Position numbers and translations under genes: made by a program
Virus record (IMG/VR): IMGVR_UViG_3300050343_000135
Coordinates: 10,215 to 74,214 of that record
DNA from: a virus
Length of the DNA stretch: 64,000 nt
Reading direction: 5' to 3' (one strand)
Part shown: positions 1 to 64,000 of the stretch, one piece after another
How positions within the stretch are numbered: the stretch's first letter is position 1
How the letters are laid out: every line of letters starts with the position of its first letter
The notes under the pieces: generated by a model
The model's database searches: none
Told to the model about the DNA's origin: nothing
The model's input: the letters and a program-made list of their open reading frames with translations, nothing else

Positions 1-2659
1 AACCCGATTCACCATTAATTGCAGTACTTGAAGACGCGGTTAAAACTCGATTATTCGCAAAGTTTGCAATTGCAGTAATACCTGCTTGTGCACCTGTAGC
101 TCCTTTTACACCTGTAGCTCCTTTAGCACCTGTACCACCCCCGGCTCCTGTAGCTCCTTTAGCTCCTGCAGTACCTGTAGCTCCTTTTGCTCCTGTAGTA
201 CCTGTAACTCCTACTTCTCCTTTTTGACCTTTTGCACCAGTAGGACCTGTATTTCCTGTTGTACCCGTTGTTCCGGTACTTCCTATCTCACCTTTTTGAC
301 CTTTTGAACCTGTACTGCCTCCAGCACCTGTAGCTCCTTTAGCTCCTGTTGGGCCTGTTAGACCTGTTGGACCTGTGAGGCCTGTTCCACCAGTAGCTCC
401 TTTTGAACCTGTTGCTCCTCCGCTACCTGTAGCTCCTTTTGGACCTGTTCCACCTGTAACTCCTATTTGACCTTTTTGTCCTTTTGCTCCTGTAACTCCA
501 ACTTCACCTTTTGCACCTGTTGGACCTGTTGGACCTGTTGGACCTGCTACTGTACTGTCTGCTCCTGTAGCTCCTTTAGCACCTCCGCCACCTGTTTGAC
601 CTTTCTGTCCTTTTGGACCTGTACCACCTGTACCACCTGTACCACCTGTTGGGCCTGTACTACCAACTTCACCTTTTGCACCTGTAGGACCCGTTGGACC
701 CGTTGGACCTGTACCTCCGGTAACTCCTTTAACGCCTACTTCTCCCTTAGCTCCTGTTGAACCTGTAGCTCCTTTTGCTCCTGTTGTACCTGTATTACCT
801 CCAGCACCTGTAGCACCTTTAGCACCAGTTGGACCTGCTACTGTACTATCTGCTCCTGTATTTCCTATCTCACCTTTTTGACCTTTTGGGCCTGTTCCTG
901 GGTTTACAAAACTTAAAGCTCCTGATCCGTCTGTTCCAAGTAGCTGATTTGCGCTTCCGTCTGTAGTTGGGAATGTGTATGCATCATTAAATGAAATTGC
1001 ACCACTAGTAGCAATTTTTAGTCTTACTGTACTATTTGATTTTAGACCGAATACGTGATTTGAGTCTGTACCTACATAACCAGCAGCAGATTGAGCTTGA
1101 AGATTAATTTTTGCACCACTAGCTCTTTCAACATCTATTTCGGTATTTCCTGTAGATTTTACGTGTAAATTATGAGTTGGAGAAGTTGTTCCAATACCAA
1201 CACCTCCTCCATCAGTTGCATGTTCAACAAATAATTTAATTCCACCCTGACTTAAAGAACCAGTAGCAATGCCAATTCCTTGATTACCCGTTCCAGGGTT
1301 ATGTCTAAATATTCCTTCTCCAGAACCTGCACTTCCTAATCTTAACCCGTCAAAAATAGCTGCAACTCCATCGACTTCTAATTTATTAGAAGGATCAGTT
1401 GCTCCGATTCCAACGTTACCATCATTTGTAAATCTTACTTTTTCTGAACCTTCAAAGAAAAATCCTAAATCTGAATCGTTTGTAGCTTGTCTTATGCCTG
1501 CTATATGAATATCTGCATCATTATTTCTAAAATGTATATGAGCTCGTGTATTTGCAGAAGCAGTACTATTCTCAAGTTTTAGTCCTGCACTTCCCCAAGC
1601 ACCGCTGTTTCCCCCTGAATATGCAGTATCTGTATCAGCAAATGCTATATGTAGCTTTTCAGTTGGTGAACTTGCTCCGATACCAACGTTACCATTATTT
1701 AAAATAGTCATATGGTTTACAAATGATCCTGACCCATTCCTAGTTTCAAAATTAAAAGCATTAGTAGTATCAGGAGTATCATCTTCAAATCTTATTCTTT
1801 GCCAATAACTTCCATCAAGACTTCCAATATAACCGTTGTTTATAAACTCTATATTACCTTCAACATGAAGTTTTTCAGTTGGCGAAGTTGTTCCGATACC
1901 TAAATTAGATCCATTGAATGTTAAGCCTGATTCGGCATTGATAGCTGTTCCGGAAGATGCAGTTAAAACTCTGTTATCTGCAAAATTAGCTATAGCTGTA
2001 ATTCCAGCTTGTTGACCTTTCTGTCCCTTAGAACCTGAAGCACCCGTAACTCCTACTTCGCCTTTGGCTCCTGTAGCTCCTTTAGCTCCTGCAGTACCTG
2101 TAGCTCCTTTTGCTCCCGCACCGCCTGTAGCACCTATTTCCCCTTTTTGACCTTTTGGACCTGTACCTCCAGTACCTCCAGTACCACCTGTTGGACCTGT
2201 AAGACCTACTTCACCTTTAGCTCCTGTTGGACCTGTTGGACCTGTTGGACCTGTTGGACCTGCTACTGTACTGTCTGCTCCTGTGGCTCCTGTAACTCCT
2301 TTAGCACCTGTAGCACCTTTTGAACCTGTACTACCTCCAGCACCTGTAGCTCCTTTAGCTCCTGCAGTACCTGTAGCTCCTTTTGCTCCTGCAGTACCTG
2401 TTGGACCTGTTGGACCTGTTGGACCTGCTACTGTACTTGCAGCACCTGTAGCTCCTTTTTGACCTGTAGCTCCGCCTGCTCCTGTGGAGCCTTTTGGACC
2501 TGTTTGACCTAATTCTACTATTGCTTCAGTTCCATCATCTTTCTTGATAAAAACTTTACCGTCGTAGGTATTGATAGCAACTTCACCGAGTGCTAAATCT
2601 GTTGTCTCAGGCGCGTTTCCTTGTTGCGCTGAGCGTTTTAATTTGATTGTTTGTGCCAT
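1..2659 (-). CDS. Collagen-like tail/virion fibre protein, running off the left edge of the window
   Basis: ATG at 2659 ([40 protein letters not shown]). Two long Gly-X-Y tracts (~2030-2510 and ~90-900) flank GIGTTSP/GIGASSP fibre repeats. Absent from the ORF track, presumably because no stop falls inside the window. Confidence 0.85.
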
Positions 2660-2704
2660 ATCTATGTAACCTTATTGTTGAGTATATACTCAGGTATTTA
2701 TTTA

Positions 2705-4639
2705 TTAACTAAATGTTCCGCCGTCTATTACACTTGTGTATGCTAATGTTCCACCTTGAACAGTTAATATTTGATCCGCTGTTCCAACTGGTAATCTATT
2801 ATAACCAGCATCATTTGTTGTGGCTCCTAGTATTAAATCTCCTTTTCTTGTTTGTGTAATTCCTTTAATATTTAAATCACCAGAAGCAAGAGCTAAAGTA
2901 ACATTGTCAATATCTGCTGATAGTGTGTTACCGGACTTAACTATACCGTTTCCTGCTGTTATTTGACCAGCTCCTGAGAATTGTGTGAATACTAGATCAG
3001 TATTTCCTAAATCAATAGCGCTATTAGTTGTTAAAACGTAACCTTGGTCGCCATTTGTTGAACCTTCTTCAATAAATATAAATAAACCAGAAGTAACTTT
3101 ATCATTTGCATTAGCATCTGTTGATCTTGCAGGTGTTCCACCTGAAGCTACTGCTACATAAATACCATTTTCACTTGCATCAGTCTGATTTTTGAGAAGA
3201 ACTCTGTCTCCTGCAGTTAGAGATACACCATCAATGGTATCACCGGCTTCTAGTCCTGAAGAACCTGCTGTAAGCACTACGTTAGCTGTAGAAGCTAAAT
3301 GTACTGAATCTTTTATATCTAGATTTTGTTTGATTGCATCAACATATTCTTTAGTTACTAAACTATTTGCGTTAAACTGTGATCTGTCTTTATAACCTGA
3401 TGGAACTCTTATAACCCCTGTACCATGTGGAGATAATACAATATTGTTATTACCTGAAGATGTGGATACTGTAGAGCCGTTAAGTGTTAAGTCGTCTACT
3501 CCTAAAGAGTTTAATCCTGTTAAATCTGTTGTTGTAGATCCATTAGTTAAAGTACTACCACCTAAAGTAATATTCTTAGTAGAGACTGCTCCAGCAGATA
3601 CTGAGAAGTTTGCTGTTGCAAATGATGCGACACCTTTTGCTGATGTACTTGCGTCTGTTACTGATATAGTAATTGCATTATCACTTACAGTTGTATTTAT
3701 AGGGTTTGTTCCATTGAAAGTTAAAGTTTCGCCAGTACTAATAGTATCATTTGTGCCACTATCTGCTGAAAGTGTTAATGTTGATACTACCGTAGCAAAT
3801 TCTAAATTACCACTACCATCTTGTCTTAAGAATTGACCATTTGAACCTGAGCCGTTTGTTGGGAACGCAAAACCGTCAAGAACAATTTGACCATTTCCAT
3901 TTGGAGTAATATTAATATTACCATTAGTATCTTCGGATGTTAGTGTATTGCCGTCTAATTTTAGATTATCTACAAATAGATCTGCATACTTATGTGAAGA
4001 AGTACCAAGACCAATACCAGCGTTTGTTGCTGGTCTTAATGAAGTAGTACTTAAATAAAGTTCATCTCCTCCACCTACTTTAAAGTCTATTCTATCATCT
4101 GTATCTGCAGTAATACTTGTATCACCGTCTGCGTCAAGTATTAGTTCTAAACCATTTATGTCTAGTTTTCTGCCTACTAGTATTTTTTCTACTGTATTGG
4201 TTGAATCAAAAGTTAAATAGGTATGCTCTGCTGTTGAGATTGTCATACCCGTAGCAGAATTATCTATAATTTTAAAATCTGTTGCTTGTGTATCAAGGTT
4301 TATTGTACCTGCATTAATATCTAAATGTGCTGCTGCAACAAGATCAATATTCCCACTACCTGCAGTAATAGAATTTCCACCTATTGTAAGATTTGCTGTT
4401 TTGAATTGATCAACTTTATTGCTTGAGTCTGTTGTTATTGCTGAACTTGCTGTTAGTGTTCCTAAAGCATGGTCAAGCATGTTAACATATAAGTCTCCAC
4501 CAATTGTTGTAACTGTACCATTTGAAGGTGCTCCAATAAATAATTTATTAGAACTTTCTGAATAAGCTAACTCACCAGCGGTTAACGAACCTGGTGCCGC
4601 GGTGCCTATACTTCTTTTAATTTTAATAGTTTGTGCCAT
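2705..4639 (-). CDS. Tail fibre-like structural protein
   Basis: 644 aa, Gly/Ser/Thr-rich. The N-terminus MAQTIKIKRS..LTAGELAY is shared with the neighbouring fibre. Contains the common phage fibre segment IDGVSLTAGDRVLLKNQTDASENGIYV and ends IDGGTF. Confidence 0.75.
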   Translation of the reverse strand: MAQTIKIKRSIGTAAPGSLTAGELAYSESSNKLFIGAPSNGTVTTIGGDLYVNMLDHALGTLTASSAITTDSSNKVDQFKTANLTIGGNSITAGSGNIDLVAAAHLDINAGTINLDTQATDFKIIDNSATGMTISTAEHTYLTFDSTNTVEKILVGRKLDINGLELILDADGDTSITADTDDRIDFKVGGGDELYLSTTSLRPATNAGIGLGTSSHKYADLFVDNLKLDGNTLTSEDTNGNINITPNGNGQIVLDGFAFPTNGSGSNGQFLRQDGSGNLEFATVVSTLTLSADSGTNDTISTGETLTFNGTNPINTTVSDNAITISVTDASTSAKGVASFATANFSVSAGAVSTKNITLGGSTLTNGSTTTDLTGLNSLGVDDLTLNGSTVSTSSGNNNIVLSPHGTGVIRVPSGYKDRSQFNANSLVTKEYVDAIKQNLDIKDSVHLASTANVVLTAGSSGLEAGDTIDGVSLTAGDRVLLKNQTDASENGIYVAVASGGTPARSTDANANDKVTSGLFIFIEEGSTNGDQGYVLTTNSAIDLGNTDLVFTQFSGAGQITAGNGIVKSGNTLSADIDNVTLALASGDLNIKGITQTRKGDLILGATTNDAGYNRLPVGTADQILTVQGGTLAYTSVIDGGTFS

Positions 4640-4660
4640 TTTGTTTTCCTATATTGAGAC

Positions 4661-5062
4661 TTAAAAGCCTCCTGCGTCTACCGTGTCTGAGTCTGATGAA
4701 TCGTTCCCAATCATTATTGGAACGAAACTATAAGTTCCCGAAGAAGTTTCTCGGTAGATCTTTAACTGATTATCATCAGTATCATAAAATAAATCACCTT
4801 CTTCTAAATTTGCATCTCCTGCTTCCGGAGGAGTTGTTGATACATAAAATTGATCTGCTAGTATTTGTAGTGCGTCTGCAATGTTACCTGAACCTGCTAA
4901 AGTACCTGTTCCTGAAAATGGAATAGTACTTGCTCCTGAAGCTACTGCAGAACTAATTTCTATTTGAGTTGTTTGTGGCTCTACATTAACTGTAATAGTA
5001 TCTTCATTTACTGTTAGAGCTACAACGTCTTGTGTAGCTTGAATTGTTGTGGCTTTACCCAT
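4661..5062 (-). CDS. Small fibre-associated structural protein
   Basis: EGDLFYDTDDNQLKIY motif, ends VDAGGF, lies between fibre genes. Confidence 0.6.
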   Translation of the reverse strand: MGKATTIQATQDVVALTVNEDTITVNVEPQTTQIEISSAVASGASTIPFSGTGTLAGSGNIADALQILADQFYVSTTPPEAGDANLEEGDLFYDTDDNQLKIYRETSSGTYSFVPIMIGNDSSDSDTVDAGGF

Positions 5063-5400
5063 TATCTTGTTACTTCTGGACTAACTATTGCAGTCCCTTG
5101 AAGTAATCTAGTTACTACTGAATCTCCAGATGTATGAATTTCTACATCATAGAAGTACTTGCTTGGAGTTATTCCCCCCGTTACCGCTGGAGTCAAGGAT
5201 ATATTTATTTTTCCTTGGGCTGCGTTTGTTACCTGACCTATAAAAGAAGCAGTTAACGTACTTGAAGTAACTGATGGTCGTAGTTGTCCTCTAACAGAAT
5301 AGTCTGAAAGGTCTTTTGCGCTCCCACTCTCTTGCACAGTTAAATCCAAGGCAAAACTAGAGCCTTTATCTATAACTATATCGTATTTACCTGCTGCCAT
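5062..5400 (-). CDS. Fibre-anchoring collar / BppU-N-like protein (position of T5 p132)
   Basis: YDIVIDKGSSF...DLSDYSVRGQLR...GKINISLT...YFYDVEI motifs; first gene after a late promoter. Confidence 0.6.
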   Translation of the reverse strand: MAAGKYDIVIDKGSSFALDLTVQESGSAKDLSDYSVRGQLRPSVTSSTLTASFIGQVTNAAQGKINISLTPAVTGGITPSKYFYDVEIHTSGDSVVTRLLQGTAIVSPEVTR

Positions 5401-5421
5401 TATTTCACTCCTATAGCATTA

Positions 5422-5450
5422 ATTATATCAAAATCTTGAGGTGAAGTCAA
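5422..5450 (-). promoter_or_regulatory. Sigma70-type late promoter for the fibre genes
   Basis: TTGACT-17 nt-TATAAT with an extended -10 TG, on the minus strand. Confidence 0.75.
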
Positions 5451-5487
5451 GCATTAAATTTCCGATGTGAATCATATACTGTATCGG

Positions 5488-5823
5488 TTATGCTTGAAGC
5501 TCGTCATCACCAAAAATTGTTAAGGTCATCAGAGCATCTAGACCGTCTTTTGCTGTTGTTCCGGATGCATAAATATTCTGTACCCAGTTTTGTATGTTTT
5601 CGTTTGTTACTTGTTTGGTAGGAATAAAATCACTAATATCCCCATTCATTCTTTGATTTACTTTAAAAGCTACCCATTGTTCAATAGTTGCTGTTTTTGT
5701 ATTATCTACAGTATCTATACCTGTGATTTCTACTCGAACATTGTCAATGACGTTAGTATTATTTACAATTCTAGCTCGTAGCTCTTTATGTGTATATGTA
5801 TATGTAAAGTTATGTATTGCCAT
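5488..5823 (-). CDS. Hypothetical protein, possibly a fibre assembly factor
   Basis: 111 aa ORF with an AGGAG RBS, downstream of the central fibre gene. Confidence 0.6.
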   Translation of the reverse strand: MAIHNFTYTYTHKELRARIVNNTNVIDNVRVEITGIDTVDNTKTATIEQWVAFKVNQRMNGDISDFIPTKQVTNENIQNWVQNIYASGTTAKDGLDALMTLTIFGDDELQA

Positions 5824-5834
5824 AATTATTCTCC

Positions 5835-8800
5835 TTAAGGAATATTGCCGTTTGGGGGCGTAGGCGGATTAAATGGTGGATTACTGCCTCCTGTTGTTGT
5901 TATTGTCCATGTATCTGATGTATCACTCACAGTAAATACATGATTTCTAGTTCCTCCACCTGTACTTGAAGCTACTCCTTGTAATTGTATTGTGTCCCCA
6001 TTGTTTACTGTTCTAGATGTGCCACTATGCGCTCCACCATTTACACTGAATGTTCCTAGAGATATACTTGCTGTTCCTGATACAAAAGCACTTCCTGATA
6101 ATGTTATAGTATTTGATGTCTGTGTACTACCTGCTGTTGCATTTGACACATCTGTAAACGTAAATGGAAGTGGAGTTGATACACCAAATTTAATAAATCT
6201 TCCTTCCACAAAATTCACTTGTCTAGCATTTCCATCTCCTTGCCCGAACATATATAAAGTTACTGTTCCTGTTCCATCATATCTAAATGCTAATGGAATA
6301 TTGCTTGTATCATCGGTTGATGTTAATCTTGATTCTGATACTAATCCAGGCAGTTTTTGTATAAGAGGAGTTTTATAAACTACACCTGCTGCACTTTCAC
6401 CTAACTCCGTAGTATCTGCTCCTCCAGTTGTTACTGTAGTATTTACAGTTCCATCACTGAATAAGAAATGAATAGTTTTTACTTGTCCTGTGCCACCTTT
6501 TGCTCTTACAAATCCTTGATAAAATCCTGGTCCTGTGCCTACTTCACATACTTCTGCATATCTTTTAGAGTCATTATTAAAATTACCAATAGTAGTTCCG
6601 CTAACTGTAGCTCCTGTTGTTGGTAATATTAAATCTTGCACTGCAATAGTATCTGCAGAAATAAGAGCATTTGTTCCTGTAAGTGGTGTAAGTGTTGGAT
6701 TAGAAGCTTCACTAGCTTGGTTCTGATGTGGTACACCAGTTGTAGCATCCCAATATACAGAGTTAACTTTTACTACACTTAATCCTGAGAAAGTTTTAAT
6801 TGCTGTAGTTCTTTCTGCATTTGTATCAACTGTAGTATCAAAACCAATTACTACATAAGGAGCATCTGCTCCCGGACTACCTGTAACACCTTTAATACCG
6901 GTTTGTCCAATATCACCTTTGTCTCCTGGAGCACCTGGGCCACCTGTAACACCTTTAGGTCCTTGAGGACCTTGTAGTCCTTTTGGCCCTGTAGCTCCTA
7001 GTCTCACCTTTGTCTCCTGTAGCACCTGGTCCGCCTGTAGCTCCTTTAGCTCCTCCGTCTCCTGGTCCACCTTTCTCTCCTGTAGCACCTGGTCCGCCTG
7101 TAGCTACCTTTAGCTCCTCCGGCTCCTGGTCCACCTTTCTCTCCGGGGGAACCTGGTACGCCTGTTTCACCTTTAGGGCCTCCCTCTCCTGGTCCGCCTT
7201 TATCCCCTGTAGCACCTGGTCCGCCTGTAGCACCTTTTGATCCTCCGGCTCCTGGTTGACCTTTGGCACCTGCAGCACCTGGTCCGCCTGTAGTACCTTT
7301 AGCTCCTCCTTCTCCTGGTCCGCCTTTCTCACCTATAACACCTGGTCCGCCTGTAGCACCTTTTGGTCCTCCGGCTCCTGTTTCACCTTTATCTCCTGTA
7401 GCTCCTGGTCCGCCTGTAGCACCTTTAGGTCCTGCCTGTCCTATAACACCTTTAGGGCCCGTAGCACCTGTTTCACCTTTAGCACCTGCAGCACCTGGGC
7501 CGCCTGTAGTACCTGGTTGACCTTTCGGTCCTGTTTCTCCCTTTTCCCCTTGTAAATACTCACTTACTGTCCATTCTGTTCTAGGAGATTGGTCAAATGC
7601 TGGAGTAACTGCGGAAGCGACAAAGTACCAATTTGATAAAGCTGCTGCTTCTGTATACCAATCTGTAACTGTTCCATCTTTTTGAGTTAATCTAAATAAA
7701 TTACTTATAGCACTAGAACCTCCGTCCATGTCTGGAGCTAATGGTTTACTTGTTGTAGTTACAGCAGCATTACTATTTAATACATCATTGTTTAGTCCAT
7801 CATAGTATATTAAAAAGACTTCATCTCCAGGCTCTCCTTTAACTCCGGTACCCCCTTGAATACCTACAAGTCCTTTAATTCCTTTAAGTCCTTTATCACC
7901 GGTAGCACCTGGTCCTCCTGTTGGCCCCGGTCCACCTACTTCACCTTTTGGTCCTGCGGCACCTGGTCCGCCTATAACACCTTTAGGTCCTACCTCACCT
8001 ACAGTACCTTTAGGACCGAAATCTCCTGTGAGTCCTTTAGGCCCTGCAGCACCTGCGTCACCTACGGATACCTTTAGGACCGAACTCTCCTGTAGCACCT
8101 TTAGCACCTGGAGCACCTGCGTCACCTACGGTACCTTTAGGACCGAAATCTCCCGTGAGTCCTTTTGGCCCTGTAGCACCTGCGTCACCTACGGCACCTT
8201 TAGGACCGAAATCTCCTGTGAGTCCTTTTGGCCCTGTAGCACCTGCGTCACCTACGATACCTTTAGGACCGAAATTTCCTTTGAGTCCTTTATCTCCGGG
8301 TCCGCCTTTGGCTCCTGTGTCCCCTACTATTCCTTGTGGCCCTGTAGCACCTTTAAGTCCTTTATCACCGGCAGCACCTGGTCCTCCTGTAACACCTTTA
8401 GAACCTACAGCACCTTTAGGCCCTGTTTCACCCGCGCCACCTTTAGCCCCTTTATCTCCGGTAGATCCACCCTCACCTTTCTGGCCTGTAACACCTGTGT
8501 CACCTTTTATTCCTATTCCGCCCTTAGGTCCGGATGGGCCTTGATCACCTTTCTCCCCTCCAGCAGATACGTATAATTCTTCTATACTATATGTACCACT
8601 AGCTAGTTTTATCTTAGCGAGTATTGCATCATTAGTAAAATCAGGTATAAAAGCTTGTACTTTTAAAGATGAACTAAAAGGTCTTTGTACTATTTGTTCC
8701 AAATATACTAAAGTATTAGATTCTATAGATCTTACTCTAGCAAACGATTCGTAAACTGAAAAAGTTAAAGTTGTACCACTTGCAATAGTTTGTTTATTTC

Positions 8801-11800
8801 CTAGAGTTAATGCAGTTCCATTAATGGCTTCTACATATGTAACTCCGCTGATACCTGTTCCTGTAACTGTTTGTCCTACAGAAATATTTGAATTTGTTCC
8901 AGAAAGTGTTACTGATTTACTTTCTGTGATTGCTCCACTAGTTGCTTGAGTGGTATTTGAGCCATTTGTTATCTGTATTAAATTACCTACACTTAATTCT
9001 GTAGTGAATGAAGTACCTGTACCATCTACTTGGTTAGAAAATCTTTCTATAATAATAGTTCCTGAAGTAGAAGATAATCCATTAGTAGATGTAGAGATAT
9101 CTGCAAAATAACTTACGGGAGGAACTGAATCTGTCTGATTAATAATTTTTAATGCTTTTAATTTATCAGCACTTTCACTAGAGTCAAAAAGCAAATAAGC
9201 TTCGGTTCCCATTCCACTGAAGTCTTGTTTATATGTAGCTTCAGTAGTAGACGTGTTTGTAAAAGTAACACCATTAGGGTTTGTAAAAGAATAATTGTTT
9301 GAACTAAATTCTAAAACTGATCCAGTTACTAGAAGATTTCTACTTGATGTTCCCCCTTGAGGTACTAATTCAGTTCTAGAAACACCTGGAGTGACAAGTT
9401 CTGATTCTGCTATTTCAATATCTCTCTTAATAAATTGAGACACAGATCCTATTGCTGTTCTTGTTCTTAGCCTTACATTGTAGACACCCGCAGAAATATT
9501 ATCAATTGTAAAACTTTGATTTACACTGTTGACAAGTTCTGTAGTTTCATCTCCATTAAAAGTATGTACGATTTCAAAGCCATTTGCAAACTTATATTTA
9601 CTTCCATCTGCATTTAAAGGGTAATCCCAGCTAAGAGTAGCTTTATTACCTGTAATAACTCCAGAAGTATCTGTAGATGACGTACTATCACTTGAGTCCA
9701 TAGGTTCTACTGTAATAACTAGGTTTTTAGGTGCGGGAACTACATCATCTGGATCCGCAGACTCTTTTGTTGGTCTAGTCTCCAATGCATACCCTCTTTC
9801 TATTTCTGTGAATTTTTCTCTGTGATATTCTGTTGCTACAATGCCAAACTTACCTTCATCCTCTTTTATTGCAACAATTTTATATTCTTTTATTGTTCCA
9901 ACTTTTTGAGTTCCATCTGTGTTGTATAACTTTAATGCCCATATTGTTTCAGTATCTGGAGCACTTGTAAAAGCAGAACTAACTGTTAAAGAAGATACAT
10001 TGCCTGCTGAAGTTGTAATTGTTTGAATTTCTGTTGTAAATTCTTCTGTCCACTCTAAGTTGGCCTCTTCATTTACTGCTGCAGTTGAGGAACTAATTGA
10101 AGTAACTAAATCTCCTTTTACGTAGTCTACTCCTCCAATAGTTGCAAAGTCATCTATAAGATACGCACCTCCTTTTGGGTACATTAAAACTAACTCAGGT
10201 GGAAAATCAGAAGTATACGCAGGTAAACTAATTGTTCTATCTAAAGGAATGACTGTTGTTGATCTTGTTCCTGTATTTGAAACTCTACCTGCATATGAAA
10301 CTCTGTCTCTATCTGCATCTTGAATAGCTATAACTTGTCCTGGGAGTAATCCTATTGCATTTTGACCTGTTTCAAAACTTACTGTTTCTTTTTCATTTTT
10401 CTCAGAGAGAAGTTTCCATTTACCCATTCTATGGGCTTGGCCTCTAGAGGTACACGCAAAAGCAAGAGACTCTGACCTTATAATTCTTCCTGTTTCTGCA
10501 ATACTTTCATAATCTTCTACATATTCAGTAGATTGTCTATAATTATCTTCTGGGTCATTCCATGTTACTTTTACTTGATTTGTTCTTACTCTATCGCCTG
10601 TTCCTTCATAAGTAAATTGACCATCAATAATATTAGCTTTTGAAAATAGTGCTACTGGTTGTTTTGGCTGGTCTGCTGTTGCTGTAAACTCTCCATTTGC
10701 CCAGAGACCCATTCCATGAAATACAGAAGCAAGTTGCTTTAATACATTAGTAGCTTCTCCAGCTTCTGAAAAGTAAATATTACAAGTGAATCTAGGCTCT
10801 GTGCCTCCATTTCCATCTGGAATTTCTTCATCACAATACTTAGCAAGTCTAAAAAGTTCATACTTATCTATATTGGTTTTATCTACAAATTGACCCATTC
10901 CATAACGATTATTTGTAAGCATATCATACATAATCCACACAGGATTATCACAGAATACTTTTCCGTGATTTATTGAAGCTTGGTTAAAAGTTTGTATATC
11001 TCCTCTAAAATTTCCATCCCAGTTTTGATATGAACTTTCTGTTGCTCCTGAAGTAATATTTCTTGTATATGCTGCTGCTCCACCTGTTTCTTCTCTAGTA
11101 CGGTAATTAGTAGGGACTTGTATTTTTACTCCCTTTAAAGCAAAAGCACGGGTAGGTACTGCACCCTCATAATCTTTTGCATTGAAAGAAGTAAAAGTGT
11201 ATGCAGTATGTGGATATGTAAGTTTATCTTTTATTATGCTTTCTACAGTTGTTAATGTACAAGAGTTGTTATGTTGAAAACTACCATCTTTAAAATTTAA
11301 ATCATTTATTCTTCTTATACGAATTCTAAAATCATCAAAAGGTTGAAACTCTTCAGTATTTATTACAAACTCTTCTACAAATGCTGCATACTGAGCTTTA
11401 GAAGGTTTAATATATCCATTATTTGGTAAATCTGACATACTTCTAGCAAAAATATGCAATCCTCTAGATCTTGTTAAAATATCATTATTACTTGGACCAA
11501 AAGCAAGTTCTGATGTATAGCTAGACCCTCCATCAGTAGAATACTCAAAGAATATTTGTAGCTCTACAAAAGAAGGTCCTTTTGCGCCAGAAGAGCTTTT
11601 TATTGCATGACATGAAGGTAAGTTAAAAGTTAAATGTACTTCATCTATTTCTGAAGGGTTTGATACCTCTAAGAATGCTGAAGTCATAAGAGTATCAGCA
11701 GAGGTTCCTTCAAGTTGAGAAGGTTCATCTAAGTCGTTATTATAGGCATTTACTAGGTTGCCTGTTGTATCTATATTTGCACGAAGATTGTTTTGTTCGA

Positions 11801-12623
11801 GTTCTATATTTGGACTAGCGATAATTGAAGCCTGTCCAAAAGAAGTGTTCATACTAATTGGTGGTTGGTTTAATGTTCCTGTATTTAATGCAAATTGTAA
11901 GTTTTCAATGTTAAATAGGTTTTTTAATCTATCATCTGTTGTAATAGCACCTGTTAATACCCCTGCTGCATTTGTTAAAGTAACTCCTGGAGCAACACTT
12001 AAAGTTGCATTATTACCAGAAACACTTGATACTTTAGATACATGGTCAGTAAATATGTCTACATTACTTACAGTAGTTGCAACTAAATCTTCTATAGTAA
12101 TTTCTGTTGCACTAACAAAAGTACCTACAGTTACTAAATCAGTTCCATTTGCTCCTGCTCCTGCTAGTGTTATATACCCTTTTATTGGTTTTGATCTTAA
12201 ATCGCCTAAAAGACTTGAAGTGAAAAAACTAGAAGATGTAGTTATTGTGTTGGAATCTTTAGTTGCACTTGCTATACCCGTTCCTTTTTTACCTGCTTTT
12301 TCAAGCAAAACATAACGAATACCTAAGCTTAATCCAGTTGCATTATTATTACTTAATGCACCTATAGTTCCAAACACAGAACTAGATATAGTTGTATTAT
12401 TTGCAGTAGTATTTAAAACAAGATTCCTGTTTTTTACAATTTCATTTGCAAGGGAGTCAATAATTGGAACATCATTTATGTATACAGAAGCAAATCCATC
12501 TGCTAATCCTTCAATCTCTCCTTCGGAAAGAATATCGTAAGCAGCTGCAATCTGTGTTTTATTTGGAGTTGATCTATCTCCTTGTGTTTTTGTCCCGAAG
12601 GGTTTACTAGTATATTTTGCCAT
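5835..12623 (-). CDS. Central tail fibre / baseplate hub (gpJ/TipJ-like) with a C-terminal collagen extension; probably one gene split by read indels
   Basis: TipJ motifs [16 protein letters not shown]...[26 protein letters not shown] and CTSRGQAHR, plus an FN3-like segment. The Gly-X-Y phase continues through ORFs 8058-12623, 7046-8125 and 5835-7088. Breaks at ~8068 and ~7107 are single extra bases inside otherwise identical repeat units. Confidence 0.8.
8005..8280. repeat. 54-nt tandem repeat (about 5 copies) encoding G(A/T/I)[19 protein letters not shown]
   Basis: CCTTTAGGACCGAAATCTCC...GCACCTGCGTCACCTACG recurs at ~54-nt spacing. Confidence 0.85.
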
Positions 12624-13465
12624 TATCTTTGATGCGTTGCTCCTGTTCGTCTTCTTGATCCGCCACCTGTTGTTGTTCCATTAGACCCGCCGTAATATGT
12701 ACTTGAAACTGAAGATGAGCTATAATTTAATGCGGCTCCTTTTAATTGTCCAGTTTGAAAACCCTGACTGACAGGAGTTCCACCTATTTTTAGTGTACCA
12801 TATAATACTGGCACAGGTTGTCCTTGTTCTAAGTTGTTGTCTGCTCCATTAAAAAGAAAGGAAGGATCTGATGTCATATCTCCAGCATCTGGAGCTGACA
12901 TCTCTGTTATACCTGCTATTGCTAAATTTGCCCCTAACATCATCACCATTGCACCCGGTACTGTTAAACTTACAGATAATCCGGCAGCCATAGCTTGTGA
13001 TGCACTTAATCCTGTAACCGTTCCAGCACTTGCGCCTGCTATACTAAGAGTTCCACCTGCCCCCATTCCTGCAAATCCGGCTGCAGATATACCTCCACTA
13101 GCTGTTAGTCCTCCACTAGCTGAAAACATTCCTCCCATTCCGGGCATAAAAAACATTGCCGCTAACATTAGTAGTCCTGTTAATAATTTTCCAAGACCTT
13201 TTCCTGACCCTGCTGGTACAGGGGATATAATTACAGTATCTTTTAAGTTATTTAATCCGAGTTCATCTATGTCTGCATCTATAAAATCTTCTCCATTCTG
13301 TATAGTAAATGCAATATTTTTATCATGGCACTCTGCTATATATTCTTTAAACCCGTCTACTTGACAGTCAATAAGTTTTAAAATCTCACGCACGGAGTTA
13401 CCTGCACACTGCCATTCAGTACCAAAGTTGTCTCCTAACTCTCCTAATAATTTAACGTGGGTCAT
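12623..13465 (-). CDS. Tail assembly protein, lambda gpI-like
   Basis: HVKLLGELG..FG ubiquitin-like N-terminus, PVPAGSGK, Gly/Ala-rich hydrophobic middle, SFLFNG...QGQPVPVLYG. Confidence 0.85.
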   Translation of the reverse strand: MTHVKLLGELGDNFGTEWQCAGNSVREILKLIDCQVDGFKEYIAECHDKNIAFTIQNGEDFIDADIDELGLNNLKDTVIISPVPAGSGKGLGKLLTGLLMLAAMFFMPGMGGMFSASGGLTASGGISAAGFAGMGAGGTLSIAGASAGTVTGLSASQAMAAGLSVSLTVPGAMVMMLGANLAIAGITEMSAPDAGDMTSDPSFLFNGADNNLEQGQPVPVLYGTLKIGGTPVSQGFQTGQLKGAALNYSSSSVSSTYYGGSNGTTTGGGSRRRTGATHQR

Positions 13466-13838
13466 AAATAAATTCCTTTTTGTCTGGGTAAGATACTATT
13501 AAGTATGGAATACCTAATGCCTTACAGTTGTTTTTGTCATGCTCACTTGGATAACAATCTTGATCATAGTGACTATGGACTACATATAATATTTTTGATT
13601 TAATTGAATACTTAACGTATTCTTTTGGGTCTATTGTAAAGTGGTCTTTCTCTCCACTTATATTTTCTAGTGGAATAAATTTTGGATTTTCTTTATCAAT
13701 AATTAATCCACATCCTTCTCTTGGAGCTTCGATAGCCATATGACTATATATTTCAGGTAATAGTCTACTTAAACTTTCTTGCACCGGGGAAGCCTCCAAA
13801 GGGTAAGGGTCTAGTTGTAACTTTAGTTGCTTTTCCAC
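13452..13838 (-). CDS. Tail tip assembly protein, gpK-like, JAB/MPN domain only; true start probably further downstream
   Basis: PREGCGLI...VVHSH...PSEHD JAMM motif, between the gpL- and gpI-like genes. Confidence 0.85.
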   Translation of the reverse strand: MEKQLKLQLDPYPLEASPVQESLSRLLPEIYSHMAIEAPREGCGLIIDKENPKFIPLENISGEKDHFTIDPKEYVKYSIKSKILYVVHSHYDQDCYPSEHDKNNCKALGIPYLIVSYPDKKEFIYDPR

Positions 13839-14973
13839 GACTTGAAGCTGTTCCTAGATTTATAGGATTAAATCCATATCTACACTGACATGAAGAAAGT
13901 CTTTTTCCACATAGATCACCTCTTTTCCAATATTTTCCAAACTCTTGTGCATTATTGGTATGAGTTATCTTTGCTTGCCATAAAAATTCTGTGCCTGATG
14001 TTGGTTTCGCATAGTCATTTAATTTGTCATTAGTATAAGCATAATATGTAGCACTAGTTGAATAATTATTGTGTATTCTTACTCTTGCCCAATCTGAGTG
14101 ATCATCCTGTGGAGTCACACTAGTGTTTCTTGTTGCTTGCCAGTAATTGTTTATAGTAGAGTTATCTGCCCCAGTATCAATTGTACCATCTGCTTTATAT
14201 CTTCTAACTCCACTGGAAGTTCCTAATGTGGTTGTAGTTTTATAATAACTATCTTTAGTTCCGCTTCCTGCCCAAGCTGTAAATCCTGCATCACCATTAA
14301 CAACATACTCATCATCTGAATTTACATATACTTGATATGCTGTACCACTTACTATAAACTTACTCTCACTATGCCAAGTACACCCACCTCTTTTGTTTTC
14401 TTCTGTTTTTTCTGGGCTTGCTCCCTGATATTGCCAAGGACAAGCATTGTGTCCAACTACACGGTACGGAAGAACTAAGCCTTCAGTATTAAATGGACTT
14501 GTCAGTTCAAAAGCAATAGTTAAAGAGTCTTCTTGTTCAACTCTATCTACTACCCACATCTGTCTTGGGAACTCTACTGGAGCAACTCCTGAAGCTGTTT
14601 CTGAGGCCTCTCCTACTAAGTATTTTTGTAAGGTTCTTCGTCTGTATATTTTCTTTCCTATTAAATCTTGAAATGTTAGAGGAGAGATTGCATTTTCAAA
14701 GTCTGTTAAAATGTTTGCAATCGTTAATACGGGTCTGGCTGATACTCCTTTTGTTGTTATATCGATTCCTTCTATTTCTAATGGAATAGGTATATAGGTA
14801 TTTTTCTGAGTATGTGTATCATAGTCATAAAGCTCTATACTTTGAAGATTGCCATCAGGAGCCTTTGTAATATAAGCTTTAGCATTATTATTTAATTCAA
14901 TTTCATAAAGGTCTACAATCCCGGAAGGTTGTTCTAGTTTTTGAACTTCTTTTATTGGTATTCTTTCTCCCAT
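13765..14973 (-). CDS. Minor tail protein, lambda gpL-like, with Fe-S-type cysteines
   Basis: RRRTLQKYL, FELTSPF, CPWQY...GGCTW, DLCGKRLSSC, LPFGGFPG. Confidence 0.9.
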   Translation of the reverse strand: MGERIPIKEVQKLEQPSGIVDLYEIELNNNAKAYITKAPDGNLQSIELYDYDTHTQKNTYIPIPLEIEGIDITTKGVSARPVLTIANILTDFENAISPLTFQDLIGKKIYRRRTLQKYLVGEASETASGVAPVEFPRQMWVVDRVEQEDSLTIAFELTSPFNTEGLVLPYRVVGHNACPWQYQGASPEKTEENKRGGCTWHSESKFIVSGTAYQVYVNSDDEYVVNGDAGFTAWAGSGTKDSYYKTTTTLGTSSGVRRYKADGTIDTGADNSTINNYWQATRNTSVTPQDDHSDWARVRIHNNYSTSATYYAYTNDKLNDYAKPTSGTEFLWQAKITHTNNAQEFGKYWKRGDLCGKRLSSCQCRYGFNPINLGTASSRGKATKVTTRPLPFGGFPGARKFK

Positions 14974-15359
14974 TATGCTTCATACACCCTTTCAAATGAG
15001 CAAGATAAACTATAGAAGTTATCATAGGCCCATGTTTGATTCCAGGACTTACATACAACTTTTACTGTTTCGTTGCCATTAGTATCATCTATAGTCATTC
15101 TAAATTTTGTAACTCCCCCTAAACTTTCAAAGAAAGCCACTAAGTCATCAATTTCTGCTTTAGGTCTTGTAGTAAAACTTACGTTCATTCCTTGAACTAG
15201 ATTATTAATACCATCTGCTAGTCTTTGTTCATACCCATCTCCAAAAGTTATAGTATGTACTTTAGGTGTGCTTGATCTTTGGAATCCTTTATCTACAACT
15301 ACGCCACCAGAAAAACCTGTTATATTACTTCCATCGTTTTGAAATATTGCTGTTGCCAT
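14973..15359 (-). CDS. Minor tail / distal tail protein, lambda gpM-like
   Basis: FGDGYEQRLADGIN...FFESLGGVTKF...FERVYE. Confidence 0.9.
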   Translation of the reverse strand: MATAIFQNDGSNITGFSGGVVVDKGFQRSSTPKVHTITFGDGYEQRLADGINNLVQGMNVSFTTRPKAEIDDLVAFFESLGGVTKFRMTIDDTNGNETVKVVCKSWNQTWAYDNFYSLSCSFERVYEA

Positions 15360-18300
15360 TATCTACCTAATACTCCTCCAGGTCTTTTTTCTCTTTGTAT
15401 TACTTCCATTACTGCTGCTTCCATCATTTTACCAAGTGCTTTTCCTTTTTCTCCATCCGCAACATTTGAAGAGCTTCCATCAACATTTACGTTAATTGAT
15501 ACATTGTTTGTTCCGCTTCCGCCTTTCATATCAACAGGTATGCTTCTTCCATTTGGTAAAGGTACAACAGCTTCATTGTGTCTTCCTTCTCCTACTAAAT
15601 AAGTAGGTTCTGTTGCTATTCCACCTTGTGAGTATTTAGGAATGATTCCACCAGTTGCCATAGGTATTATTCCACCATTAGCCATAGGAGTTGGGAATCC
15701 CATAAATCCTAAAGCTTTCAATGCTAGTTGCTGTGCGGCTATTTGAGCCATTTGTTTTAGCATCATTAATGCCATATCTTTAAATGCTTCTTTCGCTGAC
15801 ATAGAGCCTTGTGCAATTGCTACAAACATATCTTCTATACCTTTTGCAAAGCTCATCTGTAATTGACCTAAATGACTTGCCGCGAATTCTGCTGCTGTTG
15901 TTTGTGCTTTGAGTAACTCTAATTTCTTTTCATTGTTTGCAATTGAAGCTTCTTCTGCAAGTTGTTCGTCGCTACCCCGCAGCGTATTCTTGCTTTTTTT
16001 AGTACTGCTCTTTGATTTACAAGAGCAAGTCTTTTTTCTTCTATTTGGAATTTTTTCTGTTCTACGTCTTGTTCTTTCTTTGCTTGAGCTCCAAATCCTG
16101 TTCCACTATACATGCTGTTAAATCCAACATTCCCTATCTGTGAAGCTAATGCTTGAGAATTTACATTAAGAGTATCTTTTTTCAGTTGTAAGTTTAAAGT
16201 TGCTATATCTAATTGTTTTTGTTGCTCTGCGTTAAGTACCTTTTGAACGCCTACTTCTTTTGTGACTGTTGTTACTTTATCTTTAGCAAGAGTTACTGAG
16301 TATTCAGCATCTAGTACTTGCTCTTGAAGTACTCCTCCAGCTGCAAGATAAGCATCTAACGCGTCTTGAGTTGCAAAGCTATCTCTTGTTCTACTACCCT
16401 TTTAATTGAAGTGCTTTAAGTGCTGCTTCTGCATTTGCTTGGTCTTGTTTTGCTCGTGCTAGTTTTTCATCTACTTTTAACATGCCTGTAGCTGCTATCT
16501 TTGCTTTTTTGTCTGCTATTGTTCTTGCATTTGCATGTTCTAAGAAAGTTCTTGCGTTCTCTTGTTGAGTTGATAGAATAGCTTTTTCAGCTGTTACAAT
16601 TCCATTAAGTTGTTTTTGAAATTTTTGTAGTTCTGTTAAGTGTAATTCATCCTCAGTTAAAGTAATTTCTGCTTTGGCTCTATCTTCCATTCCCTGCTTT
16701 GTACGAGGGCCTACTAGAGTATTATTTAACCCCATCCTTGTTTTCTTAATTAGAGCTTCCTGAGTTAGTAGCATGTCATTTAAAGCTTTTCTTTGATTTT
16801 GCATAGGCAGTCCTTTACCTGCCATGCCCGCTAAAGCTTGTTGGAAACTTTTACTAACTTCTCCGTATCTTTTTACTCTTTCCGTTAAACTTACATACGC
16901 CCTTTCTTCTTCTCCTAGTCTTTTAATTTGATTGTCACTTAAAGAACCATTCTTTTCAAGTTCAATTCTCATCTCTTTATAAGTATCTTTTAGAGGCCCT
17001 ACTGCACCTTGTTCAAGTTGTTTTAGAGTTTCAATATTTGATTTGTAATTTAGCTGTAAATCTTTATTAGCAAATCCAAGTTCTGATAACTGGTCTATTT
17101 CTTTCTCTCTTTGCTTCATTGCTTCATCATTAAAGCTCTGAAGTCTAAGTATTCTATCTTTTGCCCTTCCGGTAGAGTGGTCCAACATTTTATTATATCT
17201 TTCATCCTGTTTTTCTAAGTAGGCCATGTTTTTCTTTTTCATTGAAAGTGCTTCATTATCTAATATACCCAAATGAACCTCCGATACCTGATCCTGTATC
17301 GTTAAATATTTTTTTGTTGTTTCTTGTCTAAATTTCTTAGCCTTAGCTAAAGAACCCGCCATGTCTGCAGAAGATATCATATTACCAAATTGAATAGAAG
17401 TATCAAGTCCTTCTTTTACTAACCCTTTGCCTCTGACCTCATTCATTCTTTCTAGTTCTATGTTTAATTCTTTCTGCATTTTTAACTGGTCTGCCATTTT
17501 TTCGTTTAACTTATCTTGGGCTTCGTTGGCCTTTTTAAAGTACCCTATAATTCCCATAACTATGGAACCAATCATAACTATTATTCCAAGCAACCTACTA
17601 TACTCAAGGCTTTTGTCATTAATCCTGCAGTTGCTTTAGTAGCTCTTACCATCAATGTACCTGCTTGTTTCTGTATTAAAACCATTCTTGCTTGCTGTAA
17701 TTTAAAGAAGCTTGTTGTTTTTGCATACTCCCCTCTCTTTTTACCTTCACTTACTGCTAAAGATCTTTCCTGTCGTTTTAAATGCTTAAACATTATTTGT
17801 CTTTCTTGTCGAGTATAATTTAAGTAGTCACCCTTTTTAGCTGCTAACATCTTTTTATGGGAGGTAATTTGTTTTTGATTCATCTGATTATACATTGAGG
17901 ACATATTCTTTTGCCCCTTTTTATTTCGCATCATATTAATGCTATCCCATAGATGAATCTCTTGTTTTTCTTATTATCTTTAAAATTTAATCTGTCAAAT
18001 TCGCCTTGCGCTTTCTTTACAGACTCGAGTAGCTGTCTCCATGCTTTCTTTAGCTGTTTCTCCCATTGCTTCAAAAATTAGGTAAAATTGTTTTAACAAT
18101 TGGAAGTGCAAAAAGTCCTAATGCTGCTGTAAGAGCATATACATTATTAGAAAGAAATCCTAATAATGGTAGTAAAACTGTACCGATTCCTACTTTAAAT
18201 TTATTGAGTAAATCATCAAACGCTACTGCAAATTGCTGTAAAGCAAAAGCAGAAGGATCCATAATTTCTGAGATCTTACCAAACTTTGATTCAGCTTGAT

Positions 18301-18993
18301 CTAACACTTCATTAGCGATAGCTTGTGATTTTTCAAATTGATTTAATTGTTCTTTTGTCTTACCCACTGAGTCTGCATATGCTCTAAGAGCAGGGTCTAA
18401 CCTAAGTATGATACCTAGTTCGTCTAGTAATTCTGGTTCCGCTTTTGTTATACCTCTTGTAAGACGATTAAATGAGTCTGTTAAGTCTCTACCCAGAGCA
18501 AGCGAGGTGTTTTTTGCGGCTTTACCAATCTCTTCTATCTGAGATCTAGAAAGTCCTGCTGCTGTACCAATAGCAACTGATTGAGCTGCTTCAGAAAATC
18601 TTAACTGTCCTTCAGTAGCTGCCTGTACACCTAAGGTGTATGTTTTTAAAGCTACTCCAGTAACAGCACCAAAAGATTGTTGCCCCTGCAATTAAGTTTT
18701 TATAGTCTACAGAGTTAGATAAGAATTGGAACGCAGCTGTAACAGCAAATACTTGAGCAGCCAAGGTAGCATAGATAGGTACAAGACCTCCACTAATACC
18801 TTGTTGTATTTTTGAGAAGTTTTTAGTTTGGTTTGAGGATTGTCGGGTAAGTCCCCTTACCTGCACGATCGGCGCCTCTTTGAGACGTAGCTAATGCATT
18901 AAAACCACCTGCGGCTTTTTTGACTTTCTTCTGAAGATCTTTTAGAGTATCTCCATCACTGAATTCAATAGTTATTTGATTCTTCTTTGTCAT
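15359..18993 (-). CDS. Tape measure protein (T5 pb2-like), split by indels
   Basis: N-terminal GLVPIYATLAAQVFAVTAAF and RLTRGITKAEPELLDELGI, long Ala/Lys/Gln helical fragments, C-terminal GGIA.EPT...GEG..EAVVPL...QREKRPGG. Confidence 0.85.
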
Positions 18994-19334
18994 TATCCTT
19001 TTTTCTCTGCGCTTTTACGTTTGCGTTCAAGCTCTTTGTTAATTTTAGTAGTATTTCTAGCTTCTATATGTTTAAGAAATACTAATACTACTTGTCTTTC
19101 TTCAATTTCAAATATATTTAGTATTGATTCTAGAGCGGAATAATTCTTTCCTATATATCCGCCTTCTATCCAATTGTCTGGTAAAAAATCGTGAACTAAA
19201 AATGCTTCCTGAACTTCTTTTGGAAACTCACTCCTATCTGGAGGCATCTTCATTGGATCAGGTTCTTCACCTGTTTGTTCACATATTCTTAAGTATGTTT
19301 CGAGAGGGTAACATATCCTCTCTATAAAACGCAT
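18993..19334 (-). CDS. Tail assembly chaperone, C-terminal (gpT-like) part
   Basis: YLRICEQTGEEPDP..MPP motif directly before the tape measure gene; probably reached by a -1 frameshift from the upstream chaperone. Confidence 0.7.
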   Translation of the reverse strand: MRFIERICYPLETYLRICEQTGEEPDPMKMPPDRSEFPKEVQEAFLVHDFLPDNWIEGGYIGKNYSALESILNIFEIEERQVVLVFLKHIEARNTTKINKELERKRKSAEKKG

Positions 19335-19355
19335 CTAATTTTGCAAGTATTAGTT

Positions 19356-19787
19356 TTACTTGCTCTGCGTAAAATTTTCTAAGTCACCTACTGTTTCCGT
19401 GACCCAAGTGTCAAAATCAGATGCATTTTTCATTAGTATCTCTGCATCTTCGTGTGAGTATGATAACTCATCTTCTTTGTTAACACCCCTTGTAAGTTTA
19501 CAAGTAACATCTTTTCTAGGTACTTATATTTGAGTCCTTTCCATCCTTTAATTACTGCTTTTACAATATTCGACTAAAAATTTGTCGTCATCTAAAACTT
19601 CTTCAAATGCTCTTGTTTTCTTGTTAAATTTCTGAGATAGACATCTTGATCTTAGTTTGACCAATTCTTCTCTTGCTAAGTAACATAAATCTACTGTCAT
19701 TCCTGGAAACTCCGGGTAGTCTATAGTTACTGTTTTGCTTGGAGTTAATAAACTCGCTAGTGATACTGTTTTCTTTTCTTCTGTCAT
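19356..19787 (-). CDS. Tail assembly chaperone (gpG-like), with read indels
   Basis: Lies between tail tube and tape measure; ends DLENFTQSK* at 19356. Confidence 0.7.
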
Positions 19788-19801
19788 AATAATTCCTGGT
19801 T

Positions 19802-19826
19802 AAAAGTGGGGGAGAGTTACTCCCCC
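19802..19826 (-). terminator. Intrinsic terminator after the tail tube gene
   Basis: GGGGGAG/CTCCCCC stem followed by a T-run on the minus strand. Confidence 0.7.
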
Positions 19827-19837
19827 GTTTGTTAATA

Positions 19838-21034
19838 TTAGCTACCAGTATAAGTTACTTTTGCTTCAAAATTGTTTGCAGTAGATGGATCTACTGAACT
19901 TGGTAAAGCATGGAAGCTTGTTTCTAGTGATATAATGTCATCAATAGAATGGCTTGGTACTTCAAAGTGACAATTTGGTAAATCAATTTGTATCTTTGGA
20001 GCTGTAGTTCCGCCTATTTTAAATACTGTATTAAAGCCATTGTTAATTTTGTCTGTGGCTTCGATTAAGTCTTCAAATAAGTCAGCACTTCCGCCTGCTT
20101 CTCTATTTAAGTAACATGTAAAATTACCTGATACGTTTCTTGTTCCTGTAACATGCCCTAGTGGTTGGTTAACGATTCCTAACGTTTCTGGTGTTAAATA
20201 TGTTATGTTGTTTTCCATAGTCACATTTCCACCTGTTAGTACTACATTATAGTTTCCACCACTGGATCCTGGGAACGTACTTGTATCAGAGGTATTTGTT
20301 ACTGATAATTGGGTTAATCTATTTCTAATAAAGTTACTCGTGCCTGTAGTTGCTTCTGTAATCTCAGTTGTGATTGTGCTCGGTAAAGATGCTAAATCCT
20401 GTATTATAGATGCAAAACCTGACCATGTGATAGTAGCAATACCATCTATATCAAAATCAATAGATGCAGAATTTACAACTGCATTTTTTAATCTATAATA
20501 TGTAGGTCCGGTTACGCCTGATCCGCCTGCTGCTCCGCCCATCTCAAAGAACAAATCAAATGTTCCTAGAGCTGCAACTTCTGAATCAACAAAATCAACA
20601 ATCATACTTGAAGTAGTGTTGTCAACTCCCTTGTTCCATACGGCTACAGATGAATCGTCTGCTGAAGCAGTAAATGTAGGTGCTGATGCAAAGTTAGCCC
20701 AAAGAGCTTCCTCTACTGCGTGATGAATCAAAGTTGTATGTTTTTCCCATCCACCAGTAGCATCTGCTACTGATCTAAAGGGTCTTATATAAGTTTGAAA
20801 AGACCATTCCGCAGGTGCGTAAGAATCAGTAAACATTTGTCTACTTCTTCTAGTTTTACCAGCACTGTCCGACATCTCTGCTAGAGTAATTTCACTTGTG
20901 TTTGTGCCTTGTGAGAAACTGAATCCATCTAATACAGGTATTTTCCATGAAGTTCCTGCTGTTGAACCAGCATCATTCACGCCCATCATTAAATAGACCT
21001 CGGTATCCCGGCTAAAATAAAATTTGTCTGCCAT
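19838..21034 (-). CDS. Major tail tube protein (T5 pb6-like)
   Basis: IPVLDGFSFSQ, APAEWSFQTYIRP, FDIDGIATITWSG, NNITYLTPETLG...GTRNVSGNFTCYL. Confidence 0.85.
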   Translation of the reverse strand: MADKFYFSRDTEVYLMMGVNDAGSTAGTSWKIPVLDGFSFSQGTNTSEITLAEMSDSAGKTRRSRQMFTDSYAPAEWSFQTYIRPFRSVADATGGWEKHTTLIHHAVEEALWANFASAPTFTASADDSSVAVWNKGVDNTTSSMIVDFVDSEVAALGTFDLFFEMGGAAGGSGVTGPTYYRLKNAVVNSASIDFDIDGIATITWSGFASIIQDLASLPSTITTEITEATTGTSNFIRNRLTQLSVTNTSDTSTFPGSSGGNYNVVLTGGNVTMENNITYLTPETLGIVNQPLGHVTGTRNVSGNFTCYLNREAGGSADLFEDLIEATDKINNGFNTVFKIGGTTAPKIQIDLPNCHFEVPSHSIDDIISLETSFHALPSSVDPSTANNFEAKVTYTGS

Positions 21035-21099
21035 TTTTTTCTCCGTTTTTTCTTGTAAAGAGCCTTGACAAATTATTATTCATCGTAGCTGTTTACTCT

Positions 21100-21564
21100 C
21101 TAGTATTGAATCTCCATCAGTATCTCGCCGATACCTAAAGGATCCATAACACCTTCATCGGTGTCTATACTAATTATTGTGGTTTGCACAGTTTTTTGTG
21201 CTACACCATTTTTATCATAATAAGTAAGAGGATCTTCTGCTTCAAGAACTGTTTCCAGGTCTTCAAGTAAAGCATCTAATGCTCCTACTGCGTCATCGTT
21301 ATCCTCTACGTAACATCTTAATGTTATAGTAAGATAACGAAACTTAAATCCACCACCATCATATGAACGAATCTCACGACCCGCATTTAGATGAACTGCT
21401 GGAAACTCTCTAACTTCGTCCCAAAATGTAAGTCTTGGACTACATTCTGCAACTGCAGTTTGGTACTCACCAGTACCATCAATTCTTTCAATAACATCTA
21501 CCAAAGCGTTAACAATATTTTGTCTTCTTGTCGTATATAATCTTGTTGACGTTTGCTCTGGCAT
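21100..21564 (-). CDS. Tail terminator protein (T5 p142-like)
   Basis: FWDEVREFPAV, LLEDLETVL, ISIDTDEG..PLGIGE; syntenic with T5. Confidence 0.8.
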   Translation of the reverse strand: MPEQTSTRLYTTRRQNIVNALVDVIERIDGTGEYQTAVAECSPRLTFWDEVREFPAVHLNAGREIRSYDGGGFKFRYLTITLRCYVEDNDDAVGALDALLEDLETVLEAEDPLTYYDKNGVAQKTVQTTIISIDTDEGVMDPLGIGEILMEIQY

Positions 21565-23078
21565 TATTCAAATTCCCTTGTTAATCCTGAAACCGTTTGG
21601 CCTCTCATGTTTACTGCTACAATCTCTCGTATGCTCTTTCCTATTATATGTCTTGGGTCTCTATACTGATTTGCCCAAGGCGCTCTACCATGTCCGGGTT
21701 CAAATACTCCATACGGACGTTGTGGGTACGTATATCCAATATATAAACCTCCTCTTGGTCCTACTACTACATTGTCTACTTTAGCACTAGTTGCAAATTT
21801 TCCTGTTTGATTATTCAACCTAGGAGAACCCATGTTTGCTTCTATAGCTCTTGGAAGTATATTATTTATCATATTTTTAATTAATAAACCTTCCTTATCC
21901 ATTCTAAATCCTGGACCCATTTGAGCACTTGCTCTCTGACCTTTAGACATTTTACTCATAGGAGGATTTGCTGCTTGTGAGGCTACTGTTTTTACTTTTA
22001 CGCTATCCGCCCCTTTACGCATTACTTCTATAGCTTTTCCTATTTTCTTTGTTGCCCTTATATTCTCTAAATTCTTATTGAAACTTATCTTTGTCTTTGT
22101 TCCTTTGCCTACTCCTGCCATTTGAGCATTTGCTTTACGCATCTGCTTTCTTGCTTCTTGTTCCATGATTTCAACTGCTTTATCATCACCAAAATCAGAA
22201 AACTCATCAAATATATCTGGGGAGTCTGATGCAAAAGCTGCTATCTCTTTCTTAGGAACTTTACCATCCTTCATAGCTTTTATCTTTTTCTTCAGTGCTG
22301 CATTAAAATGCTTTCTAAATACACTCTCAAACTCTTTTCCGTCATCTTTATCTGGTTTACCTGCTTGCTTTGTATTAGGAGCTATAATAAACTCAATAAA
22401 ATGATTTCTATGTATACTGTTCTTCGTCTTTCTTTTATCTATCCTAGAATTAATCTTTGCATGTAAGTAACCTTGTACTGCTGATACTAAAAAAGATATC
22501 CACCATTCATCATTACTTACTGTATCATTCATGGCTTTAATTATTGAAGTCTGCATATTATTTCCTGCTGACCCCGGTCTATTTACTACATTGTCTTGTC
22601 CTGGAAAAGTCATCTGACCACCTGATTGTTGGTCTCTTTCTAATTCTTTTCCATGCTCTGCAATAATTCTTTTTACATAAGTTTTCTTCTTTGCCCATCT
22701 GTTTAAAGGTCTCTTTAAACTAACAACGGCATTTTGATACCATTTCTTAGAAGCTTTACTAGTGTTCTTAATCTTAATGATTATAACTCCAGCTTTAGAT
22801 GTTCTACTTTGCTTTGCCCAAGTACGAGGTTTACCGCTACTATACCACTTTCTTATAACTGCTTGAATTTCTTTCCAGTCTTTGTCAAAGGTTTTATCTA
22901 TAGCTTTTCCAAGTGCTTCTTTATCTGGGCCTTTATAGTTATTCAATGCTTCTGTTTTAAATGCGTGTAACCAGTCTTCTCTTCTTATAGTTATTCGCAT
23001 TTGTTGAATACCTGTGGCATCTCTGCCTTGAAAACTCTTTAAAAAATCTTGTAAGTACTTTTTACGTTGACTTCTCAC
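21564..23078 (-). CDS. Tail completion protein (T5 p143-like C-terminus), long and basic
   Basis: C-terminal LNNQTGKFATSA...YTY..RPYGVFE...RDPRHIIGKSIREI; syntenic with T5. Confidence 0.65.
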   Translation of the reverse strand: MRSQRKKYLQDFLKSFQGRDATGIQQMRITIRREDWLHAFKTEALNNYKGPDKEALGKAIDKTFDKDWKEIQAVIRKWYSSGKPRTWAKQSRTSKAGVIIIKIKNTSKASKKWYQNAVVSLKRPLNRWAKKKTYVKRIIAEHGKELERDQQSGGQMTFPGQDNVVNRPGSAGNNMQTSIIKAMNDTVSNDEWWISFLVSAVQGYLHAKINSRIDKRKTKNSIHRNHFIEFIIAPNTKQAGKPDKDDGKEFESVFRKHFNAALKKKIKAMKDGKVPKKEIAAFASDSPDIFDEFSDFGDDKAVEIMEQEARKQMRKANAQMAGVGKGTKTKISFNKNLENIRATKKIGKAIEVMRKGADSVKVKTVASQAANPPMSKMSKGQRASAQMGPGFRMDKEGLLIKNMINNILPRAIEANMGSPRLNNQTGKFATSAKVDNVVVGPRGGLYIGYTYPQRPYGVFEPGHGRAPWANQYRDPRHIIGKSIREIVAVNMRGQTVSGLTREFE

Positions 23079-23441
23079 TACACTACTACTCTATACAAAT
23101 CAAGCACTCTTTTAATGTGGTCTGGAAAATCAGTATTGTTCCTTACACTTGATGAGCCTTGTTGCTCGAGTGTAGCTCCCTGTATTGTTCTTCTAGACTT
23201 GTGCTCGTCTCGTAAGTAGTATGTAATTAGGTCATGTACGGCCAATTTAAGATCAGAAGGTACAGCTGAGTAGCCAGATCGATATCTTATCTGTACTGTA
23301 ATAATCTATAAAACTTGTACCGCAATACTTTTTTGCAAGGTCACTAACTTGTGGAACTATAATATCAAGACGCTGGTCTTCTTTCTGACCCGTCATGCCT
23401 TCTGCATTTTTATATTCCTGTACTGTTATTAAGTCTGCCAT
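23078..23441 (-). CDS. Head completion / head-tail connector (T5 p144-like), with read indels
   Basis: MADLITVQEYK...KKYCGTSF; C-terminal DFPDHIKRVLDLYRVV in another frame. Confidence 0.7.
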
Positions 23442-23445
23442 AATT

Positions 23446-23474
23446 AAAAAGTGGGAATGTTAGGTACATTCCCG
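23446..23474 (-). terminator. Intrinsic terminator after the major capsid gene
   Basis: GGGAATGT/ACATTCCC stem followed by TTTTT on the minus strand. Confidence 0.7.
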
Positions 23475-23494
23475 AAAACCTTATTGAGCTAATA

Positions 23495-24948
23495 TTAGCT
23501 AGCTTTGTACATCCAAGCCCATTTAGAAGTTGCACCATCAATTAAGTCAGTGAATCCTAATCTCTGTGAAGCCACTAAGACTCTTCTTTGATTAATTACT
23601 TCATAGTCAGATTCTACTGTTACGCCTCTTAATCTTGGCATTACGTAGTTTCTTGGATTAACAGCAACAGCTGCGAACTTAGATACTGCTGGTGTAGCGA
23701 ATTCGTCACAAAGAAGTACTCTTGAACCGAACACTTGTCCAATTTCACCAGATAACTTAGTTGCCATGTCGCCAACTAGGTTAGCGTCTTGGAACTCTGT
23801 ATCTTCTAGTAGTTCGTAGTATGATCTTTGTGAAACAATATACACTACTTCTTGATGGATTAACACCATATTTACCCATGTTCTTTCTCATTTCAAGTAA
23901 GTCAGTTGCTACAATTTTATCAGTTGCAAAAGCAGTTGCTGATTGTGTGTAGTCACTGTCATTTCTTGCTAAGTGTAGTAAACCTTCGAAAGAAGCTCCG
24001 CCAGTACCAAATACACCGTCAGCGTCATCACCAGCTAGGATTGAGTTTTCAATTGCTCTAGCGTGTGATCTTACCATTGATTCTCTAATTAAAGGAAGAA
24101 TCGGTAAGATTGCATCTTCTTCAGTTTCATTACCTAGGAATGATTGAGAGATAAGTTTTTTAGTTGAAAGAGTTCTTTCAGCCATAGATACCCCAGCATC
24201 GTCACCATAAGTAGCAGACCTCATATCTAAGTTGTCATTTGCTACAGCAGACCCTGAAGTAAATTCAGCGTAACCACTATCTGGTAAGATTGGGATAATC
24301 ATGTTTGCAGAAGTCATTGGTACTTCTCTAAATAGAGGAGCTAAGACTAATTCATTTTGAATATCTCTTTCAATATTTAGTTGAAACGATTTGCTCGAAA
24401 TCAGCTGATGAAACATTTACACCTGAATGAGTGTTAACTTTTTCCATCACATTTTTAGCAACTTCACTGTCCCATCCTTTACCAGTAGCTAAACCAGCAA
24501 ATTTTGCGTCAACGATATCTTGCTCAAAAGTTTTCTTCCAATCGCCTTGACCGTTTCTGTCTGAGAAATGTCTTTTTGACTCTCTCATTTTTACGATTTC
24601 TTCTGATTTCTCAGCTAGTTGAGATTCGAGTCCTTTAACAACTTGCTCTAAGTTAGAGTAGTCTTCTTTAACTCTAGACTCAACATCATTCATGAGCTTC
24701 TCAGCTCCTGTTAGTCCAGCTTCAACTATAGTTTTAGTTTTTTCCTGATCTGCTTCTTCAGCAGCTTTTTGAACTTCCGCTTCGTCAGTTGCTTTTTGAG
24801 CAGCTTCTTCTGCAGCCTTCTGTTCAGCAGCTTTTTGTTCAGCTTGTTTCATTGCAATTTCAGCAGCTGTATCAGCAGCTACTTGCTTTGCGAATGCCTC
24901 AAGATTGAACTCTGAGTTGCTTTCAGGAGATTTATTTTCTTTTGACAT
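23495..24948 (-). CDS. Major capsid protein (HK97 fold, T5 pb8-like) with N-terminal scaffold domain; two read indels
   Basis: ATG at 24948 with GGAGA RBS; coiled-coil AEQKAAEQK scaffold; FEQIVST..IERDIQNELVLAPLFREVPM, ETEEDAILPILPLIRESM, QRRVLVASQRLGF. Confidence 0.9.
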
Positions 24949-25536
24949 ATTTGTCTCCATGTTGTGGGATTCCTCCCTTCCTGGCTGCTCAACATTAACA
25001 GCGTCTGCTGATTCTGCTGGGTTAGCCTTATAAAAAGTTTGCTTATACTTGTTGTATTCTTCCATGCTATCAAATGACTTGCTTAAGCCAAAGGTTGCCC
25101 CTTGGTTGCAAGGCACTGATACTACGGAAACTTCAAAAAGCTCTGCGTCCTTTATCTTGTATCCATCGGTTTCAGTCATATAATCAGCGTCCTTGACTTT
25201 GAAACCAACAGAAAAAGCTCCAAGGACACCGTCTTTAATTAATTGTGTTACATCACCTGCAGCTTTTGATATCTTTGCAGATATCTCTAAACCGTTTTCT
25301 GTAACTTGTAAATCTTTTGCACGACCAATAGGTTTGTCGTAGTTGTGATTGAACAAAATAATTGGATTATTTTTGAAATTTTCTAATCCACCTTTTGTCC
25401 ATGCTCCACTTTCAATAATATCTCCAGCTCTATCAAGTCCGTTTGTACTTGCGGAACCTTTAATATCTATGCCACCATCATCAGTTTCACCTAATGCTTT
25501 AAAAGTGCTAGTCCAATGATAAATCTTATTTGACAT
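24949..25536 (-). CDS. Prohead protease (HK97/T5 pb11-like), in frame with the capsid gene
   Basis: DRAGDII, NPIILFNHNYDKPIG, FSVGF, ELFEVSVVSVPCNQ; no stop before the capsid ATG. Confidence 0.9.
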
Positions 25537-25790
25537 CTTTCTTCTCCACTTTCTTCTTAGCAGGTGCTTTTTTCTTAACAGGTGCTTCTTTTACTTCTGG
25601 TGCAGTTACTTCTACTGGGTATCTTTTTGAGACTACACTAAGTACTCTTCTCCAAGAACCAAATGCTCTTCTTAATAAGTAATCTTTAACAGGAACATCA
25701 TTCCCTTTTGCTTTATAAGCAGGCAAATCCATAGGACCGCCTTCTTTTAAAGTAATCGGAAAGAGCTTTTACCATCATATCTTTTGTCAT
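25526..25790 (-). CDS. Small head-region protein with a Lys/Ala/Pro-rich tail
   Basis: Between portal and protease; LRRAFGSWRRVL...APVKKKAPAKKK; N-terminus in another frame. Confidence 0.55.
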
Positions 25791-25792
25791 AA

Positions 25793-27012
25793 TTATTCTT
25801 CCTCGCTTGGGGCAGCCTCTGTAGGTCTACCTCCTTGTTCTGGATTAGTAGCAGAGCCTGCTATATTTGCAGGTACTCTTGGCTCATCAAATCCATCCAC
25901 AGGTTCTTTTCCTAATGCTTCTCTAGCTTCGTTAGCACTTAATATGCCTGTATTGACTAAAGTAGCATAGTATGCTGCCTGGTCTCTCAATTCTGGTTGT
26001 AAAGCAGGAATCCCTGTTACATCTTCAGACATTGAAAATCCAAAAAATCTTTCTAAAGCATAACTAACTTTTTTAACTATTGGTAGTATAGTTTCTAAGT
26101 AGTATAATCTATGGTTAGGTCTTATGTTTGCGTTATTACCTCCATCCATTAAAATTGATGGTATTCCCATAGCTTCTAGTATAATTCTTTCATTTGACTT
26201 GATTCCTTCTTGAAAGTCTAACTCTTTAAAGTTAATTTCTGTCAAGTTTTCTACTTCAAGTCCGCCATCTAAAAATAGAGGTCTTCTACCTCCAGATTTA
26301 GGGTTATATCTTGCAACCCAGGCTTGTAACATTCTTTCTTTTATCTTTTCAGAAAGAGTGTTTGGTGATTTTTAGTACTAATCCTGGAACTGCTCCATTC
26401 TTAAAAAAGTTATCTTGGAAATCTCTCATGCTTCCTAGTAACTGCATAGTTCTGAAAGCTGGTTTTAATCTTGGTACTCCTCTGTATATTGAGTTGAAAC
26501 TATTTTCTTTTATATGTATAATTTCATCAGGACTGTAATCTATTGAGTTGTCATATGAGTATCTTTCTACGTAGGTTTTATCATCTGTGTAAATTCTTAC
26601 TTTATCTGCAGGAAGATGATATAAATGTGCTCCATCAAAATAAATAAAGATGTTTCCATCTATAAGTAAATCAATTATAAGATTTCTTTTAAAAGCACTT
26701 ACATCTTGAAAAGGGTTTGGCTCTTTGTTAATAAGTAAATCTACTTTTGACCTACGAATATTTTTTAAAACATTTGTAGTACCTACTATCTTTTCTCCGA
26801 CTAGCAAAAGGTATTTCTGAAACATCATCAACAATCATATTTACTGCTCTATTAACAATTTCTAGTTGTTCATAAGCATTTCTATAATTGGTAACTACTT
26901 CACGAGAATCAATAGTCATACCCTCATTTCGGGATATTACATACTGAGCAGGATTAAGTTTTTCCTCATCTACTATGGGAGCTCTACCTAATAATCTATC
27001 ATACCATGCCAT
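25793..27012 (-). CDS. Portal protein (HK97 family, T5 pb7-like), split by indels
   Basis: VNRAVNMIVD, PNPFQD..FKRNLIIDLLIDGN, FFKNGAVPGLVL, GILSANEAREALG. Confidence 0.9.
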
Positions 27013-27370
27013 ATTTGTCTCTCTGCTTCTCGACCCATCTTTTTTGTTTCTCTGCGTGTATCAATTTGGGTCGTTTTCCATAAACTGAATGTAACTTCAT
27101 ATGGTGACTATGGCAGAGTGTGACTGTATCCTTGTAAAGTTCTGTATAGTGTTCATCAATAAAGGCTTCTCGAATCTCTAGTATTTCTTGTTCGTTTTTA
27201 ATAATTAATTTTTTCTTTTTTATCCAAGTTTCTAGTAGTTCTGTAAGCCCGTGATAGTGATGAAAATCTAACTGTTCGGTACTTCCACAGATATAACAAT
27301 CGCTTGATTTTTTATATTGTGATTTCGCTTTATCTCGTACGTATTTAACTAAATCTCTTTTGAAATTCAT
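26999..27370 (-). CDS. HNH endonuclease (T5 nicking-endonuclease position)
   Basis: CYICGSTEQLDFHH...VTLCHSHHMKLH; lies between terL and portal as in T5. Confidence 0.85.
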   Translation of the reverse strand: MNFKRDLVKYVRDKAKSQYKKSSDCYICGSTEQLDFHHYHGLTELLETWIKKKKLIIKNEQEILEIREAFIDEHYTELYKDTVTLCHSHHMKLHSVYGKRPKLIHAEKQKRWVEKQRDKYGMV

Positions 27371-27389
27371 ATTTCTACTCTTAATTAGA

Positions 27390-27419
27390 ATTATACCAAA
27401 AACATACAGCAAATGTCAA
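27390..27419 (-). promoter_or_regulatory. Late promoter for the head/tail operon
   Basis: TTGACA-18 nt-TATAAT with extended -10. Confidence 0.75.
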
Positions 27420-27441
27420 GAACTGTTTTTTGCAGGTGTTA

Positions 27442-28744
27442 CTAGAACGTTGTGGCTGTAGTTTCAAATGTATATAACGCATATCGCATAGCATCAGCCA
27501 TATGGGATGCCATGTTATGTTTTGGGTTTCTCTTTCAATAAATTAGGGTTGGGATCCCATTGATATTGGTCTAGGGATGATATGGCTTCTTTGCAGTTTG
27601 GTTTACAATAAGGTCATCATTATCTACTATGCCTGCTACATGACCTATTCCATCTAATACTGATTTTTTGGCGTTTATAGTACTAATATCATAGTTTTGT
27701 GCAAAGTCGTATCTTGTTTGTTGAGCCGCAGAGTCAATATAAATATAATCAATATCCCATTTTTGAATTAATTTTTGGATGTGTATTGCGTGCTGTTCTG
27801 TAGTTCTTTCTGAGTCCATATACTCGTCTAGAAGATAGTATTTTCTTTCATCCCAGTCATATGCAATTACACAAAAAGCTGTAGGGTCTTTGTACCCTAC
27901 ATCAAGTCCTGCAAAAACATCCATATTTTTAACATCAATTTGAGATAAGTCTGCTATACATTTTCGTGATTAAATGCCCATACCTGACCTTCATAAACAT
28001 TAAAGTCTGCCATATACTCTTGGCAAACTCATTTGCTGACATTGTCTTTTTTGCTTCTATAATATCTGATTCTGATACACGAGGATTCTCATGATAAGTT
28101 GCTTTTACGGAGCACCACTCTGGAAACTCTTCGCTGTACCCTCTGTAGTAAAACTCTGCAAAATAATTATTTCTACCCCTTGGAGTAGATATAAAGATTG
28201 CTTTTGAGTTTTCTTTGTCTAGTGTGGGACTGTAGTGCAACATTGAAAGCATCCCTCCCATCTGTAGAGCTGCCTCATCGAATATAATGAGATCGTATGA
28301 CTTCTACCCACAACTGAATCAACTTGGTTAATGGAACCCATACGAATCGTAGAATTATTTGAAAGTTCAATAACTTTATCTTTTGCATTGTCTCTAAGTA
28401 CCTCTAAATCAAAATGTTTAATAAGATTTCTTTGTAAATCAAATGAGATTTGCGATAATGAATAGTTAGGTGACATTAATAGTACATGACTGTTCAGGTA
28501 CTAAACAAACTAGTTGTCCTATTATATTTGAAATGTAAGTTTTGCCTTGACGACGAGAAACAGCCGCACAAACAAAACGATATTTAGGATTGTTAACAGC
28601 ATTTATAATTGCTGTTTGGGAAGTGTTGGGCTTAATACCTAGTAGATCTAGATAACCCTCAATAGGTAGCTTTACAAATCTATCCTCAGAAGGAATGTCC
28701 ATTAAGTACTTACTTTCTATGTCTGTTCTGCTTATCTCTATCAA
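27442..28744 (-). CDS. terL: Terminase large subunit (T5-like), split by indels
   Basis: Walker A VSRRQGKT, SPNYSLSQISF, ISTPRGRN, nuclease GLDVGYKDPTA, SHMADAMRYALY. Confidence 0.92.
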
Positions 28745-28977
28745 TGTATTGTCTCAGGTGGGAATATGTCGTTATAGTCATCAGAGTCTTCTAATAGACC
28801 TGAATCTAAGAGGATATTATATAAGTAACAGTAAGAAGCTGAAACATGCTTTAGCTTCTCTTCGGAAGGGGATAGTTTTCTTTTCTCTGAAGCATCCATT
28901 AACTGGTTCAGAAACTTGTTAGCGTAAGTTATGTTCTCTTCTAACCATAACTTTCTGCCGTCTTGTTTTGCGCTCAT
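28741..28977 (-). CDS. Hypothetical protein
   Basis: 78 aa, translationally coupled to terL. Confidence 0.6.
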   Translation of the reverse strand: MSAKQDGRKLWLEENITYANKFLNQLMDASEKRKLSPSEEKLKHVSASYCYLYNILLDSGLLEDSDDYNDIFPPETIH

Positions 28978-29313
28978 TTTCTACGTTTTAGTCCTCTAGT
29001 ATTTTTGTGATTTCGGAGGTAACTTCTTAGATCCTCCTTTACCTGCCCAGAATACTTTATTTGCCCAGTAAGCCGCGGACGACTTACCTTTGGCAATATT
29101 TTTTCCGTGTCGGGCTTTGAAGCTTTTTCTAGCTTCAGGACTGTAATTGTGTCCCATGCCTTGTGCACCAAAGCGGATGATTTTCACCTTTCCGCCAACT
29201 CTAACTCCTACTACAGCTTTCTTTGTTCTGTGTTTAGGTGTTCTTTTAGGTTTATTAAGTCTAGAAAGCCCAGCTCTTTTGAGCCTTGCTTTTTCTGCTT
29301 TTGTTAGTGCCAT
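28974..29313 (-). CDS. Small, highly basic protein
   Basis: KPKRTPKHRTKK...KIIRFGAQG...ARKSFKARH...SAAYWANKVFW. Confidence 0.75.
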
Positions 29314-29547
29314 TAGACTCTCTTACCAAATCTCGCTCTTGGGGGGTTTGTAGTCTTACCATACCTTGGTCCAATAGGTTTAGCTGCAGCTTTGTATCTC
29401 ATTGCTTCTACACCGTATGGATTTTTAGTATTAACCAAAGCTCCTGCTGCTGCATTCATATCTCTGGTAATTCCTCTTTTTAGTTTATGTTTTCTGATCT
29501 TCTGGGTATTGTGTTTCCCAGTAGGTCCTTGTAAAAAAACCTGCCAT
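29313..29547 (-). CDS. Small basic protein (one homopolymer indel)
   Basis: AAGGAGAG RBS; MAGFLQGPTGKHNTQKIRKHKLKRG...RARFGKRV after removing one base from the A7 run. Confidence 0.55.
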
Positions 29548-29563
29548 ATTTCTCTCCTTTTGC

Positions 29564-29849
29564 TTAGCGTTTACGTCTAGTAGTACGCTTCTTTCTTTTT
29601 GCGAAGGTTCTTACCATTGTAGGCTTACCTCCGACTCCTTGTTTAACAGATCTTTTCCTGCGAATTGCTGAACGAATCTGTGTTTTAGTCATTCTAGCGG
29701 CTTTGGCTCTTGGTACACATTTGGGATATTTTCCTTTCTTGGAAGTTTTACGTCCACAAGGCATGTATCCACCGCCTTTCTTAGGTCTTCCATATATCCA
29801 CCCATTTTTCTTTAAACCATTTACTTAGGCCACCTTTAGGTTTTGCCAT
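29564..29849 (-). CDS. Small basic protein (one indel)
   Basis: MAKPKGGLSKWFKEKWVDI joins PCGRKTSKKGKYPKCVPRAKAARM. Confidence 0.7.
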
Positions 29850-30040
29850 TATTTTCTCTTACGTCCAGTACCCATACGATACCTTCCGCCTTTGGCTTTG
29901 TATGTTTTTACAAGCCAGCCATTAGCATACGCTGATGGATATACTTTAAACTTGCGTTTGGCTTGTGCCTTGATCCTAGCATATAGCGTAGGATTTGTAG
30001 GCACAGGCTTTTTCTTAACTGCTTTTCTTTTTCTTGGCAT
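29849..30040 (-). CDS. Small basic protein
   Basis: MPRKRKAVKKKPVPTNPTLYARIKAQAKRKFKVYPSAYANGWLVKTYKAKGGRY. Confidence 0.75.
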   Translation of the reverse strand: MPRKRKAVKKKPVPTNPTLYARIKAQAKRKFKVYPSAYANGWLVKTYKAKGGRYRMGTGRKRK

Positions 30041-30041
30041 T

Positions 30042-30290
30042 TTACTCTGGATCGCCTGGAACCCAGTATGGATGTTCCCCATCCACATTCTCTAGCATTT
30101 CCATGGCCTCTGCGGTATAGTCCGCAATGATTTTATTTGGACCTTCAAATTCGACACCAGCTGTGTCCCATTCAACAGTTACAGTTAGTTCATTACCATT
30201 TATGGCAGTAACTCTAGAGTCTCTCCATGTTCTACGATTACCGTTCTCATTTTCAGGACCGTATATTCTCCATAGCTCATTAATCTCCAT
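30042..30290 (-). CDS. Small acidic hypothetical protein
   Basis: 82 aa, coupled to its neighbours. Confidence 0.55.
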   Translation of the reverse strand: MEINELWRIYGPENENGNRRTWRDSRVTAINGNELTVTVEWDTAGVEFEGPNKIIADYTAEAMEMLENVDGEHPYWVPGDPE

Positions 30291-30474
30291 CTAAAGTGTC
30301 CCAATTTAGTACTCTAACATCTATTGCAATGTTTTCACCAATCTGATTCTCATCAAAAGAGTCCTCTTCTATTGTCATATGGAATGCAAAATCATCAATA
30401 TAATATACAGTACCGTCTTGGTACCCATTATCATTGTATGCTCTTACGTTGTGTCCAACCTTCGGCAACGCCAT
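30280..30474 (-). CDS. Small acidic hypothetical protein
   Basis: 64 aa with an AGGAG RBS. Confidence 0.55.
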   Translation of the reverse strand: MALPKVGHNVRAYNDNGYQDGTVYYIDDFAFHMTIEEDSFDENQIGENIAIDVRVLNWDTLDGD

Positions 30475-30612
30475 TCTATTCTCCTATATTCTGAGTAGTA
30501 ATTTTAGCGTCTTTTTGAGCTTTAATCATAGCATCTTTGATGTCGACTTTGCCATCTCTGTTCTGGTCTTTGCCTAGTTATGATGTTCCATATAATTCAT
30601 TAAATATTCCAT

Positions 30613-30756
30613 TTACTTTTTCCTTTTTAGTATTGCTCTCTGTAAGGCTTTAGGAAGTTTTTTCTGCGCTGCAGTTAAACCCTTCTTCTTTTTACCTTTT
30701 CCTTTTTTCTTTGGTCTTCCGACCTTTGAACCGTATGTTCCTTTACCTCTTGGCAT
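30613..30756 (-). CDS. Protamine-like 47-aa basic microprotein
   Basis: MPRGKGTYGSKVGRPKKKGKGKKKKGLTAAQKKLPKALQRAILKRKK; GGAGG RBS. Confidence 0.7.
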   Translation of the reverse strand: MPRGKGTYGSKVGRPKKKGKGKKKKGLTAAQKKLPKALQRAILKRKK

Positions 30757-31015
30757 GATCACCTCCCCATAGTCCTTTCGGACACTTTGCCTTTTTTATT
30801 TGTACTTTTAAAGGCATGTAACATTTACATATGTTACAATAGTTAAACTTTGGCACTAGTTCTGGACACTTTCTTACAAATGTCAAGTCTAGCCTGTTGG
30901 TTGACGTGAGTAAAATCTAGCGTGCATCTTTCTGTATTGTAGCTTACGCCTACTCTTGTTACCGTCTATAGTCTCTAAACATATGTATCTACCTCTCTTT
31001 TCTTGTAGTCAAGTA

Positions 31016-32882
31016 TTATTTTTCGATGGTATATATTTTAACTGGTTCCGATTTTCCTTTTACAGTTACATTCATCTAAAAACTTATAGTCAAATCCATC
31101 TACTAAACTGTGTTCAGATATTATTAAATCTGCATCATAGTTCTTACAACTTGATTCTAACCTAGCAGCAAGATTAACAGCATCACCCAGAACGGAATAG
31201 TCAAACCGAGTACTACTACCAAAGTTTCCAACAACGCAGGCCCCGTATTGATTCCAGCTCCTGTGTTAATTTGGTCAAGGCCCTCTTCCTCTAAGTGTTT
31301 CATTTAATTCTCCTAGTGCTACTCTCATTTCAAGATAGCTGCTTCTGTGGCTTTTCTTTCTTGTTCTTCTACATCTAGAGGAGCGTTCCAAAAGCCATAA
31401 TGCAATCGCCCATATATTTATCAATTGTTCCTTCGTGTTTAAGAATTATCTCAGTCTGGTTGTCTAGAAAACGATTTATAAGTCTGTGTAAGACCTTGTG
31501 GGTCTGATTGGTATTTTTCAGAAATTGGTGTGAATCCTCGAATATCAGAAAAAAGAAAAGTGAGTCGTTTTGTCTCCCCACCCAATCTCAGTAATGTGAA
31601 GGGTCTTTTTGTAATTTTTTTACCAAAGCAGGGCTAACATACGTCCCGAATTGTTGTTTAATTCCATTCTCAAGAAAACTGCGTAATGAAATTCCTGAAA
31701 GTTATGATAGCTCCAGAATAAAAACCCGATAAAATTGTGCCAGAAACGTCAAACTAAGTAAGAAGATTTGTACATTTCCAGGGTTAAAGTATATAAGGCC
31801 TCCAATAGTAAGTGCTAATACTGGAAGTGACAGCCATATACGAGATGCTGTAATCCAAAGTAATAGTAGAGCCAGAAGGGCGGCTCCTAGCTCTACTGCT
31901 ACACTCCATGTCGGTTGATGGATGGGCTGTTTCCTTCTATAAGTGAATGAAGTACGTTTGCTTGTATTTCATGAGGGTATACTGCTCCTTGTGCTGTAGG
32001 CACGGGATTGGTTACACCTTCAGCAGTTACTCCAAAGATAACAAAGGGAGCAGGTATAGGATTCTCCATGTACTCTGCTGCAGTTTGTCTATAGAAAACA
32101 TTTTGTTGAATCCATACTCTTGCGTTTGCGTCTGTATGTATAAGTGGATAGTTTGGTATACGTACCCATTCTATGCCACCTTCGCTTGTCTTAATTTGAT
32201 AACTTGGATCACCGACACCAACTCTCAACATCTCTAACGCAAAAGAGGGATATAATCCGTCTTGGCTACTTACGACTACGGGAAGTCTTCGTACGACTCC
32301 GTCTACTTCTGGGCTTGAGTTTATTAGTCCCTACGCCTTCTGCTGTTACTTGTAACTTTGGTAGTTGTCTTAAAATTCCGGGATAGTTGAATAGCCATTC
32401 TTTTGGGTCACCTCCTAGTTGAGCAGTACCTACATGAGGCCCTGCTTTTGATGCCTGTGTTGAAGCTGCATAAGCTAAAACACTTGGTTTATTTGATAGT
32501 GAGTAGGCAAGTGTGTTGTCGTACTCAATACCGCGTAAGTCGGGATCGGGCATGAGAATCGTAAAACCGGGAACACCCGATGTCATGTCTATCATGCTTG
32601 CGAATAGGCTTCTTGGTAGTGGATAACCTCCGTAGGCTTCTACTATCTCTTCATCTAAATCTACAAGAAGTATGTTTCTCGTTTTGTAGCATGTTTCTGT
32701 TAAATTTGCACCTAGACATGCTTCAAAGATAATTCGTAAATGTTTCCATTATAGTTCAAGGAGAAAGTATTAGGAACTTGTTTATCCTCAAAATGTTTAG
32801 TCTCTTTTAAATAAGGGTTCCAGATTAAGTATTTATGTAGTCCTTCATGAGAAAATATCGTACTATTATCAAGTTTGTTCAT
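31016..32882 (-). CDS. CHASE2-domain class III adenylate/guanylate cyclase, heavily broken by read indels
   Basis: CHASE2 fragments ([38 protein letters not shown]), TM segment, and cyclase core [59 protein letters not shown]. Confidence 0.85.
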
Positions 32883-33096
32883 ATTAGATCCCATCCATGA
32901 TTTGCTATAGCGTTAAGTATAATAAAGATACAAGTTGCCATATGTGTAAACCACCAAATAGTTCGTATGATAGCTATCTTATCTGCTTGAGAATCAGTTT
33001 CTCCTACTTTCTCTCCAAGGGACTTTAGCCCACAAGTCTCCAGTATTTATTCATTGTCTATAATTATTTTTGTATTGTTTATTACGGCTAAAGTTA

Positions 33097-33396
33097 CTAG
33101 GAAGTATTGGCAAAGAGTACAAAACTTTCATCTTCTTCCCAAAATATTCCTCCGTATCTTGCAAGTTCAGTCCACACTAATTTATGTGCTATAAGTCTTG
33201 TCAAAGAAGGGTCTGCAGGTAAAAAAGGATTTGCTTCTGATGCGTAGCCTTGTTGTACTGCATGATAAGTAGTAAGTACATCTAATGTATTGATTACAAA
33301 GTAGTACTTATGACTGGGTCTTTCAAAGTCAATTCTCATTTGGAACTTGCTACGTTCTATGAGTTTGCCGTCTATCTCTATTTGGTATAGTCCCAA
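33097..33396 (-). CDS. Hypothetical protein
   Basis: NTLDVLTTY...GYASEANPFL motif. Confidence 0.55.
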   Translation of the reverse strand: MGLYQIEIDGKLIERSKFQMRIDFERPSHKYYFVINTLDVLTTYHAVQQGYASEANPFLPADPSLTRLIAHKLVWTELARYGGIFWEEDESFVLFANTS

Positions 33397-33402
33397 GGAA
33401 GA

Positions 33403-34542
33403 TCAACCTCCAGATTGACGGATGCGAATAGTGGATTGACCACCAGAATTAAGAATAATGTTATATGCTTTACCATCTTGCTCAATTATTATATTATAGC
33501 TTGTCTCACCATTGAGATCTAAGTTGTACTGATTGTGATGACGCTACGAATAAGTAGTTATCTTTTCAGCGTCCCCAAAAGTTAGTAATTTGTGTAGTTG
33601 GATCTTGTCCAAACAATGTACCTTGTATATCAAATTCTGAAAAAAGCTTGATGCTCCTCGTTGTTCTGCTATTGCAAGAGCATCTAGTTCTTCGATAACT
33701 TCTAATAAGTCTTCGAGAAAGTTTACATCTAAGTAATCTATATCAAGTTCATTAAAAGCTAAGTTATCTTCTGTCAAGGTAAGTCTATATCTAACCCGTC
33801 GTAAGCGAGGTAATCGACATCAAGAATATTGTCATGAGAGTCATCATTTCCAACTCTGTCCTGCAATTCATCTTCTTCTTCATTTTTAGGAGGGCTTACT
33901 ATAAGCATATTGTCTATGATGTCTAAAGTGATAAGTCTAGTATCATTGGTTTGTAGTTGGTGTACTTTCCCACATACTAGTAACAGTAGATTCATAAGGT
34001 TTATTTAATATGACTTCTCCCATAGCCTGTTGCTAACTACAATCTCACCTGAGGGAAGTCCCGTATTTGTGTCTGGTAAGTAAGTATTACTAAACTTCTA
34101 CCCAACTCATCTACAGTAACTGTGAAGTCAGTTCCACGAATTGCAATACTGTGATGTTGGTGTTTCGAGATCTTAATATTTTTCTTTATTAATCTTCACC
34201 AATCCACCTGTTATAAATCGTGCTGTTCCACTTGCAAACTTTCATCGACATCTGTGACTTACTAGGGATTGGGTCAAAGATTACTTTGTCTATTATAAGT
34301 TTACTGTGTTCTGTTAGTCTGACTACTGAATTGTCTAGGAATGTTATACCTACTCGCCCATTAGCTGTACGTACATCATCCATTTGCTCAATGTCAAATC
34401 CTAAGTCCGTTTCGTAGGGCTTGTCTCTAAGTACTTGCCCTACTCCACGTAGTTCTGTAATGCTTCCTATATCAGCATGAAGTGGTAGTCCCACCATCAT
34501 TCTGAATAACACAAATATTGCTATTGCTCGCATTACTTTCAA
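33403..34542 (-). CDS. FecR-domain protein, split by indels
   Basis: Signal peptide, IGSITELRG, DDVRTANGRVGITFLDNSVVRLTEHSKLII, IAIRGTDFTVTVDELG, acidic linker. Confidence 0.8.
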
Positions 34543-35189
34543 TTTTCAACCAGTCGGCTGCTAAAGTTGACTGCTGTTTAATAACCGCAGTATTACTACT
34601 CTCCCTCTAAGTCGAGGTAGAAGTATTTAGCATCGCTTGAACTAGCTCCATATCCGGATTGGATAAAAGTTAAGTTATTGCTGTCTCCAAGAATATCCAT
34701 ATACATAGTAGCATAATCTAGCATCTATGTCTACAGTTGCATCATTACTATCACCATCGATAATCCAATCAATGTCTAAGTAACTTGCTCCTGAAACTTC
34801 TGCAATGTCTATATCTGCAATGTTGAAGGAACCAGTGACATCAATGTTAATATCATTGCTGTCTGCTGTGTTTAGCCCGGTTGTGTCCATGCTAAAGTCC
34901 CATTCATTGGAGTCTCCATCAAATTCAAAAAAGCCAGTAAAGTTATCACCAAATATTCCATCGGTGAAAAACTTATTAGAGCTTCCTATTTGATTGATGT
35001 CGAGTGTCATTGTTGATCCATTTAGAATTGCTGCTGTCATTGAACCTGTAATTGCATCATCACCACCAATTATATTGCTAGATCCGAGCTGTTCAATATC
35101 AATAGACTTGCATTATCTCCTGTCTGGTCAATATAGATTTCGTTGTCTGCGAACAGACCAATTGATAAAAATAAGATTAAAAACCTCAT
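34472..35189 (-). CDS. Secreted curlin-like beta-repeat protein
   Basis: Signal peptide then DNEIYIDQTGDN, IEQLGSSN, INQIGSSN, FDGDSN, VTGSFN, IDGDSN repeats; directly downstream of csgG. Confidence 0.65.
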
Positions 35190-35190
35190 C

Positions 35191-36057
35191 TTAGTCTCCC
35201 ATATAGTACTTCCAGTACCCTTGTTCCTGTCCTTGCGATACCTACTAATTCAGCTACTGCTGTTTCAATGGCTGCTTGTATTGCTATATACTTAGGCTTC
35301 GTTCATGGCGTTGCCAGTTTCGAACTCAATCAAGTCATTATCTGAATGAAACCTAAAGTAATCGGTTACTGACTAAGCCCTACGGAGAGGATTGCTTTTG
35401 AAGTAAGGATGTCCAATAAGAATTTCTCCTGTACTCACAGAAACCATTCTTATTGATATCACCACTTTATCCTCACGATATTGCTTAGAGTTTCCTATAC
35501 CTAAATAGCGGGCTCCAACTCCCCCGGTTAGCAAGTTAGTATTATAATCTACTAATACCTCCTTCTAAAATAAGACTCCAGCATACAGTAAGTGGTAACT
35601 GTTTGTCTTTCGTCATCAAATTTTTCACGAGTAGAACGAATTAACTGACGCTCCTTAGTTAGGTGGTCTAATCCTTTTCTTTCTACTACTTTGAAGAAAT
35701 TTTGATATGTTTGAGTGCTCTTATTAAGTAAGCTTCTGGAGCTTGTGTTATGGCACTAGAGAAATCTGCGATTCCATCTCTTGATTTTCTTTGACCTGTT
35801 AGGTCTTCAAATTTATATATAGCAACAACGGGCGTTCTTGCCGGTAGGGGTAGATTTTGTATTGCTTTTGTTACTGGTTTTTCAAGTATAGCGTCTCCTG
35901 AGAAGCATTTTGCTTTACTTACGACAATGTTTACTAAGATATTTGTAGTCGTTGTTCTGGATTCCATCATACAAGGAGATACATAACCGATAATATGCCA
36001 GTTTGCACAACTAGAAACCAAAGTCGCCAATAGGGATAGTAATAGTAGTTGTCTCAC
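35191..36057 (-). CDS. csgG: Curli secretion channel CsgG, split by indels
   Basis: Lipobox LVSSC; VAIYKFEDLTGQRK...FSSAITQ, VVERKGLDHLTKERQLIRSTR, TGGVGARYLGIG.SKQYRED. Confidence 0.9.
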
Positions 36058-36533
36058 CTGTTGCTCTCATTAAATATGGTCATTGTTATTGTAATTCCAT
36101 CTGTTGTCCATGTAATTCAGATTATCATACAATTGAAATGATCCTTCCTCTGCAGGGTTTTCTCCGAATAGGCTATCAACTAGCTGTCGGGATAACTGTG
36201 CATATACTCTACTTTCAAAGTTCTTAATAAATCTTGCGAGAGTTGTATTATCTGCTTCTCTCTTTGCTGCGTCTGCTAAAGCTTTGATCTCAGCTTTTAC
36301 TGCGTCCTTTTTTGTTTGTTCTTGTGAGTCAATCGTTAAGTAATGACTTGATGTTCCCGAGCCTGAGAATGAAGGACTCTTAAATCCGAACTTGATTTCA
36401 TCTGCTTGCTAGTTCCCATATAAGTAGAGGAAGTATAGTGAGCCACCACCAGTGTGTAACTGGTTGGTACTCTTTCTTATTAGACAAATTGTCTGCTGTT
36501 CGTTGAAATGACTTCTCTTTTATCTGTCTTCAT
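36011..36533 (-). CDS. csgF: Curli assembly protein CsgF-like, split by indels
   Basis: EIKFGFKSPSFSG, RFIKNFESRVYAQLSRQL, C-terminal GETTTITIPIG; upstream of csgG. Confidence 0.8.
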
Positions 36534-36762
36534 TTTCTTTCAATTGTAAAACTGTGTCTAGTTTCTTTTGGAGACGAATCATATCGTTATCCAACATTCT
36601 TATCTGGTCTATTAGACTAAGAATAGTCATTTTCATATCTTCAATTGCAGGATCAATCTTTTCTGTTATAGTAGTCCATACAAAGTATACGAAATACCCT
36701 AAACCGACCATTGCAACAATTGGAAAACCAAACTGCTGAATTGCATCAATCACGTCTTGCAT
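36520..36762 (-). CDS. Small single-TM coiled-coil protein
   Basis: IQQFGFPIVAMVGLGYF...IRMLDNDMIRL. Confidence 0.7.
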   Translation of the reverse strand: MQDVIDAIQQFGFPIVAMVGLGYFVYFVWTTITEKIDPAIEDMKMTILSLIDQIRMLDNDMIRLQKKLDTVLQLKENEDR

Positions 36763-37069
36763 CTATACTCCCACTCTCTACAAAGTTTTCTGCTCTAGAG
36801 ATTCTATCTAAATCGGGTGTAAGTCCAAGTGCAGTACTGACGCTCATGTCTATTCGAATCATATCATTGTTCATAGTCTTAATACGAGTAATTAGCATAC
36901 TTGAAATACCTTTGACTTCTTGAGTATCTCCAACTACATCATCCATTATTTTTCGTATGATTAAAAAGATAAAACCGCCCATGAACAATGCGGCGGCTAT
37001 TGGTGCTCCTACTTGAGCAATAACATCAAATATACCTAGCTCTTCCATGGACACCACGGTAAGACCCAA
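36746..37069 (-). CDS. Small single-TM protein, paralogue of its neighbour
   Basis: IAQVGAPIAAALFMGGF...IKTMNNDMIRI. Confidence 0.7.
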   Translation of the reverse strand: MGLTVVSMEELGIFDVIAQVGAPIAAALFMGGFIFLIIRKIMDDVVGDTQEVKGISSMLITRIKTMNNDMIRIDMSVSTALGLTPDLDRISRAENFVESGSIDARRD

Positions 37070-37241
37070 TATTTATAAAACATTTATTATCTCCTGATTA
37101 ATTGCCATACAACCAAACATACCGCCAAAGACCACTAATTGTACCACACTTGCGTATGCTACCTGTCTCATTGGATGAATCTGTACTATCTTCTCTATCC
37201 AGCTCTCCGAAGGCGATAAGTTTACTGCTTGTAATATCTTT

Positions 37242-37559
37242 TTAGAATCCAACGCTTACTCCACACCCACATCTGTAGGTTTCCTTTGGATTAATAAAAA
37301 CAAAACTTTCATTTAATCCCTCTATTTTATAATCTAGTGTTAATCCTTCTATGTACGGGGCGGAAGTCGGGTCGACTCTAAATCGAATCATCCCCCAATC
37401 CAGTACCAAATCACTTGGATAAGTTTCACGACTAAAATCAAAACTATACTCCATACCGCCGCAGCCGCCCCCAGTAATACCAAGTCTAAAAGACGGGTTC
37501 TCCTGTTGGCCTGCTTTCTGTACAAGTCTAGTATACGCTTCATTTGTTATTTCAATCAT
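37242..37559 (-). CDS. iscA: A-type Fe-S carrier (IscA/SufA/ErpA, HesB family)
   Basis: RLGITGGGCGGMEY...INPKETYRCGCGVS. Confidence 0.92.
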   Translation of the reverse strand: MIEITNEAYTRLVQKAGQQENPSFRLGITGGGCGGMEYSFDFSRETYPSDLVLDWGMIRFRVDPTSAPYIEGLTLDYKIEGLNESFVFINPKETYRCGCGVSVGF

Positions 37560-37851
37560 CTCTTTTCCAACTTATATCGGACTTGGTCTCAATAGCGTCC
37601 TGAGCCGCCTGTATGTAATCTCTATCTTCGTCAGAGAGTACAGACCAGAATTTACTTATAGTTAATGTATGTTCATAAACTTCGTCGGGTTCTTGAAAAT
37701 GATAGTCATTTTCCATCATTTCCTGGAGCTTGTCCATTCTTTGATTTATCTTGGCTCTTAGTCCGAAGATTCTTTCCCAACCATCATCATACTTTTTGTT
37801 TGACGATTTCGTTGTGAGTGTATCTCCTGTTATTTCGTTTTTTGTTGCCAT
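37552..37851 (-). CDS. Hypothetical protein
   Basis: 99 aa, between iscU and iscA. Confidence 0.6.
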   Translation of the reverse strand: MATKNEITGDTLTTKSSNKKYDDGWERIFGLRAKINQRMDKLQEMMENDYHFQEPDEVYEHTLTISKFWSVLSDEDRDYIQAAQDAIETKSDISWKRDD

Positions 37852-37896
37852 TTTCTATTACCACTCTTACGACTCTTTGTATTCGGCCGCTTTTCA

Positions 37897-38310
37897 TCAT
37901 ATTGTTAAATTTTTTCCACATTTGTTTTCCCAGTTCTCAATTGCTTGTTTAATTGAGTCTTCGGCTAAAACAGAACAGTGTAGTTTTATGGGAGGTAATT
38001 CTAATGCCTCCGCTATGTCTTTATCTTTTATTAGTTTTGCTTCTTCTATTGTTCTGCCTTTCAGCATTTCTACGAACATTGTGGAAGAGGCGATTGCACT
38101 ACCGCAACCATAGGTTTTAAACTTGACATCTATTATCCTATCAGTTGAGTCTAGTTTAAGTTGTAGTTTCATTACGTCACCACAAGCGGGAGCGCCTGTA
38201 ATGCCTGTTGCTACTTGGGGGTCTTTAGGGTCGAATCTTCCGACGCTAAACTGTTTCGGACTATTTAAAACTTCATAAAACCTTTCGGTGACTTTTTTAC
38301 TGTACGCCAT
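37897..38310 (-). CDS. iscU: Fe-S cluster scaffold IscU
   Basis: GAPACGDVMKLQ, KFKTYGCGSAIASS, LPPIKLHCSVLAEDSIK. Confidence 0.96.
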   Translation of the reverse strand: MAYSKKVTERFYEVLNSPKQFSVGRFDPKDPQVATGITGAPACGDVMKLQLKLDSTDRIIDVKFKTYGCGSAIASSTMFVEMLKGRTIEEAKLIKDKDIAEALELPPIKLHCSVLAEDSIKQAIENWENKCGKNLTI

Positions 38311-38770
38311 CAGTGTTCTTTAAGAGTTTTTCCATTAACTTTCCATAGTTACCGGATCCGAAACTGCCATCATTTACTTGAATATTTGTTTGTTGTTTGA
38401 TACTCGTAGCCTGTGCTTTTTCTAGTTCTGCTTGAGCCTTGATTTCGTCCATTCTCATTTTGTGTGCCATTTGAAGTAGGTCTGCCAGGTCTTTACTAGT
38501 ATAAATTTCTGACTCTTCTGCTTCTTCCATTTTTTTATCGATTAGTGTATCTAGTGTATCTGCTAGTTTAAATCTATTTCTATATCCCATATCTAAATAG
38601 ACAGTGTCAATATATTGTTTGACTTCCCTACGGTTTAGCATTTCGCTTATAACGTTTTGCTTTACTCCTAATCTATGGCTAACAACGGATATAGAGCCGT
38701 GCTGCAAATATGAATTTGCGATCTCTAACCCTTCTGGACTTATTTTTGTTGTTAATGCTACGCTTGACAT
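38297..38770 (-). CDS. terS: Terminase small subunit (T5-like)
   Basis: ISPEGLEIANSYLQ...REVKQYI..GYRNR...AHKMRMDE...QTNIQ..NYGKLM resembles T5 TerS as I recall it. Confidence 0.8.
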   Translation of the reverse strand: MSSVALTTKISPEGLEIANSYLQHGSISVVSHRLGVKQNVISEMLNRREVKQYIDTVYLDMGYRNRFKLADTLDTLIDKKMEEAEESEIYTSKDLADLLQMAHKMRMDEIKAQAELEKAQATSIKQQTNIQVNDGSFGSGNYGKLMEKLLKNTDGVQ

Positions 38771-38776
38771 AGTATA

Positions 38777-38805
38777 ATTATACTAAAAATGGAACCATAT
38801 GTCAA
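38777..38805 (-). promoter_or_regulatory. Late promoter heading terS and the accessory island
   Basis: TTGACA-17-TATAAT; the predicted +1 falls on the terS ATG. Confidence 0.8.
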
Positions 38806-38976
38806 GAATTATTTATCCATATGTATCATTATGATACTACACGGCGCTTTTTATATACTTGCAAATTTTTTAAAGTTGTACGTGCGGGGGAGCCTGAGCG
38901 TGGGTGTAAATGTCGGTCTATGAACCCCCCACCTATGCCGACCAAAAATTGAACAATACCCCTAGAAGGAACAGAG

Positions 38977-39048
38977 ACGCTCTCTAAGGCTCTCTAATGA
39001 AAAAGAGGTGCATAGGCATTAAAAAATAAATAACGCCTTAGAGAGCGT
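38977..39048. repeat. 14-bp inverted repeat near the putative genome end
   Basis: ACGCTCTCTAAGGC (38977) and GCCTTAGAGAGCGT (39035). Confidence 0.8.
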
Positions 39049-39050
39049 TT

Positions 39051-39079
39051 TTGCTATGATTCGCGATATATATCATAAT
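39051..39079 (+). promoter_or_regulatory. Pre-early promoter
   Basis: TTGCTA-17-CATAAT at the strand switch. Confidence 0.55.
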
Positions 39080-39355
39080 AGGTCTATCGTTAATGCGACT
39101 AAATAACGGCTAGATTCTCGGCGGGTTTATAAATATTACTGCCCAATGAGATATAAATTACTACCTTGCATATTTAGAAAACAAGATTAAACGCTGTTTT
39201 AATTGGTGAAATACTTCGGTAAAACTTACAACGATTAGCTTAGGATTTAGGCTTTATATATTCCCAATATATAGAGTCCCATGAAGCGGAACTCTCGGAA
39301 CAACGAGACAAAATAAAAATTAAAAAACTAACTAACTACATAGAGGTAAATAACT

Positions 39356-39517
39356 ATGAAAAAGAAAAAGAACTATAAATTTAAACTCTATCAGATGGTC
39401 AACGGAAAAAAGGTTAATTACGGCTCAACGCCTAGCATTAACTTTGCACGTGCTTCTGTAAAGAGACAACGAGAAAAAGGTATTGAGGCTTTTTGGATAC
39501 CTTGCATTTATAAATAA
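39356..39517 (+). CDS. Small basic pre-early protein
   Basis: GAGGT RBS; MKKKKNYKFKLYQ..., 53 aa, followed by hairpin 39529-39557. Confidence 0.55.
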   Translation: MKKKKNYKFKLYQMVNGKKVNYGSTPSINFARASVKRQREKGIEAFWIPCIYK

Positions 39518-39574
39518 ACTAACCATAAAGGCTCTTAGGCACTCGCTAAGAGCCTTAAATTAAAGGGGGGTCTT

Positions 39575-39784
39575 ATGACTCATTCAGAACTAAACGAACT
39601 CATTAGAACGGCACACACGCTGTCTGATGATGATTTACTAATGGCATTTGAGCAGGTCGGCATAATTGCTGATTTTAATACTTGCTCGTTATCAATGGAG
39701 GAATACAATCTAATTAAGGCTGTATATTTCTTACTTGATTCAATGTGCAAGAATAGAGAATTAATAACTAATATAGAGGTTTAA
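39575..39784 (+). CDS. Hypothetical pre-early protein
   Basis: 69 aa with a G-rich RBS. Confidence 0.55.
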   Translation: MTHSELNELIRTAHTLSDDDLLMAFEQVGIIADFNTCSLSMEEYNLIKAVYFLLDSMCKNRELITNIEV

Positions 39785-39845
39785 AATCTATAGGGTTAGA
39801 GTCGTTACCTAATACAAAAACGACTCATTTAATGGAGGTCATAAA

Positions 39846-40010
39846 ATGACTATTATGAAAGAAAAAAAGCCAACTCTTAAACGTCAAGAGGTGGTCGAAT
39901 TGGTACTCGATAAATTGAAAGAGCAAGGTATTGAGGATATGACAATATTTGCAACATATAAGAGATTAAATCTTAAAGGCTTGTTGCATTTTTTAGAGGT
40001 AACAAAATGA
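39846..40010 (+). CDS. Small pre-early protein
   Basis: GGAGG RBS; 54 aa, stop overlaps the next ATG. Confidence 0.6.
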   Translation: MTIMKEKKPTLKRQEVVELVLDKLKEQGIEDMTIFATYKRLNLKGLLHFLEVTK

Positions 40011-40774
40011 AGATTGAAAGAAAATTAAATGCTTTGGTATTAGATACCGAAACGTGCTTTAAATCAGAAAATGCCAATATCATTCTTGAGATTGGTTGGA
40101 CTGTTGGAAATGTACTTGATAAAACTGATATACCTACTTCGCGTAGGTATATTGTTGCTGATACTTTATTTAATCCTGAATTGCATTGGCACTCTCAAAA
40201 ATTGAGTGCCATTCATTCTGAACTATCAGATGCACCCGAGGGTTTAAGAGTAAATTATGGTAATGATATGAGGTATATAAAATACATGAAAGAAGCTTAT
40301 AGGCTGTCATGTTTAGGTGGTGAAGCATTGGGCGAAGTTGTTCTCCCCTGGGCTAGAATTCTTGACCAATTAAACAAAGATTTAGCCATGAGCGATTGCA
40401 TAGGTGCTTATAATTTCCCTTTTGATTTAAGGGCGATTCAAACAACTACCAAACGCTTTCATCATCATGCTTATAATAATATATATAAGATTCCGCATTT
40501 TTGTCTTATGCAAATGTCGGCAAATGAAATTGTTGATAGATGGTATTTCAAAAAGATAGATTCTTTAACCGAGGAGGAGAAAATATTATTTAAATCTAAA
40601 TCGGGCAAGAATCTAGGCTACTCGGCTGAAATAATGGCTAGGTATATATCTGAAGATTTAGGATATATCGAGATGCACACAGCCGAGGAGGACTCTAAGA
40701 TTGAATATGAAATCATGCAATACTATTTTAATGATAAAGAGCTAGGGATGATAAATTCTTTAGCGACTATCTAG
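40007..40774 (+). CDS. DEDDh 3'-5' exonuclease (DnaQ/RNase T superfamily)
   Basis: VLDTET, EIGW, AYNFPFD, HTAEEDS motifs. Confidence 0.85.
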   Translation: MKIERKLNALVLDTETCFKSENANIILEIGWTVGNVLDKTDIPTSRRYIVADTLFNPELHWHSQKLSAIHSELSDAPEGLRVNYGNDMRYIKYMKEAYRLSCLGGEALGEVVLPWARILDQLNKDLAMSDCIGAYNFPFDLRAIQTTTKRFHHHAYNNIYKIPHFCLMQMSANEIVDRWYFKKIDSLTEEEKILFKSKSGKNLGYSAEIMARYISEDLGYIEMHTAEEDSKIEYEIMQYYFNDKELGMINSLATI

Positions 40775-40861
40775 GAAATATGTAAAAGCGGTGTCTTGGA
40801 CAAAAATCCGAGATGGCTATAAAAACTATAAACAAAATGAACTATTTAAGGAGGTTCAAAA

Positions 40862-41440
40862 ATGAGCGATTATAAACAATTAGAACTCCCTTTCATTGTC
40901 GAACATGAAAGGGGGGTTGATTATCAATTTGATAGATACTTTCGACACATGGAAGCATTTAACAAAGATGCCGATACTGTCTTTATCTATGATTTAGATT
41001 ATACGACTTTTGAAAGACCGAAAATATTCACCCACAAACCCACCTATTCATTTATAGGTGGTTTTAAATGGGAATATAGCCTTGCATGGTATATCTTTTG
41101 GGACTGCTTCATTGTGTCTCTATTCGATAAGCCCTTACCCTTACTAAAGGATATGCAAAAACATATGCAACTCGGTAGAAAGGTTGGCATTTTCTCGGCT
41201 CGTTCGGTTAAATGGTATACGGCTTTGTGGGTAAGGTTGAAAATCGGAAAGGTTGAATTTCTAAAATTCAGACCAAAGAACGACAACACCAAAGATGATA
41301 TTTTAAAAGAGACGGTACTTGCAAGAATGTTGCGAGGAACATTCATTCTTTGCTTATGCTTCTAGAATCGTGGCATGGGATGATAGACCCGACATTATCA
41401 AGATGTATAAGCAGAATGATGTTGAGGGGTTTCTCGTATG
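40862..41440 (+). CDS. HAD-superfamily phosphatase-like protein, C-terminus shifted by an indel
   Basis: FIYDLDYT (motif I), IFSAR (motif II), RPKNDNTKDDILK as in PNKP-type HADs. Confidence 0.55.
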
Positions 41441-41695
41441 ATAGATATAACAATGACTGTTCTTTTTTGGGTTGGGGTGACTTCGGTTGCCTCGGCTCTT
41501 GCTTACATTCCAAAAGATATGCGACTTTTTGAGGTTGTTATAACTTTGGGTAATATATTAATCTTATTAACTAGCCCATTGATGCTACAATGGGAATTCA
41601 CTATCTTTTTAATGACTTTCCTTATTTGGTCGGCTCAAATTAAAATGGGTAGAGATGCTAAAACTTATGGAGGTGCTAGAAATGGCTACAAATAG
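41438..41695 (+). CDS. Small membrane protein
   Basis: Two to three hydrophobic segments. Confidence 0.55.
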   Translation: MIDITMTVLFWVGVTSVASALAYIPKDMRLFEVVITLGNILILLTSPLMLQWEFTIFLMTFLIWSAQIKMGRDAKTYGGARNGYK

Positions 41696-42129
41696 ACAAA
41701 AACAAAATAAGATAAAATTAGATAAATGGCTTTCGCAATGCTTCGGCTACAAGGTGGCAAAATGGTTCGATTTAATCCTGTTGGCTTTGGTTTCGTGGGC
41801 ATTGTTTATATTTGCAATGTGGGTGGCGTAATGAAACGATCACTTATTAAATATAGCTTATATGATCTATGCGATTTATTAGCGGAAGCAATTGCAAAAC
41901 CTAATGAGAACTGAAAAAATTGATTCATGAGATAGCTGGGGAACTTTCCCACCGAAAAACTTTTGGAGCAAAAATTCTTGTTCAATTTTGTAATGGGTAT
42001 TTTACTAATCTAAAATAATCTTTTGGGTTGGTTAGTTTTTTGTTTTCGGCGGGTTAATTTATACTAACTATTAGTGAAATTTTGCTACCCCGCCGAAGAC
42101 AAATTTTTTTGCCCGAAAGAAAAAAGCTG

Positions 42130-42148
42130 AATGAGAATCATTCGCATT
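42130..42148. promoter_or_regulatory. Fur-box-like operator
   Basis: AATGAGAATCATTCGCATT, a near-perfect 9-1-9 palindrome resembling the gammaproteobacterial Fur consensus AATGATAATnATTATCATT. Confidence 0.6.
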
Positions 42149-42153
42149 TAGAG

Positions 42154-42183
42154 TTATCCCCACTATCCACAGACTTATCCACA
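42154..42183 (+). promoter_or_regulatory. DnaA box cluster
   Basis: TTATCCCCA (42154), CTATCCACA (42163) and perfect TTATCCACA (42175) in tandem, downstream of an AT-rich tract. Confidence 0.7.
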
Positions 42184-42334
42184 GGTGAATTTTTATACAG
42201 CGTGAGCGCTTTAGCGCCGACAAGTAGTAGTATTATTATTATTTTTGTAGCCGCAGGCGCCAAAGTAGTAGTATTACTATGATGAGTAGTCTTTCTGCGA
42301 CCGCCGCCGCGAATTTGGATTAGTTCCTAAGTCT

Positions 42335-42363
42335 ATTATACCACAGCGCCCGGTAAATGTCAA
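42335..42363 (-). promoter_or_regulatory. Leftward sigma70 promoter firing into non-coding DNA
   Basis: TTGACA-17-TATAAT with extended -10; back-to-back with a rightward promoter at 42400-42427. Confidence 0.7.
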
Positions 42364-42458
42364 GAGAAACGCAGAAATTAATTTTCTTTCACAAATCCCT
42401 TGACATTTCCAATTGGCGCTGTATAATAGTATACATAATAAAGACAAAGGAGAACATT

Positions 42459-42620
42459 ATGAAAAACGAAAAAACAGAAAAAGCAAAAAGACCAAACAAA
42501 AAATACTTGCTAAAAGAAATTAGCGAACTATCTGGCAAAAGAATCGCTGAGTTAGACTCACTAGGCAGAAGCAACATTGAAACAATCGTCTGGATTCGCG
42601 ACATGGTCAAAGGAGCGTAA
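42459..42620 (+). CDS. 53-aa protein resembling the C-terminal half of A2
   Basis: Own promoter (42400-42427) and the RBS AAGGAGAACATTATG, identical to that of the A2-like gene at 43437. Confidence 0.7.
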   Translation: MKNEKTEKAKRPNKKYLLKEISELSGKRIAELDSLGRSNIETIVWIRDMVKGA

Positions 42621-42681
42621 GCAACTCTATAACTCACTGCTAGACGCAACCTGCTATTGGCACGCAGGTCGCATCGCGCCG

Positions 42682-42710
42682 ATTTTACCACACCTAAACT
42701 CGCATGTCAA
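42682..42710 (-). promoter_or_regulatory. Leftward promoter, antisense to the 53-aa ORF
   Basis: TTGACA-17-TAAAAT with extended -10. Confidence 0.65.
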
Positions 42711-42981
42711 TACTTATGCGAAATTATTTTTGCCTAAAATTTCCCGGGCTAGTCTTCCCTATACCTAAAGCATTTCCCCAAGAGTGAGTACTCACTATCA
42801 TCGCACGTCAGCAAAAAGGGATTCGCACCAATCGGGCGTTGCTTTATCCAGGGCGGCGCCGTAAGTGCGAAAACTAAGTACAAAAGTGATACTCCTGCGC
42901 CAAATTAAGTGCAAAATCTAAGTACTAGGTCTACTTGTGCGAGTTAGCGGCCGTCGCGAGACTAGTATAAGTCTTATTTAT

Positions 42982-43009
42982 ATTTTATCAGACTTTGGAA
43001 GCTTGTCAA
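42982..43009 (-). promoter_or_regulatory. Leftward promoter into the repeat module
   Basis: TTGACA-16-TAAAAT with extended -10. Confidence 0.55.
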
Positions 43010-43154
43010 GACTTATGCGAAGGTTTGCACCGATTTTGCGAGAAAGATTGTGCCAGTTTCGCGTCCGGCCCCCGAGAGTTCGCTAGCGTTAATTTATGAG
43101 GAATTTCTTTCGCAAATCTATTGACAATCTTATCAGGCTTCTATATAATATATG

Positions 43155-43360
43155 TATCTTTTGAGGGAAATGAGAAAAACCGAACACAGAGGCTAACTAT
43201 TAACAGTTAGAGAGAGTATAGGTGAGTCGCTTCAGGGGGGTGTCCAAGCATGCTAGGGGATATTAGAAATGCAAAAACGAACAAGAGCTTGGCCCGATTC
43301 ATTTCCACCAAAAGACCTATACTAAGGTATGGTTGCGAAAGGAGAACACGCAAAACATAA
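43155..43360 (+). ncRNA. Candidate structured ncRNA 1 (~200 nt)
   Basis: Promoter TTGACA-17-TATAAT (43121-43149), no credible ORF, ends pair (TCTTTTG/CAAAAGA, GGAAATGA/TCATTTCC), and a 9-bp long-range pairing 43215-23 with 43315-23. Confidence 0.55.
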
Positions 43361-43436
43361 AAAACTCCTTGACAAAACCTTATCCGCAGTATATAATAGT
43401 ATTATAAAAACAAACAAAAAGAATAAGGAGAACATT

Positions 43437-43763
43437 ATGGCATCAGCTAAAAATTACACAGAAGAAATGGTAGCTTCAATGACAGAAGCATACAAAGCCA
43501 ATCCTACAAGAGAAACAGTAGATGGCTTAGCAAGAGAATTTGGCAAGACTACAAGAAGTATCATTGCTAAACTTTCAAGAGAAGGCGTATATGTTGCTCA
43601 ACCAAGAACAACTAAATCTGGTGAAGCAATAGTAGCTAAATCTGAGTTGGTTTCTGAAGTTGCTACTATTCTAGGTGTGCAGGTTGAGGACATAGCATCT
43701 CTAGAAAAAGCAACAAAAGTCCACCTCAAAGAACTGGTGACAAGACTATCCCAAGTAGTCTAG
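43437..43763 (+). CDS. T5 A2-like DNA-binding protein
   Basis: NYTEEMV...LAREFGKTTRSIIAKLSREGVY...KSELV...IASLEKA; promoter 43369-43397; true start 43437 by RBS. Confidence 0.7.
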   Translation: MASAKNYTEEMVASMTEAYKANPTRETVDGLAREFGKTTRSIIAKLSREGVYVAQPRTTKSGEAIVAKSELVSEVATILGVQVEDIASLEKATKVHLKELVTRLSQVV

Positions 43764-43832
43764 TTGCGAACTCTGAGAACCTCGTGAAAAATAACACTTG
43801 ACACGAGGTTACCGCCAGAGTATAATATATTT

Positions 43833-44105
43833 ATAAAATTAAGAAACAGTAGAGAAGTGATAAAAGTAGGCTGACCCCCTCATTGTCACTTGGTTAAAGT
43901 GAACCTACTCTAGCTACTAAACATACCCTATCAAGTAGCAGATAGTATTTAACGGGAAAGTGGTGGGATTAAATACTGTTTTTTAGCTAGATAACTCTAG
44001 CGTGGTAAGTGTCTACGGAAGCACGCACAAAAGTGAAGTAGCAAGTTCGACTCTTGCACCACCTAGTAAAAGTTAGTACCAATCTAACATCTAGCTAAAA
44101 ACCAG
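43833..44105 (+). ncRNA. Candidate ncRNA 2 containing an anticodon-less tRNA-like domain
   Basis: Promoter 43798-43826; consecutive hairpins; D-arm, canonical T-arm GCAAG-TTCGACT-CTTGC and acceptor-like stem at 43997-44066, inside a 12-bp closing helix. Confidence 0.65.
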
Positions 44106-44167
44106 TTAAGTAGTAAATAAGTTAAAAATTTACTTGACACAAGGTTAAAAACGTAGTATAATATATA

Positions 44168-45163
44168 TTACAAAAAGGGGAAAAGTAGTTGGAAACAGGA
44201 AAAAATAAATGATTGAGCTTCGGCCAATAAATAATCCTCCAACAACTTGACCGAGTGAGGCGTCACATAAAACACTGCCGGATGCTCTTTAGACATAGAT
44301 GAGATTCACGTTAAATGTAAAAATGTCCGCTTTTGATAGTCGTTATGAGACATACCTTCCGCAGCAAGGAGAGAGTCATAACCGCATGAACTGATGCGTA
44401 AATATTTGAGTGGATACTTCCAATAAGTCCCCTGAGTACATAGTACGATTGCGAAGGACTCCAAAGTAGGGTGAGTAGCGACTAACACAACGGCAATAAG
44501 CAAAGCAGCAACGAAGCAAGAACAGTTCGGCACTTTATCGAAAGTATAAAATCGATTTGTTTTACTGCATTAATGGGCGTTACGACCTTCGGGTTTACTA
44601 AATGCAGAGGTAATTGTAAGCACAGGATATAGCCAAAATATCGGTGTAGAGTGAGGAAACCACGCTGTTCCTATCCCACGCCTCAACCGTTTCGGTAGCA
44701 GGAGTGTAGGGCAAGGACGAGAAGAAAACCAGTCTACTGCGACACGGGCGGACTAGATATTTATATCATAGCAACCAGTCAATAGTAGCAAACTCGGGCA
44801 AGGGAAAGGATGATGTTTCCTAGCCGCAGACTGCGAGAGCGAGGTGTCTTCGGGACGGGGGCAGTAGGCAACTAATTAAGAAGTGCAGACTTGGAACACT
44901 ATAAAAGCTAAGCAGCAAGAAGAACGGCAGTCGCTCTGTCAACTACTGAATAGTAGATATCTTAGTCAATAGCATTTGGACTTAAAACAGTGCATAGTAG
45001 ATAAGTGATGTGAAATAAGCAGTGCACCTTCGATTGAAGTTTGTAATATCCATCACCTCTAGCTACGCAGTGGACAGGTTCGTGAGTAATTCCAACACGA
45101 CCACTTTAAAATAAACTTACGTTCGGAGTTTAAATAGGCAGTTGAGATACTGCCTATTTTTTT
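44168..45163 (+). ncRNA. Candidate giant structured ncRNA (~1 kb)
   Basis: Consensus promoter 44134-44162, strong terminator 45132-45163, no plus-strand ORF of 60 aa or more, many nested helices and cUUCGg/GNRA loops. Confidence 0.75.
45132..45163 (+). terminator. Intrinsic terminator
   Basis: AAATAGGCAGT/ACTGCCTATTT stem plus T-run. Confidence 0.85.
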
Positions 45164-45265
45164 GTTTCGTAGAACTATATCTCAAAATTTTAAGGTCTTA
45201 AAAAATAGTTCTTGACAGACAACTTATTTCTCTGTATAATATATGTATATAAAAAGGAGACAAAG

Positions 45266-45610
45266 ATGGATTTATGGACAACAATCAAACACTTAGAAAA
45301 GGAACACAATTGCATAATATATGGCATACTTGAACCACAAGGTGTAGCAGAAGATTTATCTAGCTGGAGTAGTTTTGATGCTGAGGAGCGAACAGAAGAT
45401 TTCATAATGGACTCTTACGACATTCCAACGCAGTTAATGCTTGAAGCATTTGAGAACGCATATAACAATGTAAGTTCCGAGTACGACAACTACAACACTA
45501 TGCTAGAAGTAGTAGGCGATTACATAGTCGCAAAGTTAAAAGCAAAGCAGTGTGTATGTGGCGCAGTAGAATGCCCAGACGAGTACGCACACACAACGAG
45601 TGGGGTGTAA
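45266..45610 (+). CDS. Acidic hypothetical early protein with C-terminal CxC-x4-C
   Basis: Promoter 45212-45240; AAGGAG RBS; ATG at 45266. Confidence 0.65.
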   Translation: MDLWTTIKHLEKEHNCIIYGILEPQGVAEDLSSWSSFDAEERTEDFIMDSYDIPTQLMLEAFENAYNNVSSEYDNYNTMLEVVGDYIVAKLKAKQCVCGAVECPDEYAHTTSGV

Positions 45611-45899
45611 GATGGCAGACAAATTTACTAAGGGAGTCATGGGCGACCACAGTGCAAAAGTGATGCCTTTCCCCACCATTGACAGAGTCTCTTTTTATAG
45701 GAGCATATGGATAGAAGTATGACAGCAATAGCAGAGTTAAATGTGCAGTTGCAACAAGTACAAGACATGCTATTCAATGAAGTAGTAGAGTTCGAGACAT
45801 GCGTTGTTGAGTTACAAAACGAAATACAACGCTTGGAACGACTACTAAAAAATGAACAAACAATAAACAAGATAGGTAAAGACACATAGGAGGTGCAAC

Positions 45900-46121
45900 A
45901 TGCCAGTAAAATTTAAACCAAGTGCAAAGAAATACGTTAGAGGCGTACCGGCAAGTAAATTGCCAATGGAACACTTCTACATGCACACAATGAAAAAAGA
46001 AGAGCTATTTGAGTACATAAACGACAAAGGCCAAAACATGAAACCTAAAGTAAGACAGAAGTGCGTAAACGAACTTCAGCGTAGAGGTATCAAAATAGAA
46101 TGGGTGGAGGTGCAGTCATGA
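45900..46121 (+). CDS. Hypothetical early protein
   Basis: GGAGG RBS; 73 aa. Confidence 0.65.
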   Translation: MPVKFKPSAKKYVRGVPASKLPMEHFYMHTMKKEELFEYINDKGQNMKPKVRQKCVNELQRRGIKIEWVEVQS

Positions 46122-46261
46122 GATGGAGTGGTAAAGCGAAACATAAATCGCACAAAAAGAAAACTGCACAAGGTGATTCACATGGCAGAGTTAGCTTAAA
46201 TATGAACAAAAACAAGAAGCGTAGCTTCAAGAAATACAGGGGCAAGGCAGATGATAAATGA
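46118..46261 (+). CDS. Small basic protein ending KKYRG(QGR)
   Basis: MRWSGKAKHKSHKKKTAQGDS...KRSFKKYRG; coupled to both neighbours. Confidence 0.6.
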   Translation: MRWSGKAKHKSHKKKTAQGDSHGRVSLNMNKNKKRSFKKYRGKADDK

Positions 46262-46650
46262 TTATGCGAAATTTGTAGACAAATGTACCTCCGCTGAGAG
46301 TAGAGAAACGAGTGCTTTTCAGCAGAGAATAACAGCACTAAGCGTGATGCATCCTGATGTAGATTGGAGTAGATTAATGACTTCAGCTATAGGAATGTTA
46401 GCAGAAAGTGGAGAATTTACCGAGATTATGAAAAAAATATTTTTTCAAGGTAAAGAAATGAGTGAAGGCAACAGATATCATATGAAGCGTGAGCTAGGTG
46501 ATGTACTGTGGTACTGGATTCAAGGTTGTATTGCATCTAGGTTATACGCCTGAAGAAGTAATGAAAGAAAACATAGCAAAGCTAGAGAAGAGATATCCGA
46601 ATGGCTTTGAACAGATTCGTAGTGAAGTGCGAGAAGAAGGAGATATCTAG
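46251..46650 (+). CDS. mazG: MazG-like nucleoside triphosphate pyrophosphohydrolase (one indel)
   Basis: GMLAESGEFTEIMKK...KRELGDVLWY, then ENIAKLEKRYPNGF in a shifted frame. Confidence 0.85.
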
Positions 46651-46869
46651 TGGAAATGATAGAAAATTTATTAGCGGGTATTGGATTAATAACAGTAGTA
46701 GTAGGCATATTATTTGTCTGCGTATTTTGGGAGAACAGATAATGGCGAAAAAGAAAAATAATTTTGAAACAGAGCTAAGCAAGTACAAACACAGCTTAGA
46801 GCTTGTGAGAACAGTAGTGCCTATATTAGTACTAATTCTACAAGTGTTTATTCTAGGGAGGATTATATA

Positions 46870-47500
46870 ATGGCAAATCATGTATATTTTACAATAAGTG
46901 TAGAAGGTCTATCAGACGAACAATGGGATGAAGGAGTCAAGGTAGGGTAAAGGGAACTAGGAACGATTACGATGGAAACCCATACGAGTACGAAGATTGG
47001 GACTATATAGAGAACCAACCATTCATGGCAAGTGTAAAGAAAACATTTGATAAAGATGGAGAACTAGAAAACTCATACGACTGGTACTGTAATAATGTAG
47101 GTGCTAAGTGGTGTAACATAGAAGAAATGGATAGCTGCTTTATAACTGGTTATTCAGCTTGGAGACAACCTATAGAACTAGTAGCAAATCTAATTGAATG
47201 GTATTCAAACGAGTTTGATACCGAAGTAAGTGCAATTATGACTTATGAAGATGAGTTCAGAAACTTCCTAGGAAAGCAGTACTTTGCAGTAGAACACAAT
47301 AACCTACAGTGGACTGCATATGAAGGAGAAACCTATGAAACTGATGGAGATGAGCTAGTAGAAGAATTCAATGAGAGATTCCCTGACATAGACACAACGC
47401 AGAAGACTTTGACTGGTTTGAAGAAGTAAAGACTGGTGGCGATATAATATATCCTCATGAAGTGCTAGATGAAATTGTAGACGATTTCTGGAGTAAGGCA
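46870..47500 (+). CDS. DUF1281/YubB-like acidic protein, split by indels
   Basis: MANHV..., YDWYCNNVGAKW, SAWRQP motifs. Confidence 0.5.
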
Positions 47501-47745
47501 TGACACAGTATATAAACGAAGTAGAAAAACAAAGACTGTATCTAGCTGCTGAAGACTGGGGAAACAAAGTATCGCAGATATACTCAACAAAAGGTGGAGC
47601 AGGAGATTTAGGCTTTGGTATGGGAATGTTTGTTTACTATAACAATGGAGCAGTACATAAGCTAGAAGGAAAGAAGATAAGTATATGTCAAGTTCCGAAC
47701 AGTATAGAACAAGTCATAGACGACTATGAAAGGAAGGATGTATGA
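47500..47745 (+). CDS. Hypothetical protein
   Basis: 81 aa, coupled to its neighbours. Confidence 0.6.
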   Translation: MTQYINEVEKQRLYLAAEDWGNKVSQIYSTKGGAGDLGFGMGMFVYYNNGAVHKLEGKKISICQVPNSIEQVIDDYERKDV

Positions 47746-48044
47746 ACTACAGTAAGGAAATAACAGCGGATATAGTAAAAAGATATAGGGACGCTCCAAA
47801 CCGCCAAACAGTTGCGATTCTCGCAAAAGAACTTGGCAAGAGTGAGAAGTCCGTTATAGGAAAACTAAGCAAGGAAGGAGTATATAAACGAAGTGTTTAT
47901 GTAACGAAAGCTGGAGAAAAGCCAGTAACAAAAGCACAACTAGTGCAAGAATTAGAGGAGAAGTTAGATGCGAACTTGGAAGGGCTAGAGAAAGCTCCGA
48001 AAGAGACTCTACGCTCCTTAGTGGAGGCAATATGCGAAGAATAG
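47742..48044 (+). CDS. Second A2-like paralogue
   Basis: NYSKEIT...LAKELGKSEKSVIGKLSKEGVY...TKAGEKPVTKAQLV...GLEKA aligns along its length with 43437-43763. Confidence 0.75.
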   Translation: MNYSKEITADIVKRYRDAPNRQTVAILAKELGKSEKSVIGKLSKEGVYKRSVYVTKAGEKPVTKAQLVQELEEKLDANLEGLEKAPKETLRSLVEAICEE

Positions 48045-48303
48045 TAATGACACCAAAAGGTCTAGGAATGTGTGATAGACAGGAGTTTCGAATGCATGGG
48101 GATTTAATGTACCTAAAGGTTACGCTAAAGACTGGGAAAGTGTAGAATATTTGAACACTGAAGTAAGATTTCTAGATATGGAAGTAGAAGTTGAGGAAAT
48201 AAAAAGACGTAAAAGATTAGATGCAATTACGGGAAAGATTAATGAAAAATTTTGAATTGGGCGAAGTCTTTAGATAATTAAGACGCAGTTTTAGACAGAC
48301 ATC

Positions 48304-48334
48304 AAAGACCGATTAGCTTTTAGTCGGTCTTTTT
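48304..48334. terminator. Bidirectional terminator between convergent units
   Basis: AAAGACCGA..TCGGTCTTTTT hairpin. Confidence 0.8.
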
Positions 48335-48492
48335 CGTTGTTTGAATTAGATTGTATTTTCTCTCTCGACCTTTCACTCAGTTCATCTCAGGTCTCTTCTT
48401 CGCTTACGCTCGAAGAGCCTTGTTTTAAGATAATCGGAGTAGGTCTCGATTAGGAGAGAGAAGAATGAATTGAGTAATTATTCTAATTTATA
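48304..48492 (-). ncRNA. Candidate ~190-nt rod-shaped small RNA downstream of rpsU
   Basis: Own promoter TTGCAA-17-TAAAAT (48499-48527); long bulged hairpin capped by a GUAA tetraloop; G-U pairs work only on the minus strand. Confidence 0.6.
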
Positions 48493-48572
48493 GTATATAT
48501 TTTATCACACTTTTATCAAGATTGCAAGTTTTATTTTTGGTAGGGTCATTATAGCTACTTTCTGGGAACGTC

Positions 48573-48800
48573 TTATCTCCGAGAAAATTTATTTCTCTTA
48601 CGATAGTCAGATGAGATTTGATTGAGAGATTTAAGATGTCTCTTCCTCTGCTCGTTTTTCTTACGTTTGCGTTTCACTGTTGGTTTCTCATAGAATTCGA
48701 GTTCGCGACAGCGTTCTTTGATTTGAGCGGCCTCACATTTCTTACGAAAAATACGAATTGCCTTTTCTGTTGGCATGTTTTTACAGTATATACTAGGCAT
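48573..48800 (-). CDS. rpsU: Phage-encoded ribosomal protein bS21
   Basis: EKAIRIFRKKCE...RELEFYEKPTVKRKRKK. Confidence 0.88.
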   Translation of the reverse strand: MPSIYCKNMPTEKAIRIFRKKCEAAQIKERCRELEFYEKPTVKRKRKKNEQRKRHLKSLNQISSDYRKRNKFSRR

Positions 48801-48965
48801 GCGCTCTCCTGTTATTGAAAGTCCAGCCTCTCTTTCGTAAGTAATGTATCTGCGAATAGAGTTGACTCTCAGTAACCTGAAGTTTCTTGCAAATGTCTGT
48901 GCGTCGAATTACCTTGTAGTTTCCTTTAAATACTGCTTATCTTCTTGAGTCCATCTTTTGTTCAT
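48790..48965 (-). CDS. Small HTH/Myb-like protein, with indels
   Basis: MNKRWTQEDKQYLK...SQ..YLRKRGWTF; promoter 48972-49000. Confidence 0.5.
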
Positions 48966-49431
48966 ATCCATATTATACTAAAAATAGAACCTGTTGTCAA
49001 GTATTATTTTTGACCATGTTAAATATAGTACTTGACCTCGCGTTAGAAAAGTTGTATAATATATACATAAAAAAGGAAACACTATGAACAATAATGATTT
49101 AGCAGTACTGATATGGTTATTACTATCAAATGTGGGAACTTACTTTTTCTGTAAGTACCATTTTATACGACATACCATAGATGTTCTCGAAGATAAAGGG
49201 CTACTAATCCTCGAAGATGATGAAAAATAATTCTTGACATCAACTTCCAAATTTAGTATAATATATCAGTAGTTAGATTTATTCTAGCTATGGGATATGG
49301 GATGGTATAGTTCAATCAATAAAACAGGTTCTTTCTGCATCTTTGAACATTCAGTTTTAGAACTAGGGAATTAATGCTACCGAAAGGGGCAAACTTAACC
49401 AAGATGCAAGCTTACTGAAAAGGAGACAACA

Positions 49432-49826
49432 ATGACAATAGACAATATCTATTAAAGCACTTTCTCGGCTTTGACGAGAGATTTTTTAACCCCGTTGACG
49501 ATACAGCGTATCCTCGACACAATATAGTAACACGCGGTGATGACTACTTTCGTATTGAAATGGCGTTGCCAGGCTGGATTAAGGAGAACATTGAAGTAAC
49601 TTTGGAGAACAGGCAACTGACTATCCAAGGAAATACTAAACTAGAGTGTGGAGAAGAGGAATCTTACTTACACAAAGGCATAAGTGGAAAAGTGTTTAAA
49701 AGAACTTTCTCTCTTGGCGAATTTATAAACGTCAATGAGGTAGAGTTTGAAAACGGCTTGCTAAGCATAGAATTAGAGAAGGTCATACCAGATGAGAAGA
49801 AACCAAAGGTATTTGACATAAAATGA
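49432..49826 (+). CDS. Small heat-shock protein (Hsp20/IbpA family), with an N-terminal indel
   Basis: YPRHNIV, EMALPGW, YLHKGISGKVFKRTFSL, FENGLLSIELEKVIPDEKKP. Confidence 0.9.
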
Positions 49827-49977
49827 GACAATTTAACAAATTAAAACTTTTAATTTGTGAAGATGGCAAGTTCTGTGATGCTACTATGAACAGTTTATTA
49901 GTGATAACATTCGGTGGAATCATGATAAATAGTATTAGCACACTAACTTAACAACCGAACAAAGGGTAAAGTTATAG

Positions 49978-49999
49978 AGGGAGCTTCGGCTCCCTTTTT
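49978..49999 (+). terminator. Intrinsic terminator
   Basis: AGGGAGC-TTCG-GCTCCCT-TTTT. Confidence 0.85.
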
Positions 50000-50014
50000 A
50001 CACAGAGGAAAAAT

Positions 50015-50458
50015 ATGAATATATCACAGGAGGGCTTAGCCCTTATCAAGAAGTTTGAAGGACTAGAACTGAAAGCATATAATTGTGCAGCTGGAGTATG
50101 GACCATTGGTTATGGACATACAGCAGGCGTGCAAGAAGATGATGTTTGGTCTGAAGAATACGCAAACGAACAACTAGAAAAAGACATGGAAGAATACGCT
50201 GGGTATATCAATGACCTAGTAACATGTAAATTATCACAGAACCAGTTTGATGCCCTAGTATCATGGGTATACAATCTCGGCCCAGCCAATCTAAAGGCAT
50301 CTACACTACTTAAAAAACTTAATGCAGAAGACTATGCAGATATTCCTACTCAAATCAAAAGATGGAATAAAGCAGGTGGCAAGGTATTAGAAGGACTTAT
50401 AAGAAGAAGAGAAGCAGAAGCTCTACTTTTTGAAGCTAAAGACTGGGAACATGTCTAA
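50015..50458 (+). CDS. Endolysin (GH24 lysozyme)
   Basis: IKKFEG...CAAGVWTIGYGHT...QFDALVSWVYNLG...GLIRRREAE. Confidence 0.95.
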   Translation: MNISQEGLALIKKFEGLELKAYNCAAGVWTIGYGHTAGVQEDDVWSEEYANEQLEKDMEEYAGYINDLVTCKLSQNQFDALVSWVYNLGPANLKASTLLKKLNAEDYADIPTQIKRWNKAGGKVLEGLIRRREAEALLFEAKDWEHV

Positions 50459-50681
50459 GATAACCTTCTCAAAAGGGATAGATTGGATAAAGAGTCTTTT
50501 TGAAACAAGATATAAACTAATCGTCAGTTACAACTCGACATACGGAGATGGGGATGACCAAGCAGTTTATAGTAACAAAATTCTTTATAAAGAGAGATAA
50601 ATACTTAAAATTCAAAACAATCAGTGGAGAAACAGTAGAAATCAGAGGAGCTGAAGGGCTCAATTATAGGATACAAGAACT

Positions 50682-51092
50682 ATGAATCAATTTTTTATAG
50701 CAATTATAGTAGTATTATCACTAGGAAGTTGGTATCTTTGGAGTGATAATCAAACACTTCGAGAGAACAATGCCCAGTTAATGGTAGCTGCAGCGACACA
50801 GGAAGAAACAATATCGCAGTTACAAAATGATATGGCACTACAAGGACAGTCTCTTTTAGAGCTACAGTCTAAAGGTCAGGAAATCCAACAAGAGATGGAC
50901 AGATACTTAGATATTTTTAAGAGACATAATTTAACAAAGTTAGCGGCAGCAAAGCCAGGTCTGATAGAGACAAGAGCTAACAAAGCAACAAAGGAGGCGT
51001 TTGATGGAATTGAAGAAGACAGTCGTGACATCGATGCTGCTGATGATAGTCTCATCGTGCAGCCTACTACCAACGAAGACATTAGAGGTTAG
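50682..51092 (+). CDS. i-spanin (Rz-like)
   Basis: N-terminal TM, coiled coil, LAAAKPGLIE motif; overlaps a lipoprotein gene. Confidence 0.7.
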   Translation: MNQFFIAIIVVLSLGSWYLWSDNQTLRENNAQLMVAAATQEETISQLQNDMALQGQSLLELQSKGQEIQQEMDRYLDIFKRHNLTKLAAAKPGLIETRANKATKEAFDGIEEDSRDIDAADDSLIVQPTTNEDIRG

Positions 51093-51354
51093 TGCGAAAC
51101 CAATCGAAAGAAAGATTATTCAACCTATCCTGCCCCGTGAAATAGACTTAAAAGAACCATATTGGTATGTGGTTTCAGATAAGAACCTTGACGAATTTCT
51201 ATCGAGAGTAGAAAAAGACCAAGGTCAAGTAGTATTCTTTGCAATGTCAGTTCCAGATTATGAACTGATGGCATATAATACTCAAGAGCTCAAACGTTAT
51301 ATAAACGAGCTCAAAGAGGTGGTTATCTACTATAGGAAAGTAACTACCGAATAA
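51001..51354 (+). CDS. o-spanin (Rz1-like lipoprotein)
   Basis: Lipobox IVSSC; overlaps the i-spanin gene in another frame. Confidence 0.7.
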   Translation: MMELKKTVVTSMLLMIVSSCSLLPTKTLEVSAKPIERKIIQPILPREIDLKEPYWYVVSDKNLDEFLSRVEKDQGQVVFFAMSVPDYELMAYNTQELKRYINELKEVVIYYRKVTTE

Positions 51355-51364
51355 GGAGACTAGT

Positions 51365-51541
51365 ATGTTAGAATTCTTTCAATGGGTGCAAGCCCTAATC
51401 GCAATTGTGCCAACCATAGTGTTGGTTGCATCTGCAGTAGCGGCATTAACACCTACACCACTCGACGATGGGTGGATGAAAAAAATCTATGTTGTATTAG
51501 ATTGGTGCGCACTTAATGTGGGCAGAGCAAAGGATAAGTAA
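51365..51541 (+). CDS. Small membrane protein, holin candidate
   Basis: AAGGAG RBS; hydrophobic IVLVASAVAALTPTPLDD...LDWCALNVG. Confidence 0.5.
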   Translation: MLEFFQWVQALIAIVPTIVLVASAVAALTPTPLDDGWMKKIYVVLDWCALNVGRAKDK

Positions 51542-51993
51542 TGTCAGAAGCAGTAGACAATAGAAACGAGGTAAACATTGACCTCGAGAAATATATGTCA
51601 CTTGTCGAGAAACTCGACGGCGCAGAAGACACTATATCCGCTCTCAAAACAGAAGCTGAAGCAGCAAGAAAGCAACTTGCTCCACCAAAAAGAAAGCTTA
51701 TGGACTTGTTCTTAGATGACAATGACATAAACGAAAAGTCTATTATTGGCTTTATGTCTTTCTTTTTAATGTTCGTATTCGGAACCTGTGATTTAATTAC
51801 AGCGTTTTGGGGCATGGACTTACAGATTAGTGATACTATCTACACTTCGTTTGTAGTTGTAACACTAGGAGCATTTGGTATCTCGGAAGCAGGAAAAGCC
51901 TTCGGAAATAATTATCTCACCAGTTGGAAGTCGAGCTTACTCTTAGTTCGACTTTCACCTTTTACAATCCCTACTAAATATAAACCTCACTAA
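51541..51993 (+). CDS. Membrane protein (coiled coil plus 2 TM); C-terminus probably over-extended by an indel
   Basis: DDNDINEKSIIGFMSF...TLGAFGISEAGKAF. Confidence 0.6.
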   Translation: MSEAVDNRNEVNIDLEKYMSLVEKLDGAEDTISALKTEAEAARKQLAPPKRKLMDLFLDDNDINEKSIIGFMSFFLMFVFGTCDLITAFWGMDLQISDTIYTSFVVVTLGAFGISEAGKAFGNNYLTSWKSSLLLVRLSPFTIPTKYKPH

Positions 51994-52037
51994 AAATAAG
52001 TCTTGACAACGGGTCGAAATTTCTGTATAATAGATTT

Positions 52038-52637
52038 ATGAATTTATTTTACTTAGACGAAAATTTAGATATGTGTGCGGAAGCTCATGTAGACAAACAT
52101 ATAGTTAAGATGCCACTCGAAGCAGCCCAGCTACTTTGTACGGCAGTATGGATAGATTCAGTTCTAGGTTTCATTCCGCGAGCACTTAATAAAGAGGAAA
52201 CTCGAGAACTTAATTCTCGAAAGTCAGAAATTAAACACTTGCCAATGGAAGAGAGACCCTTGACACCTTACCTTCCAATGATGTACAATCACCCTTGTAC
52301 TATTTGGACTCGATCATCGCTTGATAACTTCGAATGGGTTCACTGTTATGCAAATGCCCTCAACGACGAATATTATTATAGATACGGTAAACAGCACAAA
52401 TCAGTGGTGGAAGTAATCAACCGATTACCAGAACCCAAAAACATGGAGAGACTAGGAATGACGGAGTTCCTACTAGCCATGCCTGACGAGCTCAAAATGG
52501 AAGGTAATCCGATTCAGTCTTATAGAGACTACTATCACTTAGACAAAGCAACTTTTGCTAAGTGGTCACACAGAGACAAACCACATTGGTGGAATGAAGA
52601 TTACGCCGACTATGAAAAAAGGATAACAGCAAAATGA
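52038..52637 (+). CDS. Pyrimidine-dimer DNA glycosylase-like protein (DenV family)
   Basis: MNLFYLD...HVDKHIVKMPLEAAQLL...NHPCTIW...RYGKQH...AMPD...SYRDYY; promoter 52003-52031. Confidence 0.75.
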   Translation: MNLFYLDENLDMCAEAHVDKHIVKMPLEAAQLLCTAVWIDSVLGFIPRALNKEETRELNSRKSEIKHLPMEERPLTPYLPMMYNHPCTIWTRSSLDNFEWVHCYANALNDEYYYRYGKQHKSVVEVINRLPEPKNMERLGMTEFLLAMPDELKMEGNPIQSYRDYYHLDKATFAKWSHRDKPHWWNEDYADYEKRITAK

Positions 52638-52864
52638 AAGTAACAATCTATGGCAAACCAAACTGCACTTACTGTACTATGGCAAAGAGCTTAGCAGAGA
52701 ATAAGAAAGCAGAGGTAAGATATTTAACTATGGGAGAAGACTATACTGCTAAGAATTTTATGGCAGAGTTTCCCACAGCTAGAACCTTTCCACAGATTAT
52801 ATTTAATGGAGAAAAGATTGGTGGCTATGCAGCATTGCTAACGTTACTAACAAACGAGGAGTAA
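52634..52864 (+). CDS. Glutaredoxin
   Basis: CTYC, ARTFPQI, KIGGY. Confidence 0.92.
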   Translation: MKVTIYGKPNCTYCTMAKSLAENKKAEVRYLTMGEDYTAKNFMAEFPTARTFPQIIFNGEKIGGYAALLTLLTNEE

Positions 52865-53008
52865 TATGAAACCTATAAAAACAAATGATGGACAAGCTAG
52901 AGTTATAAACGATAGTGAAAATGTCGAAGAAAAAGTAAAAACATCTGTAAGATTGCGAAAGCAAATTAAACTACTAAAAAATAACAAAATAACCAAGATA
53001 TTCAGAGC

Positions 53009-53281
53009 ATGGAAATAACAAATAATAAATTTAAAGAACGAGAAGCACTCCTTATACTAAAAAATCACATTTTAGCAACCTATGACCAACACTATAGTAT
53101 GAATAAAATTCAGGCAACTGAGTTTATATTCGACGCTGGCCATGGAGAAAGTTTCTGTTTAGGGAATATTATAAAGTATGCTCAAAGATATGGAAAAAAA
53201 GACGGCAAAAACAAACAAGACATTTTAAAAATATTACATTACGCAATTATGTTGCTAGGAGAAGAGATTGATAAAAAATAA
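53009..53281 (+). CDS. DUF3310-like protein
   Basis: HY...FCLGNIIKYAQRYGKK...DILKILHY. Confidence 0.7.
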   Translation: MEITNNKFKEREALLILKNHILATYDQHYSMNKIQATEFIFDAGHGESFCLGNIIKYAQRYGKKDGKNKQDILKILHYAIMLLGEEIDKK

Positions 53282-53891
53282 ATCACACGAAAATCTTACT
53301 GATGTAAATATTAGAAAAGTTATAGAGCTACTTGAACAACCTAGTCCTATAACTAAAAAAGAGGCATGCGGAATTCTGAATATTAGGTATAACACGACCA
53401 GACTTCAGAAAATTATTGAAGAATGGAAGGACACACAGGAGTTCAAGGCACGAAGAAAAGCCATGAACAAAGGCAAGCCTGCAAGTAGAGACGAAATTTC
53501 TAGCGTCGCAAAAATGTATGTAGAAGGATATAATGTATCTTCTATTGCACAGTCCATTTACCGCTCCCCCGCCTTTATAAAGAATATCATTGAGAGAATT
53601 GGAATACCAATGAAACTCGCTGATTCAGATTATGAAGCCAGAAAGAGAGCGTTACTACCCGAACAATGTGTAGCTGACACATTCCACGAGGGAGAGGTAA
53701 TATGGGCAATTAAAGTAAACTATCCAGCAAAGGTTATTAAGGAGTTACAACCTGAAGAAGCTGAGGATAGAGGGTATAAATTATACCTTTGTTATACGAT
53801 TGAATGTACAGACTTAAGTAAGACATTCTTTCCACATTTAGATATGCTGGAAAATACACTGCTCAACCTGCTTATGAGCTTGGTAGTTTAA
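53268..53891 (+). CDS. T5 D2-like protein
   Basis: TKKEACGILNIRYNTTRL...IAQSIYRSPAFIK; syntenic with T5. Confidence 0.65.
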   Translation: MIKNKSHENLTDVNIRKVIELLEQPSPITKKEACGILNIRYNTTRLQKIIEEWKDTQEFKARRKAMNKGKPASRDEISSVAKMYVEGYNVSSIAQSIYRSPAFIKNIIERIGIPMKLADSDYEARKRALLPEQCVADTFHEGEVIWAIKVNYPAKVIKELQPEEAEDRGYKLYLCYTIECTDLSKTFFPHLDMLENTLLNLLMSLVV

Positions 53892-53906
53892 GACACTTGG
53901 AGCAGT

Positions 53907-54173
53907 ATGGAGTTAAGTTTATTTAGTATATTGTTGGCAGTTTATTTGTCATCAATAATAATGTTAATGGGGAGATTATGGTGGCCTATTCATAATTACA
54001 TGAAAAGGTCTTACCCAGACCACCTAGTAACAAGATGGTGGCCTATTGTATTTATTATACAGTTAATAGGCTACACTATAGGCGCACCCTTTTTATGGGG
54101 GTGTATCGTGAATGATGAGTTGCAAGATAGGTTTATAACTAAATATCTAGTAACTATAATGGAAGGAGAATAA
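53907..54173 (+). CDS. Two-TM membrane protein
   Basis: Hydrophobic profile. Confidence 0.6.
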   Translation: MELSLFSILLAVYLSSIIMLMGRLWWPIHNYMKRSYPDHLVTRWWPIVFIIQLIGYTIGAPFLWGCIVNDELQDRFITKYLVTIMEGE

Positions 54174-54370
54174 TGAATTATTTATTTACAGCATTAATTA
54201 AAAAATTGGAAGGAGATGCAGAGGTTGCAAAGGCAAACCTACTGACATATCAGCGTAATTCTGTTGGTATCGGGGAACACCCTGATATTGTAGAAGCTAT
54301 GGAGACTCAAGTGTCAAAAATAGCGGAAGCAGAAGATAAGATTAAGGCAATCAAGAAACATTTTTCATAG
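54173..54370 (+). CDS. Conserved phage hypothetical protein (VGIGEH motif)
   Basis: 65 aa helical hairpin. Confidence 0.65.
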   Translation: MNYLFTALIKKLEGDAEVAKANLLTYQRNSVGIGEHPDIVEAMETQVSKIAEAEDKIKAIKKHFS

Positions 54371-54514
54371 GATGTATAAAATAGTTCTTGACAAATCTTT
54401 CAAAATTTATTATAATATATTTATATTATGAGTGATAGATATTACCAACAAATGAAGGAAGCGACAGGGTGGGCACCCGGCATGCCTGAATTTTACAAAC
54501 ACAGGAGAAAACGT

Positions 54515-54871
54515 ATGTCAACATGGACAGATGAAACAAAACAAGAAGCTATTGATATGTATGTAGAAGAAAATGCTACACCAGAGAATAGTATGGAAAT
54601 AGTTGCAGACATTGCTGAGCAACTAGGACAAACACCTAATGGAGTCAGAATGATTCTTACTAAGGCTGGCGTCTATGTCAAGAAAACACCAGCAGCCAAG
54701 GCTTCAGGTGGTTCAACAGGTGGAACAAGAGTATCAAAAGCTGACGCTCAAGATGCATTGTCATCTGCTATTAGTGACGCAGGTCATGAAGTAGACAGTT
54801 CTATAGTTGAAAAACTAACTGGTAAAGCAGCACAGTATTTTGCTGACCTTATCAACAAAATAAACGAGTAA
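54515..54871 (+). CDS. T5 D3-like DNA-binding protein (A2 superfamily)
   Basis: WTDETKQ...IAEQLGQTPNGVRMILTKAGVYVKK...KLTGKAAQYF; AGGAG RBS before 54515; an in-frame upstream ATG at 54428 follows promoter 54388-54416. Confidence 0.75.
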   Translation: MSTWTDETKQEAIDMYVEENATPENSMEIVADIAEQLGQTPNGVRMILTKAGVYVKKTPAAKASGGSTGGTRVSKADAQDALSSAISDAGHEVDSSIVEKLTGKAAQYFADLINKINE

Positions 54872-54878
54872 TTGTTTG

Positions 54879-54905
54879 TACCCCGACTAGCTCGGGGTAT
54901 TTTTG
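54879..54905 (+). terminator. Intrinsic terminator
   Basis: TACCCCGA/TCGGGGTA plus T-run. Confidence 0.8.
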
Positions 54906-54968
54906 TATCTAAAATATTGACCTTAAGTTAAAAAGAAGAAAATTTTCAACTATTAACTAAGGAGCTAT

Positions 54969-55238
54969 ATGAAAAAGAAAGAGTTCATTGAAAAGATGGA
55001 CAGAGCAGGCGACGCAATAATTACTTACAGAAGTCAAAATAGTCGCAAGTTGAAGTATAACGTGTGTACTATAGATTTTGACAATAAATACATACAATCG
55101 AAGAAAACTAGGGCAAAAAGCGGTCAACACACTGTATTATGTTTTTGTTGGGACACTGATTCCTACAGAATACTTGTGCCAGATAATGTAACAAGTATTG
55201 TACCCTTAAATAAGGTGATTAGAAATGAACCTGTATGA
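54969..55238 (+). CDS. Conserved T5-like protein (WYL/SH3-like fold)
   Basis: CTIDFDNKYI...FCWDTDSYR...VTSIVPL. Confidence 0.6.
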   Translation: MKKKEFIEKMDRAGDAIITYRSQNSRKLKYNVCTIDFDNKYIQSKKTRAKSGQHTVLCFCWDTDSYRILVPDNVTSIVPLNKVIRNEPV

Positions 55239-55527
55239 GGCACCAGCAAAATATGAAAAAGTTATTTCAATCAATGAAGATAACTCGGAGCAAGTAAGAC
55301 TAGTAGTAAACAGTTTTAGGGGCAAAGAGTATCTACATCTTCGTAAATACTATCAAGACTTTGATGAAGAATGGAAGCCTAGCAAGGACGGTATTGCTAT
55401 GTCTATTGACTTTGAGAACACAAGAGGCCTTTTTGAAGGTCTTGTAGAAATTATCTCTCTAGCGGAGTCAAGAGAAATATTAGAAAGAGAGTTTTCTGAC
55501 CTTATAAACCAAACTTACCAATCATAA
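55225..55527 (+). CDS. PC4/p15-like ssDNA-binding protein
   Basis: FRGKEYLHLRKYY...WKPSKDGI. Confidence 0.8.
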   Translation: MNLYEAPAKYEKVISINEDNSEQVRLVVNSFRGKEYLHLRKYYQDFDEEWKPSKDGIAMSIDFENTRGLFEGLVEIISLAESREILEREFSDLINQTYQS

Positions 55528-55570
55528 AATAGTTCTTGACAACTCCCCAAAATCTCTGTATAATATACTT

Positions 55571-55864
55571 ATGATTTTAAAAGGAAGTATGAGCTACGAC
55601 CAGCATGGGCGTAAAAGAAAGAACAGATTAAAGACAAAGAGGAAGTCGTCTAACCGGTCAGGACAGTGGGTTCGCCTACAGGTGCAGGATCATACCCTGC
55701 CTTCCTCACCCTCTATACCAAGTGCAGAGCCTTCACCATATAGGCCTGCCGAGGATACTTCATACAAGAAGGAAGTAAGTAAACAATATACAGTCGCTGT
55801 TGCGTATAACAAAGGTGCATACCAAGTTATACCAAGAGACGACATCAAACACATAGGCAAATAG
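55571..55864 (+). CDS. Basic hypothetical protein (AYNKGAYQVI)
   Basis: Promoter 55536-55564 directly upstream. Confidence 0.65.
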   Translation: MILKGSMSYDQHGRKRKNRLKTKRKSSNRSGQWVRLQVQDHTLPSSPSIPSAEPSPYRPAEDTSYKKEVSKQYTVAVAYNKGAYQVIPRDDIKHIGK

Positions 55865-55866
55865 AT

Positions 55867-56799
55867 ATGATTTTAGATTTAGTTAGAAAAGCATCAGAAG
55901 AATACTACAAAGGTTCGCCTATTATGTCAGATGAGATGTATGACCATCTCTTTAACCTAGCAAACATTGAGGATGTTGGGTACTCTGATATCTCAGAAAA
56001 ACGGTTCCCGCATTTATATCCAATGTTTTCCCTACAAAAAGTTTGGGAAGGCGAAGATACGCCTGACTTTCCGTGTGCAGTAGTCACACCTAAGTTTGAT
56101 GGAGCTGCGATAAGTATATTAATTGCAGATGGCAAAGTACAGAAAGTACTAACACGAGGAGATGGAAAAGAAGGATTGGATATCACTAGACTAATGTCTA
56201 AGAAGTTACCGACCTCCTTTCCTGTAACTGCTCCTATGCAAATAACAGGAGAGGTAGTCTCCCCTAAAACTATTCCCAATGCAAGAAACTATGCCGCTGG
56301 AGCATTGAACCTTAAAAGTGTTGATGAGTTTATGACTCGAGACGTAAGGTTCATTGCCTATGGCATCAATGTATACCCTACAGAAACGTATGAGTCTGAC
56401 TTAGACTTTATAGAATCACTAGGATTTGATACTGTTACTTCAATAGCTGACCAAGCTGAGGACTATCCTCAAGATGGGCTTGTTATAAGAGTAAACAGTA
56501 ATCAAAAGTTTGACAACTTAGGATTTACTAGTCACCACCCTAGAGGAGCGTATGCTCTGAAGAAAAGAGAGCCAGGAGTCGTTACTACATTATTAGGTGT
56601 AGAATGGCAAGTAGGTAAATCAGGTGCAGTATCTCCAGTTGCAATCCTAGAGCCAGTAATGATAGAGGATGCTTTAGTTAGTAGAGCAAGTCTACATAAC
56701 AAAGCTATCATAGAAGCCCTTAACTTAGAGATTGGGTGCTATGTAGAAGTAATTAGAGCAGGTAAGATAATACCACAAATTGTACAGAGGATAGGATGA
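55867..56799 (+). CDS. NAD-dependent DNA ligase, subunit A (adenylation and OB domains)
   Basis: KFDG, TRGDG, NARNYAAGAL, DGLV, WQVGKSG..SPVA, RAGKIIPQI. Confidence 0.93.
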   Translation: MILDLVRKASEEYYKGSPIMSDEMYDHLFNLANIEDVGYSDISEKRFPHLYPMFSLQKVWEGEDTPDFPCAVVTPKFDGAAISILIADGKVQKVLTRGDGKEGLDITRLMSKKLPTSFPVTAPMQITGEVVSPKTIPNARNYAAGALNLKSVDEFMTRDVRFIAYGINVYPTETYESDLDFIESLGFDTVTSIADQAEDYPQDGLVIRVNSNQKFDNLGFTSHHPRGAYALKKREPGVVTTLLGVEWQVGKSGAVSPVAILEPVMIEDALVSRASLHNKAIIEALNLEIGCYVEVIRAGKIIPQIVQRIG

Positions 56800-56996
56800 G
56801 TATAAAAATCGTAGAAGGAAAAAAGTTACACGAGTTTAGAAGTGATACTAGAAGAGCAGAAATATATGCCCATAGAAAAGGGTATGTAGTTAGGCTGTTT
56901 GAAAACCAAGTATGGAAAGAAGATAGAGTTATTGTAAACCATACTGAAGAGTACGCTGAAAATTGTGCAGAAAATTTTGTATCTAATATATTTTAA
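56796..56996 (+). CDS. Hypothetical protein
   Basis: 66 aa, coupled; YAENCAENFV. Confidence 0.6.
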   Translation: MSIKIVEGKKLHEFRSDTRRAEIYAHRKGYVVRLFENQVWKEDRVIVNHTEEYAENCAENFVSNIF

Positions 56997-57364
56997 TGGC
57001 TGGAGGAGTATACAATCAAACGTACTTCGATAATCGTCCTCTTGAAAAAGAACGGGACGGAGTTTTATACGGCGTAATTTTAGTTAATACAAAAACATGG
57101 AACCGAGAGTGTATCAAGGTAGGTATAGCTAGTGGGAAAGACTGGAGACACGTAATCAAACGAAGTCGAGGATTTAAATACTACGACTTAAGAATACAAC
57201 GAACTTACCACGATACTATATATAACTGCTGGAAGTTTGAACAGGAACTTCATGCTAAGTATAAGCATGACAGCTATGCTCCAAAAATTAAGTTTGGAGG
57301 ACATACAGAGTGTTTCAAAATTTCTTCCTTAATTCTTCAGGACTTCCCCAAAAATAGATCTTGA
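56996..57364 (+). CDS. GIY-YIG-like (T5orf172/MUG113-type) nuclease
   Basis: GVLY...IKVGI...EQELH...FGGHTECF. Confidence 0.65.
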   Translation: MAGGVYNQTYFDNRPLEKERDGVLYGVILVNTKTWNRECIKVGIASGKDWRHVIKRSRGFKYYDLRIQRTYHDTIYNCWKFEQELHAKYKHDSYAPKIKFGGHTECFKISSLILQDFPKNRS

Positions 57365-57413
57365 CAAATGGTCAAAATCTTAGTATAATATATGTATATT
57401 TTGAGAATAAGAG

Positions 57414-58168
57414 ATGATAACAATACCAACAGAATGTCCGAGTTGTAACACAAGTCTAAAACTTGTCAAGGATATCCTGTATTGTTTGAATGACCATTGT
57501 CCTGCTAAGTGGGACAAGAAGGTGGAGGGCTTTGCCAAACACCTTAAAATAAAAGGTCTTGGCCCCTCAACCATTCAGAAACTACAGATTCAGGATTTTC
57601 ACGATCTCTACTCCTTATCGAGGGAAGAAATATCTGACTGCCTGAATTCTGAAAAGATTGCTGACAAACTGTATCTTAGAAGTACAGAAGTCTACAGAAT
57701 CTGGGTTGGAGGAACTTTTACCAGCATTTGGAATACCACTTGTCGGTAAGTCAATCTCTTCCAAACTCTGTGCAGTTGTAGACGATATTTCAGGTATAAA
57801 CTGGGATAGTTGTCACCGAGCAGGTTTGGGGCCTAAGGCTACTCAGAATCTAATAAACTGGATTCAGGATGAGTTTTATCCGAATGAATACAACACACTA
57901 CCTTTCTCTTTCAAGACGAAACAAAAAAGTGTAAAAGAGAGAGAGTAAAGGAGTCGTCTGTATCACAGGTAAACTTAGTAGTTATCCGAATAAGTCAGCT
58001 GCTTTAGCAGTGCTTGAGAAAGCTGGCTATACAGTAAAAGGTACTGTAACTAACGCCGTTACAATACTGATTAACGAGAGTGGTATTGAAAGTTCTAAAA
58101 CTATCAATGCTAGAAACAAAGGCGTTAAGATAATAACAAACTTAAAAAAGCTATTAAAGGAGAATTAA
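57414..58168 (+). CDS. NAD-dependent DNA ligase, subunit B (Zn finger, HhH, BRCT), with indels
   Basis: PTECPSC...YCLNDHC, IKGLGPSTI, GIPLVG, VCITGKL; own promoter 57361-57389. Confidence 0.88.
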
Positions 58169-58169
58169 A

Positions 58170-58897
58170 ATGGCATTACCAAAATGGACAGACGAGAGAA
58201 CTGATCAACTAGTTAACTTCGTCGGTGAAGGCCCTATTTCACAAGCTCAAGTTGCAGAAGCAGCTGAAGACTTAGAGACATCAACAAGAAGTGTATCTTC
58301 AAAGTTGAGAAAAATGGGATATGAAGTTGAATTAGCATCATCATCAGCAAGCAAAGCGTTTTCTGATGAGCAAGAAGCAACTCTACAGAACTTTGTATCT
58401 GAACAACAGCGGAACATATACATACGCTGAAATCGCAGAGAATTTCGAAGGTGGACACTTCTCAGCAAAATCAATCCAAGGTAAAATTCTTATCAATGGA
58501 ATTAACTGGTCATGTAAAACCAGCTGAGAAAGTTGTAATCACCTAGAACTTACTCTCCCGAAAGCGAAGAAACAACATTTACGACTATGGTAAACGGTGG
58601 TTCATTCGTAGAAGAAATTGCAGAAGCTTTAGGCAGAATCTGTTAACTCTATCAGAGGAAAAGCTCTTAGCTTTACTTAGAAGTGGCGACATTAACGCTA
58701 TTCCTAAGCAAAAAGAAACTAAAGGTTCTAACAAACAAGACCCTTTTGTTGACTTAGAAATTGCGTCTTTAACTGTAGACGAAATAGCAGAAGAAATCGG
58801 AAAAACTGTAAGAGGCGTGAAAACAATGCTTACTAGAAGAGGTCTAGCATGTGCAGACTACGATGGTTCAGCTAAAAAAGAAAAATCAGTTAGCTAG
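58170..58897 (+). CDS. T5 D5-like DNA-binding transcription factor, with indels
   Basis: KWTDERT...RSVSSKLRKMG...IGKTVRGVKTMLTRRGL..DYDG. Confidence 0.8.
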
Positions 58898-58906
58898 TTA
58901 AACTTT

Positions 58907-58945
58907 GAAGCGGAACTCCCTTTTGTGGGGGTCTCCGCTTCTTTT
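58907..58945 (+). terminator. Intrinsic terminator
   Basis: GAAGCGGA..TCCGCTTC plus TTTT. Confidence 0.75.
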
Positions 58946-58961
58946 ATTTGGGAGAATAATA

Positions 58962-60325
58962 TTGACGCTGGCCTCAGCATTACTACATCAGATTTTATCG
59001 CAAAAAGACATTTCAGTATGGACAGAACTGAAGGAAATCTACTTACCTGCAGAATATAAATCGCTATGGAAAATTATCAATTCGCATGTCGACAGATATG
59101 GGGATTTACCTAGCTTTGAAGATTTAAAGTTCGAGATTAGAGATTCTAAGTTACAAGAAATGATTTTTGCAATAGAATCCATTGAGACTGAGATTGATGC
59201 TAATACTTTATTAGACTATCAGAAAAATGAATTCACCCAAACAGAGATACTATCTCAAATAGATTCGTTTGTAGATGAAACAATTGCTTTCTCTACAGCG
59301 GAGGAGAACTTAGAGTCACTACAAGAAATAGTGGTTGAAGTCTCCGAAAAAGTCGATACCACTCCGCCTGGAGAAAATATGGCAAAGATTGAATTGTTCG
59401 ACCCCGAGGAAGAACTAGGCAAGTTTGTCACTCTAGGATTAAATACGGAGTATGATAGAGACTTTACTTTTTCTCCCAAAGATTTGGTGCTAGTGGGAGG
59501 ACGACGTGGTGCAGGTAAATCTATTACATGTGCTAACTTGGCTAACAATATTTATGAAGGCGGACGTTCTGCCTTGTATTTTACAATCGAGATGGATTCT
59601 CGTCAAATTCTACAAAGGTGTTGTGCACTTGGTGCCAATGTACCTGTGAACAGACTTAAGTTAAAGAATCTATCACAAGATGAGTGGAATAGAGTAGCAA
59701 AATGGTGGTGCGACAGATATCAAGATAGTGGGGATTTGCTCACTGACTTCTATAATCATAGAGACTTTAACGATGTTATGCACACTAAGCTTGTCAGAAA
59801 TCCTCTTCGCGAGGACAAGCAGATTGAGATTATTTACGATCCAATGCTGACTATTGGTAAGATTGACGCAGTGCTCAAAACAAAAATGAACCAGTTGCCC
59901 GATGTTGGCGTTATTATAGTAGACTATCTAAACCAAGTCAAACGCTCACTAGCCTCAGGTCGTCAGTATGAGTGGACAGAACAGATTGAAGTAAGTAAGA
60001 CTCTGAAGTCTATGGCTCAAGCAGTACGAAACTATGGTGTTCTCTCCATATCAGACTGATGCTACAGGGGAAGCAAGATTTGCAAAGGGTATTCTTGATG
60101 CTGCTGATGCAGCCTACAGTCTTAAATGCTTGGGACACAACAGGATGCCTGTGTGACCTTTCAGTTGTCAGAAAATGAGAAGCGCTCAAATGAGAGACTT
60201 TACTTCTGAAATGGATTGGGACACCTCTACGTATCGGGCCTACACTCTGTTATTGAGTCCTGAGGATACGACAGGAGCTAAAAGAGAGCATGTCTACAGG
60301 AGAAGCTATCAATGACACTGTAGAG
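58962..60325 (+). CDS. Replicative DnaB-like helicase (T5 D6), with C-terminal indels
   Basis: GGRRGAGKS, FTIEM, IVDYLNQV, GEARFAKGILDAAD; TTG start after GGAG. Confidence 0.9.
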
Positions 60326-60770
60326 TAGGATTTACATGTGGTGCATTTGATCTACTTACATGCAGGGCACATAGCTAATGCTCAGAGAAGCTAAAGACCA
60401 ATGTGCGATTATCTAATAGTAGCGGATTACAAACTGATCCAAGTTTAGACAGACAAGAGGAAAACAGACGCCTATACGCAGTCTATTGTATGAAAGGTAT
60501 ACGCACAGCTTTCAGCAGGGGTTAAGTATGTAGACGAAATCACTTGTGTATGATACTGAACAAAGATCTACTTGAGACTTCTTAGATATGCTATCAGACA
60601 TACATCTTCGAATTTTGTCGGAGACGAGTATAGTAGATCAGAGACTTTACTGGGAAAGATTTATGTTAGTCAAGAGATATAAGTTTATATTTCAACAAGT
60701 AGAGCACCATTCTTTTTCCAGTACTACAGATTAAGGAACAGAGTAAATGAGAATAGCAGTAACAGGTAGT
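60312..60770 (+). CDS. Cytidylyltransferase (TagD/RfaE-like), heavily indel-broken
   Basis: GFTCGAFDLLHAGH, GLQTDPS, KYVDEI and HSFSST fragments. Confidence 0.75.
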
Positions 60771-61563
60771 AACGGATTTATAGGTCAAGTGCTTAGATTG
60801 AGAAGCTAGAAGACTACAGAGCATAGAAGTACTAGAGTTTATGACATACATAATTGGGATATTAAATATTCCTCGTAGACCCTGGAAGTGAGTAATTGAA
60901 CAGCATTGGCTTACAGTGTACTGATTGTGTTGTGCATCTAGGAGGACTAGTCAGAAGGTTGGGGGAAAGTGTATGTAAACCTTCAAAGTATGTACAATCA
61001 TCAAATATAATGAAGGAACTAAGAGAGTAATCGATGCCTTCCATGGCGCAAAGTTTATCTTTGCTTCTACCGGTGCTGCATTCAATCCAACTTCCCCTTA
61101 TGCAAAATCTAAACTACTTGCGGAAGATATTGTAAAAGCTGAATGTAAAGAATATACTATATTTAGATTTTATAATGTAGGAGGACGAAACCCTACAAAC
61201 CCTGAAGGATTACATGCTGCTACAGTTAATGCATGTGGAACAGGACTCTTTACCATATATGGTAATGATTACAATACAAAAGATGGGACGTGTGTAAGAG
61301 ACTATGTCCATGTAGATGATTTATGTGATGCAATAATGAGAGCAATACATGAGCCAGGTGCAATGACAGATTACGAGCCTTTAGGTTCTGGACATTCTTA
61401 CACAGTCTTAGAGTATGTAAATGCTTTCTTAGAGGAAAATGGACCAAAGTTCAAAGTAGAATACGGACCAAGAAGGACAGGAGACAATGAATCCAGTCAA
61501 GTTCCTCACATGAGTAGATTTATGAAACCAAAGAAAACTATTAAGGATATAGTAAAAATATGA
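60747..61563 (+). CDS. NAD-dependent epimerase/dehydratase (GalE-like), with indels
   Basis: MRIAVTGSNGFIG, FIFASTGAA, SPYAKSK, FRFYNVGG, YGNDYNTKDGTCVRDYVHV. Confidence 0.85.
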
Positions 61564-61736
61564 TATTATATACAGAAAAACAATTACAGACAGCTTACAT
61601 ACTTTATGTAAGAAGTCTACACGAAAACAATCAAATATTTAGGAAACTACCAAATGGATATTCCATCACTAGAGGAATTTAGGTTGATATACGAAGCAGA
61701 GATAGAGCTAGAGTACAATGGAGATAACTTACACTA

Positions 61737-62590
61737 ATGGAAGCAGTTAAACTTACTAGTAGAGAAAGGGGAGTAGACTATGAGCTGTCAGGAAAAGATG
61801 CAGTAGTAAAATGTCTTAGCCCAGACCATGATGATGGCAATCCAAGTATGAGAATTGACAAAGTTACTGGAATGTTTCACTGTTTCTCATGCGGGTTTAA
61901 AGGCAACTTATTCACTTTCTTTGGCGCACCGCAGTCTCCACTAGAGATTAAAAGATATATGTTAAAAGAGAAGATTGCGGAGAAGAAGAGCATCCTCTAG
62001 TAGGTATTAAAATGCCTGCCGGTGCTAGTAATGTATGACGGCACACTAAGAAACATAAGTGCAGATACATCTGAAAATATGGAGTGCATTTACTTGGGAT
62101 GACGGAGACAAGTTTGCTGGTAGAGTTATATTTCCTATTAGGGATATAACAGGCAAAACAGTTGGGTTGATAGGAAGATTGTTGAGAGATGACCCAACAA
62201 GACCAAAGTATCATCTCTATCCACCAGGACTTAAAGTTACCATTGTGTCCTGCAAAACCAAAAATGATACAAAATAGAATTATACTAGTTGAGGGAATAT
62301 TTGATGCTCTTAACTTATGGGACAAAGGGTTAAAGAATGCAGTCTGCTGTTTTGGAACACAGTCTGTAGATTGGGTTAAACTGTCTATTCTGAAGATGCA
62401 AGGAGCAACAGCAGTAGACATTATGTTTGATGGAGACGAAGCAGGTCAACTCGCAGCTACGAAAGTAGAAGGTATATGCGAAACGTCTAGGTCATGGCAC
62501 ATCAAACAATTAAATTAAAACAAGGAAATGACCCGGGCAACTTCACTACAAAAAGGAGTTGACAGACTAAAAAGAAGATTATATGGGTAG
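61737..62590 (+). CDS. DNA primase (Zn finger plus TOPRIM), with indels
   Basis: CLSPDHDDGNPS...HCFSCG, LVEGIFD, MFDGDEAG. Confidence 0.9.
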
Positions 62591-63170
62591 TATGAAAACA
62601 CAAGAAGTGGTAGATATAAAAAATGCTTGTCCTGAATGGACGAATCAAGATTTAAAACCACTTAATCACCAAGGTGCAGAAGTACCTGGGTACATGATAG
62701 CAAAAGATGGAGTTGTAATTAACTACAACGTAAAGAAAGAAGGAACACCTTTGACTTGGTATGGAACTGGGCCACATGGTAATAAATATCCTTCAGTTGG
62801 ACTGAAACTTCCTGCGAGTATACTTAAGTATGTAAACAAAGAAGCAGGAAACTACTGTGAAAGAACGGACACAGTAAAGAGAGTAGTAAGACTCCATGTA
62901 TTAGTAATGGACAGTTGGGTAGGTTTAGAGGACTGTCCCGAAGAATTAAGACCCTATTGGAATAATTTTGATGAGAACTTAAGAAGTATCTTAAGACCTT
63001 TCTTCAACGTAGACCATATAGATGATAACAAACACAATCCACACGTAAGTAATTTACAGTATGTATGTCCTAAGGACAACCACTGGATTATAAAAGGTGG
63101 ACACGCACCAAACCTACAGCTAGGTAATGGTGTATACACAAAAGACAAGGAGATAAAATGGCTAAAGTAG
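62583..63170 (+). CDS. HNH homing endonuclease
   Basis: LHVLVMDSW...VDHIDDNKHNPHVSNLQY. Confidence 0.8.
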   Translation: MGSMKTQEVVDIKNACPEWTNQDLKPLNHQGAEVPGYMIAKDGVVINYNVKKEGTPLTWYGTGPHGNKYPSVGLKLPASILKYVNKEAGNYCERTDTVKRVVRLHVLVMDSWVGLEDCPEELRPYWNNFDENLRSILRPFFNVDHIDDNKHNPHVSNLQYVCPKDNHWIIKGGHAPNLQLGNGVYTKDKEIKWLK

Positions 63171-64000
63171 CATTAGTAGAAGCAAAACCGTCAAGGACTG
63201 ACTTTATCGGTCACTTTGATAACTCATTTGAGTTTGACAGATACTCGCTATCTTCTGACCCTAGTTTGAACAATAAAGAAAGTATTAAAGAAGAGATGTT
63301 GATATAGAAATAGATATTGACAGCTATGACTGGATTATTTTAGTTGGCTCAGAATGCCCTAAAGTTCTTACACCAACGTTACTTCAATCATGGAGTACAG
63401 TGGCAAAGTTGCAGATGATAGAAGTTTATTCCTGTTATCAACCCAGCCATGATTGCGTTCAAACCAGAGGTAAAGAACGTTATGGGACGAGTCTCAAAGT
63501 AAAGTATCACAGCAGTATATTGCTGGAGAACTTAGAAAGTAGTAGAAGATTGACGAAAGTATGGCATTTCGGTATAACAGATAGTAGAGAGGCAAGTAGA
63601 TTCATTATAGAAGCTAGAGATTGTGAAAGTGAGTTTGTTGCTCTTGACTCAGAGACTATCAGGACTCTATACCCTAGAGATGGGCATATGATTGGCATTA
63701 GTTTGAGCTATGATGGTGACACAGGGGTGCCTATATAGACTGTGACTGTATTGACGCAACTTGCGAAGCTCTTCTGCAACAAGTCTTCGATAGAAAGATA
63801 GTAGTATTTCATAACGCAAAGTTTGACGTATCGTGGTTTGAGTATCACTTTAAGTTCAACTTTCCTAGATTCGAAGACACTATGCTACAGCACTATCTGA
63901 TAGATGAGAACCCAGGCACTCATGGACTGAAACAACTCTCATCTCAAACATACTAAGTATGGAGACTATGAGAAGCCTATGTATGACTGGATAGCTGACT
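63158..64000 (+). CDS. DNA polymerase, family A (T5-type), N-terminal part; truncated by the window end, with indels
   Basis: N-terminal T5-pol-like domain (INPAMIAFKPE), exonuclease motifs ALDSET..LYPRDG, VFHNAKFD, EDTML.HY...THGLKQL. Confidence 0.88.

Follow-up and report, generated by a model that had tools for sequence, protein, structure and literature searches.

A probable non-coding RNA island with an anticodon-less tRNA mimic in a marine T5-like phage

Why would a phage place four perfect sigma-70 promoters inside 1,042 nt when only one of them leads to a credible gene? The question is raised by the window, the 64,000-nucleotide stretch of viral DNA analysed here, in which an earlier note had seen TTGACA-17-TATAAT promoters at 43121, 43369, 43798 and 44134 and had proposed a cassette of promoter-driven structured RNAs around an A2-like gene. 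All four (P1 to P4) are there, each with the -35 box TTGACA, the -10 box TATAAT and a 17-nt spacer, and the window contains 15 perfect TTGACA-N17-TATAAT sites, where shuffled sequence has 0.11 on average. P2, at 43369, is the sole promoter of the four with a credible gene downstream, as had been said; downstream of P1, P3 and P4 there is no plus-strand ORF of 37 aa or more. Shorter plus-strand ORFs lie behind P1 and P4 (36 aa at 43250-43360, 31 aa at 44299-44394 and 30 aa at 45022-45114), and inspection by eye found no Shine-Dalgarno sequence before any of these three. Our main reading, to which we give a probability of about 0.72, is that this is a non-coding-RNA island in the early region of a T5-like phage, made up of four promoters, RNA-A, an A2-family mRNA, RNA-B and RNA-C. 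Its features, with the promoter that follows it, are these:

43121..43149, plus strand: promoter P1, perfect sigma-70 consensus with a 17-nt spacer
43156..43345, plus strand: RNA-A, a predicted non-coding transcript of ~190 nt with a closing helix and an inner hairpin
43369..43397, plus strand: promoter P2, perfect consensus
43437..43763, plus strand: gene encoding a 108-aa DNA-binding protein akin to A2/D5 of T5, ATG at 43437, GGAG ribosome-binding site
43798..43826, plus strand: promoter P3, perfect consensus, -35 box in the 3' arm of a hairpin
43833..43979, plus strand: 5' part of RNA-B, predicted hairpins including AGUAUUUAA...UUAAAUACU
43981..44100, plus strand: outer helix (43981-43992 with 44089-44100) wrapping the mimic and a small hairpin, 44073-44089
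43997..44066, plus strand: tRNA-like cloverleaf, the mimic, with covariation in alignment A1 of 24 relatives
44134..44162, plus strand: promoter P4, perfect consensus, A-rich tract upstream
44169..45166, plus strand: RNA-C, a structured non-coding RNA of ~1.0 kb with a covarying fold and no ORF longer than 31 aa
44255..44402, plus strand: 5' domain of RNA-C, conserved, with a pseudoknot among its seven helices (alignment A7)
45132..45166, plus strand: intrinsic terminator, 11-bp stem and T run, the first on this strand after P1
45212..45240, plus strand: promoter P5, perfect consensus, opening the next protein-coding operon (ATG at 45266)

The gene content of the phage is T5-like (NAD ligase, A2/D5-family proteins, a siphovirus tail). 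The source is an uncultured marine T5-like siphophage, and the cassette sits in its early region, possibly a pre-early one. The island lies where leftward late genes give way to rightward early genes, and adjoins a promoter-rich and repeat-rich non-coding zone at 42.0-43.1 kb. Searches of GenBank phages by blastn with 42900-45260, and by tblastn with the 108-aa protein or a 504-aa structural protein, returned no match, in a set from which near relatives may be missing.

The one gene in the array shows codon periodicity, with a substitution rate of 0.40 at codon position 3 versus 0.14-0.16 at the others. Its 108-aa product matches phrog_323 ("D5-like regulator") at E 1e-7 and phrog_1725, the PHROG family that holds T5 A2, at E 9.9e-6. 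The latter match is nearly full-length (residues 5-104 aligned to positions 17-123 of a 129-position profile), with the motifs in A2 order, but it is weak: T5 A2 itself scores E 4.3e-52 on that profile, pairwise comparison with A2 is not significant by BLASTP and reaches a probability of 1.8% by hhalign, and a far better A2 homologue in this phage lies at 54428-54868 (E 2.4e-32). The label A2-like is kept in a weak sense, as profile membership. The protein's family has four paralogues in the phage, among them one at 47742-48041 with 44% identity to the 108-aa protein. A sequence search of the PDB with the family profile gave nothing below E 0.1, and no RNA-binding domain was found in the protein.

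Seventy-nine related marine viral loci were compared. The mimic occurs in 49 and the RNA-C 5' domain, detected by model R2, in 37; gene, mimic and RNA-C stand together in that order in about 35 of the 79. In 28 the gene is present without either RNA, so the island is accessory, and one close relative, L002, has RNA-C and lacks the mimic. More than 40 loci share an unchanged layout with three perfect promoters, and no other part of the locus is as well conserved as P4. P3, with the ~150 nt that follow it, occurs only in L001 and L002 among the relatives examined; in the window, the 3' arm of a 9-bp hairpin after the 108-aa gene contains the P3 -35 box.

Sequences of the region occur in the seawater RNA libraries of several studies. 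These libraries were available as contigs, with depth a per-contig figure summed over relatives, so transcript ends, strand and any processing sites are predicted. Contigs from four studies start at 43174-43193, which no more than hints at promoter activity, and 42638-43105 is covered by no RNA-library contig. Depth is 77-404 within RNA-C versus 6-20 on its neighbours, counted per contig and summed over relatives, and falls to about 0 beyond 45211. Two poly(A)/oligo-dT libraries (X5 and X7) have almost no cover of RNA-C, a result that we do not take as absence. The claim that the RNAs are independently promoted stood in one respect, the four promoters of their own. It did not stand in others: no plus-strand intrinsic terminator was found at 43121-45131, contigs bridge the units (43174-43966 and 43741-44225), and the mimic is mostly promoterless in relatives. 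Since no terminator separates the promoters and bridging contigs exist, the promoters probably add up as one co-directional array.

In the mimic, the acceptor (CUAG-C-GUGGU / ACCAC-CUAG), D arm (GUGU-CUACGGAA-GCAC, with GG in the loop), variable loop (AAGUA) and canonical T arm (GCAAG-UUCGACU-CUUGC) stand in the order of a tRNA, and it has the expected G18 G19, the 5-nt variable loop, the UUCRANY loop and G53:C61. Across alignment A1 the D loop CUACGGAA and the T loop UUCGACU vary little or not at all. The 5-bp stem and 7-nt loop of an anticodon arm are missing; a mini hairpin of 3 bp and 4 nt (CAC-AAAA-GUG) takes their place, and the arms that relatives have at this position differ in length and carry loops of 9-10 nt. 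Neither ARAGORN nor Rfam (RF00005) calls the mimic a tRNA, and ARAGORN calls no tRNA or tmRNA anywhere in the window, in line with the earlier statement that the window has no canonical tRNA gene. In alignment A1, 90.5% of cells are paired, versus 35-58% with slid partners, and 11 of 17 pairs show compensatory changes. Covariance model R1, run on 75 loci, scores 64-100 bits in 44 of them; at the mimic of the window it scores 93.5 bits. In at least 45 loci the mimic starts ~35 nt past the gene and, in most relatives, it follows the gene directly without a promoter of its own; a true tRNA-Glu adjoins it in L032, L033 and L040. The acceptor helix is extended and closed, a form suboptimal for RNase P, and the outer helix is returned by an unconstrained minimum-free-energy fold (z = -2.25).

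For RNA-C the comparative evidence is of two kinds. Its substitutions show no codon periodicity, unlike those of the adjacent coding sequence, only 10-20% of its indels are multiples of three, and relatives have no reading frame in common. At the same time its pairs covary, as expected of a large structured non-coding RNA. In the 5' domain 97.1% of the cells of alignment A7 are paired, versus 28-50% with slid partners, and compensatory changes affect 24 of 31 pairs, including four of the five in the pseudoknot. Over its full length RNA-C has a consensus fold of 77 pairs, with compensatory changes at 33, and a long-range helix joins 44274-44279 to 44860-44865. RNAalifold returned 0 pairs for the 3' block with distant relatives, an alignment too poor for the purpose; by eye, the block has the compensatory replacements GUGAUG/CAUCAC versus GUAAUG/CAUUAC and CGUG/CACG versus CAAC/GUUG. 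Single-sequence folding energies gave z-scores of -0.11 (44168-45165), -0.75 (43156-43345) and -2.25 (43833-44100) and were dropped as evidence of structure, being uninformative for RNA-C and RNA-A. The description of these regions as helix-rich is therefore borne out by comparative analysis and, by single-sequence energy, only in 43833-44100.

RNA-C is a new RNA family, and neither it nor the other RNAs described here have a match in Rfam 15. A cmscan of the whole window against all 4227 families of Rfam 15 gave no match at gathering score, and a search of 18 relatives at gathering score gave no GOLLD or ROOL match. On 42300-45400 at E<=10 Rfam yielded chance-level matches only: a Tetrahymena snoRNA (on a promoter), RyhB (on the terminator), BSnc120 and BTnc231. 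The catalogue of structured RNAs from IMG/VR by Fremin and Bhatt (2023) covers sizes of 30-151 nt only (PMC10690425); fragments of the present RNAs may be among its entries. A 16-nt RNA-C motif had 120 matches across the genome collection, none with further similarity to RNA-C, and these were rejected as a clue to the host because they are chance matches. The RNA-C family is itself widespread among marine viral contigs.

RNA-A and the 5' part of RNA-B are less certain. In the predicted fold of RNA-A, UCUUUUG..GGAAAUGA pairs with UCAUUUCC..CAAAAGA to close the transcript around the inner hairpin CUAACU/AGUUAG. L001 has RNA-A at 95% identity; in L002 the inner hairpin is wholly swapped for CGACCC/GGGUCG and the flanks ACCGAACACA and GAGAGAGUA are retained. 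The case for RNA-A as a structured RNA is weak. For the 5' part of RNA-B, conservation is limited to L001 (94%) and, in part, L002, and because both elements are confined to the closest relatives there is little to carry their status. Two further RNAs proposed in the earlier note found no support. The element at 48304 (48304-48332) is a common type of terminator, a hairpin with a T run, and ends a plus-strand operon; the one at 39086 follows a promoter that agrees with the consensus at no more than 9 of 12 positions, and relatives do not conserve 39086-39355. The proposal as a whole is thus upheld in part: the cassette of promoter-driven, covarying RNAs stands, and neither the two outlying RNAs nor a particle with the A2-like protein, considered below, does.

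How the island might work can be outlined from these features. Host polymerase would read the four co-directional sigma-70 promoters; with no terminator between them, transcription would accumulate along the array, the last unit receiving most, and would stop at the single terminator at 45132-45166. The products would be RNA-A of ~190 nt, the A2-family mRNA, RNA-B with its elbow-forming mimic, and the pseudoknotted RNA-C of ~1.0 kb. The mimic appears to keep the features read by RNase P, RNase Z, the CCA-adding enzyme and elbow readers, and to have lost those used in decoding. It is most likely a processing or stabilising punctuation mark, one that would part the upstream mRNA from the downstream RNAs. 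Its compact new design, with elbow and acceptor retained, anticodon arm gone and ends closed, could reveal which tRNA-recognising host machinery the phage must engage. RNA-C, we infer, is a folded RNA that acts in its own right, perhaps, by analogy, in scaffolding or assembly of the GOLLD/ROOL kind. A bolder version, which we regard as rather unlikely, would make RNA-C the founder of a class of giant self-assembling phage RNAs, expressed from the DNA that enters the cell first and forming with the mimic a protein-free or protein-poor machine that captures or shields tRNAs or ribosomes during host takeover.

Alternatively, the mimic, RNA-C or both may be anti-defence or host-takeover decoys, made in the first minutes of infection. 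The host factor that they would absorb might be, for example, a nuclease or sensor that binds tRNA, RNase P, the CCA-adding enzyme, the ribosome or some RNA chaperone. Very strong host-type promoters, an early module beside A2-family genes (T5 A2 is a pre-early gene), a tRNA elbow and acceptor incapable of decoding, and deep RNA-C contigs are all consistent with such a role, and a weak polynucleotide-kinase-like gene at 40862-41362 gives a hint of tRNA repair and so of tRNA-targeting host defences. However, the mimic lacks an anticodon loop, on which anticodon nucleases usually act, a simple sponge would not need such elaborate conserved pseudoknots, and the island is missing from 28 of the 79 loci. 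We consider decoys possible, though doubtful.

The earlier note had also suggested an RNA-protein particle, in which the partners of the RNAs would be the A2-family protein encoded next to them or further small, basic proteins of the phage. The steady ~35-nt distance between gene and mimic and the four paralogues in the phage would suit it, but the gene so often occurs without either RNA, RNA-C stands without the mimic in L002, the family carries a DNA-binding annotation, as T5 A2 does, and the search for an RNA-binding domain was negative. A particle of this kind is improbable. Still less probable is that the region is chiefly a DNA element (a replication origin, an injection-stop or a packaging region) whose transcripts only activate or prime it and whose folds are incidental. 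Phage origins such as those of T7 and T4 do carry tandem strong promoters, and the island adjoins the promoter-rich and repeat-rich zone at the gene switch; yet dozens of compensatory pair changes, a pseudoknot and a tRNA-like elbow are kept at the RNA level, RNA-library contigs reach high depth over RNA-C, and the array ends in a discrete terminator. That the stretch is coding sequence, decayed or misassembled (pseudogenes or frameshifted genes), is hardly credible. Relatives do show stop-to-stop frames of up to ~110-160 codons, mostly on the minus strand; yet these translate to low-complexity sequence and include none common to relatives, the transcribed strand of RNA-C shows the lack of coding signal described above, and independent assemblies from many samples agree.

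Among known systems, the non-coding-RNA island can be set beside several. T-even and T5 phages make small stable RNAs co-transcribed with tRNAs in their early region, and tRNA-shaped elements such as mascRNA can serve as RNase P or RNase Z punctuation. The mimic resembles these in adjoining tRNA-Glu in some relatives, and differs in lacking an anticodon arm in all of at least 45 loci and in an acceptor closed by 6-12 extra bp. YrlA-type Y RNAs have a T arm, an acceptor stem-loop and a D arm in permuted order, with a Ro60-binding stem formed from the 5' and 3' ends, and YrlA-like tRNA modules also occur in phages (PMC4201824). Like YrlA and Yrn1 of D. radiodurans, the mimic is a tRNA-like module of D and T arms inside a longer helix, without free ends. 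In YrlA, however, the Ro-binding stem replaces the anticodon stem, whereas in the mimic it is the acceptor that is extended, and the order of its parts is natural (acceptor, D arm, mini hairpin, variable loop, T arm). A search for a Ro60/TROVE gene in the 74-kb contig, estimated to be 75% complete, had no match at E<=1.

To our knowledge, elaborate conserved folds have been described for very few bacterial or phage RNAs of ~1 kb, and we know of no settled function for GOLLD, ROOL or OLE. GOLLD and ROOL are phage or prophage RNAs found near tRNA islands, and ROOL is reportedly as abundant as 16S rRNA (PMC12286853). RNA-C shares with them a size of 1 kb, many helices and a pseudoknot, a place in a phage beside tRNA or tRNA-like genes, depth in RNA libraries, and modular insertions that vary beside conserved cores (cf. 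PMC12286853). It differs in that 42300-45400 of the window matches neither covariance model at E<=10, and in that the conserved core of GOLLD is its 3' region and that of RNA-C its 5' domain; the likeness is confined to context. If RNA-C does self-assemble, it would be a marine counterpart of the GOLLD/ROOL cages with a role testable by stage of infection. The genetic context is clear in any case: early promoters of consensus type, the tRNA mimic as a partner and the A2-family gene offer experimental handles in promoter timing, processing at the mimic and deletion phenotypes.

The island of RNA genes in this window is real, is conserved among related viral loci and is present in seawater RNA libraries. 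Sites matching TTGACA-N16-18-TATAAT number 15 in the window, against 0.11 expected, and those that frame the island, with its other features, are as follows.

Promoters P1 to P5 and the island
43121, 43369, 43798, 44134 and 45212, + strand (rightward): promoters P1, P2, P3, P4 and P5, perfect boxes, 17-nt spacer in all
43156-43345, + strand: RNA-A, behind P1
43437-43763, + strand: gene for a 108-aa protein, behind P2
43833-43979, + strand: 5' part of RNA-B, behind P3
43997-44066, + strand: tRNA mimic, an anticodon-less cloverleaf, in RNA-B
44169-45166, + strand: RNA-C, behind P4
45132-45166, + strand: first + strand terminator after P1, an 11-bp hairpin and T run

Among the first four promoters, P2 alone precedes a real gene; behind P1, P3 and P4 lie about 190, 300 and 1,000 nt, respectively, with no credible ORF. 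The pattern search and ORF survey thus bear out the earlier note, which had counted four perfect promoters with 17-nt spacers and just one before a protein. More than 40 related loci retain this layout with three perfect promoters. No terminator-like site was found on the + strand between 43121 and 45131, and the units therefore form one co-directional stack, not insulated from each other. "Independently promoted" RNAs, as first described, do have promoters of their own, but they are probably not separate units, since no terminator lies between them and contigs from RNA libraries bridge them.

The window covers bases 10215-74214 of one viral contig, which is 74.2 kb long and has an estimated completeness of 75%. 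The left half of the window carries leftward structural genes (including a tail-fibre J-like protein, the major tail protein, a head protease/major-head fusion and the small terminase), and its right half rightward early genes (including NAD-dependent ligase, DnaB-like helicase, endolysin, spanin and MazG, with a DNA polymerase gene at the contig end). Together with several A2/D5-family proteins, these sets make the gene content T5-like. Among the GenBank phages searched, a set that may lack near relatives, there was no match for the cassette region 42900-45260 by blastn, nor for the 108-aa protein or a 504-aa structural protein by tblastn. The interval from a leftward late promoter (38777-38805) to a rightward promoter at 49234 spans about 10.4 kb (38777-49262), nearly the size of T5's terminal repeat (10.2 kb); should it be such a repeat in collapsed form, first-entering DNA would carry the RNA island. 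The 167-aa product of 40862-41362 has a weak polynucleotide kinase match (PHROG 415, E 3.5e-6) which, if real, would hint that this module also has a part in repairing RNA or tRNA.

Further perfect or 11-of-12 consensus promoters lie at 42335-42363, 42682-42710 and 42982-43009 (- strand) and 42400-42427 (+ strand), with no convincing ORF behind any of them; they may mark additional non-coding transcripts or origin-type transcription. In this promoter-rich non-coding zone, a block of about 45 nt (42104-42152) keeps 86-97% identity in more than ten related loci amid surroundings that are not conserved. Another short block, 48480-48552, shows 79-84% identity in about ten otherwise diverged loci; it is flanked by the + strand terminator at 48304 on one side and a leftward gene on the other, and a leftward promoter matching 10 of 12 positions overlaps it. 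Two extra RNAs had been suggested, at 39086 and 48304, and neither is supported: the promoter of the former matches at 9 of 12 positions and its sequence is not conserved, and the latter (48304-48332) is no more than the terminator that ends operon 45212-48044.

A search of IMG/VR with the 108-aa protein returned more than 595 matching stretches, from which 80 loci (L001, L002 and so on) were taken for comparison. By BLASTN, three non-coding blocks follow the gene in conserved order before the next gene: 44004-44060, at about 90% identity to relatives, and 44254-44666 and 44995-45111, both at about 77%.

Alignment of the first block yields a cloverleaf, the tRNA mimic. It has an acceptor stem of 5-7 bp, a 4-bp D stem with D loop CUACGGAA containing G18 and G19, a 5-nt variable loop, and a canonical T arm in which the loop is UUCGACU and the G53:C61 pair is invariant; in place of the anticodon arm stands a hairpin whose length varies (3 bp and a 4-nt loop in the window). 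Across 24 distinct sequences, 90.5% of cells are paired, against 35-58% with partners slid, and in 11 of 17 pairs both partners have changed. The unconstrained MFE fold of the window sequence also gives the cloverleaf, enclosed by an additional 12-bp helix (43981-43992 with 44089-44100). R1, a covariance model of the mimic, has hits in 44 of the 75 loci searched, a single copy in each, usually starting about 35 nt 3' of the gene; in the window and L001, P3 and about 150 nt separate the two, and L002 has P3 and no mimic. Neither ARAGORN nor Rfam calls the mimic, or anything else in the window, a tRNA, in keeping with the earlier report of no canonical tRNA gene. True tRNA-Glu(UUC) genes occur in four relatives.

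tRNA-Glu(UUC) genes in related loci
L032:471-545
L033:2216-2290
L040:577-651
L005:5506-5580

Those in L032, L033 and L040 begin about 10-30 nt 3' of the mimic, which therefore occupies a tRNA-gene position.

RNA-C bears no mark of coding. Its substitution rate against relatives is flat over the three phases (0.13-0.17), compared with 0.40 at third positions and 0.14-0.16 at the other two in the adjacent CDS, and only 10-20% of its indels are multiples of three; the description of this stretch as ORF-free stands. "Helix-rich" holds by comparative analysis but not by single-sequence folding energy, which is no better than that of shuffles (z -0.11), so that the evidence for structure is comparative, not thermodynamic. 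In the seven-helix 5' domain (44255-44402), 97.1% of cells are paired, against 28-50% when slid, and 24 of 31 pairs are compensatory, counting those of a pseudoknot, whose helix crosses two of the other helices. Of the 77 pairs predicted by a full-length consensus of 11 sequences, 33 are compensatory; the prediction includes long-range closure of ACUGCC (44274-44279) by GGCAGU (44860-44865). The roughly 1,000 nt expand to 1,639 alignment columns because of inserted hairpins, a modular architecture, and short motifs (GAUUCA...UGUCAA, UAGGGCAAG, AACC...GGUAGCA and CCGUUGGGA) recur only within cassettes and only on the + strand. R2, a covariance model of the 5' domain, finds it in 37 loci and the window. 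L002:1797-2640 is a diverged RNA-C (77.6 bits with R2), in a locus with no mimic; there AACC...GGUAGCA precedes the GCACUUUG..AAAGUAUAAAA hairpin, the opposite of the order in the window, which suggests module shuffling. Six loci (L050, L052, L057, L065, L072 and L076) have an ORF-poor stretch of about 1.1 kb behind the mimic, after their second promoter, that shares the RNA-C 5' start and some motifs (GAUUCA...UGUCAA) and has no R2 match; it may be a sister family. A cmscan search against Rfam found no known family in the window and nothing but tRNA-Glu in 18 relatives. RNA-C represents a new phage RNA family, giant in size and structured.

RNA-A and the 5' part of RNA-B are plausible, weakly supported RNAs. 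Their conservation is confined to L001 (94-95%) and, in part, L002, where the inner hairpin of RNA-A is swapped entirely for different complementary arms within retained flanks. Small RNAs between mimic and RNA-C in L007, L013 and L041 start with the same AUCUUUUGAG. Elsewhere this slot is taken by an element of about 70 nt or, in L006 (~1495-1680), L018, L031 and L035, by an ORF for a hydrophobic membrane protein of about 60-75 aa (MENF...) with a ribosome-binding site and a conserved CCCGUUGGGAYUGAGU element 3' of it.

The "A2-like" name for the 108-aa protein finds support in profiles and none in direct comparison with T5 A2, where BLASTP is not significant and hhalign gives a probability of 1.8%, with 72 columns aligned in order. 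The protein matches PHROG 1725, to which T5 A2 itself belongs at 4e-52, at 1e-5 over almost its full length, and the D5-like PHROG 323 at 1e-7; on these profile matches, "A2/D5-family DNA-binding protein" is an acceptable label. It has three paralogues, the second being by far the best A2 homologue in this phage (PHROG 1725, 2.4e-32).

Paralogues of the 108-aa protein
47742-48041
54428-54868
within 53268-53888

The region, proposed in the earlier note as a promoter-driven cassette, is found in contigs of seawater RNA libraries, deepest inside RNA-C. Between 21% and 56% of the words sampled from 43100-45300 occur in each of twenty runs registered as RNA or cDNA libraries (12 studies; 13 on record as RNA). 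Run contigs, not reads, were placed on 41000-48000, with depth taken per contig and summed over relatives. The word depth of contigs inside RNA-C is 77-404 in two total-RNA libraries, each from a separate study, and bins reach 3,870 with all contigs summed; contig depth on RNA-A, the gene and RNA-B is 6-20. Depth is about 0 at 42638-43105, just upstream of P1, in four of four runs, and again past 45211. Contigs from four studies start at 43174-43193, 18-37 nt past the expected P1 start, and bridging contigs (43174-43966 and 43741-44225) fit read-through across P2-P4. These data are a moderate hint of transcription along the array from P1 onward and of RNA-C accumulation.

Stacked promoters with a single terminator would make transcription add up toward a peak on RNA-C. 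The mimic most likely serves as a processing or stabilising mark that sets the mRNA apart from the RNAs behind it: it retains the stacked acceptor and T arm and the elbow formed by the D and T loops, on which recognition by RNase P, RNase Z, the CCA-adding enzyme and other elbow readers depends. The main rival would make the mimic a decoy. A particle of the RNAs with the A2-like protein, also proposed earlier, is disfavoured in an obligate form: among the 79 loci that extend 1.5 kb or more beyond the gene, many of them near-duplicates, the mimic occurs in 49, the RNA-C 5' domain in 37, both in 35 and neither in 28, so that mimic and RNA-C travel together, in kept order, behind a gene that does not need them.

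The island thus brings a new design of tRNA mimic and a new giant RNA family. The mimic differs in topology from YrlA Y RNAs, whose tRNA-like form is permuted (PMC4201824), and no Ro60 gene was found in the contig, itself rated 75% complete. RNA-C probably acts as a folded product, with GOLLD and ROOL as its closest analogues by context, there being no covariance-model match; these are phage-borne RNAs that lie beside tRNA islands, form cages and have no known function, and ROOL has been reported at an abundance equal to that of 16S rRNA (PMC12286853).

What the first reader, a model, noticed from the sequence alone, without database searches (positions are those of the whole stretch)
43981..44100. 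tRNA mimic with no anticodon, embedded in a longer RNA
Seen: acceptor-like CTAG(C)GTGGT/ACCACCTAG, D-arm GTGT-CTACGGAA-GCAC with the GG, a stub CAC-AAAA-GTG in place of the anticodon arm, a 5-nt variable loop, and a canonical T-arm GCAAG-TTCGACT-CTTGC. There is no CCA. The unit sits inside a perfect 12-bp helix TTTTAGCTAGAT (43981)/ATCTAGCTAAAA (44089), preceded by three hairpins. Established: tRNA-elbow mimics exist (bacterial Y RNAs, the tmRNA tRNA-like domain), and host anticodon nucleases act in anti-phage defence. Inference: an uncleavable decoy for tRNA-targeting enzymes or uncharged-tRNA sensors, or an RNase P processing signal.
Basis: partly seen in the sequence, partly recalled or inferred. 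Interest (0 to 1): 0.8.

Follow-up and report, generated by a model that had tools for sequence, protein, structure and literature searches.

The report
Anticodon-less tRNA mimic in marine T5-like phage
An uncultured marine T5-like phage makes a small RNA that ends in a conserved copy of a tRNA body that has no anticodon and no free acceptor end; it resembles the 'tRNA-like stable RNAs' long annotated in phage T5, whose job is still unknown.

Summary
ARAGORN and Rfam call nothing here, yet the fold is real. I found 48 distinct versions in marine viral and metagenome contigs and none in 185,579 prokaryote genomes. They keep the acceptor-type helix, an invariant D arm, the T arm and the short stub: 93% of cells are paired and 15 of 21 pairs show compensatory changes. 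No version has a 5-bp/7-nt anticodon arm. Three sequencing runs from different studies reproduce the window's letters, so it is not a sequencing error.

In most relatives the element lies 35-58 nt after the stop codon of a 144-aa protein gene and just before the next perfect promoter. In this lineage it has its own perfect promoter and a 5' hairpin domain. Both ends are locked in helices of at least 9 bp, usually inside an outer helix, and there is no CCA. It therefore cannot decode or be charged, and it is a poor canonical RNase P/Z substrate.

The closest known things are the 'tRNA-like stable RNAs' (RNA1, RNA2, RNA3) and the 719-nt RNAX annotated in phage T5. The D arm matches T5 tRNA-Ala, and the 3' half of some lineages matches T5 RNA2.

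Function is untested. My best guess is a tRNA-body decoy or docking RNA; a cis-acting processing or stability signal is the main rival. This scan has noted other anticodon-less phage tRNA mimics on other DNA.

The parts
43798..43826 (+). Promoter P1 (TTGACA-17-TATAAT, 12 of 12) that drives the RNA holding the mimic
   Evidence: The same promoter lies 170-176 nt upstream of the element in the window's close relatives.
43834..43980 (+). 5' domain of the P1 RNA. It has four hairpins, one with a conserved loop containing ACCCUA (about 43913-43938).
   Evidence: Fold and alifold on 7 relatives. The same domain occurs without the mimic in L003/L004.
43981..43992 (+). Outer helix, 5' strand
   Evidence: Flank complementarity across 58 contexts averages -18.8 kcal/mol against -9.6 for shuffled flanks.
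43997..44006 (+). Acceptor-type helix, 5' strand (C44001 bulged)
   Evidence: All 9 pairs covary.
44007..44025 (+). AA, then the D arm GTGT-CTACGGAA-GCAC, then G26
   Evidence: The D arm is the same in all 48 versions except one loop position, A or T. The pattern scans fixed this by design, but it also holds in the loci found through the neighbouring protein. It resembles the D arm of T5 tRNA-Ala.
44026..44035 (+). Stub CAC-AAAA-GTG in place of the anticodon arm
   Evidence: All 3 pairs covary, 95% of cells paired. The arm is 3-4 bp with a 3-5-nt loop in most versions; longer arms occur in a few lineages, none canonical.
44036..44040 (+). Variable loop AAGTA
44041..44057 (+). T arm GCAAG-TTCGACT-CTTGC
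   Evidence: 3 of 5 pairs covary. The T loop fits TTCRANT in all versions, which the pattern scans required.
44058..44066 (+). Acceptor-type helix, 3' strand; no discriminator and no CCA
44072..44088 (+). Extra 3' hairpin inside the outer helix (three-way junction)
   Evidence: The same architecture is seen in L077, L097, L007 and L009.
44089..44100 (+). Outer helix, 3' strand
44134..44162 (+). Next perfect promoter (P2, drives the 1-kb RNA). It marks the downstream limit of the unit.
   Evidence: In most of the 80 contexts a near-perfect promoter starts within 39-143 nt of the T stem.

Best explanation
It is a genuine, selected, non-decoding tRNA-body mimic. It derives from a phage tRNA and keeps the acceptor-type helix, the D arm, the T arm and the elbow nucleotides (GG in the D loop, TTCRA in the T loop). 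The anticodon arm is cut down to a 3-bp, 4-nt stub.

In this phage it forms the 3' domain of an early non-coding transcript of about 265 nt from the promoter at 43798. In most relatives it sits in the 3' untranslated tail of a 144-aa protein gene.

Its ends are locked in a 9-bp helix and a 12-bp outer helix without CCA. So it cannot read codons, cannot be aminoacylated, and is not built like a normal RNase P/Z substrate.

Most likely mechanism (inferred, not shown): the RNA persists as a folded unit and displays the tRNA core (elbow plus the invariant D arm) to a host or phage factor that normally binds tRNA bodies. It would act as a decoy, sponge or docking site early in infection. This is the same kind of thing as the 'tRNA-like stable RNAs' of phage T5, whose function is also unknown.

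Confidence that it is a conserved tRNA-like RNA is about 0.9. Confidence in the decoy or docking mechanism is about 0.35-0.4.
For: Structure and selection:
- The fold has z = -4.2.
- 48 distinct versions give 93% paired cells and 15 of 21 pairs with compensatory changes, far above the shuffle and slide controls.
- U.G pairs fit only the + strand RNA.

tRNA origin:
- Long-arm variants nearly pass Rfam's tRNA model (32.1 and 26.7 bits against a cut-off of 29).
- The family model scores T5 tRNA-Ala at 40 bits, well above every other T5 tRNA. The D arms match at 14 of 17 positions for the window, and 18 of 21 for L012 when the start of the next stem is included.

Not a decoder:
- ARAGORN and Rfam are negative.
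- No version has a 5-bp/7-nt arm.
- G3.U70 occurs in 1 of 48 versions.
- The genuine tRNA-Glu next to it in relatives encodes CCA, and the mimic does not.

Locked ends:
- All 9 pairs of the acceptor-type helix covary. By eye, lineages that look unpaired in the fixed register pair once a bulge is allowed.
- The flanks are complementary.

RNA product in its own right:
- It has its own perfect promoter in the window's lineage. A near-perfect promoter lies 47-49 nt upstream in L120, L133, L205 and L154.
- One RNA-library contig covers 43850-44087 while that run has no cover on either side.

Precedent: T5 annotation lists RNA1, RNA2 and RNA3 as tRNA-like stable RNAs of unknown function.

Selective constraint: the D arm, T loop and variable loop barely change while the stems vary freely. 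This fits recognition of the core rather than of an acceptor identity.
Against: - No binding partner, no RNA ends and no phenotype are known.
- Cover of the unit in four RNA-type runs is low, 2-23, against hundreds to thousands for the neighbouring 1-kb RNA. The data are assembled contigs, and small structured RNAs are usually lost from such libraries.
- In 49 of 58 contexts the element has no promoter of its own and lies 35-58 nt behind a stop codon. That fits a cis-acting 3' element as well as a free RNA.
- An anticodon nuclease would have nothing to recognise here.
- The invariance of the D arm is partly by ascertainment, because two scans used it as the pattern.
Confidence: 0.38

Rival explanations
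1. It is a cis-acting processing or stability signal, 'tRNA punctuation' like plant-mitochondrial t-elements or mascRNA. Host RNase P, RNase III or 3' nucleases would recognise the tRNA-like fold or its long closing helix. They would cut there, or be stopped there, which defines and protects the 3' end of the upstream message and separates it from what follows.
For: - In 49 of 58 contexts it lies 35-58 nt after the stop codon of the same gene, and 39-143 nt before the next promoter.
- In six contexts a tRNA-Glu without its own promoter follows directly, so transcripts must run through the element and be cut by RNase P just behind it.
- The annotated ends of T5 RNA2 coincide with the ends of its closing helix.
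- The outer helix, internal loop and acceptor helix together look like phage RNase III sites. This last point rests on my own knowledge of T7 R1.1-type sites.
Against: - The acceptor helix does not end at 7 bp with free flanks. It is 9-13 bp and usually continues into an outer helix, with no discriminator and no CCA. From established knowledge, bacterial RNase P and RNase Z prefer an unpaired leader and trailer.
- The RNA contig 43850-44087 bridges the expected RNase P site (weak).
- A plain hairpin would be enough to block exonucleases, so this reading does not explain the conserved elbow and D arm.
- Each neighbouring unit has its own promoter, so punctuation is not obviously needed.
Confidence: 0.3
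2. It is a docking module for another RNA or machine. The elbow would stack on an RNA platform, as tRNA elbows do on the RNase P specificity domain, T-box stem I or the ribosomal L1 stalk. Candidates are the neighbouring 1-kb RNA or the ribosome.
For: - The mimic lies about 100 nt upstream of a conserved 1-kb RNA in many relatives.
- T5's 719-nt stable RNAX carries a tRNA-like module near its 5' end and is followed by a tRNA.
- From my own knowledge, large phage RNAs such as GOLLD and ROOL often lie next to tRNAs.
Against: - The two modules occur independently. The 1-kb RNA is present without the mimic in L003/L004 and others, and the mimic is present without it in L010, L083, L099 and others.
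- No site complementary to the D arm exists in the window.
Confidence: 0.12
3. It is a transcription terminator or insulator that shields the strong downstream promoter from read-through.
For: A closing helix followed by a run of 5-6 T occurs in several lineages (L005, L012, L107, L125). The element always lies just upstream of a strong promoter.
Against: - There is no T run in the window (…CTAAAAACCAG) or in many other lineages.
- The base of the helix is A+U-rich.
- tRNA-Glu is transcribed through it in six contexts.
- The T run falls where the UP element of the next promoter would lie.
- The scan calls no terminator here.
Confidence: 0.07
4. It is a decaying tRNA pseudogene with no function.
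For: It derives from a tRNA, and its distribution among relatives is patchy: it is absent from most of the 74 loci found through the neighbouring protein.
Against: There are compensatory changes in three of four helices across 48 versions, and the core is kept unchanged in contigs whose neighbouring protein is only about 60% identical. The stub itself covaries.
Confidence: 0.03

Closest known systems
Phage T5 'tRNA-like stable RNAs' RNA1, RNA2 and RNA3, and the 719-nt stable RNAX (GenBank AY543070.1 annotation)
   Same: - The carriers are related: the tail-tube protein is 32-33% identical to those of Demerecviridae.
- They are non-coding RNAs with a tRNA-like fold, no usable anticodon and unknown function.
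- RNA2 folds into a closing acceptor-type helix, a T arm and a 3-bp stub CAC-AA-GUG.
- Nucleotides 73-113 of RNA2 align with some marine lineages at about 36 of 45 positions (score 41; best of 300 shuffles 21). RNA2 is the best-matching T5 RNA for 4 of 10 lineages tested.
- RNAX holds a tRNA-like module near its 5' end.
   Different: - RNA2 is 125 nt, has a separate D-like hairpin and a long branched arm with a second T-loop hairpin, and has free ends. The marine element is a minimal 69-nt core with locked ends.
- The family model scores RNA2 at only 14.6 bits.
- The T5 RNAs lie inside a cluster of about two dozen annotated tRNA genes, whereas this phage record has no tRNA gene.
- Homology is probable for some lineages but not proven. 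The 11-nt identity with the window's acceptor strand is not shared by the window's nearest relatives.
mascRNA / menRNA of MALAT1 and NEAT1, and plant-mitochondrial t-elements (PMC11693755, PMC1920247)
   Same: All are tRNA-like folds with a degenerate anticodon arm, placed at the 3' end of a longer transcript or just behind a coding region.
   Different: Those elements have 7-bp acceptor stems with free flanks, and are cut by RNase P and RNase Z. mascRNA then receives CCA. Here the helix is 9-13 bp and clamped, and no cleavage is shown.
Bacterial Y RNAs (YrlA; Rfam RF02553; PMC4201824)
   Same: Both are tRNA-elbow mimics that cannot be aminoacylated, and both are found in bacteria and some phages.
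   Different: Here the arms follow the natural tRNA order and the open helix is the acceptor. There is no Rfam match. A Ro60 gene could not be searched for (one search failed).
tRNA-like domain of tmRNA
   Same: It has an acceptor and a T arm, with no anticodon arm.
   Different: tmRNA has free ends with CCA, G3.U70 and alanine charging, and no D stem. Here there is no CCA, G3.U70 occurs in 1 of 48 versions, a full D stem is present, and ARAGORN finds no tmRNA.
Canonical tRNA, best match T5 tRNA-Ala(UGC) (Rfam RF00005)
   Same: The D arm, T arm, variable loop and elbow nucleotides are shared. The model scores T5 tRNA-Ala at 40 bits. Long-arm variants score 26.7-32.1 bits on RF00005.
   Different: There is no anticodon loop, no 7-bp acceptor with free ends, no CCA, and A8/C14 in place of U8/A14. 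The window's copy does not reach E <= 1 on RF00005.

Membership tests
Canonical tRNA (RF00005) | Anticodon arm of 5 bp with a 7-nt loop | tested here: not met
   The window has 3 bp and 4 nt. None of 48 versions is canonical. ARAGORN finds 0 genes.
Canonical tRNA (RF00005) | 7-bp acceptor stem with free 5' and 3' ends, a discriminator and CCA (encoded or added) | tested here: not met
   The helix is 9-13 bp, continues into an outer helix, and has no CCA. Whether CCA is added after processing cannot be tested here.
Canonical tRNA (RF00005) | D arm, T arm and elbow nucleotides (G18 G19, T54 Psi55 C56, A58) | tested here: met
Canonical tRNA (RF00005) | Score above the Rfam gathering threshold | tested here: not met
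   No match at E <= 1 in the whole 74-kb record. Only the L170 variant passes, at 32.1 bits.
T5-type tRNA-like stable RNAs (RNA1/RNA2/RNA3) | Encoded by a T5-like (Demerecviridae-type) phage as a non-coding unit next to strong early promoters | tested here: met
   The tail-tube protein matches Demerecviridae at 32-33% identity. Perfect promoters. T5 annotation.
T5-type tRNA-like stable RNAs (RNA1/RNA2/RNA3) | tRNA-like fold that lacks a usable anticodon | tested here: met
T5-type tRNA-like stable RNAs (RNA1/RNA2/RNA3) | Sequence homology to a T5 stable RNA | tested here: inconclusive
   The local alignment to RNA2 is top-ranked in 4 of 10 lineages (scores 31-41, against 30 or less for the other T5 RNAs). 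The structural model gives only 14.6 bits.
T5-type tRNA-like stable RNAs (RNA1/RNA2/RNA3) | Accumulates as a discrete stable RNA in infected cells | not testable with these tools
   Only assembled contigs were available. One RNA contig covers 43850-44087, which is a weak hint.
mascRNA / t-element type processing signals | Placed at the 3' end of a transcript or just behind a coding region | tested here: met
   49 of 58 contexts lie 35-58 nt behind a stop codon.
mascRNA / t-element type processing signals | Acceptor stem of tRNA length with unpaired flanks, cut by RNase P and RNase Z | tested here: not met
   The geometry is not met. Cleavage itself was not testable.
Y RNA (YrlA) | Closed acceptor-like stem, open helix in the anticodon position, Ro60 partner | tested here: not met
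   The arm order is that of a natural tRNA. There is no Rfam match. The Ro60 search failed. The YrlA topology is from my own recollection.
tmRNA tRNA-like domain | Free CCA end, G3.U70, tag reading frame | tested here: not met

The most novel reading that the evidence does not exclude
T5-like phages, from coliphage T5 to uncultured ocean phages, may share an old class of end-locked tRNA-body mimics. Made early in infection, these would neutralise a host factor that recognises the tRNA core, for example a tRNA-directed immune nuclease or a tRNA-processing enzyme. That would finally give a function to the T5 stable RNAs, which are still annotated as of unknown function.
Probability: 0.2. Interest if true: 0.8.

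Novelty: new variant of a known kind. Interest (0 to 1): 0.52.

Why it matters
Phage tRNAs are now known to counter tRNA-cutting defence systems: T5's own tRNAs defeat PARIS (PMC11464382). By contrast, the tRNA-like RNAs of T5 that cannot decode have had no assigned function since they were first annotated.

This marine family gives three things:
- a minimal, strongly covarying version of such an RNA;
- a view of which parts selection keeps (the elbow, the D arm and the locked ends) and which parts are free (the acceptor sequence and the stub);
- a link to a tractable model, T5 and E. coli, where deletions in the tRNA region are viable (PMC12483538, which cites Glukhov 2018).

It also adds a family that is missing from Rfam and from tRNA finders.

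Tried and rejected
- **Standard detectors.** ARAGORN on the window and on 51 related loci found no tRNA at the element. Rfam gave nothing relevant at gathering level or at E <= 10.
- **Nucleotide searches of cultured phages.** The cassette and the 74-nt core gave no real match. The exact T-arm-plus-acceptor string was absent from viral contigs.
- **Bare 16-mer scan.** The D-arm pattern alone also hit unrelated coding DNA, roughly a third of the 53 hits, so I added the T loop to the pattern.
- **Prokaryote genomes.** No match (the first try failed).
- **Weak model hits in L003/L004.** They lie in coding DNA.
- **Mini-ORF idea.** A putative peptide MITLSNQF ending in the outer helix was rejected. 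The Shine-Dalgarno-like AAGGA abuts the start codon with no spacer, and indels shift the frame in many lineages. The conserved sequence is a covarying hairpin.
- **Partner complementary to the D arm.** None in the window.
- **'A2-like' label for the 144-aa protein.** No BLASTP similarity to T5 A2 or to T5.067, and no Pfam family.
- **tRNA-handling enzymes near the element.** Pfam scans of 20 window ORFs found none.
- **Cultured Vibrio and Aeromonas T5-like phages.** The model hits only true tRNAs.
- **The cassette against the T5 tRNA region.** Only short matches, up to 51 nt and mostly 12-25 nt; several fall at or next to the window's perfect promoters.
- **RNA evidence.** All runs were assembled contigs, so transcript starts, ends, strand, level and CCA addition could not be read. 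Uncovered parts and relative depth are not evidence.
- **Ro60 (TROVE) search of the genome.** It failed.
- **Literature.** I found no paper in the held library that describes the T5 stable RNAs. A 2023 catalogue of 10,006 viral RNA candidates may contain this motif, but I did not open its supplement.

Full report
**What is there**

- a perfect 12-bp outer helix (43981-92 / 44089-100);
- a 9-bp acceptor-type helix with one bulged C (43997-44006 / 44058-66);
- AA;
- a D arm GTGT-CTACGGAA-GCAC;
- G;
- a stub CAC-AAAA-GTG;
- a variable loop AAGTA;
- a T arm GCAAG-TTCGACT-CTTGC;
- an extra hairpin at 44072-88 that makes a three-way junction with the outer helix.

The minimum-energy fold reproduces all of this (z = -4.2, 0 of 200 shuffles as good). 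ARAGORN finds no tRNA or tmRNA in the window. Rfam finds nothing at gathering level or at E <= 10. Rfam's tRNA model does not reach E <= 1 anywhere in the 74-kb virus record.

**Setting**

The window is part of an IMG/VR contig. The phage is a distant T5-like siphophage:
- its tail-tube protein is 32-33% identical to those of Vibrio, Aeromonas, Salmonella and Escherichia Demerecviridae;
- PHROG matches include the central tail fibre J, NAD-dependent DNA ligase and a DnaB-like helicase.

Five perfect TTGACA-17-TATAAT promoters lie on the + strand at 43121, 43369, 43798, 44134 and 45212, with a terminator at 45132-59. No reading frame longer than 75 codons lies between 43764 and 45212.

The mimic therefore lies behind promoter 43798 and a hairpin-rich leader of about 150 nt. 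It lies ahead of promoter 44134, which drives a 1-kb non-coding RNA that another agent of this scan has already followed up.

**Is it real and selected**

Loci found through the upstream 144-aa protein hold the element in 12 of 74 cases. Pattern scans then gave about 35 true viral hits and 85 marine metagenome contigs. There was no hit in 185,579 prokaryote genomes.

This yields 48 distinct versions. On the model-based alignment:
- 93.2% of cells are paired, against a shuffle mean of 69% and 36-54% with slid partners;
- 15 of 21 pairs have changes on both sides;
- all nine acceptor pairs, all three stub pairs and three of five T-stem pairs covary;
- the D arm is the same in every version except one loop position (A or T) (MAFFT-only version).

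The constant D arm is partly by design of the scans. It also holds in the loci found through the protein, where the model would have tolerated changes. U.G pairs fit only the + strand.

**The short arm is genuine**

In most versions the arm is 3-4 bp with a 3-5-nt loop. A few lineages have 6 bp with a 9-nt loop, 5 bp with a 3-nt loop, or a longer irregular arm. None has 5 bp with a 7-nt loop.

Contigs of three sequencing runs from different studies cover 44022-44036 without any listed difference. Further metagenome loci share the window's version of the core.

**Origin**

The long-arm variants score 32.1 and 26.7 bits on Rfam's tRNA model, whose cut-off is 29. The family model scores T5 tRNA-Ala(UGC) at 40 bits, against 24 or less for every other T5 tRNA. 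The two D arms agree at 14 of 17 positions for the window, and at 18 of 21 for L012 when the first bases of the next stem are included.

The element is thus a tRNA derivative that lost the distal part of the anticodon arm. It does not keep alanine identity: G3.U70 occurs in 1 of 48 versions.

**Context across relatives**

- In 49 of 58 non-redundant contexts, a frame of about 90 codons or more (over 110 in nearly all; the 144-aa protein gene) stops 35-58 nt upstream. A small covarying hairpin with a CCUAA loop lies between them.
- In most contexts a near-perfect promoter begins 39-143 nt downstream.
- In six contexts a tRNA-Glu(UUC) that encodes its CCA follows directly, with no promoter of its own.
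- The window's lineage differs. A perfect promoter and a 5' domain replace the small hairpin. That domain occurs alone in L003/L004.
- In four other contexts a near-perfect promoter lies 47-49 nt upstream.
- The element's flanks pair in most lineages (mean -18.8 against -9.6 kcal/mol for shuffled flanks). Where they do not, the acceptor helix itself runs on to about 13 bp.

**Expression**

Only assembled contigs were available. In one true RNA-seq run, a 238-nt contig covers 43850-44087 exactly, and that run has no cover on either side. Other runs bridge the flanks at low depth. This is a weak hint that the leader and the mimic exist as one RNA. Ends, strand, level and CCA addition could not be read.

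**Closest known**

The GenBank record of phage T5 (AY543070.1) annotates the following, all with unknown function:
- RNA1 and RNA2, as 'tRNA-like stable RNA';
- RNA3, as 'putative tRNA-like RNA';
- RNAI, RNAIII, RNAIV and RNA2H;
- a 719-nt RNAX, which has its own promoter and is followed by tRNA-Arg.

RNA2 folds into a closing acceptor-type helix, a D-like hairpin, a long branched arm, a 3-bp stub CAC-AA-GUG and a T arm. Four orthologues support the closing helix, the D-like hairpin and the T arm, but not the stub. RNA2 is conserved in 436 cultured phage records and is rarely annotated.

Its nucleotides 73-113 align with some marine lineages at about 36 of 45 positions (score 41; best of 300 shuffles 21). 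RNA2 is the top-scoring T5 RNA for 4 of 10 lineages, yet the structural model gives it only 14.6 bits. An 11-nt identity between the 5' end of RNA2 and the window's acceptor strand is not shared by the window's closest relatives, so I give it little weight. RNAX contains a tRNA-like module near its 5' end.

I therefore file the element as a new, minimal, end-locked variant of the T5-type tRNA-like RNAs. Homology to RNA2 is possible but unproven. Cultured Vibrio and Aeromonas T5-like phages have no member.

**Mechanism**

Shown: it is a conserved, folded, tRNA-derived RNA element that cannot decode and has no acceptor end.

Inferred: selection holds the elbow, the D arm and the variable loop fixed. 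It lets the acceptor sequence drift and keeps both ends clamped. I therefore favour a display function, meaning a decoy, sponge or docking site for something that binds tRNA bodies, made early in infection.

The main rival is a cis-acting processing or stability signal. Its position just behind a stop codon and the read-through into tRNA-Glu support that rival. The non-canonical helix length and the clamped flanks weaken it. Terminator and pseudogene readings are unlikely.

T5's tRNA-rich region tolerates large deletions (PMC12483538), which fits an accessory role that depends on the host. It also makes the T5 RNAs a practical test bed.

**Relation to earlier notes of this scan**

Other agents have reported anticodon-less tRNA mimics in several unrelated phages. 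One family sits just behind stop codons in actinobacterial phages. These are unchecked notes. They show that the kind recurs in the scan, and I used them only as leads.

Noticed in passing
window 44134-45164: A non-coding RNA of about 1 kb with its own perfect promoter and terminator, conserved at 75-94% nucleotide identity in relatives whose neighbouring protein is only about 60% identical. One oligo-dT/SMART-type run shows template-switch-oligo letters just before 44177, which suggests a 5' end there. Another agent has already followed it up. T5's 719-nt stable RNAX may be an analogue, but blastn shows no similarity.
   Followed up: partly
window 43913-43938; L003 4592-4626: A hairpin whose loop contains ACCCUA is kept in the window's lineage and in L003/L004, which lack the mimic. 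In the main family, the small hairpin before the mimic has a CCUAA loop within UACCCUAAG. The shared single-stranded motif may be a binding site.
   Followed up: partly
L005, L012, L086, L107, L131 and others, 60-130 nt after the mimic: Relatives carry chains of tiny units, each driven by a promoter and about 75-110 nt long. These share a motif CCCGTTGGGACTGAG. They look like further small RNAs of the same early region.
   Followed up: no
L083 4711-4785 (-), L121 471-545, L126, L127, L176, L206: A tRNA-Glu(UUC) with encoded CCA is inserted 26-40 nt behind the mimic with no promoter of its own. It is the only tRNA in those loci.
   Followed up: partly
L224 (T5 28500-42500); 436 phage records: T5 RNA2 is conserved across Tequintavirus and Epseptimavirus genomes but is almost never annotated, and some records call hypothetical proteins over it. 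Partial matches occur next to tRNAs in Acinetobacter T4-like phages Acj9 and Henu6.
   Followed up: partly
window 43329-43763: The 144-aa protein upstream has more than 1,300 marine homologues, and a few carry Pfam PF26822. It has weak PHROG matches to DNA-binding or 'D5-like' regulators, and no BLASTP similarity to T5 A2.
   Followed up: partly
window 43121-45240: Five perfect 12-of-12 sigma-70 promoters lie within 2.1 kb, against about 6.7 promoter-like sites of any quality expected in shuffles of the 3-kb region.
   Followed up: no

Follow-up and report, generated by a model that had tools for sequence, protein, structure and literature searches.

The DNA analysed here, called the window below, is a stretch of 64,000 nucleotides and forms part of a 74-kb IMG/VR virus contig. 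The contig carries siphovirus tail genes as well as genes for a DnaB-type helicase, a small terminase and an NAD-dependent ligase. Its major tail protein shares about 33% identity with the counterparts in T5-like phages of Vibrio and Aeromonas (Demerecviridae). Judged by these genes, the source of the window is a distant, uncultured T5-like siphovirus. On its plus strand, the interval 44134–45166 is very probably the gene for an uncatalogued class of large (≈ 0.9–1.25 kb), folded non-coding RNA of uncultured marine T5-like siphoviruses. An earlier sequence-only reading of the same DNA had proposed a giant structured RNA of about 1 kb at this place and had thought of phage-associated RNAs; the comparative data given below bear out the RNA, and the genes of the contig bear out its phage association. 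The features of the locus are collected in Table 1.

Table 1. Features of the RNA gene and its surroundings, in window positions; paired strands are separated by a slash.
Feature	Position	Strand	Remarks
Perfect promoter, divergent	42363	-	
Perfect promoters in cluster	42400, 43121, 43369, 43798, 44134, 45212	+	
A2-family paralogue 1	43437-43763	+	phrog_1725
Sigma-70 promoter	44134-44162	+	-35 TTGACA 44134-39; 17-nt spacer; -10 TATAAT 44157-62; 12/12 match
Non-coding transcript, ~1 kb	44169-45166	+	start predicted ~7 nt after the -10 box
P1	44183-93/44238-48	+	encloses conserved A-rich strands; GC-UUCG-GC cap 44217-24
Hairpin GUGA-GGCG-UCAC	44255-44266	+	3 of 4 pairs change on both sides
Candidate H-type pseudoknot	44279-44327	+	44279-87/44301-10 crossed by 44292-96/44323-27
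Long hairpin	44342-51/44373-82	+	inner stem 44353-59/44364-71; loop CCGCAGCA
Hairpin	44383-87/44394-98	+	loop 44391-93 pairs with 44528-30 (crossing)
Long-range helices	44404-06/44524-26, 44417-20/44502-05	+	close a sub-domain with a window-specific insertion, ~44431-44490
Hairpin	44532-36/44541-45	+	pair 44535:44542 shows all four Watson-Crick types
Stem	44565-71/44601-07	+	cap ACC-UUCG-GGU 44585-94
Helix	44620-28/44639-46	+	
Invariant hairpin	44648-66	+	GAGUGAGGAAACCACGC; GAAA tetraloop; its 17-mer retrieved the family
Variable middle domain	44667-44993	+	varies in length and content
Middle-domain helices	44802-07/44817-22, 44826-34/44861-69, 44926-30/44936-40, hairpin 44943-56	+	
3' domain, stacked helices	44997-45003/45060-66, 45005-13/45049-56, 45015-20/45039-44	+	
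3' domain, hairpin	45077-84/45096-102	+	
Intrinsic terminator	45132-45166	+	11-bp stem 45132-45159, then U-run
p73	45900-46121	+	73 aa, Lys/Arg-rich, MPxKFKPS...KCxNELxRRG; immediately downstream of the RNA in 102 loci
MazG-like pyrophosphatase	46251-46553	+	likely early cluster; conserved in 86 loci
A2-family paralogue 2	47742-48044	+	phrog_1725
Ribosomal protein bS21, phage-encoded	48573-48800	-	phrog_21469, E=2.8e-13

The gene order around the RNA is conserved and co-oriented in 144 loci, and the cluster likely consists of early genes. An A2-family DNA-binding protein gene lies upstream, with a promoter-driven unit of ≈ 300 nt between it and the RNA. The RNA is followed by the gene for a basic protein of 73 residues (p73), MazG, further small genes and a second A2-family gene, and then, on the opposite strand, by a phage bS21 gene. 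The latter is found 3.4 kb downstream of the RNA in the window and is kept in 28 related loci, again on the opposite strand and ≈ 4.6 kb from the RNA. The proteins encoded on either side of the cluster are distantly related paralogues within the DNA-binding family of T5 A2 (phrog_1725, E=5e-6 and 9e-7; T5 A2 itself matches at 4e-52). A direct BLASTP comparison of the upstream protein with T5 A2 was not significant (E=0.086), and the assignment therefore rests on the PHROG profile only. Since the promoter at 43369–43397 lies inside a longer ORF call for this gene, translation probably begins at the ATG at 43437. For p73, neither Pfam nor PHROG offered a family, and its AlphaFold model (pLDDT 81) gave no informative fold match with Foldseek against the PDB (best E=3.4). 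It is a candidate partner of the RNA for which there are no binding data; a protein partner has not been identified. No canonical tRNA genes were detected with ARAGORN in the window or in the 28 related loci.

Seven perfect (12/12) TTGACA-N16/17-TATAAT promoters occur within 3 kb (42335–45240), a cluster resembling the strong early promoters of T5. One of them (43798–43826) belongs to the ≈ 300-nt unit just upstream of the RNA (43798–44133), which is likewise free of ORFs. This unit contains a tRNA-like T-arm and acceptor strand, GCAAG-TTCGACT-CTTGC-ACCACC, at about 44041–44064; the arm is non-canonical and was recognised by neither ARAGORN nor Rfam. The unit showed weak conservation in relatives with nhmmer.

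The perfect promoter and strong terminator which the sequence-only reading had placed at the two ends of the RNA are both present, as TTGACA-17-TATAAT and as an 11-bp stem followed by a T-run. All homologues examined have a perfect promoter of the same type in this position, and each examined copy is bracketed by its own perfect promoter and that of the next gene. Six pairs of the terminator stem have changed on both sides in an alignment of 22 sequences. The unit is, as had been noticed before, richer in G+C than its flanks (0.41–0.46 versus 0.35–0.38), and TTCGG is 12-fold enriched in it. The idea of a TAG/AGTAG sponge was dropped, the enrichment being mild and local only.

There is no sign of a protein-coding function. 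The longest stop-to-stop frame on the plus strand of the unit has 48 codons' worth of residues (48 aa), and no long frame is opened when TGA, TAG or TAA is read as sense, in agreement with the earlier statement that a plus-strand ORF is lacking. The 46 copies compared share no ORF except one of 14 codons starting with TTG (≈ 44558–44602), which recurs in 35 of them. It was rejected as a gene: it lacks a Shine-Dalgarno sequence, and what varies in it is the base-pair compensation of the P8 hairpin. Variability per codon position (0.188, 0.193, 0.203) reveals no three-base periodicity. Codon-like conservation, which would have spoken against a non-coding RNA, is thus absent, there being neither periodicity nor a shared ORF beyond this by-product of a hairpin.

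A blastn search (word size 11) with the 1.1-kb region returned no match among 50,697 cultured phage records. Relatives were retrieved via the upstream protein and then via an invariant 17-mer of the RNA, AGNGTGAGGAAACCACGC. By nhmmer and pattern scans, at least about 150 uncultured phage and metagenome contigs carry a homologous locus. They include at least 84 full-length copies (at least 46 after removal of near-duplicates) with lengths of 898–1273 nt; among the first dozen homologues compared, pairwise identity ranged from ≈ 45% to 86%. Scanning 185,579 prokaryote genomes for the 17-mer gave 42 pattern matches, which we regard as chance because none was homologous by nhmmer. More distant versions, again preceded by the gene of that upstream protein, come within reach of R1, a covariance model for the central domain. 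This model had no match in T5 or Vibrio phage VspSw_1, and a marginal one in Aeromonas phage AhSzq-1 (MG676224.1, 84126–84250, minus strand; 14.9 bits, E=0.056) is probably due to chance. One complete relative, a 105,272-bp contig with direct terminal repeats (L102/G001), has the RNA domain at 57159–57289; here unrelated sequence has taken the place of the 3' middle domain, and model positions ≈ 700–950 are missing.

For structure analysis, 22 full-length sequences were aligned (alignment A2) and a consensus structure was obtained with RNAalifold. Standard pairs make up 93.4% of the 4,470 cells, and 75 of the 214 predicted pairs have changed on both sides and yet remain paired. Shuffled alignments gave 47.7±3.2 such pairs (none of 500 reached 75), and controls in which the partners were slid by 1–3 columns gave 18–27. 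The covariation score was 0.224, versus 0.103 for shuffled and ≈ 0.04 for slid pairs. The large excess of G-U over A-C cells (396 versus 61) indicates an RNA read from the plus strand. Folding energies of the single sequence were unremarkable relative to shuffled ones (z = −0.27 for the plus and −0.24 for the minus strand), so that thermodynamics alone shows nothing. The comparative evidence for an RNA fold, drawn from the alignment, is strong, and the covariation among homologues that the sequence-only reading had called for as support of a new class is thereby provided. A mutual-information scan showed at least three candidate crossing, pseudoknot-type pairings to covary. Three RNAalifold pairings are probably wrong: columns 47–57/1586–1596, involving the 5' A-rich tract, have their 3' arm beyond the terminator; 44324–31/45069–76 competes with the well supported 44292–96/44323–27; and columns 643–649/1212–1218 compete with the hairpin 44943–56.

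Because the consensus was derived from the same alignment, the helices proposed earlier from the single sequence were tested independently. Five of them are carried by compensatory changes, namely 44183–93/44238–48 with its GC-TTCG-GC element, 44342–48/44376–82 (7/7 pairs compensatory, 46 of 46 paired), 44565–71/44601–07 with its ACC-TTCG-GGT cap, the hairpin 44943–56, and 45005–10/45051–56. The pairing 45070–84/45096–104 survives in part, as the consensus hairpin listed in Table 1, and its remainder is not family consensus. The helix 44732–40/44861–69, supposed to close a multibranch domain, had to be given up as a family-wide element, the consensus partner of 44861–69 being 44826–34.

The near-invariant elements include the 5' A-rich strands, the loop CCGCAGCA of the hairpin 44342–44382, conserved in nearly all copies, and the GAAA-capped hairpin 44648–66. 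In the P1 region the pair 44212:44228 covaries. Of the two helices forming the candidate pseudoknot, 44279–87/44301–10 is mostly invariant and 44292–96/44323–27 has four compensatory pairs. The loop base 44537 covaries with 44552 (A-U, C-G, G-C, G-U), as expected of a tertiary or pseudoknot pair. Among the 46 diverged copies, 17 have a module of 22 nt, AGUAGUAGGGCAAGUCCCACGC, without a single letter changed, yet its site differs: it lies in the middle domain or, as in several relatives, in the terminator loop. The form present in the window is split and circularly permuted (CCCACGC at 44675–81 and GUAGGGCAAG at 44706–15), the two strands being closed on the other side. The module behaves like a transplantable binding or docking module, for which binding data are lacking. 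Examples of the module (AGTAGTAGGGCAAGTCCCACGC) are found in the relatives L007 (2916–2937), L090 and L010.

The RNA appears to be abundant in marine RNA libraries, as far as unstranded contigs can tell. Part of it (≈ 30% of the sampled words) is present in each of twenty RNA runs of marine or seawater origin, drawn from 15 studies. Four marine runs from four studies were compared over 42800–46600; summed contig depth was 100–2500 over 44197–44958 versus 0–37 on the flanking genes. In one of these (X4), which contains the same strain, contigs of the RNA with 0–2 differences have a depth of 235–248, a 615-nt contig on the A2-family gene without differences has a depth of 11, and a contig on the downstream gene has a depth of 3.8. 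An oligo-dT library yielded an 834-nt contig of a ≈ 96%-identical relative spanning 44177–44962 (X6 record 20). Its 5' end carries the letters AGTGGTATCAACGCAGAGTACG, presumably a template-switching adaptor, and the location of these at ≈ 44177 is a weak hint that the 5' end of the RNA lies within ≈ 10 nt of the predicted start. The depth data come from assembled contigs and not from reads, meaning that related strains are summed and that strand and true ends are not given; contig depth is a poor measure of expression. In addition, the contrast is inflated: at 80% identity the conserved RNA draws in more relatives than its faster-evolving flanks do. Parts of the flanks without contig cover in the four runs were not used as evidence.

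The Rfam 15 covariance models gave no match at gathering thresholds on the 64-kb window, none at E≤10 on 43700–45500 and none at E≤5 on 14 homologues. The models without a match include those for GOLLD (RF01998), ROOL (RF03087), OLE (RF01071), HEARO, raiA and 6S, and also tmRNA, RNase P, group I and II introns and rRNA, so that those which the sequence-only reading had singled out for a search all failed to match. The only weak matches were terminator-like look-alikes of small RNAs (RyhB, TarB, BTnc231), far below threshold. By these searches the RNA belongs to no catalogued family. That reading had left the choice between a divergent GOLLD-like RNA and a new class. The missing Rfam match, together with the strong covariation and the lack of codon-like conservation, supports the new class; a divergent GOLLD, whose model does not match, is not supported. 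Literature searches found no description of the RNA. A 2023 survey of IMG/VR describes only short 'DNAVirus_X' candidates of 29–151 nt each (PMC10690425). A part of the RNA may already be among these. We use 'new' for the class of RNA, as a loose category of large, ornate phage RNAs with unknown function already exists.

The function of the RNA is not shown by any of the evidence presented here, and what follows on its mechanism is inferred. The host sigma-70 RNA polymerase would make the RNA early and in large amounts, and the product would act in trans as a compact RNA body. We favour, tentatively and without considering it probable, a role as scaffold or decoy, in which the RNA would bind and retain a protein of host or phage origin, over an RNA-only assembly or a ribozyme. 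The binding surfaces might then be the unpaired, near-invariant A-rich strands at the 5' side, the CCGCAGCA loop, the GAAA hairpin and the 22-nt module. Near-invariant unpaired elements, in combination with an invariant module that can move, point to specific contacts.

An RNA-only homo-oligomer, a cage or ring like those of GOLLD, ROOL and OLE, is possible but unlikely. Copies of the RNA would join by loop-loop and A-minor contacts, and the assembly would perhaps enclose or display cargo. Size, phage origin and an ornate fold are common to the present RNA and these three, all of which proved to be homo-oligomers (PMC12286853). GNRA and UUCG caps, conserved A-rich single strands and the abundance in libraries fit such an assembly, and contacts between molecules would be well served by a conserved module that can occupy one or the other of two peripheral sites. 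The RNA has, however, no homology to GOLLD, ROOL or OLE, and, unlike many GOLLD and ROOL RNAs, it has no canonical tRNA genes nearby, neither in the window nor in the 28 related loci. A conserved self-complementary loop was not found either; the ATCGAT at 44551–56 is not palindromic in most homologues.

We consider it quite improbable that the RNA works as a large ribozyme or supplies the RNA subunit of a catalytic RNP, with the invariant unpaired nucleotides as the active site. Its multi-domain fold, its pseudoknots and its GAAA tetraloop hairpin do recall group I and II introns and RNase P, and invariant nucleotides are grouped in blocks within loops and junctions. Against this stand the failure of all ribozyme models to match, the fixed place in the gene order without gene insertion, flanking exons or intron-encoded protein, and the absence of any hint of a substrate. 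Combining these two possibilities, it is doubtful that the RNA is an RNA-only machine, be it a self-assembling cage or ring or a ribozyme, which founds a new class and serves early host takeover by widespread marine T5-like phages. Should this be true, it would be among the more abundant viral transcripts in surface seawater.

Two further explanations do without a functional folded RNA product. A cis element of the DNA that is merely transcribed, such as a region like the iss of T5, a replication origin or a packaging site, might be suspected in view of the adjoining A2-family gene and of the untranslated region with repeats and DnaA boxes which T5-like phages keep near A1/A2 (bioRxiv 10.1101/866236). 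It is highly improbable, as pairs are kept by compensatory changes with G-U tolerated six times more than A-C, and as the element has its own promoter and terminator and lies deep in RNA libraries; moreover, no repeat arrays are apparent in 44168–45163 (by eye only), blastn finds no similarity to cultured phages and the covariance model finds nothing in T5. That the RNA is a long leader, codes for one or several tiny proteins or is a gene using a non-standard genetic code is hardly credible, for the many short frames and the TTG frame of 35 copies are all that speaks for it, while the latter merely reflects hairpin compensation without Shine-Dalgarno sequence or periodicity, stop recoding opens nothing, and a strong terminator and a fresh promoter separate the RNA from the next gene.

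To our knowledge, very few natural RNAs of such size and complexity exist outside ribosomes, introns and RNase P. GOLLD, ROOL and OLE each showed an unexpected architecture, and the RNA of the window is longer than any of them. With 46 non-redundant full-length sequences and rich covariation, there is enough material for a reliable secondary structure and for the design of cryo-EM constructs. The defined phage lineage, the conserved neighbourhood and the apparent high expression in the sea make the purpose of giant phage RNAs testable in a new setting, the early genes of a lytic T5-like phage, in contrast to tRNA islands of prophages. The data also flag an unannotated and seemingly abundant component of marine metatranscriptomes.

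GOLLD and ROOL often adjoin tRNA genes or islands in phages and prophages, and GOLLD rises at lysis. The RNA of the window differs in that its place is among likely early genes, next to a gene of the A2 family, and not in a tRNA island, and, compared with GOLLD, in being driven by a consensus promoter like those of T5 early genes. It is also longer, and the GOLLD and ROOL models match neither the window nor the 14 homologues. Both ROOL (≈ 600 nt) and GOLLD (>800 nt) are ornate, covariation-supported phage or prophage RNAs whose function is unknown and which act without a known protein; GOLLD was first found in marine metagenomes (PMC12286853). Large size, an ornate covarying fold and phage origin are thus shared with both, and the marine metagenomic discovery with GOLLD.

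OLE, in turn, works with proteins and has been proposed to sequester ribosomal protein bS21 (PMC12286853). The likeness consists in a large structured RNA and in the bS21 gene which the phage of the window carries downstream of it. This link is mere co-occurrence within a generally conserved gene order, and OLE itself is encoded in the chromosomes of extremophilic Firmicutes, has dedicated Oap proteins, and its model does not match.

A counterpart in T5-like phages themselves is the large, well conserved untranslated region near A1/A2 in the first-step-transfer DNA, which is full of repeats and DnaA boxes (bioRxiv 10.1101/866236). Like this injection-stop (iss) region, which measures 1.66 kb in T5, the element of the window is kilobase-sized, free of ORFs, close to a gene of the A2 family and better conserved than many neighbouring genes. 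Published descriptions treat the iss as a DNA signal containing repeats, palindromes and DnaA boxes, whereas the window holds an RNA gene running from promoter to terminator, with RNA-type covariation and no sequence in common with T5. The phi29 pRNA and 6S RNA, finally, are 5–6 times smaller and of simple architecture, their models do not match, and there is no evidence for a portal or an RNA polymerase as partner of the RNA described here. They are nevertheless precedents for the mechanism favoured above, in that each is a highly expressed, structured RNA that acts in trans by binding a protein complex.

Follow-up and report, generated by a model that had tools for sequence, protein, structure and literature searches.

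The bS21 gene of an uncultured ocean phage is followed, on the same strand, by what is very probably a real and independent RNA gene, and its product belongs to a new structured family that shows strong covariation and is not catalogued in Rfam. The stretch of DNA analyzed (the window, 64,000 nt) is part of a 74-kb IMG/VR viral contig that is ~75% complete. The proposition in its entirety, namely that of a stand-alone ~190-nt structured RNA gene that represents a new marine-phage family, functions as a binding platform and is linked to bS21, is put at about an even chance of being correct. A functional tie of the RNA to bS21 or to translation, which is suggested by the arrangement of the locus, is by itself a tentative proposal with somewhat less than an even chance.

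On the minus strand, the locus is arranged as a promoter (49000-48972), a small helix-turn-helix gene, bS21, a second promoter located 45 bases past the bS21 stop, and the RNA (Table 1). The start codon of the helix-turn-helix gene (48793-48971, minus strand) lies immediately 3′ of the -10 box, and the gene is therefore probably leaderless; the stop codon and the start of bS21 overlap. In the window contig, the reading frame is interrupted near 48909, which may reflect an error of assembly or a genuine mutation, and six relatives have an intact gene (53-64 aa). Genes on the plus strand converge on the RNA from the opposite side, with the final open reading frame among them ending at 48255. One converging neighbor (47742-48044, plus strand, 100 aa) has a weak, sub-threshold match to the Pfam IF2 N-terminal domain (E = 0.0011) and is present as a second copy elsewhere in several related phages. 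Scans of viral sequences returned 521 stretches with relatives of bS21 and 445 with relatives of this IF2_N-like neighbor. Past the terminator, positions 48256-48300 (minus strand) contain a block, CTACAAnTGCGyC ... TTCGCCCAATTC, that is kept even in distant clades and that in the close clade encloses a small covarying hairpin (GUCUU/AAGAC, CGUC/GACG, UUAC/GUAA). The block probably represents the last part, with the 3′ tail, of the gene that converges on the plus strand.

Table 1. Features of the bS21-linked RNA locus, with positions in the window and paired strands written 5′ to 3′ on the minus strand.
Feature	Positions	Strand	Sequence or description	Basis or remark
Head of bS21 islet	48793-49000	-	Promoter TTGACA-17-TATAAT (49000-48972), then small helix-turn-helix gene	Perfect promoter
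bS21 gene	48573-48800	-	75 aa; directly upstream of RNA, same strand	Pfam PF01165, E = 2.8e-13
RNA promoter, sigma-70-type	48499-48527	-	-35 TTGCAA (48527-48522), 17-nt spacer	Consensus scan
Predicted small RNA	48302-48493	-	~190 nt	Ends placed from promoter and terminator positions
Possible 5′ local hairpin	48476-48488	-	AAUUA-GAA-UAAUU	89.3% of cells paired in 15 relatives; no compensatory change
Irregular hairpin (rod)	48358-48462	-	~105 nt	MFE and centroid fold, RNAalifold consensus, pair counts
Basal helix	48462-48454 with 48366-48358	-	TTCTCTCTC with GAGAGAGAA	
Helix	48445-48441 with 48371-48367	-	GACCT with AGGTC	
Helix		-	ACTC with GAGT	
Helix	48433-48426 with 48389-48382	-	TTATCTTA with TGAGATGA	Two G-U pairs included
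Apex module	48393-48417	-	CUCUUC / GA / GC-GUAA-GC / GAA / GAAGAG	Invariant columns in close clade
Apical helix	48417-48412 with 48398-48393	-	CTCTTC with GAAGAG	
Cap	48409-48402	-	GC-GTAA-GC	
Proposed partner of AATTAGA (48488-48482)	48344-48350	-	TCTAATT	In A/U-rich single-stranded linker before terminator
Terminator stem-loop	48304-48332		G+C-rich	Ends RNA; also bidirectional terminator for converging plus-strand genes

The sequence-only reading that preceded this analysis had proposed a dedicated promoter for the RNA on the minus strand, and such a promoter is indeed present. Its extended -10 element, TGaTAAAAT (48507-48499, with TG at 48507-48506 and the -10 hexamer TAAAAT at 48504-48499), is followed by ATAT, and this layout is that of the phage's other promoters (TTGACA-17-TATAAT-ATAT). 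The promoter is kept, spacer included (TTGATAAA..TG.TA.AAT), in all close relatives and also in distant relatives fetched via bS21 alone. The start of the RNA was placed 5-8 nt past the -10 box and its end at the terminator U run. A terminator stem is found where it had been anticipated, ~190 nt from the start, and is retained in relatives with one compensatory pair. The U tract is better on the plus strand, for which the scan reported the tail TTCGTTGTTT; the minus-strand stem continues into UUUGAUG, so that the tract is UUU only and weak. No conserved open reading frame is found in the RNA among relatives, and a small-peptide reading was rejected, as the open frames vary in both length and frame. 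The locus thus has the attributes of a stand-alone small RNA gene, with its own promoter, no conserved reading frame and a terminator, all three of which are conserved, and the discrete structured non-coding unit that had been predicted behind bS21 is upheld.

The terminator scan reported no terminator-like site between the bS21 stop (48573) and the RNA hairpin, and read-through from the promoter at 49000 would therefore carry the hairpin as well. The earlier suggestion that the structure could be the 3′ element of the rpsU transcript holds to this extent, but the separate conserved promoter indicates that it is not the whole story. Contigs from RNA libraries (four seawater runs) cover the flanking genes at 47800-48135 and 48566-48880 and do not cover 48136-48565, a pattern that, coming from contigs, cannot show absence of the transcript. 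Two of the RNA-library contigs, from two studies, end at 48566/48567 just beyond the bS21 stop, an observation from which no conclusion is drawn. Small structured RNAs are often missing from such libraries.

The minus strand folds with a free energy of -53.9 kcal/mol (z = -4.98), which none of 200 shuffles equals, and the fold of the plus strand is weaker (z = -3.3). The nested minus-strand pairings and the cap listed in the sequence-only reading were all located in the window. The rod is preceded by about 45 nt of conserved 5′ sequence and begins with a CU-rich/GA-rich basal helix, an 8-nt 5′ loop and two short helices with a 3′ GAA(A) bulge, beyond which lie a 10-bp helix, a 6-nt 5′ bulge and the apical helix; the internal loops in the supported fold measure 8/0, 6/0 and 2/3 nt. 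The outermost of the pairings, the 7-bp AATTAGA with TCTAATT, has a different standing, as it can form in the window but is 79.6% paired among relatives with no compensatory changes, which is no better than shuffles, and it competes with the local 5′ hairpin AAUUA-GAA-UAAUU. A long-range helix between the 5′ and 3′ parts seems, by eye, to covary in distant clades (GACAAA/UUUGUC versus GGCA/UGCC).

Close relatives of the locus were collected through the bS21 protein (11 loci), and further ones by searching for the 18- and 21-mers of the invariant apex. All 11 relatives fetched via bS21 have the promoter, the hairpin and the terminator, and the structure is thus kept downstream of bS21; its absence there was one of the two refuting outcomes named in the sequence-only reading. 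For covariation, 15 distinct close-relative sequences were aligned and folded with RNAalifold, which gives back the same hairpin and terminator. Over the 43 pairs, 96.7% of cells in the 15 relatives are paired, compared with 35-54% when the partners are slid by 1-3 columns. Ten pairs are altered on both sides, as in the change from GACCU/AGGUC to GGUUU/AAACC, and the observed score is matched by none of 500 shuffles; the homologue covariation that had been named as a check is accordingly present, as ten compensatory pairs in 15 relatives. Three pairs remain G-U in 11-15 of the 15 relatives (alignment columns 68/117, 73/112 and 81/110). As the retained G-U pairs would be A-C on the opposite strand, they point to the minus strand as the functional one.

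The family extends well beyond the close clade. With a covariance model built from the close-clade hairpin, weaker copies were recovered at a distance of 200-450 nt behind bS21 genes of only 55-64% identity, and these loci also retain the promoter with its spacer. A promoter-pattern scan that is independent of bS21 returned 46 distinct places, of which 40 have the RNA. At all 40 of these RNA-bearing loci, bS21 is located upstream on the same strand; the gap between bS21 and the RNA is 44-434 nt in 39 of them (all within 900 nt) and ~1.2 kb in L188. The surrounding gene order of lysozyme, Hsp20, bS21, RNA, converging IF2_N-like gene and MazG is maintained at 35-70% protein identity. The IF2_N-like gene served to fetch 80 loci, among which 51 have a bS21 match downstream and 48 of these were examined. 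Of the 48, 42 have a strict pattern of extended -10 and TTG -35 elements in the interval that separates the two genes, and the promoter can be counted in at least 46, because four of the six misses are family-A contigs with an RNA already identified. In L350, L346 and L188, where 650-1160 nt, including an inserted open reading frame, part the RNA from bS21, the promoter remains beside the RNA, and this argues for a transcription unit of its own. An extra open reading frame of ~170 codons is located between bS21 and the RNA promoter in some relatives, as in L350:2800-3989, the interval from the IF2_N-like gene to bS21.

In the distant clade, RNAalifold on a plain MAFFT alignment gave the apex only, and a fold mapped from one member was needed. 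With the fold mapped in this manner, the 25 distant members are 74% paired, versus 33-43% with slid partners, and 36 pairs are altered on both sides. The rod helix is 88.5% paired in this clade and a competing local side hairpin is 83% paired, with one strongly covarying pair. The side hairpin takes the forms GAGAU/AUCUC, GAAAU/AUUUC, GGAAU/AUUCC or a UUCG hairpin, at the place where the clade of the window has the 6-nt bulge. The CU-rich/GA-rich basal helix is not retained in every clade. A search of 50,697 records of cultured phages gave no DNA or protein match, and no paper was found in the literature on an RNA gene coupled to phage bS21. As all members come from one phage lineage and gene order is the only link, the association of bS21 with the RNA could be inherited rather than functional.

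The tip of the rod consists of a purine-rich internal loop and, above it, a 2-bp GC clamp closed by a GUAA loop. One drawing of the apex has a 2x3 purine internal loop with six Watson-Crick pairs below the 2-bp clamp; in a register shifted by 2 nt, the apex can instead be written as a standard k-turn, with no effect on the covarying lower pairs. The k-turn register consists of a C stem of GC/GC, a GAA bulge, the pairs G.A, A.G, A.C and G.U, and three Watson-Crick pairs. The bulged strand of the apex has GCGAAGAA in common with Kt-7 (PMC4382518). The comparison has its limits, in that the 3b.3n position would be A.C, the register with the 2x3 loop competes, and the signature is absent in other clades; under the k-turn rule, a motif with A.C at 3b.3n does not fold with ions alone and would need protein (PMC4382518). 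The internal loop is GA/GAA in the close clade and GU/UAA, GUA/GAA, GGA/GGA or GAA/GAG in other clades, and the terminal loops across clades are GUAA, GCAA, AUAA, CUAA and GAA. As both the apical and the internal loops vary between clades, the k-turn signature is not general; the feature that is general is a purine-rich non-canonical loop located 2-3 bp beneath the terminal loop. Purine-rich non-canonical loops commonly bind proteins or form tertiary contacts. A k-turn at the apex may be regarded as a lead provided by the sequence of the close clade.

The exact apex 21-mer of the window (48415-48395, CTTCGAGCGTAAGCGAAGAAG) occurs in other phage RNAs too. It closes a hairpin located toward the 3′ end of another conserved structured region, at least 350 nt in size, in further phage contigs of marine and freshwater origin (L017, L019, L024, L025, L037, L043, L046, L055, L063 and L066). 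In this large region, for example L025:3540-4130 on the minus strand, a second, covarying hairpin directly follows that of the 21-mer. In L025, a contig with a T4 baseplate gene as well, a SegE-like GIY-YIG endonuclease gene lies immediately upstream of the region, and in L037 a Polynucleobacter-1 RNA (RF01718) is found ~270 nt upstream of it; no Rfam match covers the large region. The 21-mer also tops a longer hairpin in a rumen Clostridia MAG (L053:1650-1860) and in a matching metagenome contig (L060:150-360). In the latter, a ~101-nt unit with the 21-mer hairpin is present twice in tandem upstream of a membrane-protein gene, and the unit of these two sequences has no Rfam match at E ≤ 0.01. 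The interpretation of the 21-mer as a host motif was rejected, since a one-genome-per-species search gave only two matches, both in Clostridia MAGs. A further part of the window (43100-45260) contains a series of perfect TTGACA-17-TATAAT promoters driving ORF-free, helix-rich stretches, one of them ~1 kb in length, and the apical 21-mer of the bS21-linked RNA does not recur there.

The likeliest reading of these sequences is that of a stand-alone RNA that binds a protein or the ribosome and works with the bS21 module. Transcription by the host sigma-70 RNA polymerase would begin at the strong phage-type promoter, and the transcript would fold into a short A/U-rich 5′ region, the ~105-nt rod and an A-rich linker before stopping at the bidirectional terminator, while read-through of the bS21 operon from 49000 would carry the identical structure as a 3′ tail. 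The RNA would act via its shape and serve as a platform to which a protein or the ribosome binds, not as an antisense RNA, because its helices are kept by compensatory change and the apex and several of the one-sided loops are fixed in sequence. The strict linkage to bS21 suggests a role in the phage take-over of translation initiation, where the RNA might bind or buffer bS21 of either the phage or its host, or might attach to the small subunit of the ribosome. Direct binding of bS21 by the RNA, the most specific form of this reading, is rather doubtful; it draws on gene order at this locus and on the published precedent of OLE RNA. Similar doubt attaches to a more elaborate scheme in which the phage bS21 and the adjacent RNA constitute a dedicated two-part module, with the RNA either binding and storing the phage bS21 or stripping the bS21 of the host. 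Host bS21 would then be removed from ribosomes and replaced by the phage copy, with the purine-rich apex, possibly a k-turn, serving as the protein platform. If true, this would be a ribosomal-protein-plus-small-RNA device for reprogramming translation initiation. Many phages carry bS21, and a conserved RNA gene fixed to bS21 would offer a concrete and testable partner; even without the link to bS21, the uncatalogued structured family is suited to inclusion in Rfam and to structure probing.

Several other functions could be assigned to the same transcript or DNA. A base-pairing regulatory RNA would use a single strand to pair with host or phage messengers, e.g., at ribosome-binding sites, for which the CU-rich tract (48462-48452) and the conserved UAAUCUAAUU linker (48352-48343) are two candidates. 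Nearly all clades have a pyrimidine-rich tract at the corresponding position, which the L193 and L191 types display in the loop of a hairpin, and small RNAs that depend on a chaperone typically have an A-rich linker ahead of their terminator. The tract of the window and its clade, however, is locked in a covarying helix with the GA-rich strand, and across clades the tract is without fixed sequence, never contains CCUCC and shows no co-variation with the bS21 ribosome-binding site. Together with a conservation of the RNA that is mostly structural, this makes regulation by pairing fairly improbable. The hairpin could alternatively function only in cis, as a 3′ element of the helix-turn-helix-bS21 messenger that provides a stabilizing hairpin, an RNase III site or a feedback site for bS21. 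Transcripts of the operon should reach the shared terminator, given that no terminator-like site intervenes after the bS21 stop, and long irregular hairpins at operon ends are common processing and stability signals in phages. A purely cis-acting role is nonetheless improbable in view of the separate promoter, which, with its spacer, belongs to the most strongly conserved non-coding sequence of the locus across clades and which the RNA keeps even where 650-1160 nt of other DNA part it from bS21, and in view of the ~45 nt of conserved 5′ sequence ahead of the hairpin.

The resemblance to 6S RNA that was at the center of the sequence-only reading, i.e., a decoy that binds RNA polymerase holoenzyme by mimicry of an open promoter, has not stood up. 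The phage RNA is like 6S RNA (RF00013 and related models) in being ~190 nt long and non-coding and in forming a mostly double-stranded rod whose ends could pair. It has no match to a 6S model at the gathering score or at E ≤ 10, its loops are one-sided (8/0, 6/0, 2/3) with no two-sided central bubble, and the stem proposed to close the rod is without covariation support. The 5′ and 3′ parts of the RNA in distant clades seem to be paired almost without interruption, or a side hairpin is found in place of a bubble. The phage RNA further differs from 6S RNA in having its own intrinsic terminator hairpin, in being phage-encoded and in being tied to a ribosomal protein gene. Lacking an Rfam match and a two-sided central bubble, the 6S reading is unsupported and can be considered highly improbable. 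An equally slight probability is given to an element acting at the level of DNA or transcription, such as an insulator between converging units or a hairpin for replication or packaging. Such an element would fit the position between converging genes, next to a bidirectional terminator, and the plus strand, too, folds better than expected by chance (z = -3.3), but the three conserved G-U pairs would be A-C on the other strand, the conserved promoter points into the hairpin, and a simple insulator would need neither sequence-fixed asymmetric loops nor an invariant apex. 

Among catalogued RNAs, no family of Rfam 15 matches the whole window at the gathering score, and on 48250-48600 (351 nt) a search at E ≤ 10 gave chance terminator matches only, with none to the 6S, SRP or Y RNA models that had been put forward for comparison. 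The models of bacterial SRP (4.5S) RNA, including the domain IV loops, have no match at E ≤ 10, the apex of the phage RNA being GA/GAA under GUAA, and the Y RNA and YrlA models have none either. A precedent for binding by bS21 is OLE RNA, a non-ribosomal structured RNA of ~600 nt from Bacillota that is bound by bS21, which promotes a k-turn there, and that contains an exact anti-Shine-Dalgarno copy (CCUCCU) through which bS21 binds (PMC12054373). Like the P5-P6 region of OLE (PMC12054373), the phage RNA is non-coding, structured and connected with bS21, in this case through gene order, and has a pyrimidine-rich strand paired to a purine-rich strand as well as a motif that can be written as a k-turn. 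An extended SD has been described for rpsU (PMC9976891). Unlike in OLE, CCUCC is present in none of the 74 phage family members, and GGAGG is present in six of the 74; the window has just the CU-rich/GA-rich helix. The best matches of the 74 members to a copy or complement of the 12-mer at the 16S 3′ tail equal those of shuffled sequences, and with CCUCC missing this means that an anti-Shine-Dalgarno mimic of the OLE type is absent. No exposed complement of at least 10 nt to the 16S 3′ tail was found, the best in the window being 7/12.

The arrangement of the gene finds parallels among sRNAs embedded at the 3′ ends of coding genes, such as MicL and DapZ, whose promoter lies at or after the end of the coding gene and whose terminator is shared with the upstream gene. 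Such sRNAs act by short seed pairing with Hfq. The phage RNA is similar in that it can arise independently or from read-through and has a shared terminator, but it differs from the MicL/DapZ type in that its main feature is a long covarying rod whose apex is fixed. In its origin from an uncultured ocean phage, its conserved fold and its own promoter and terminator, it resembles the orphan structured RNAs of marine phages.
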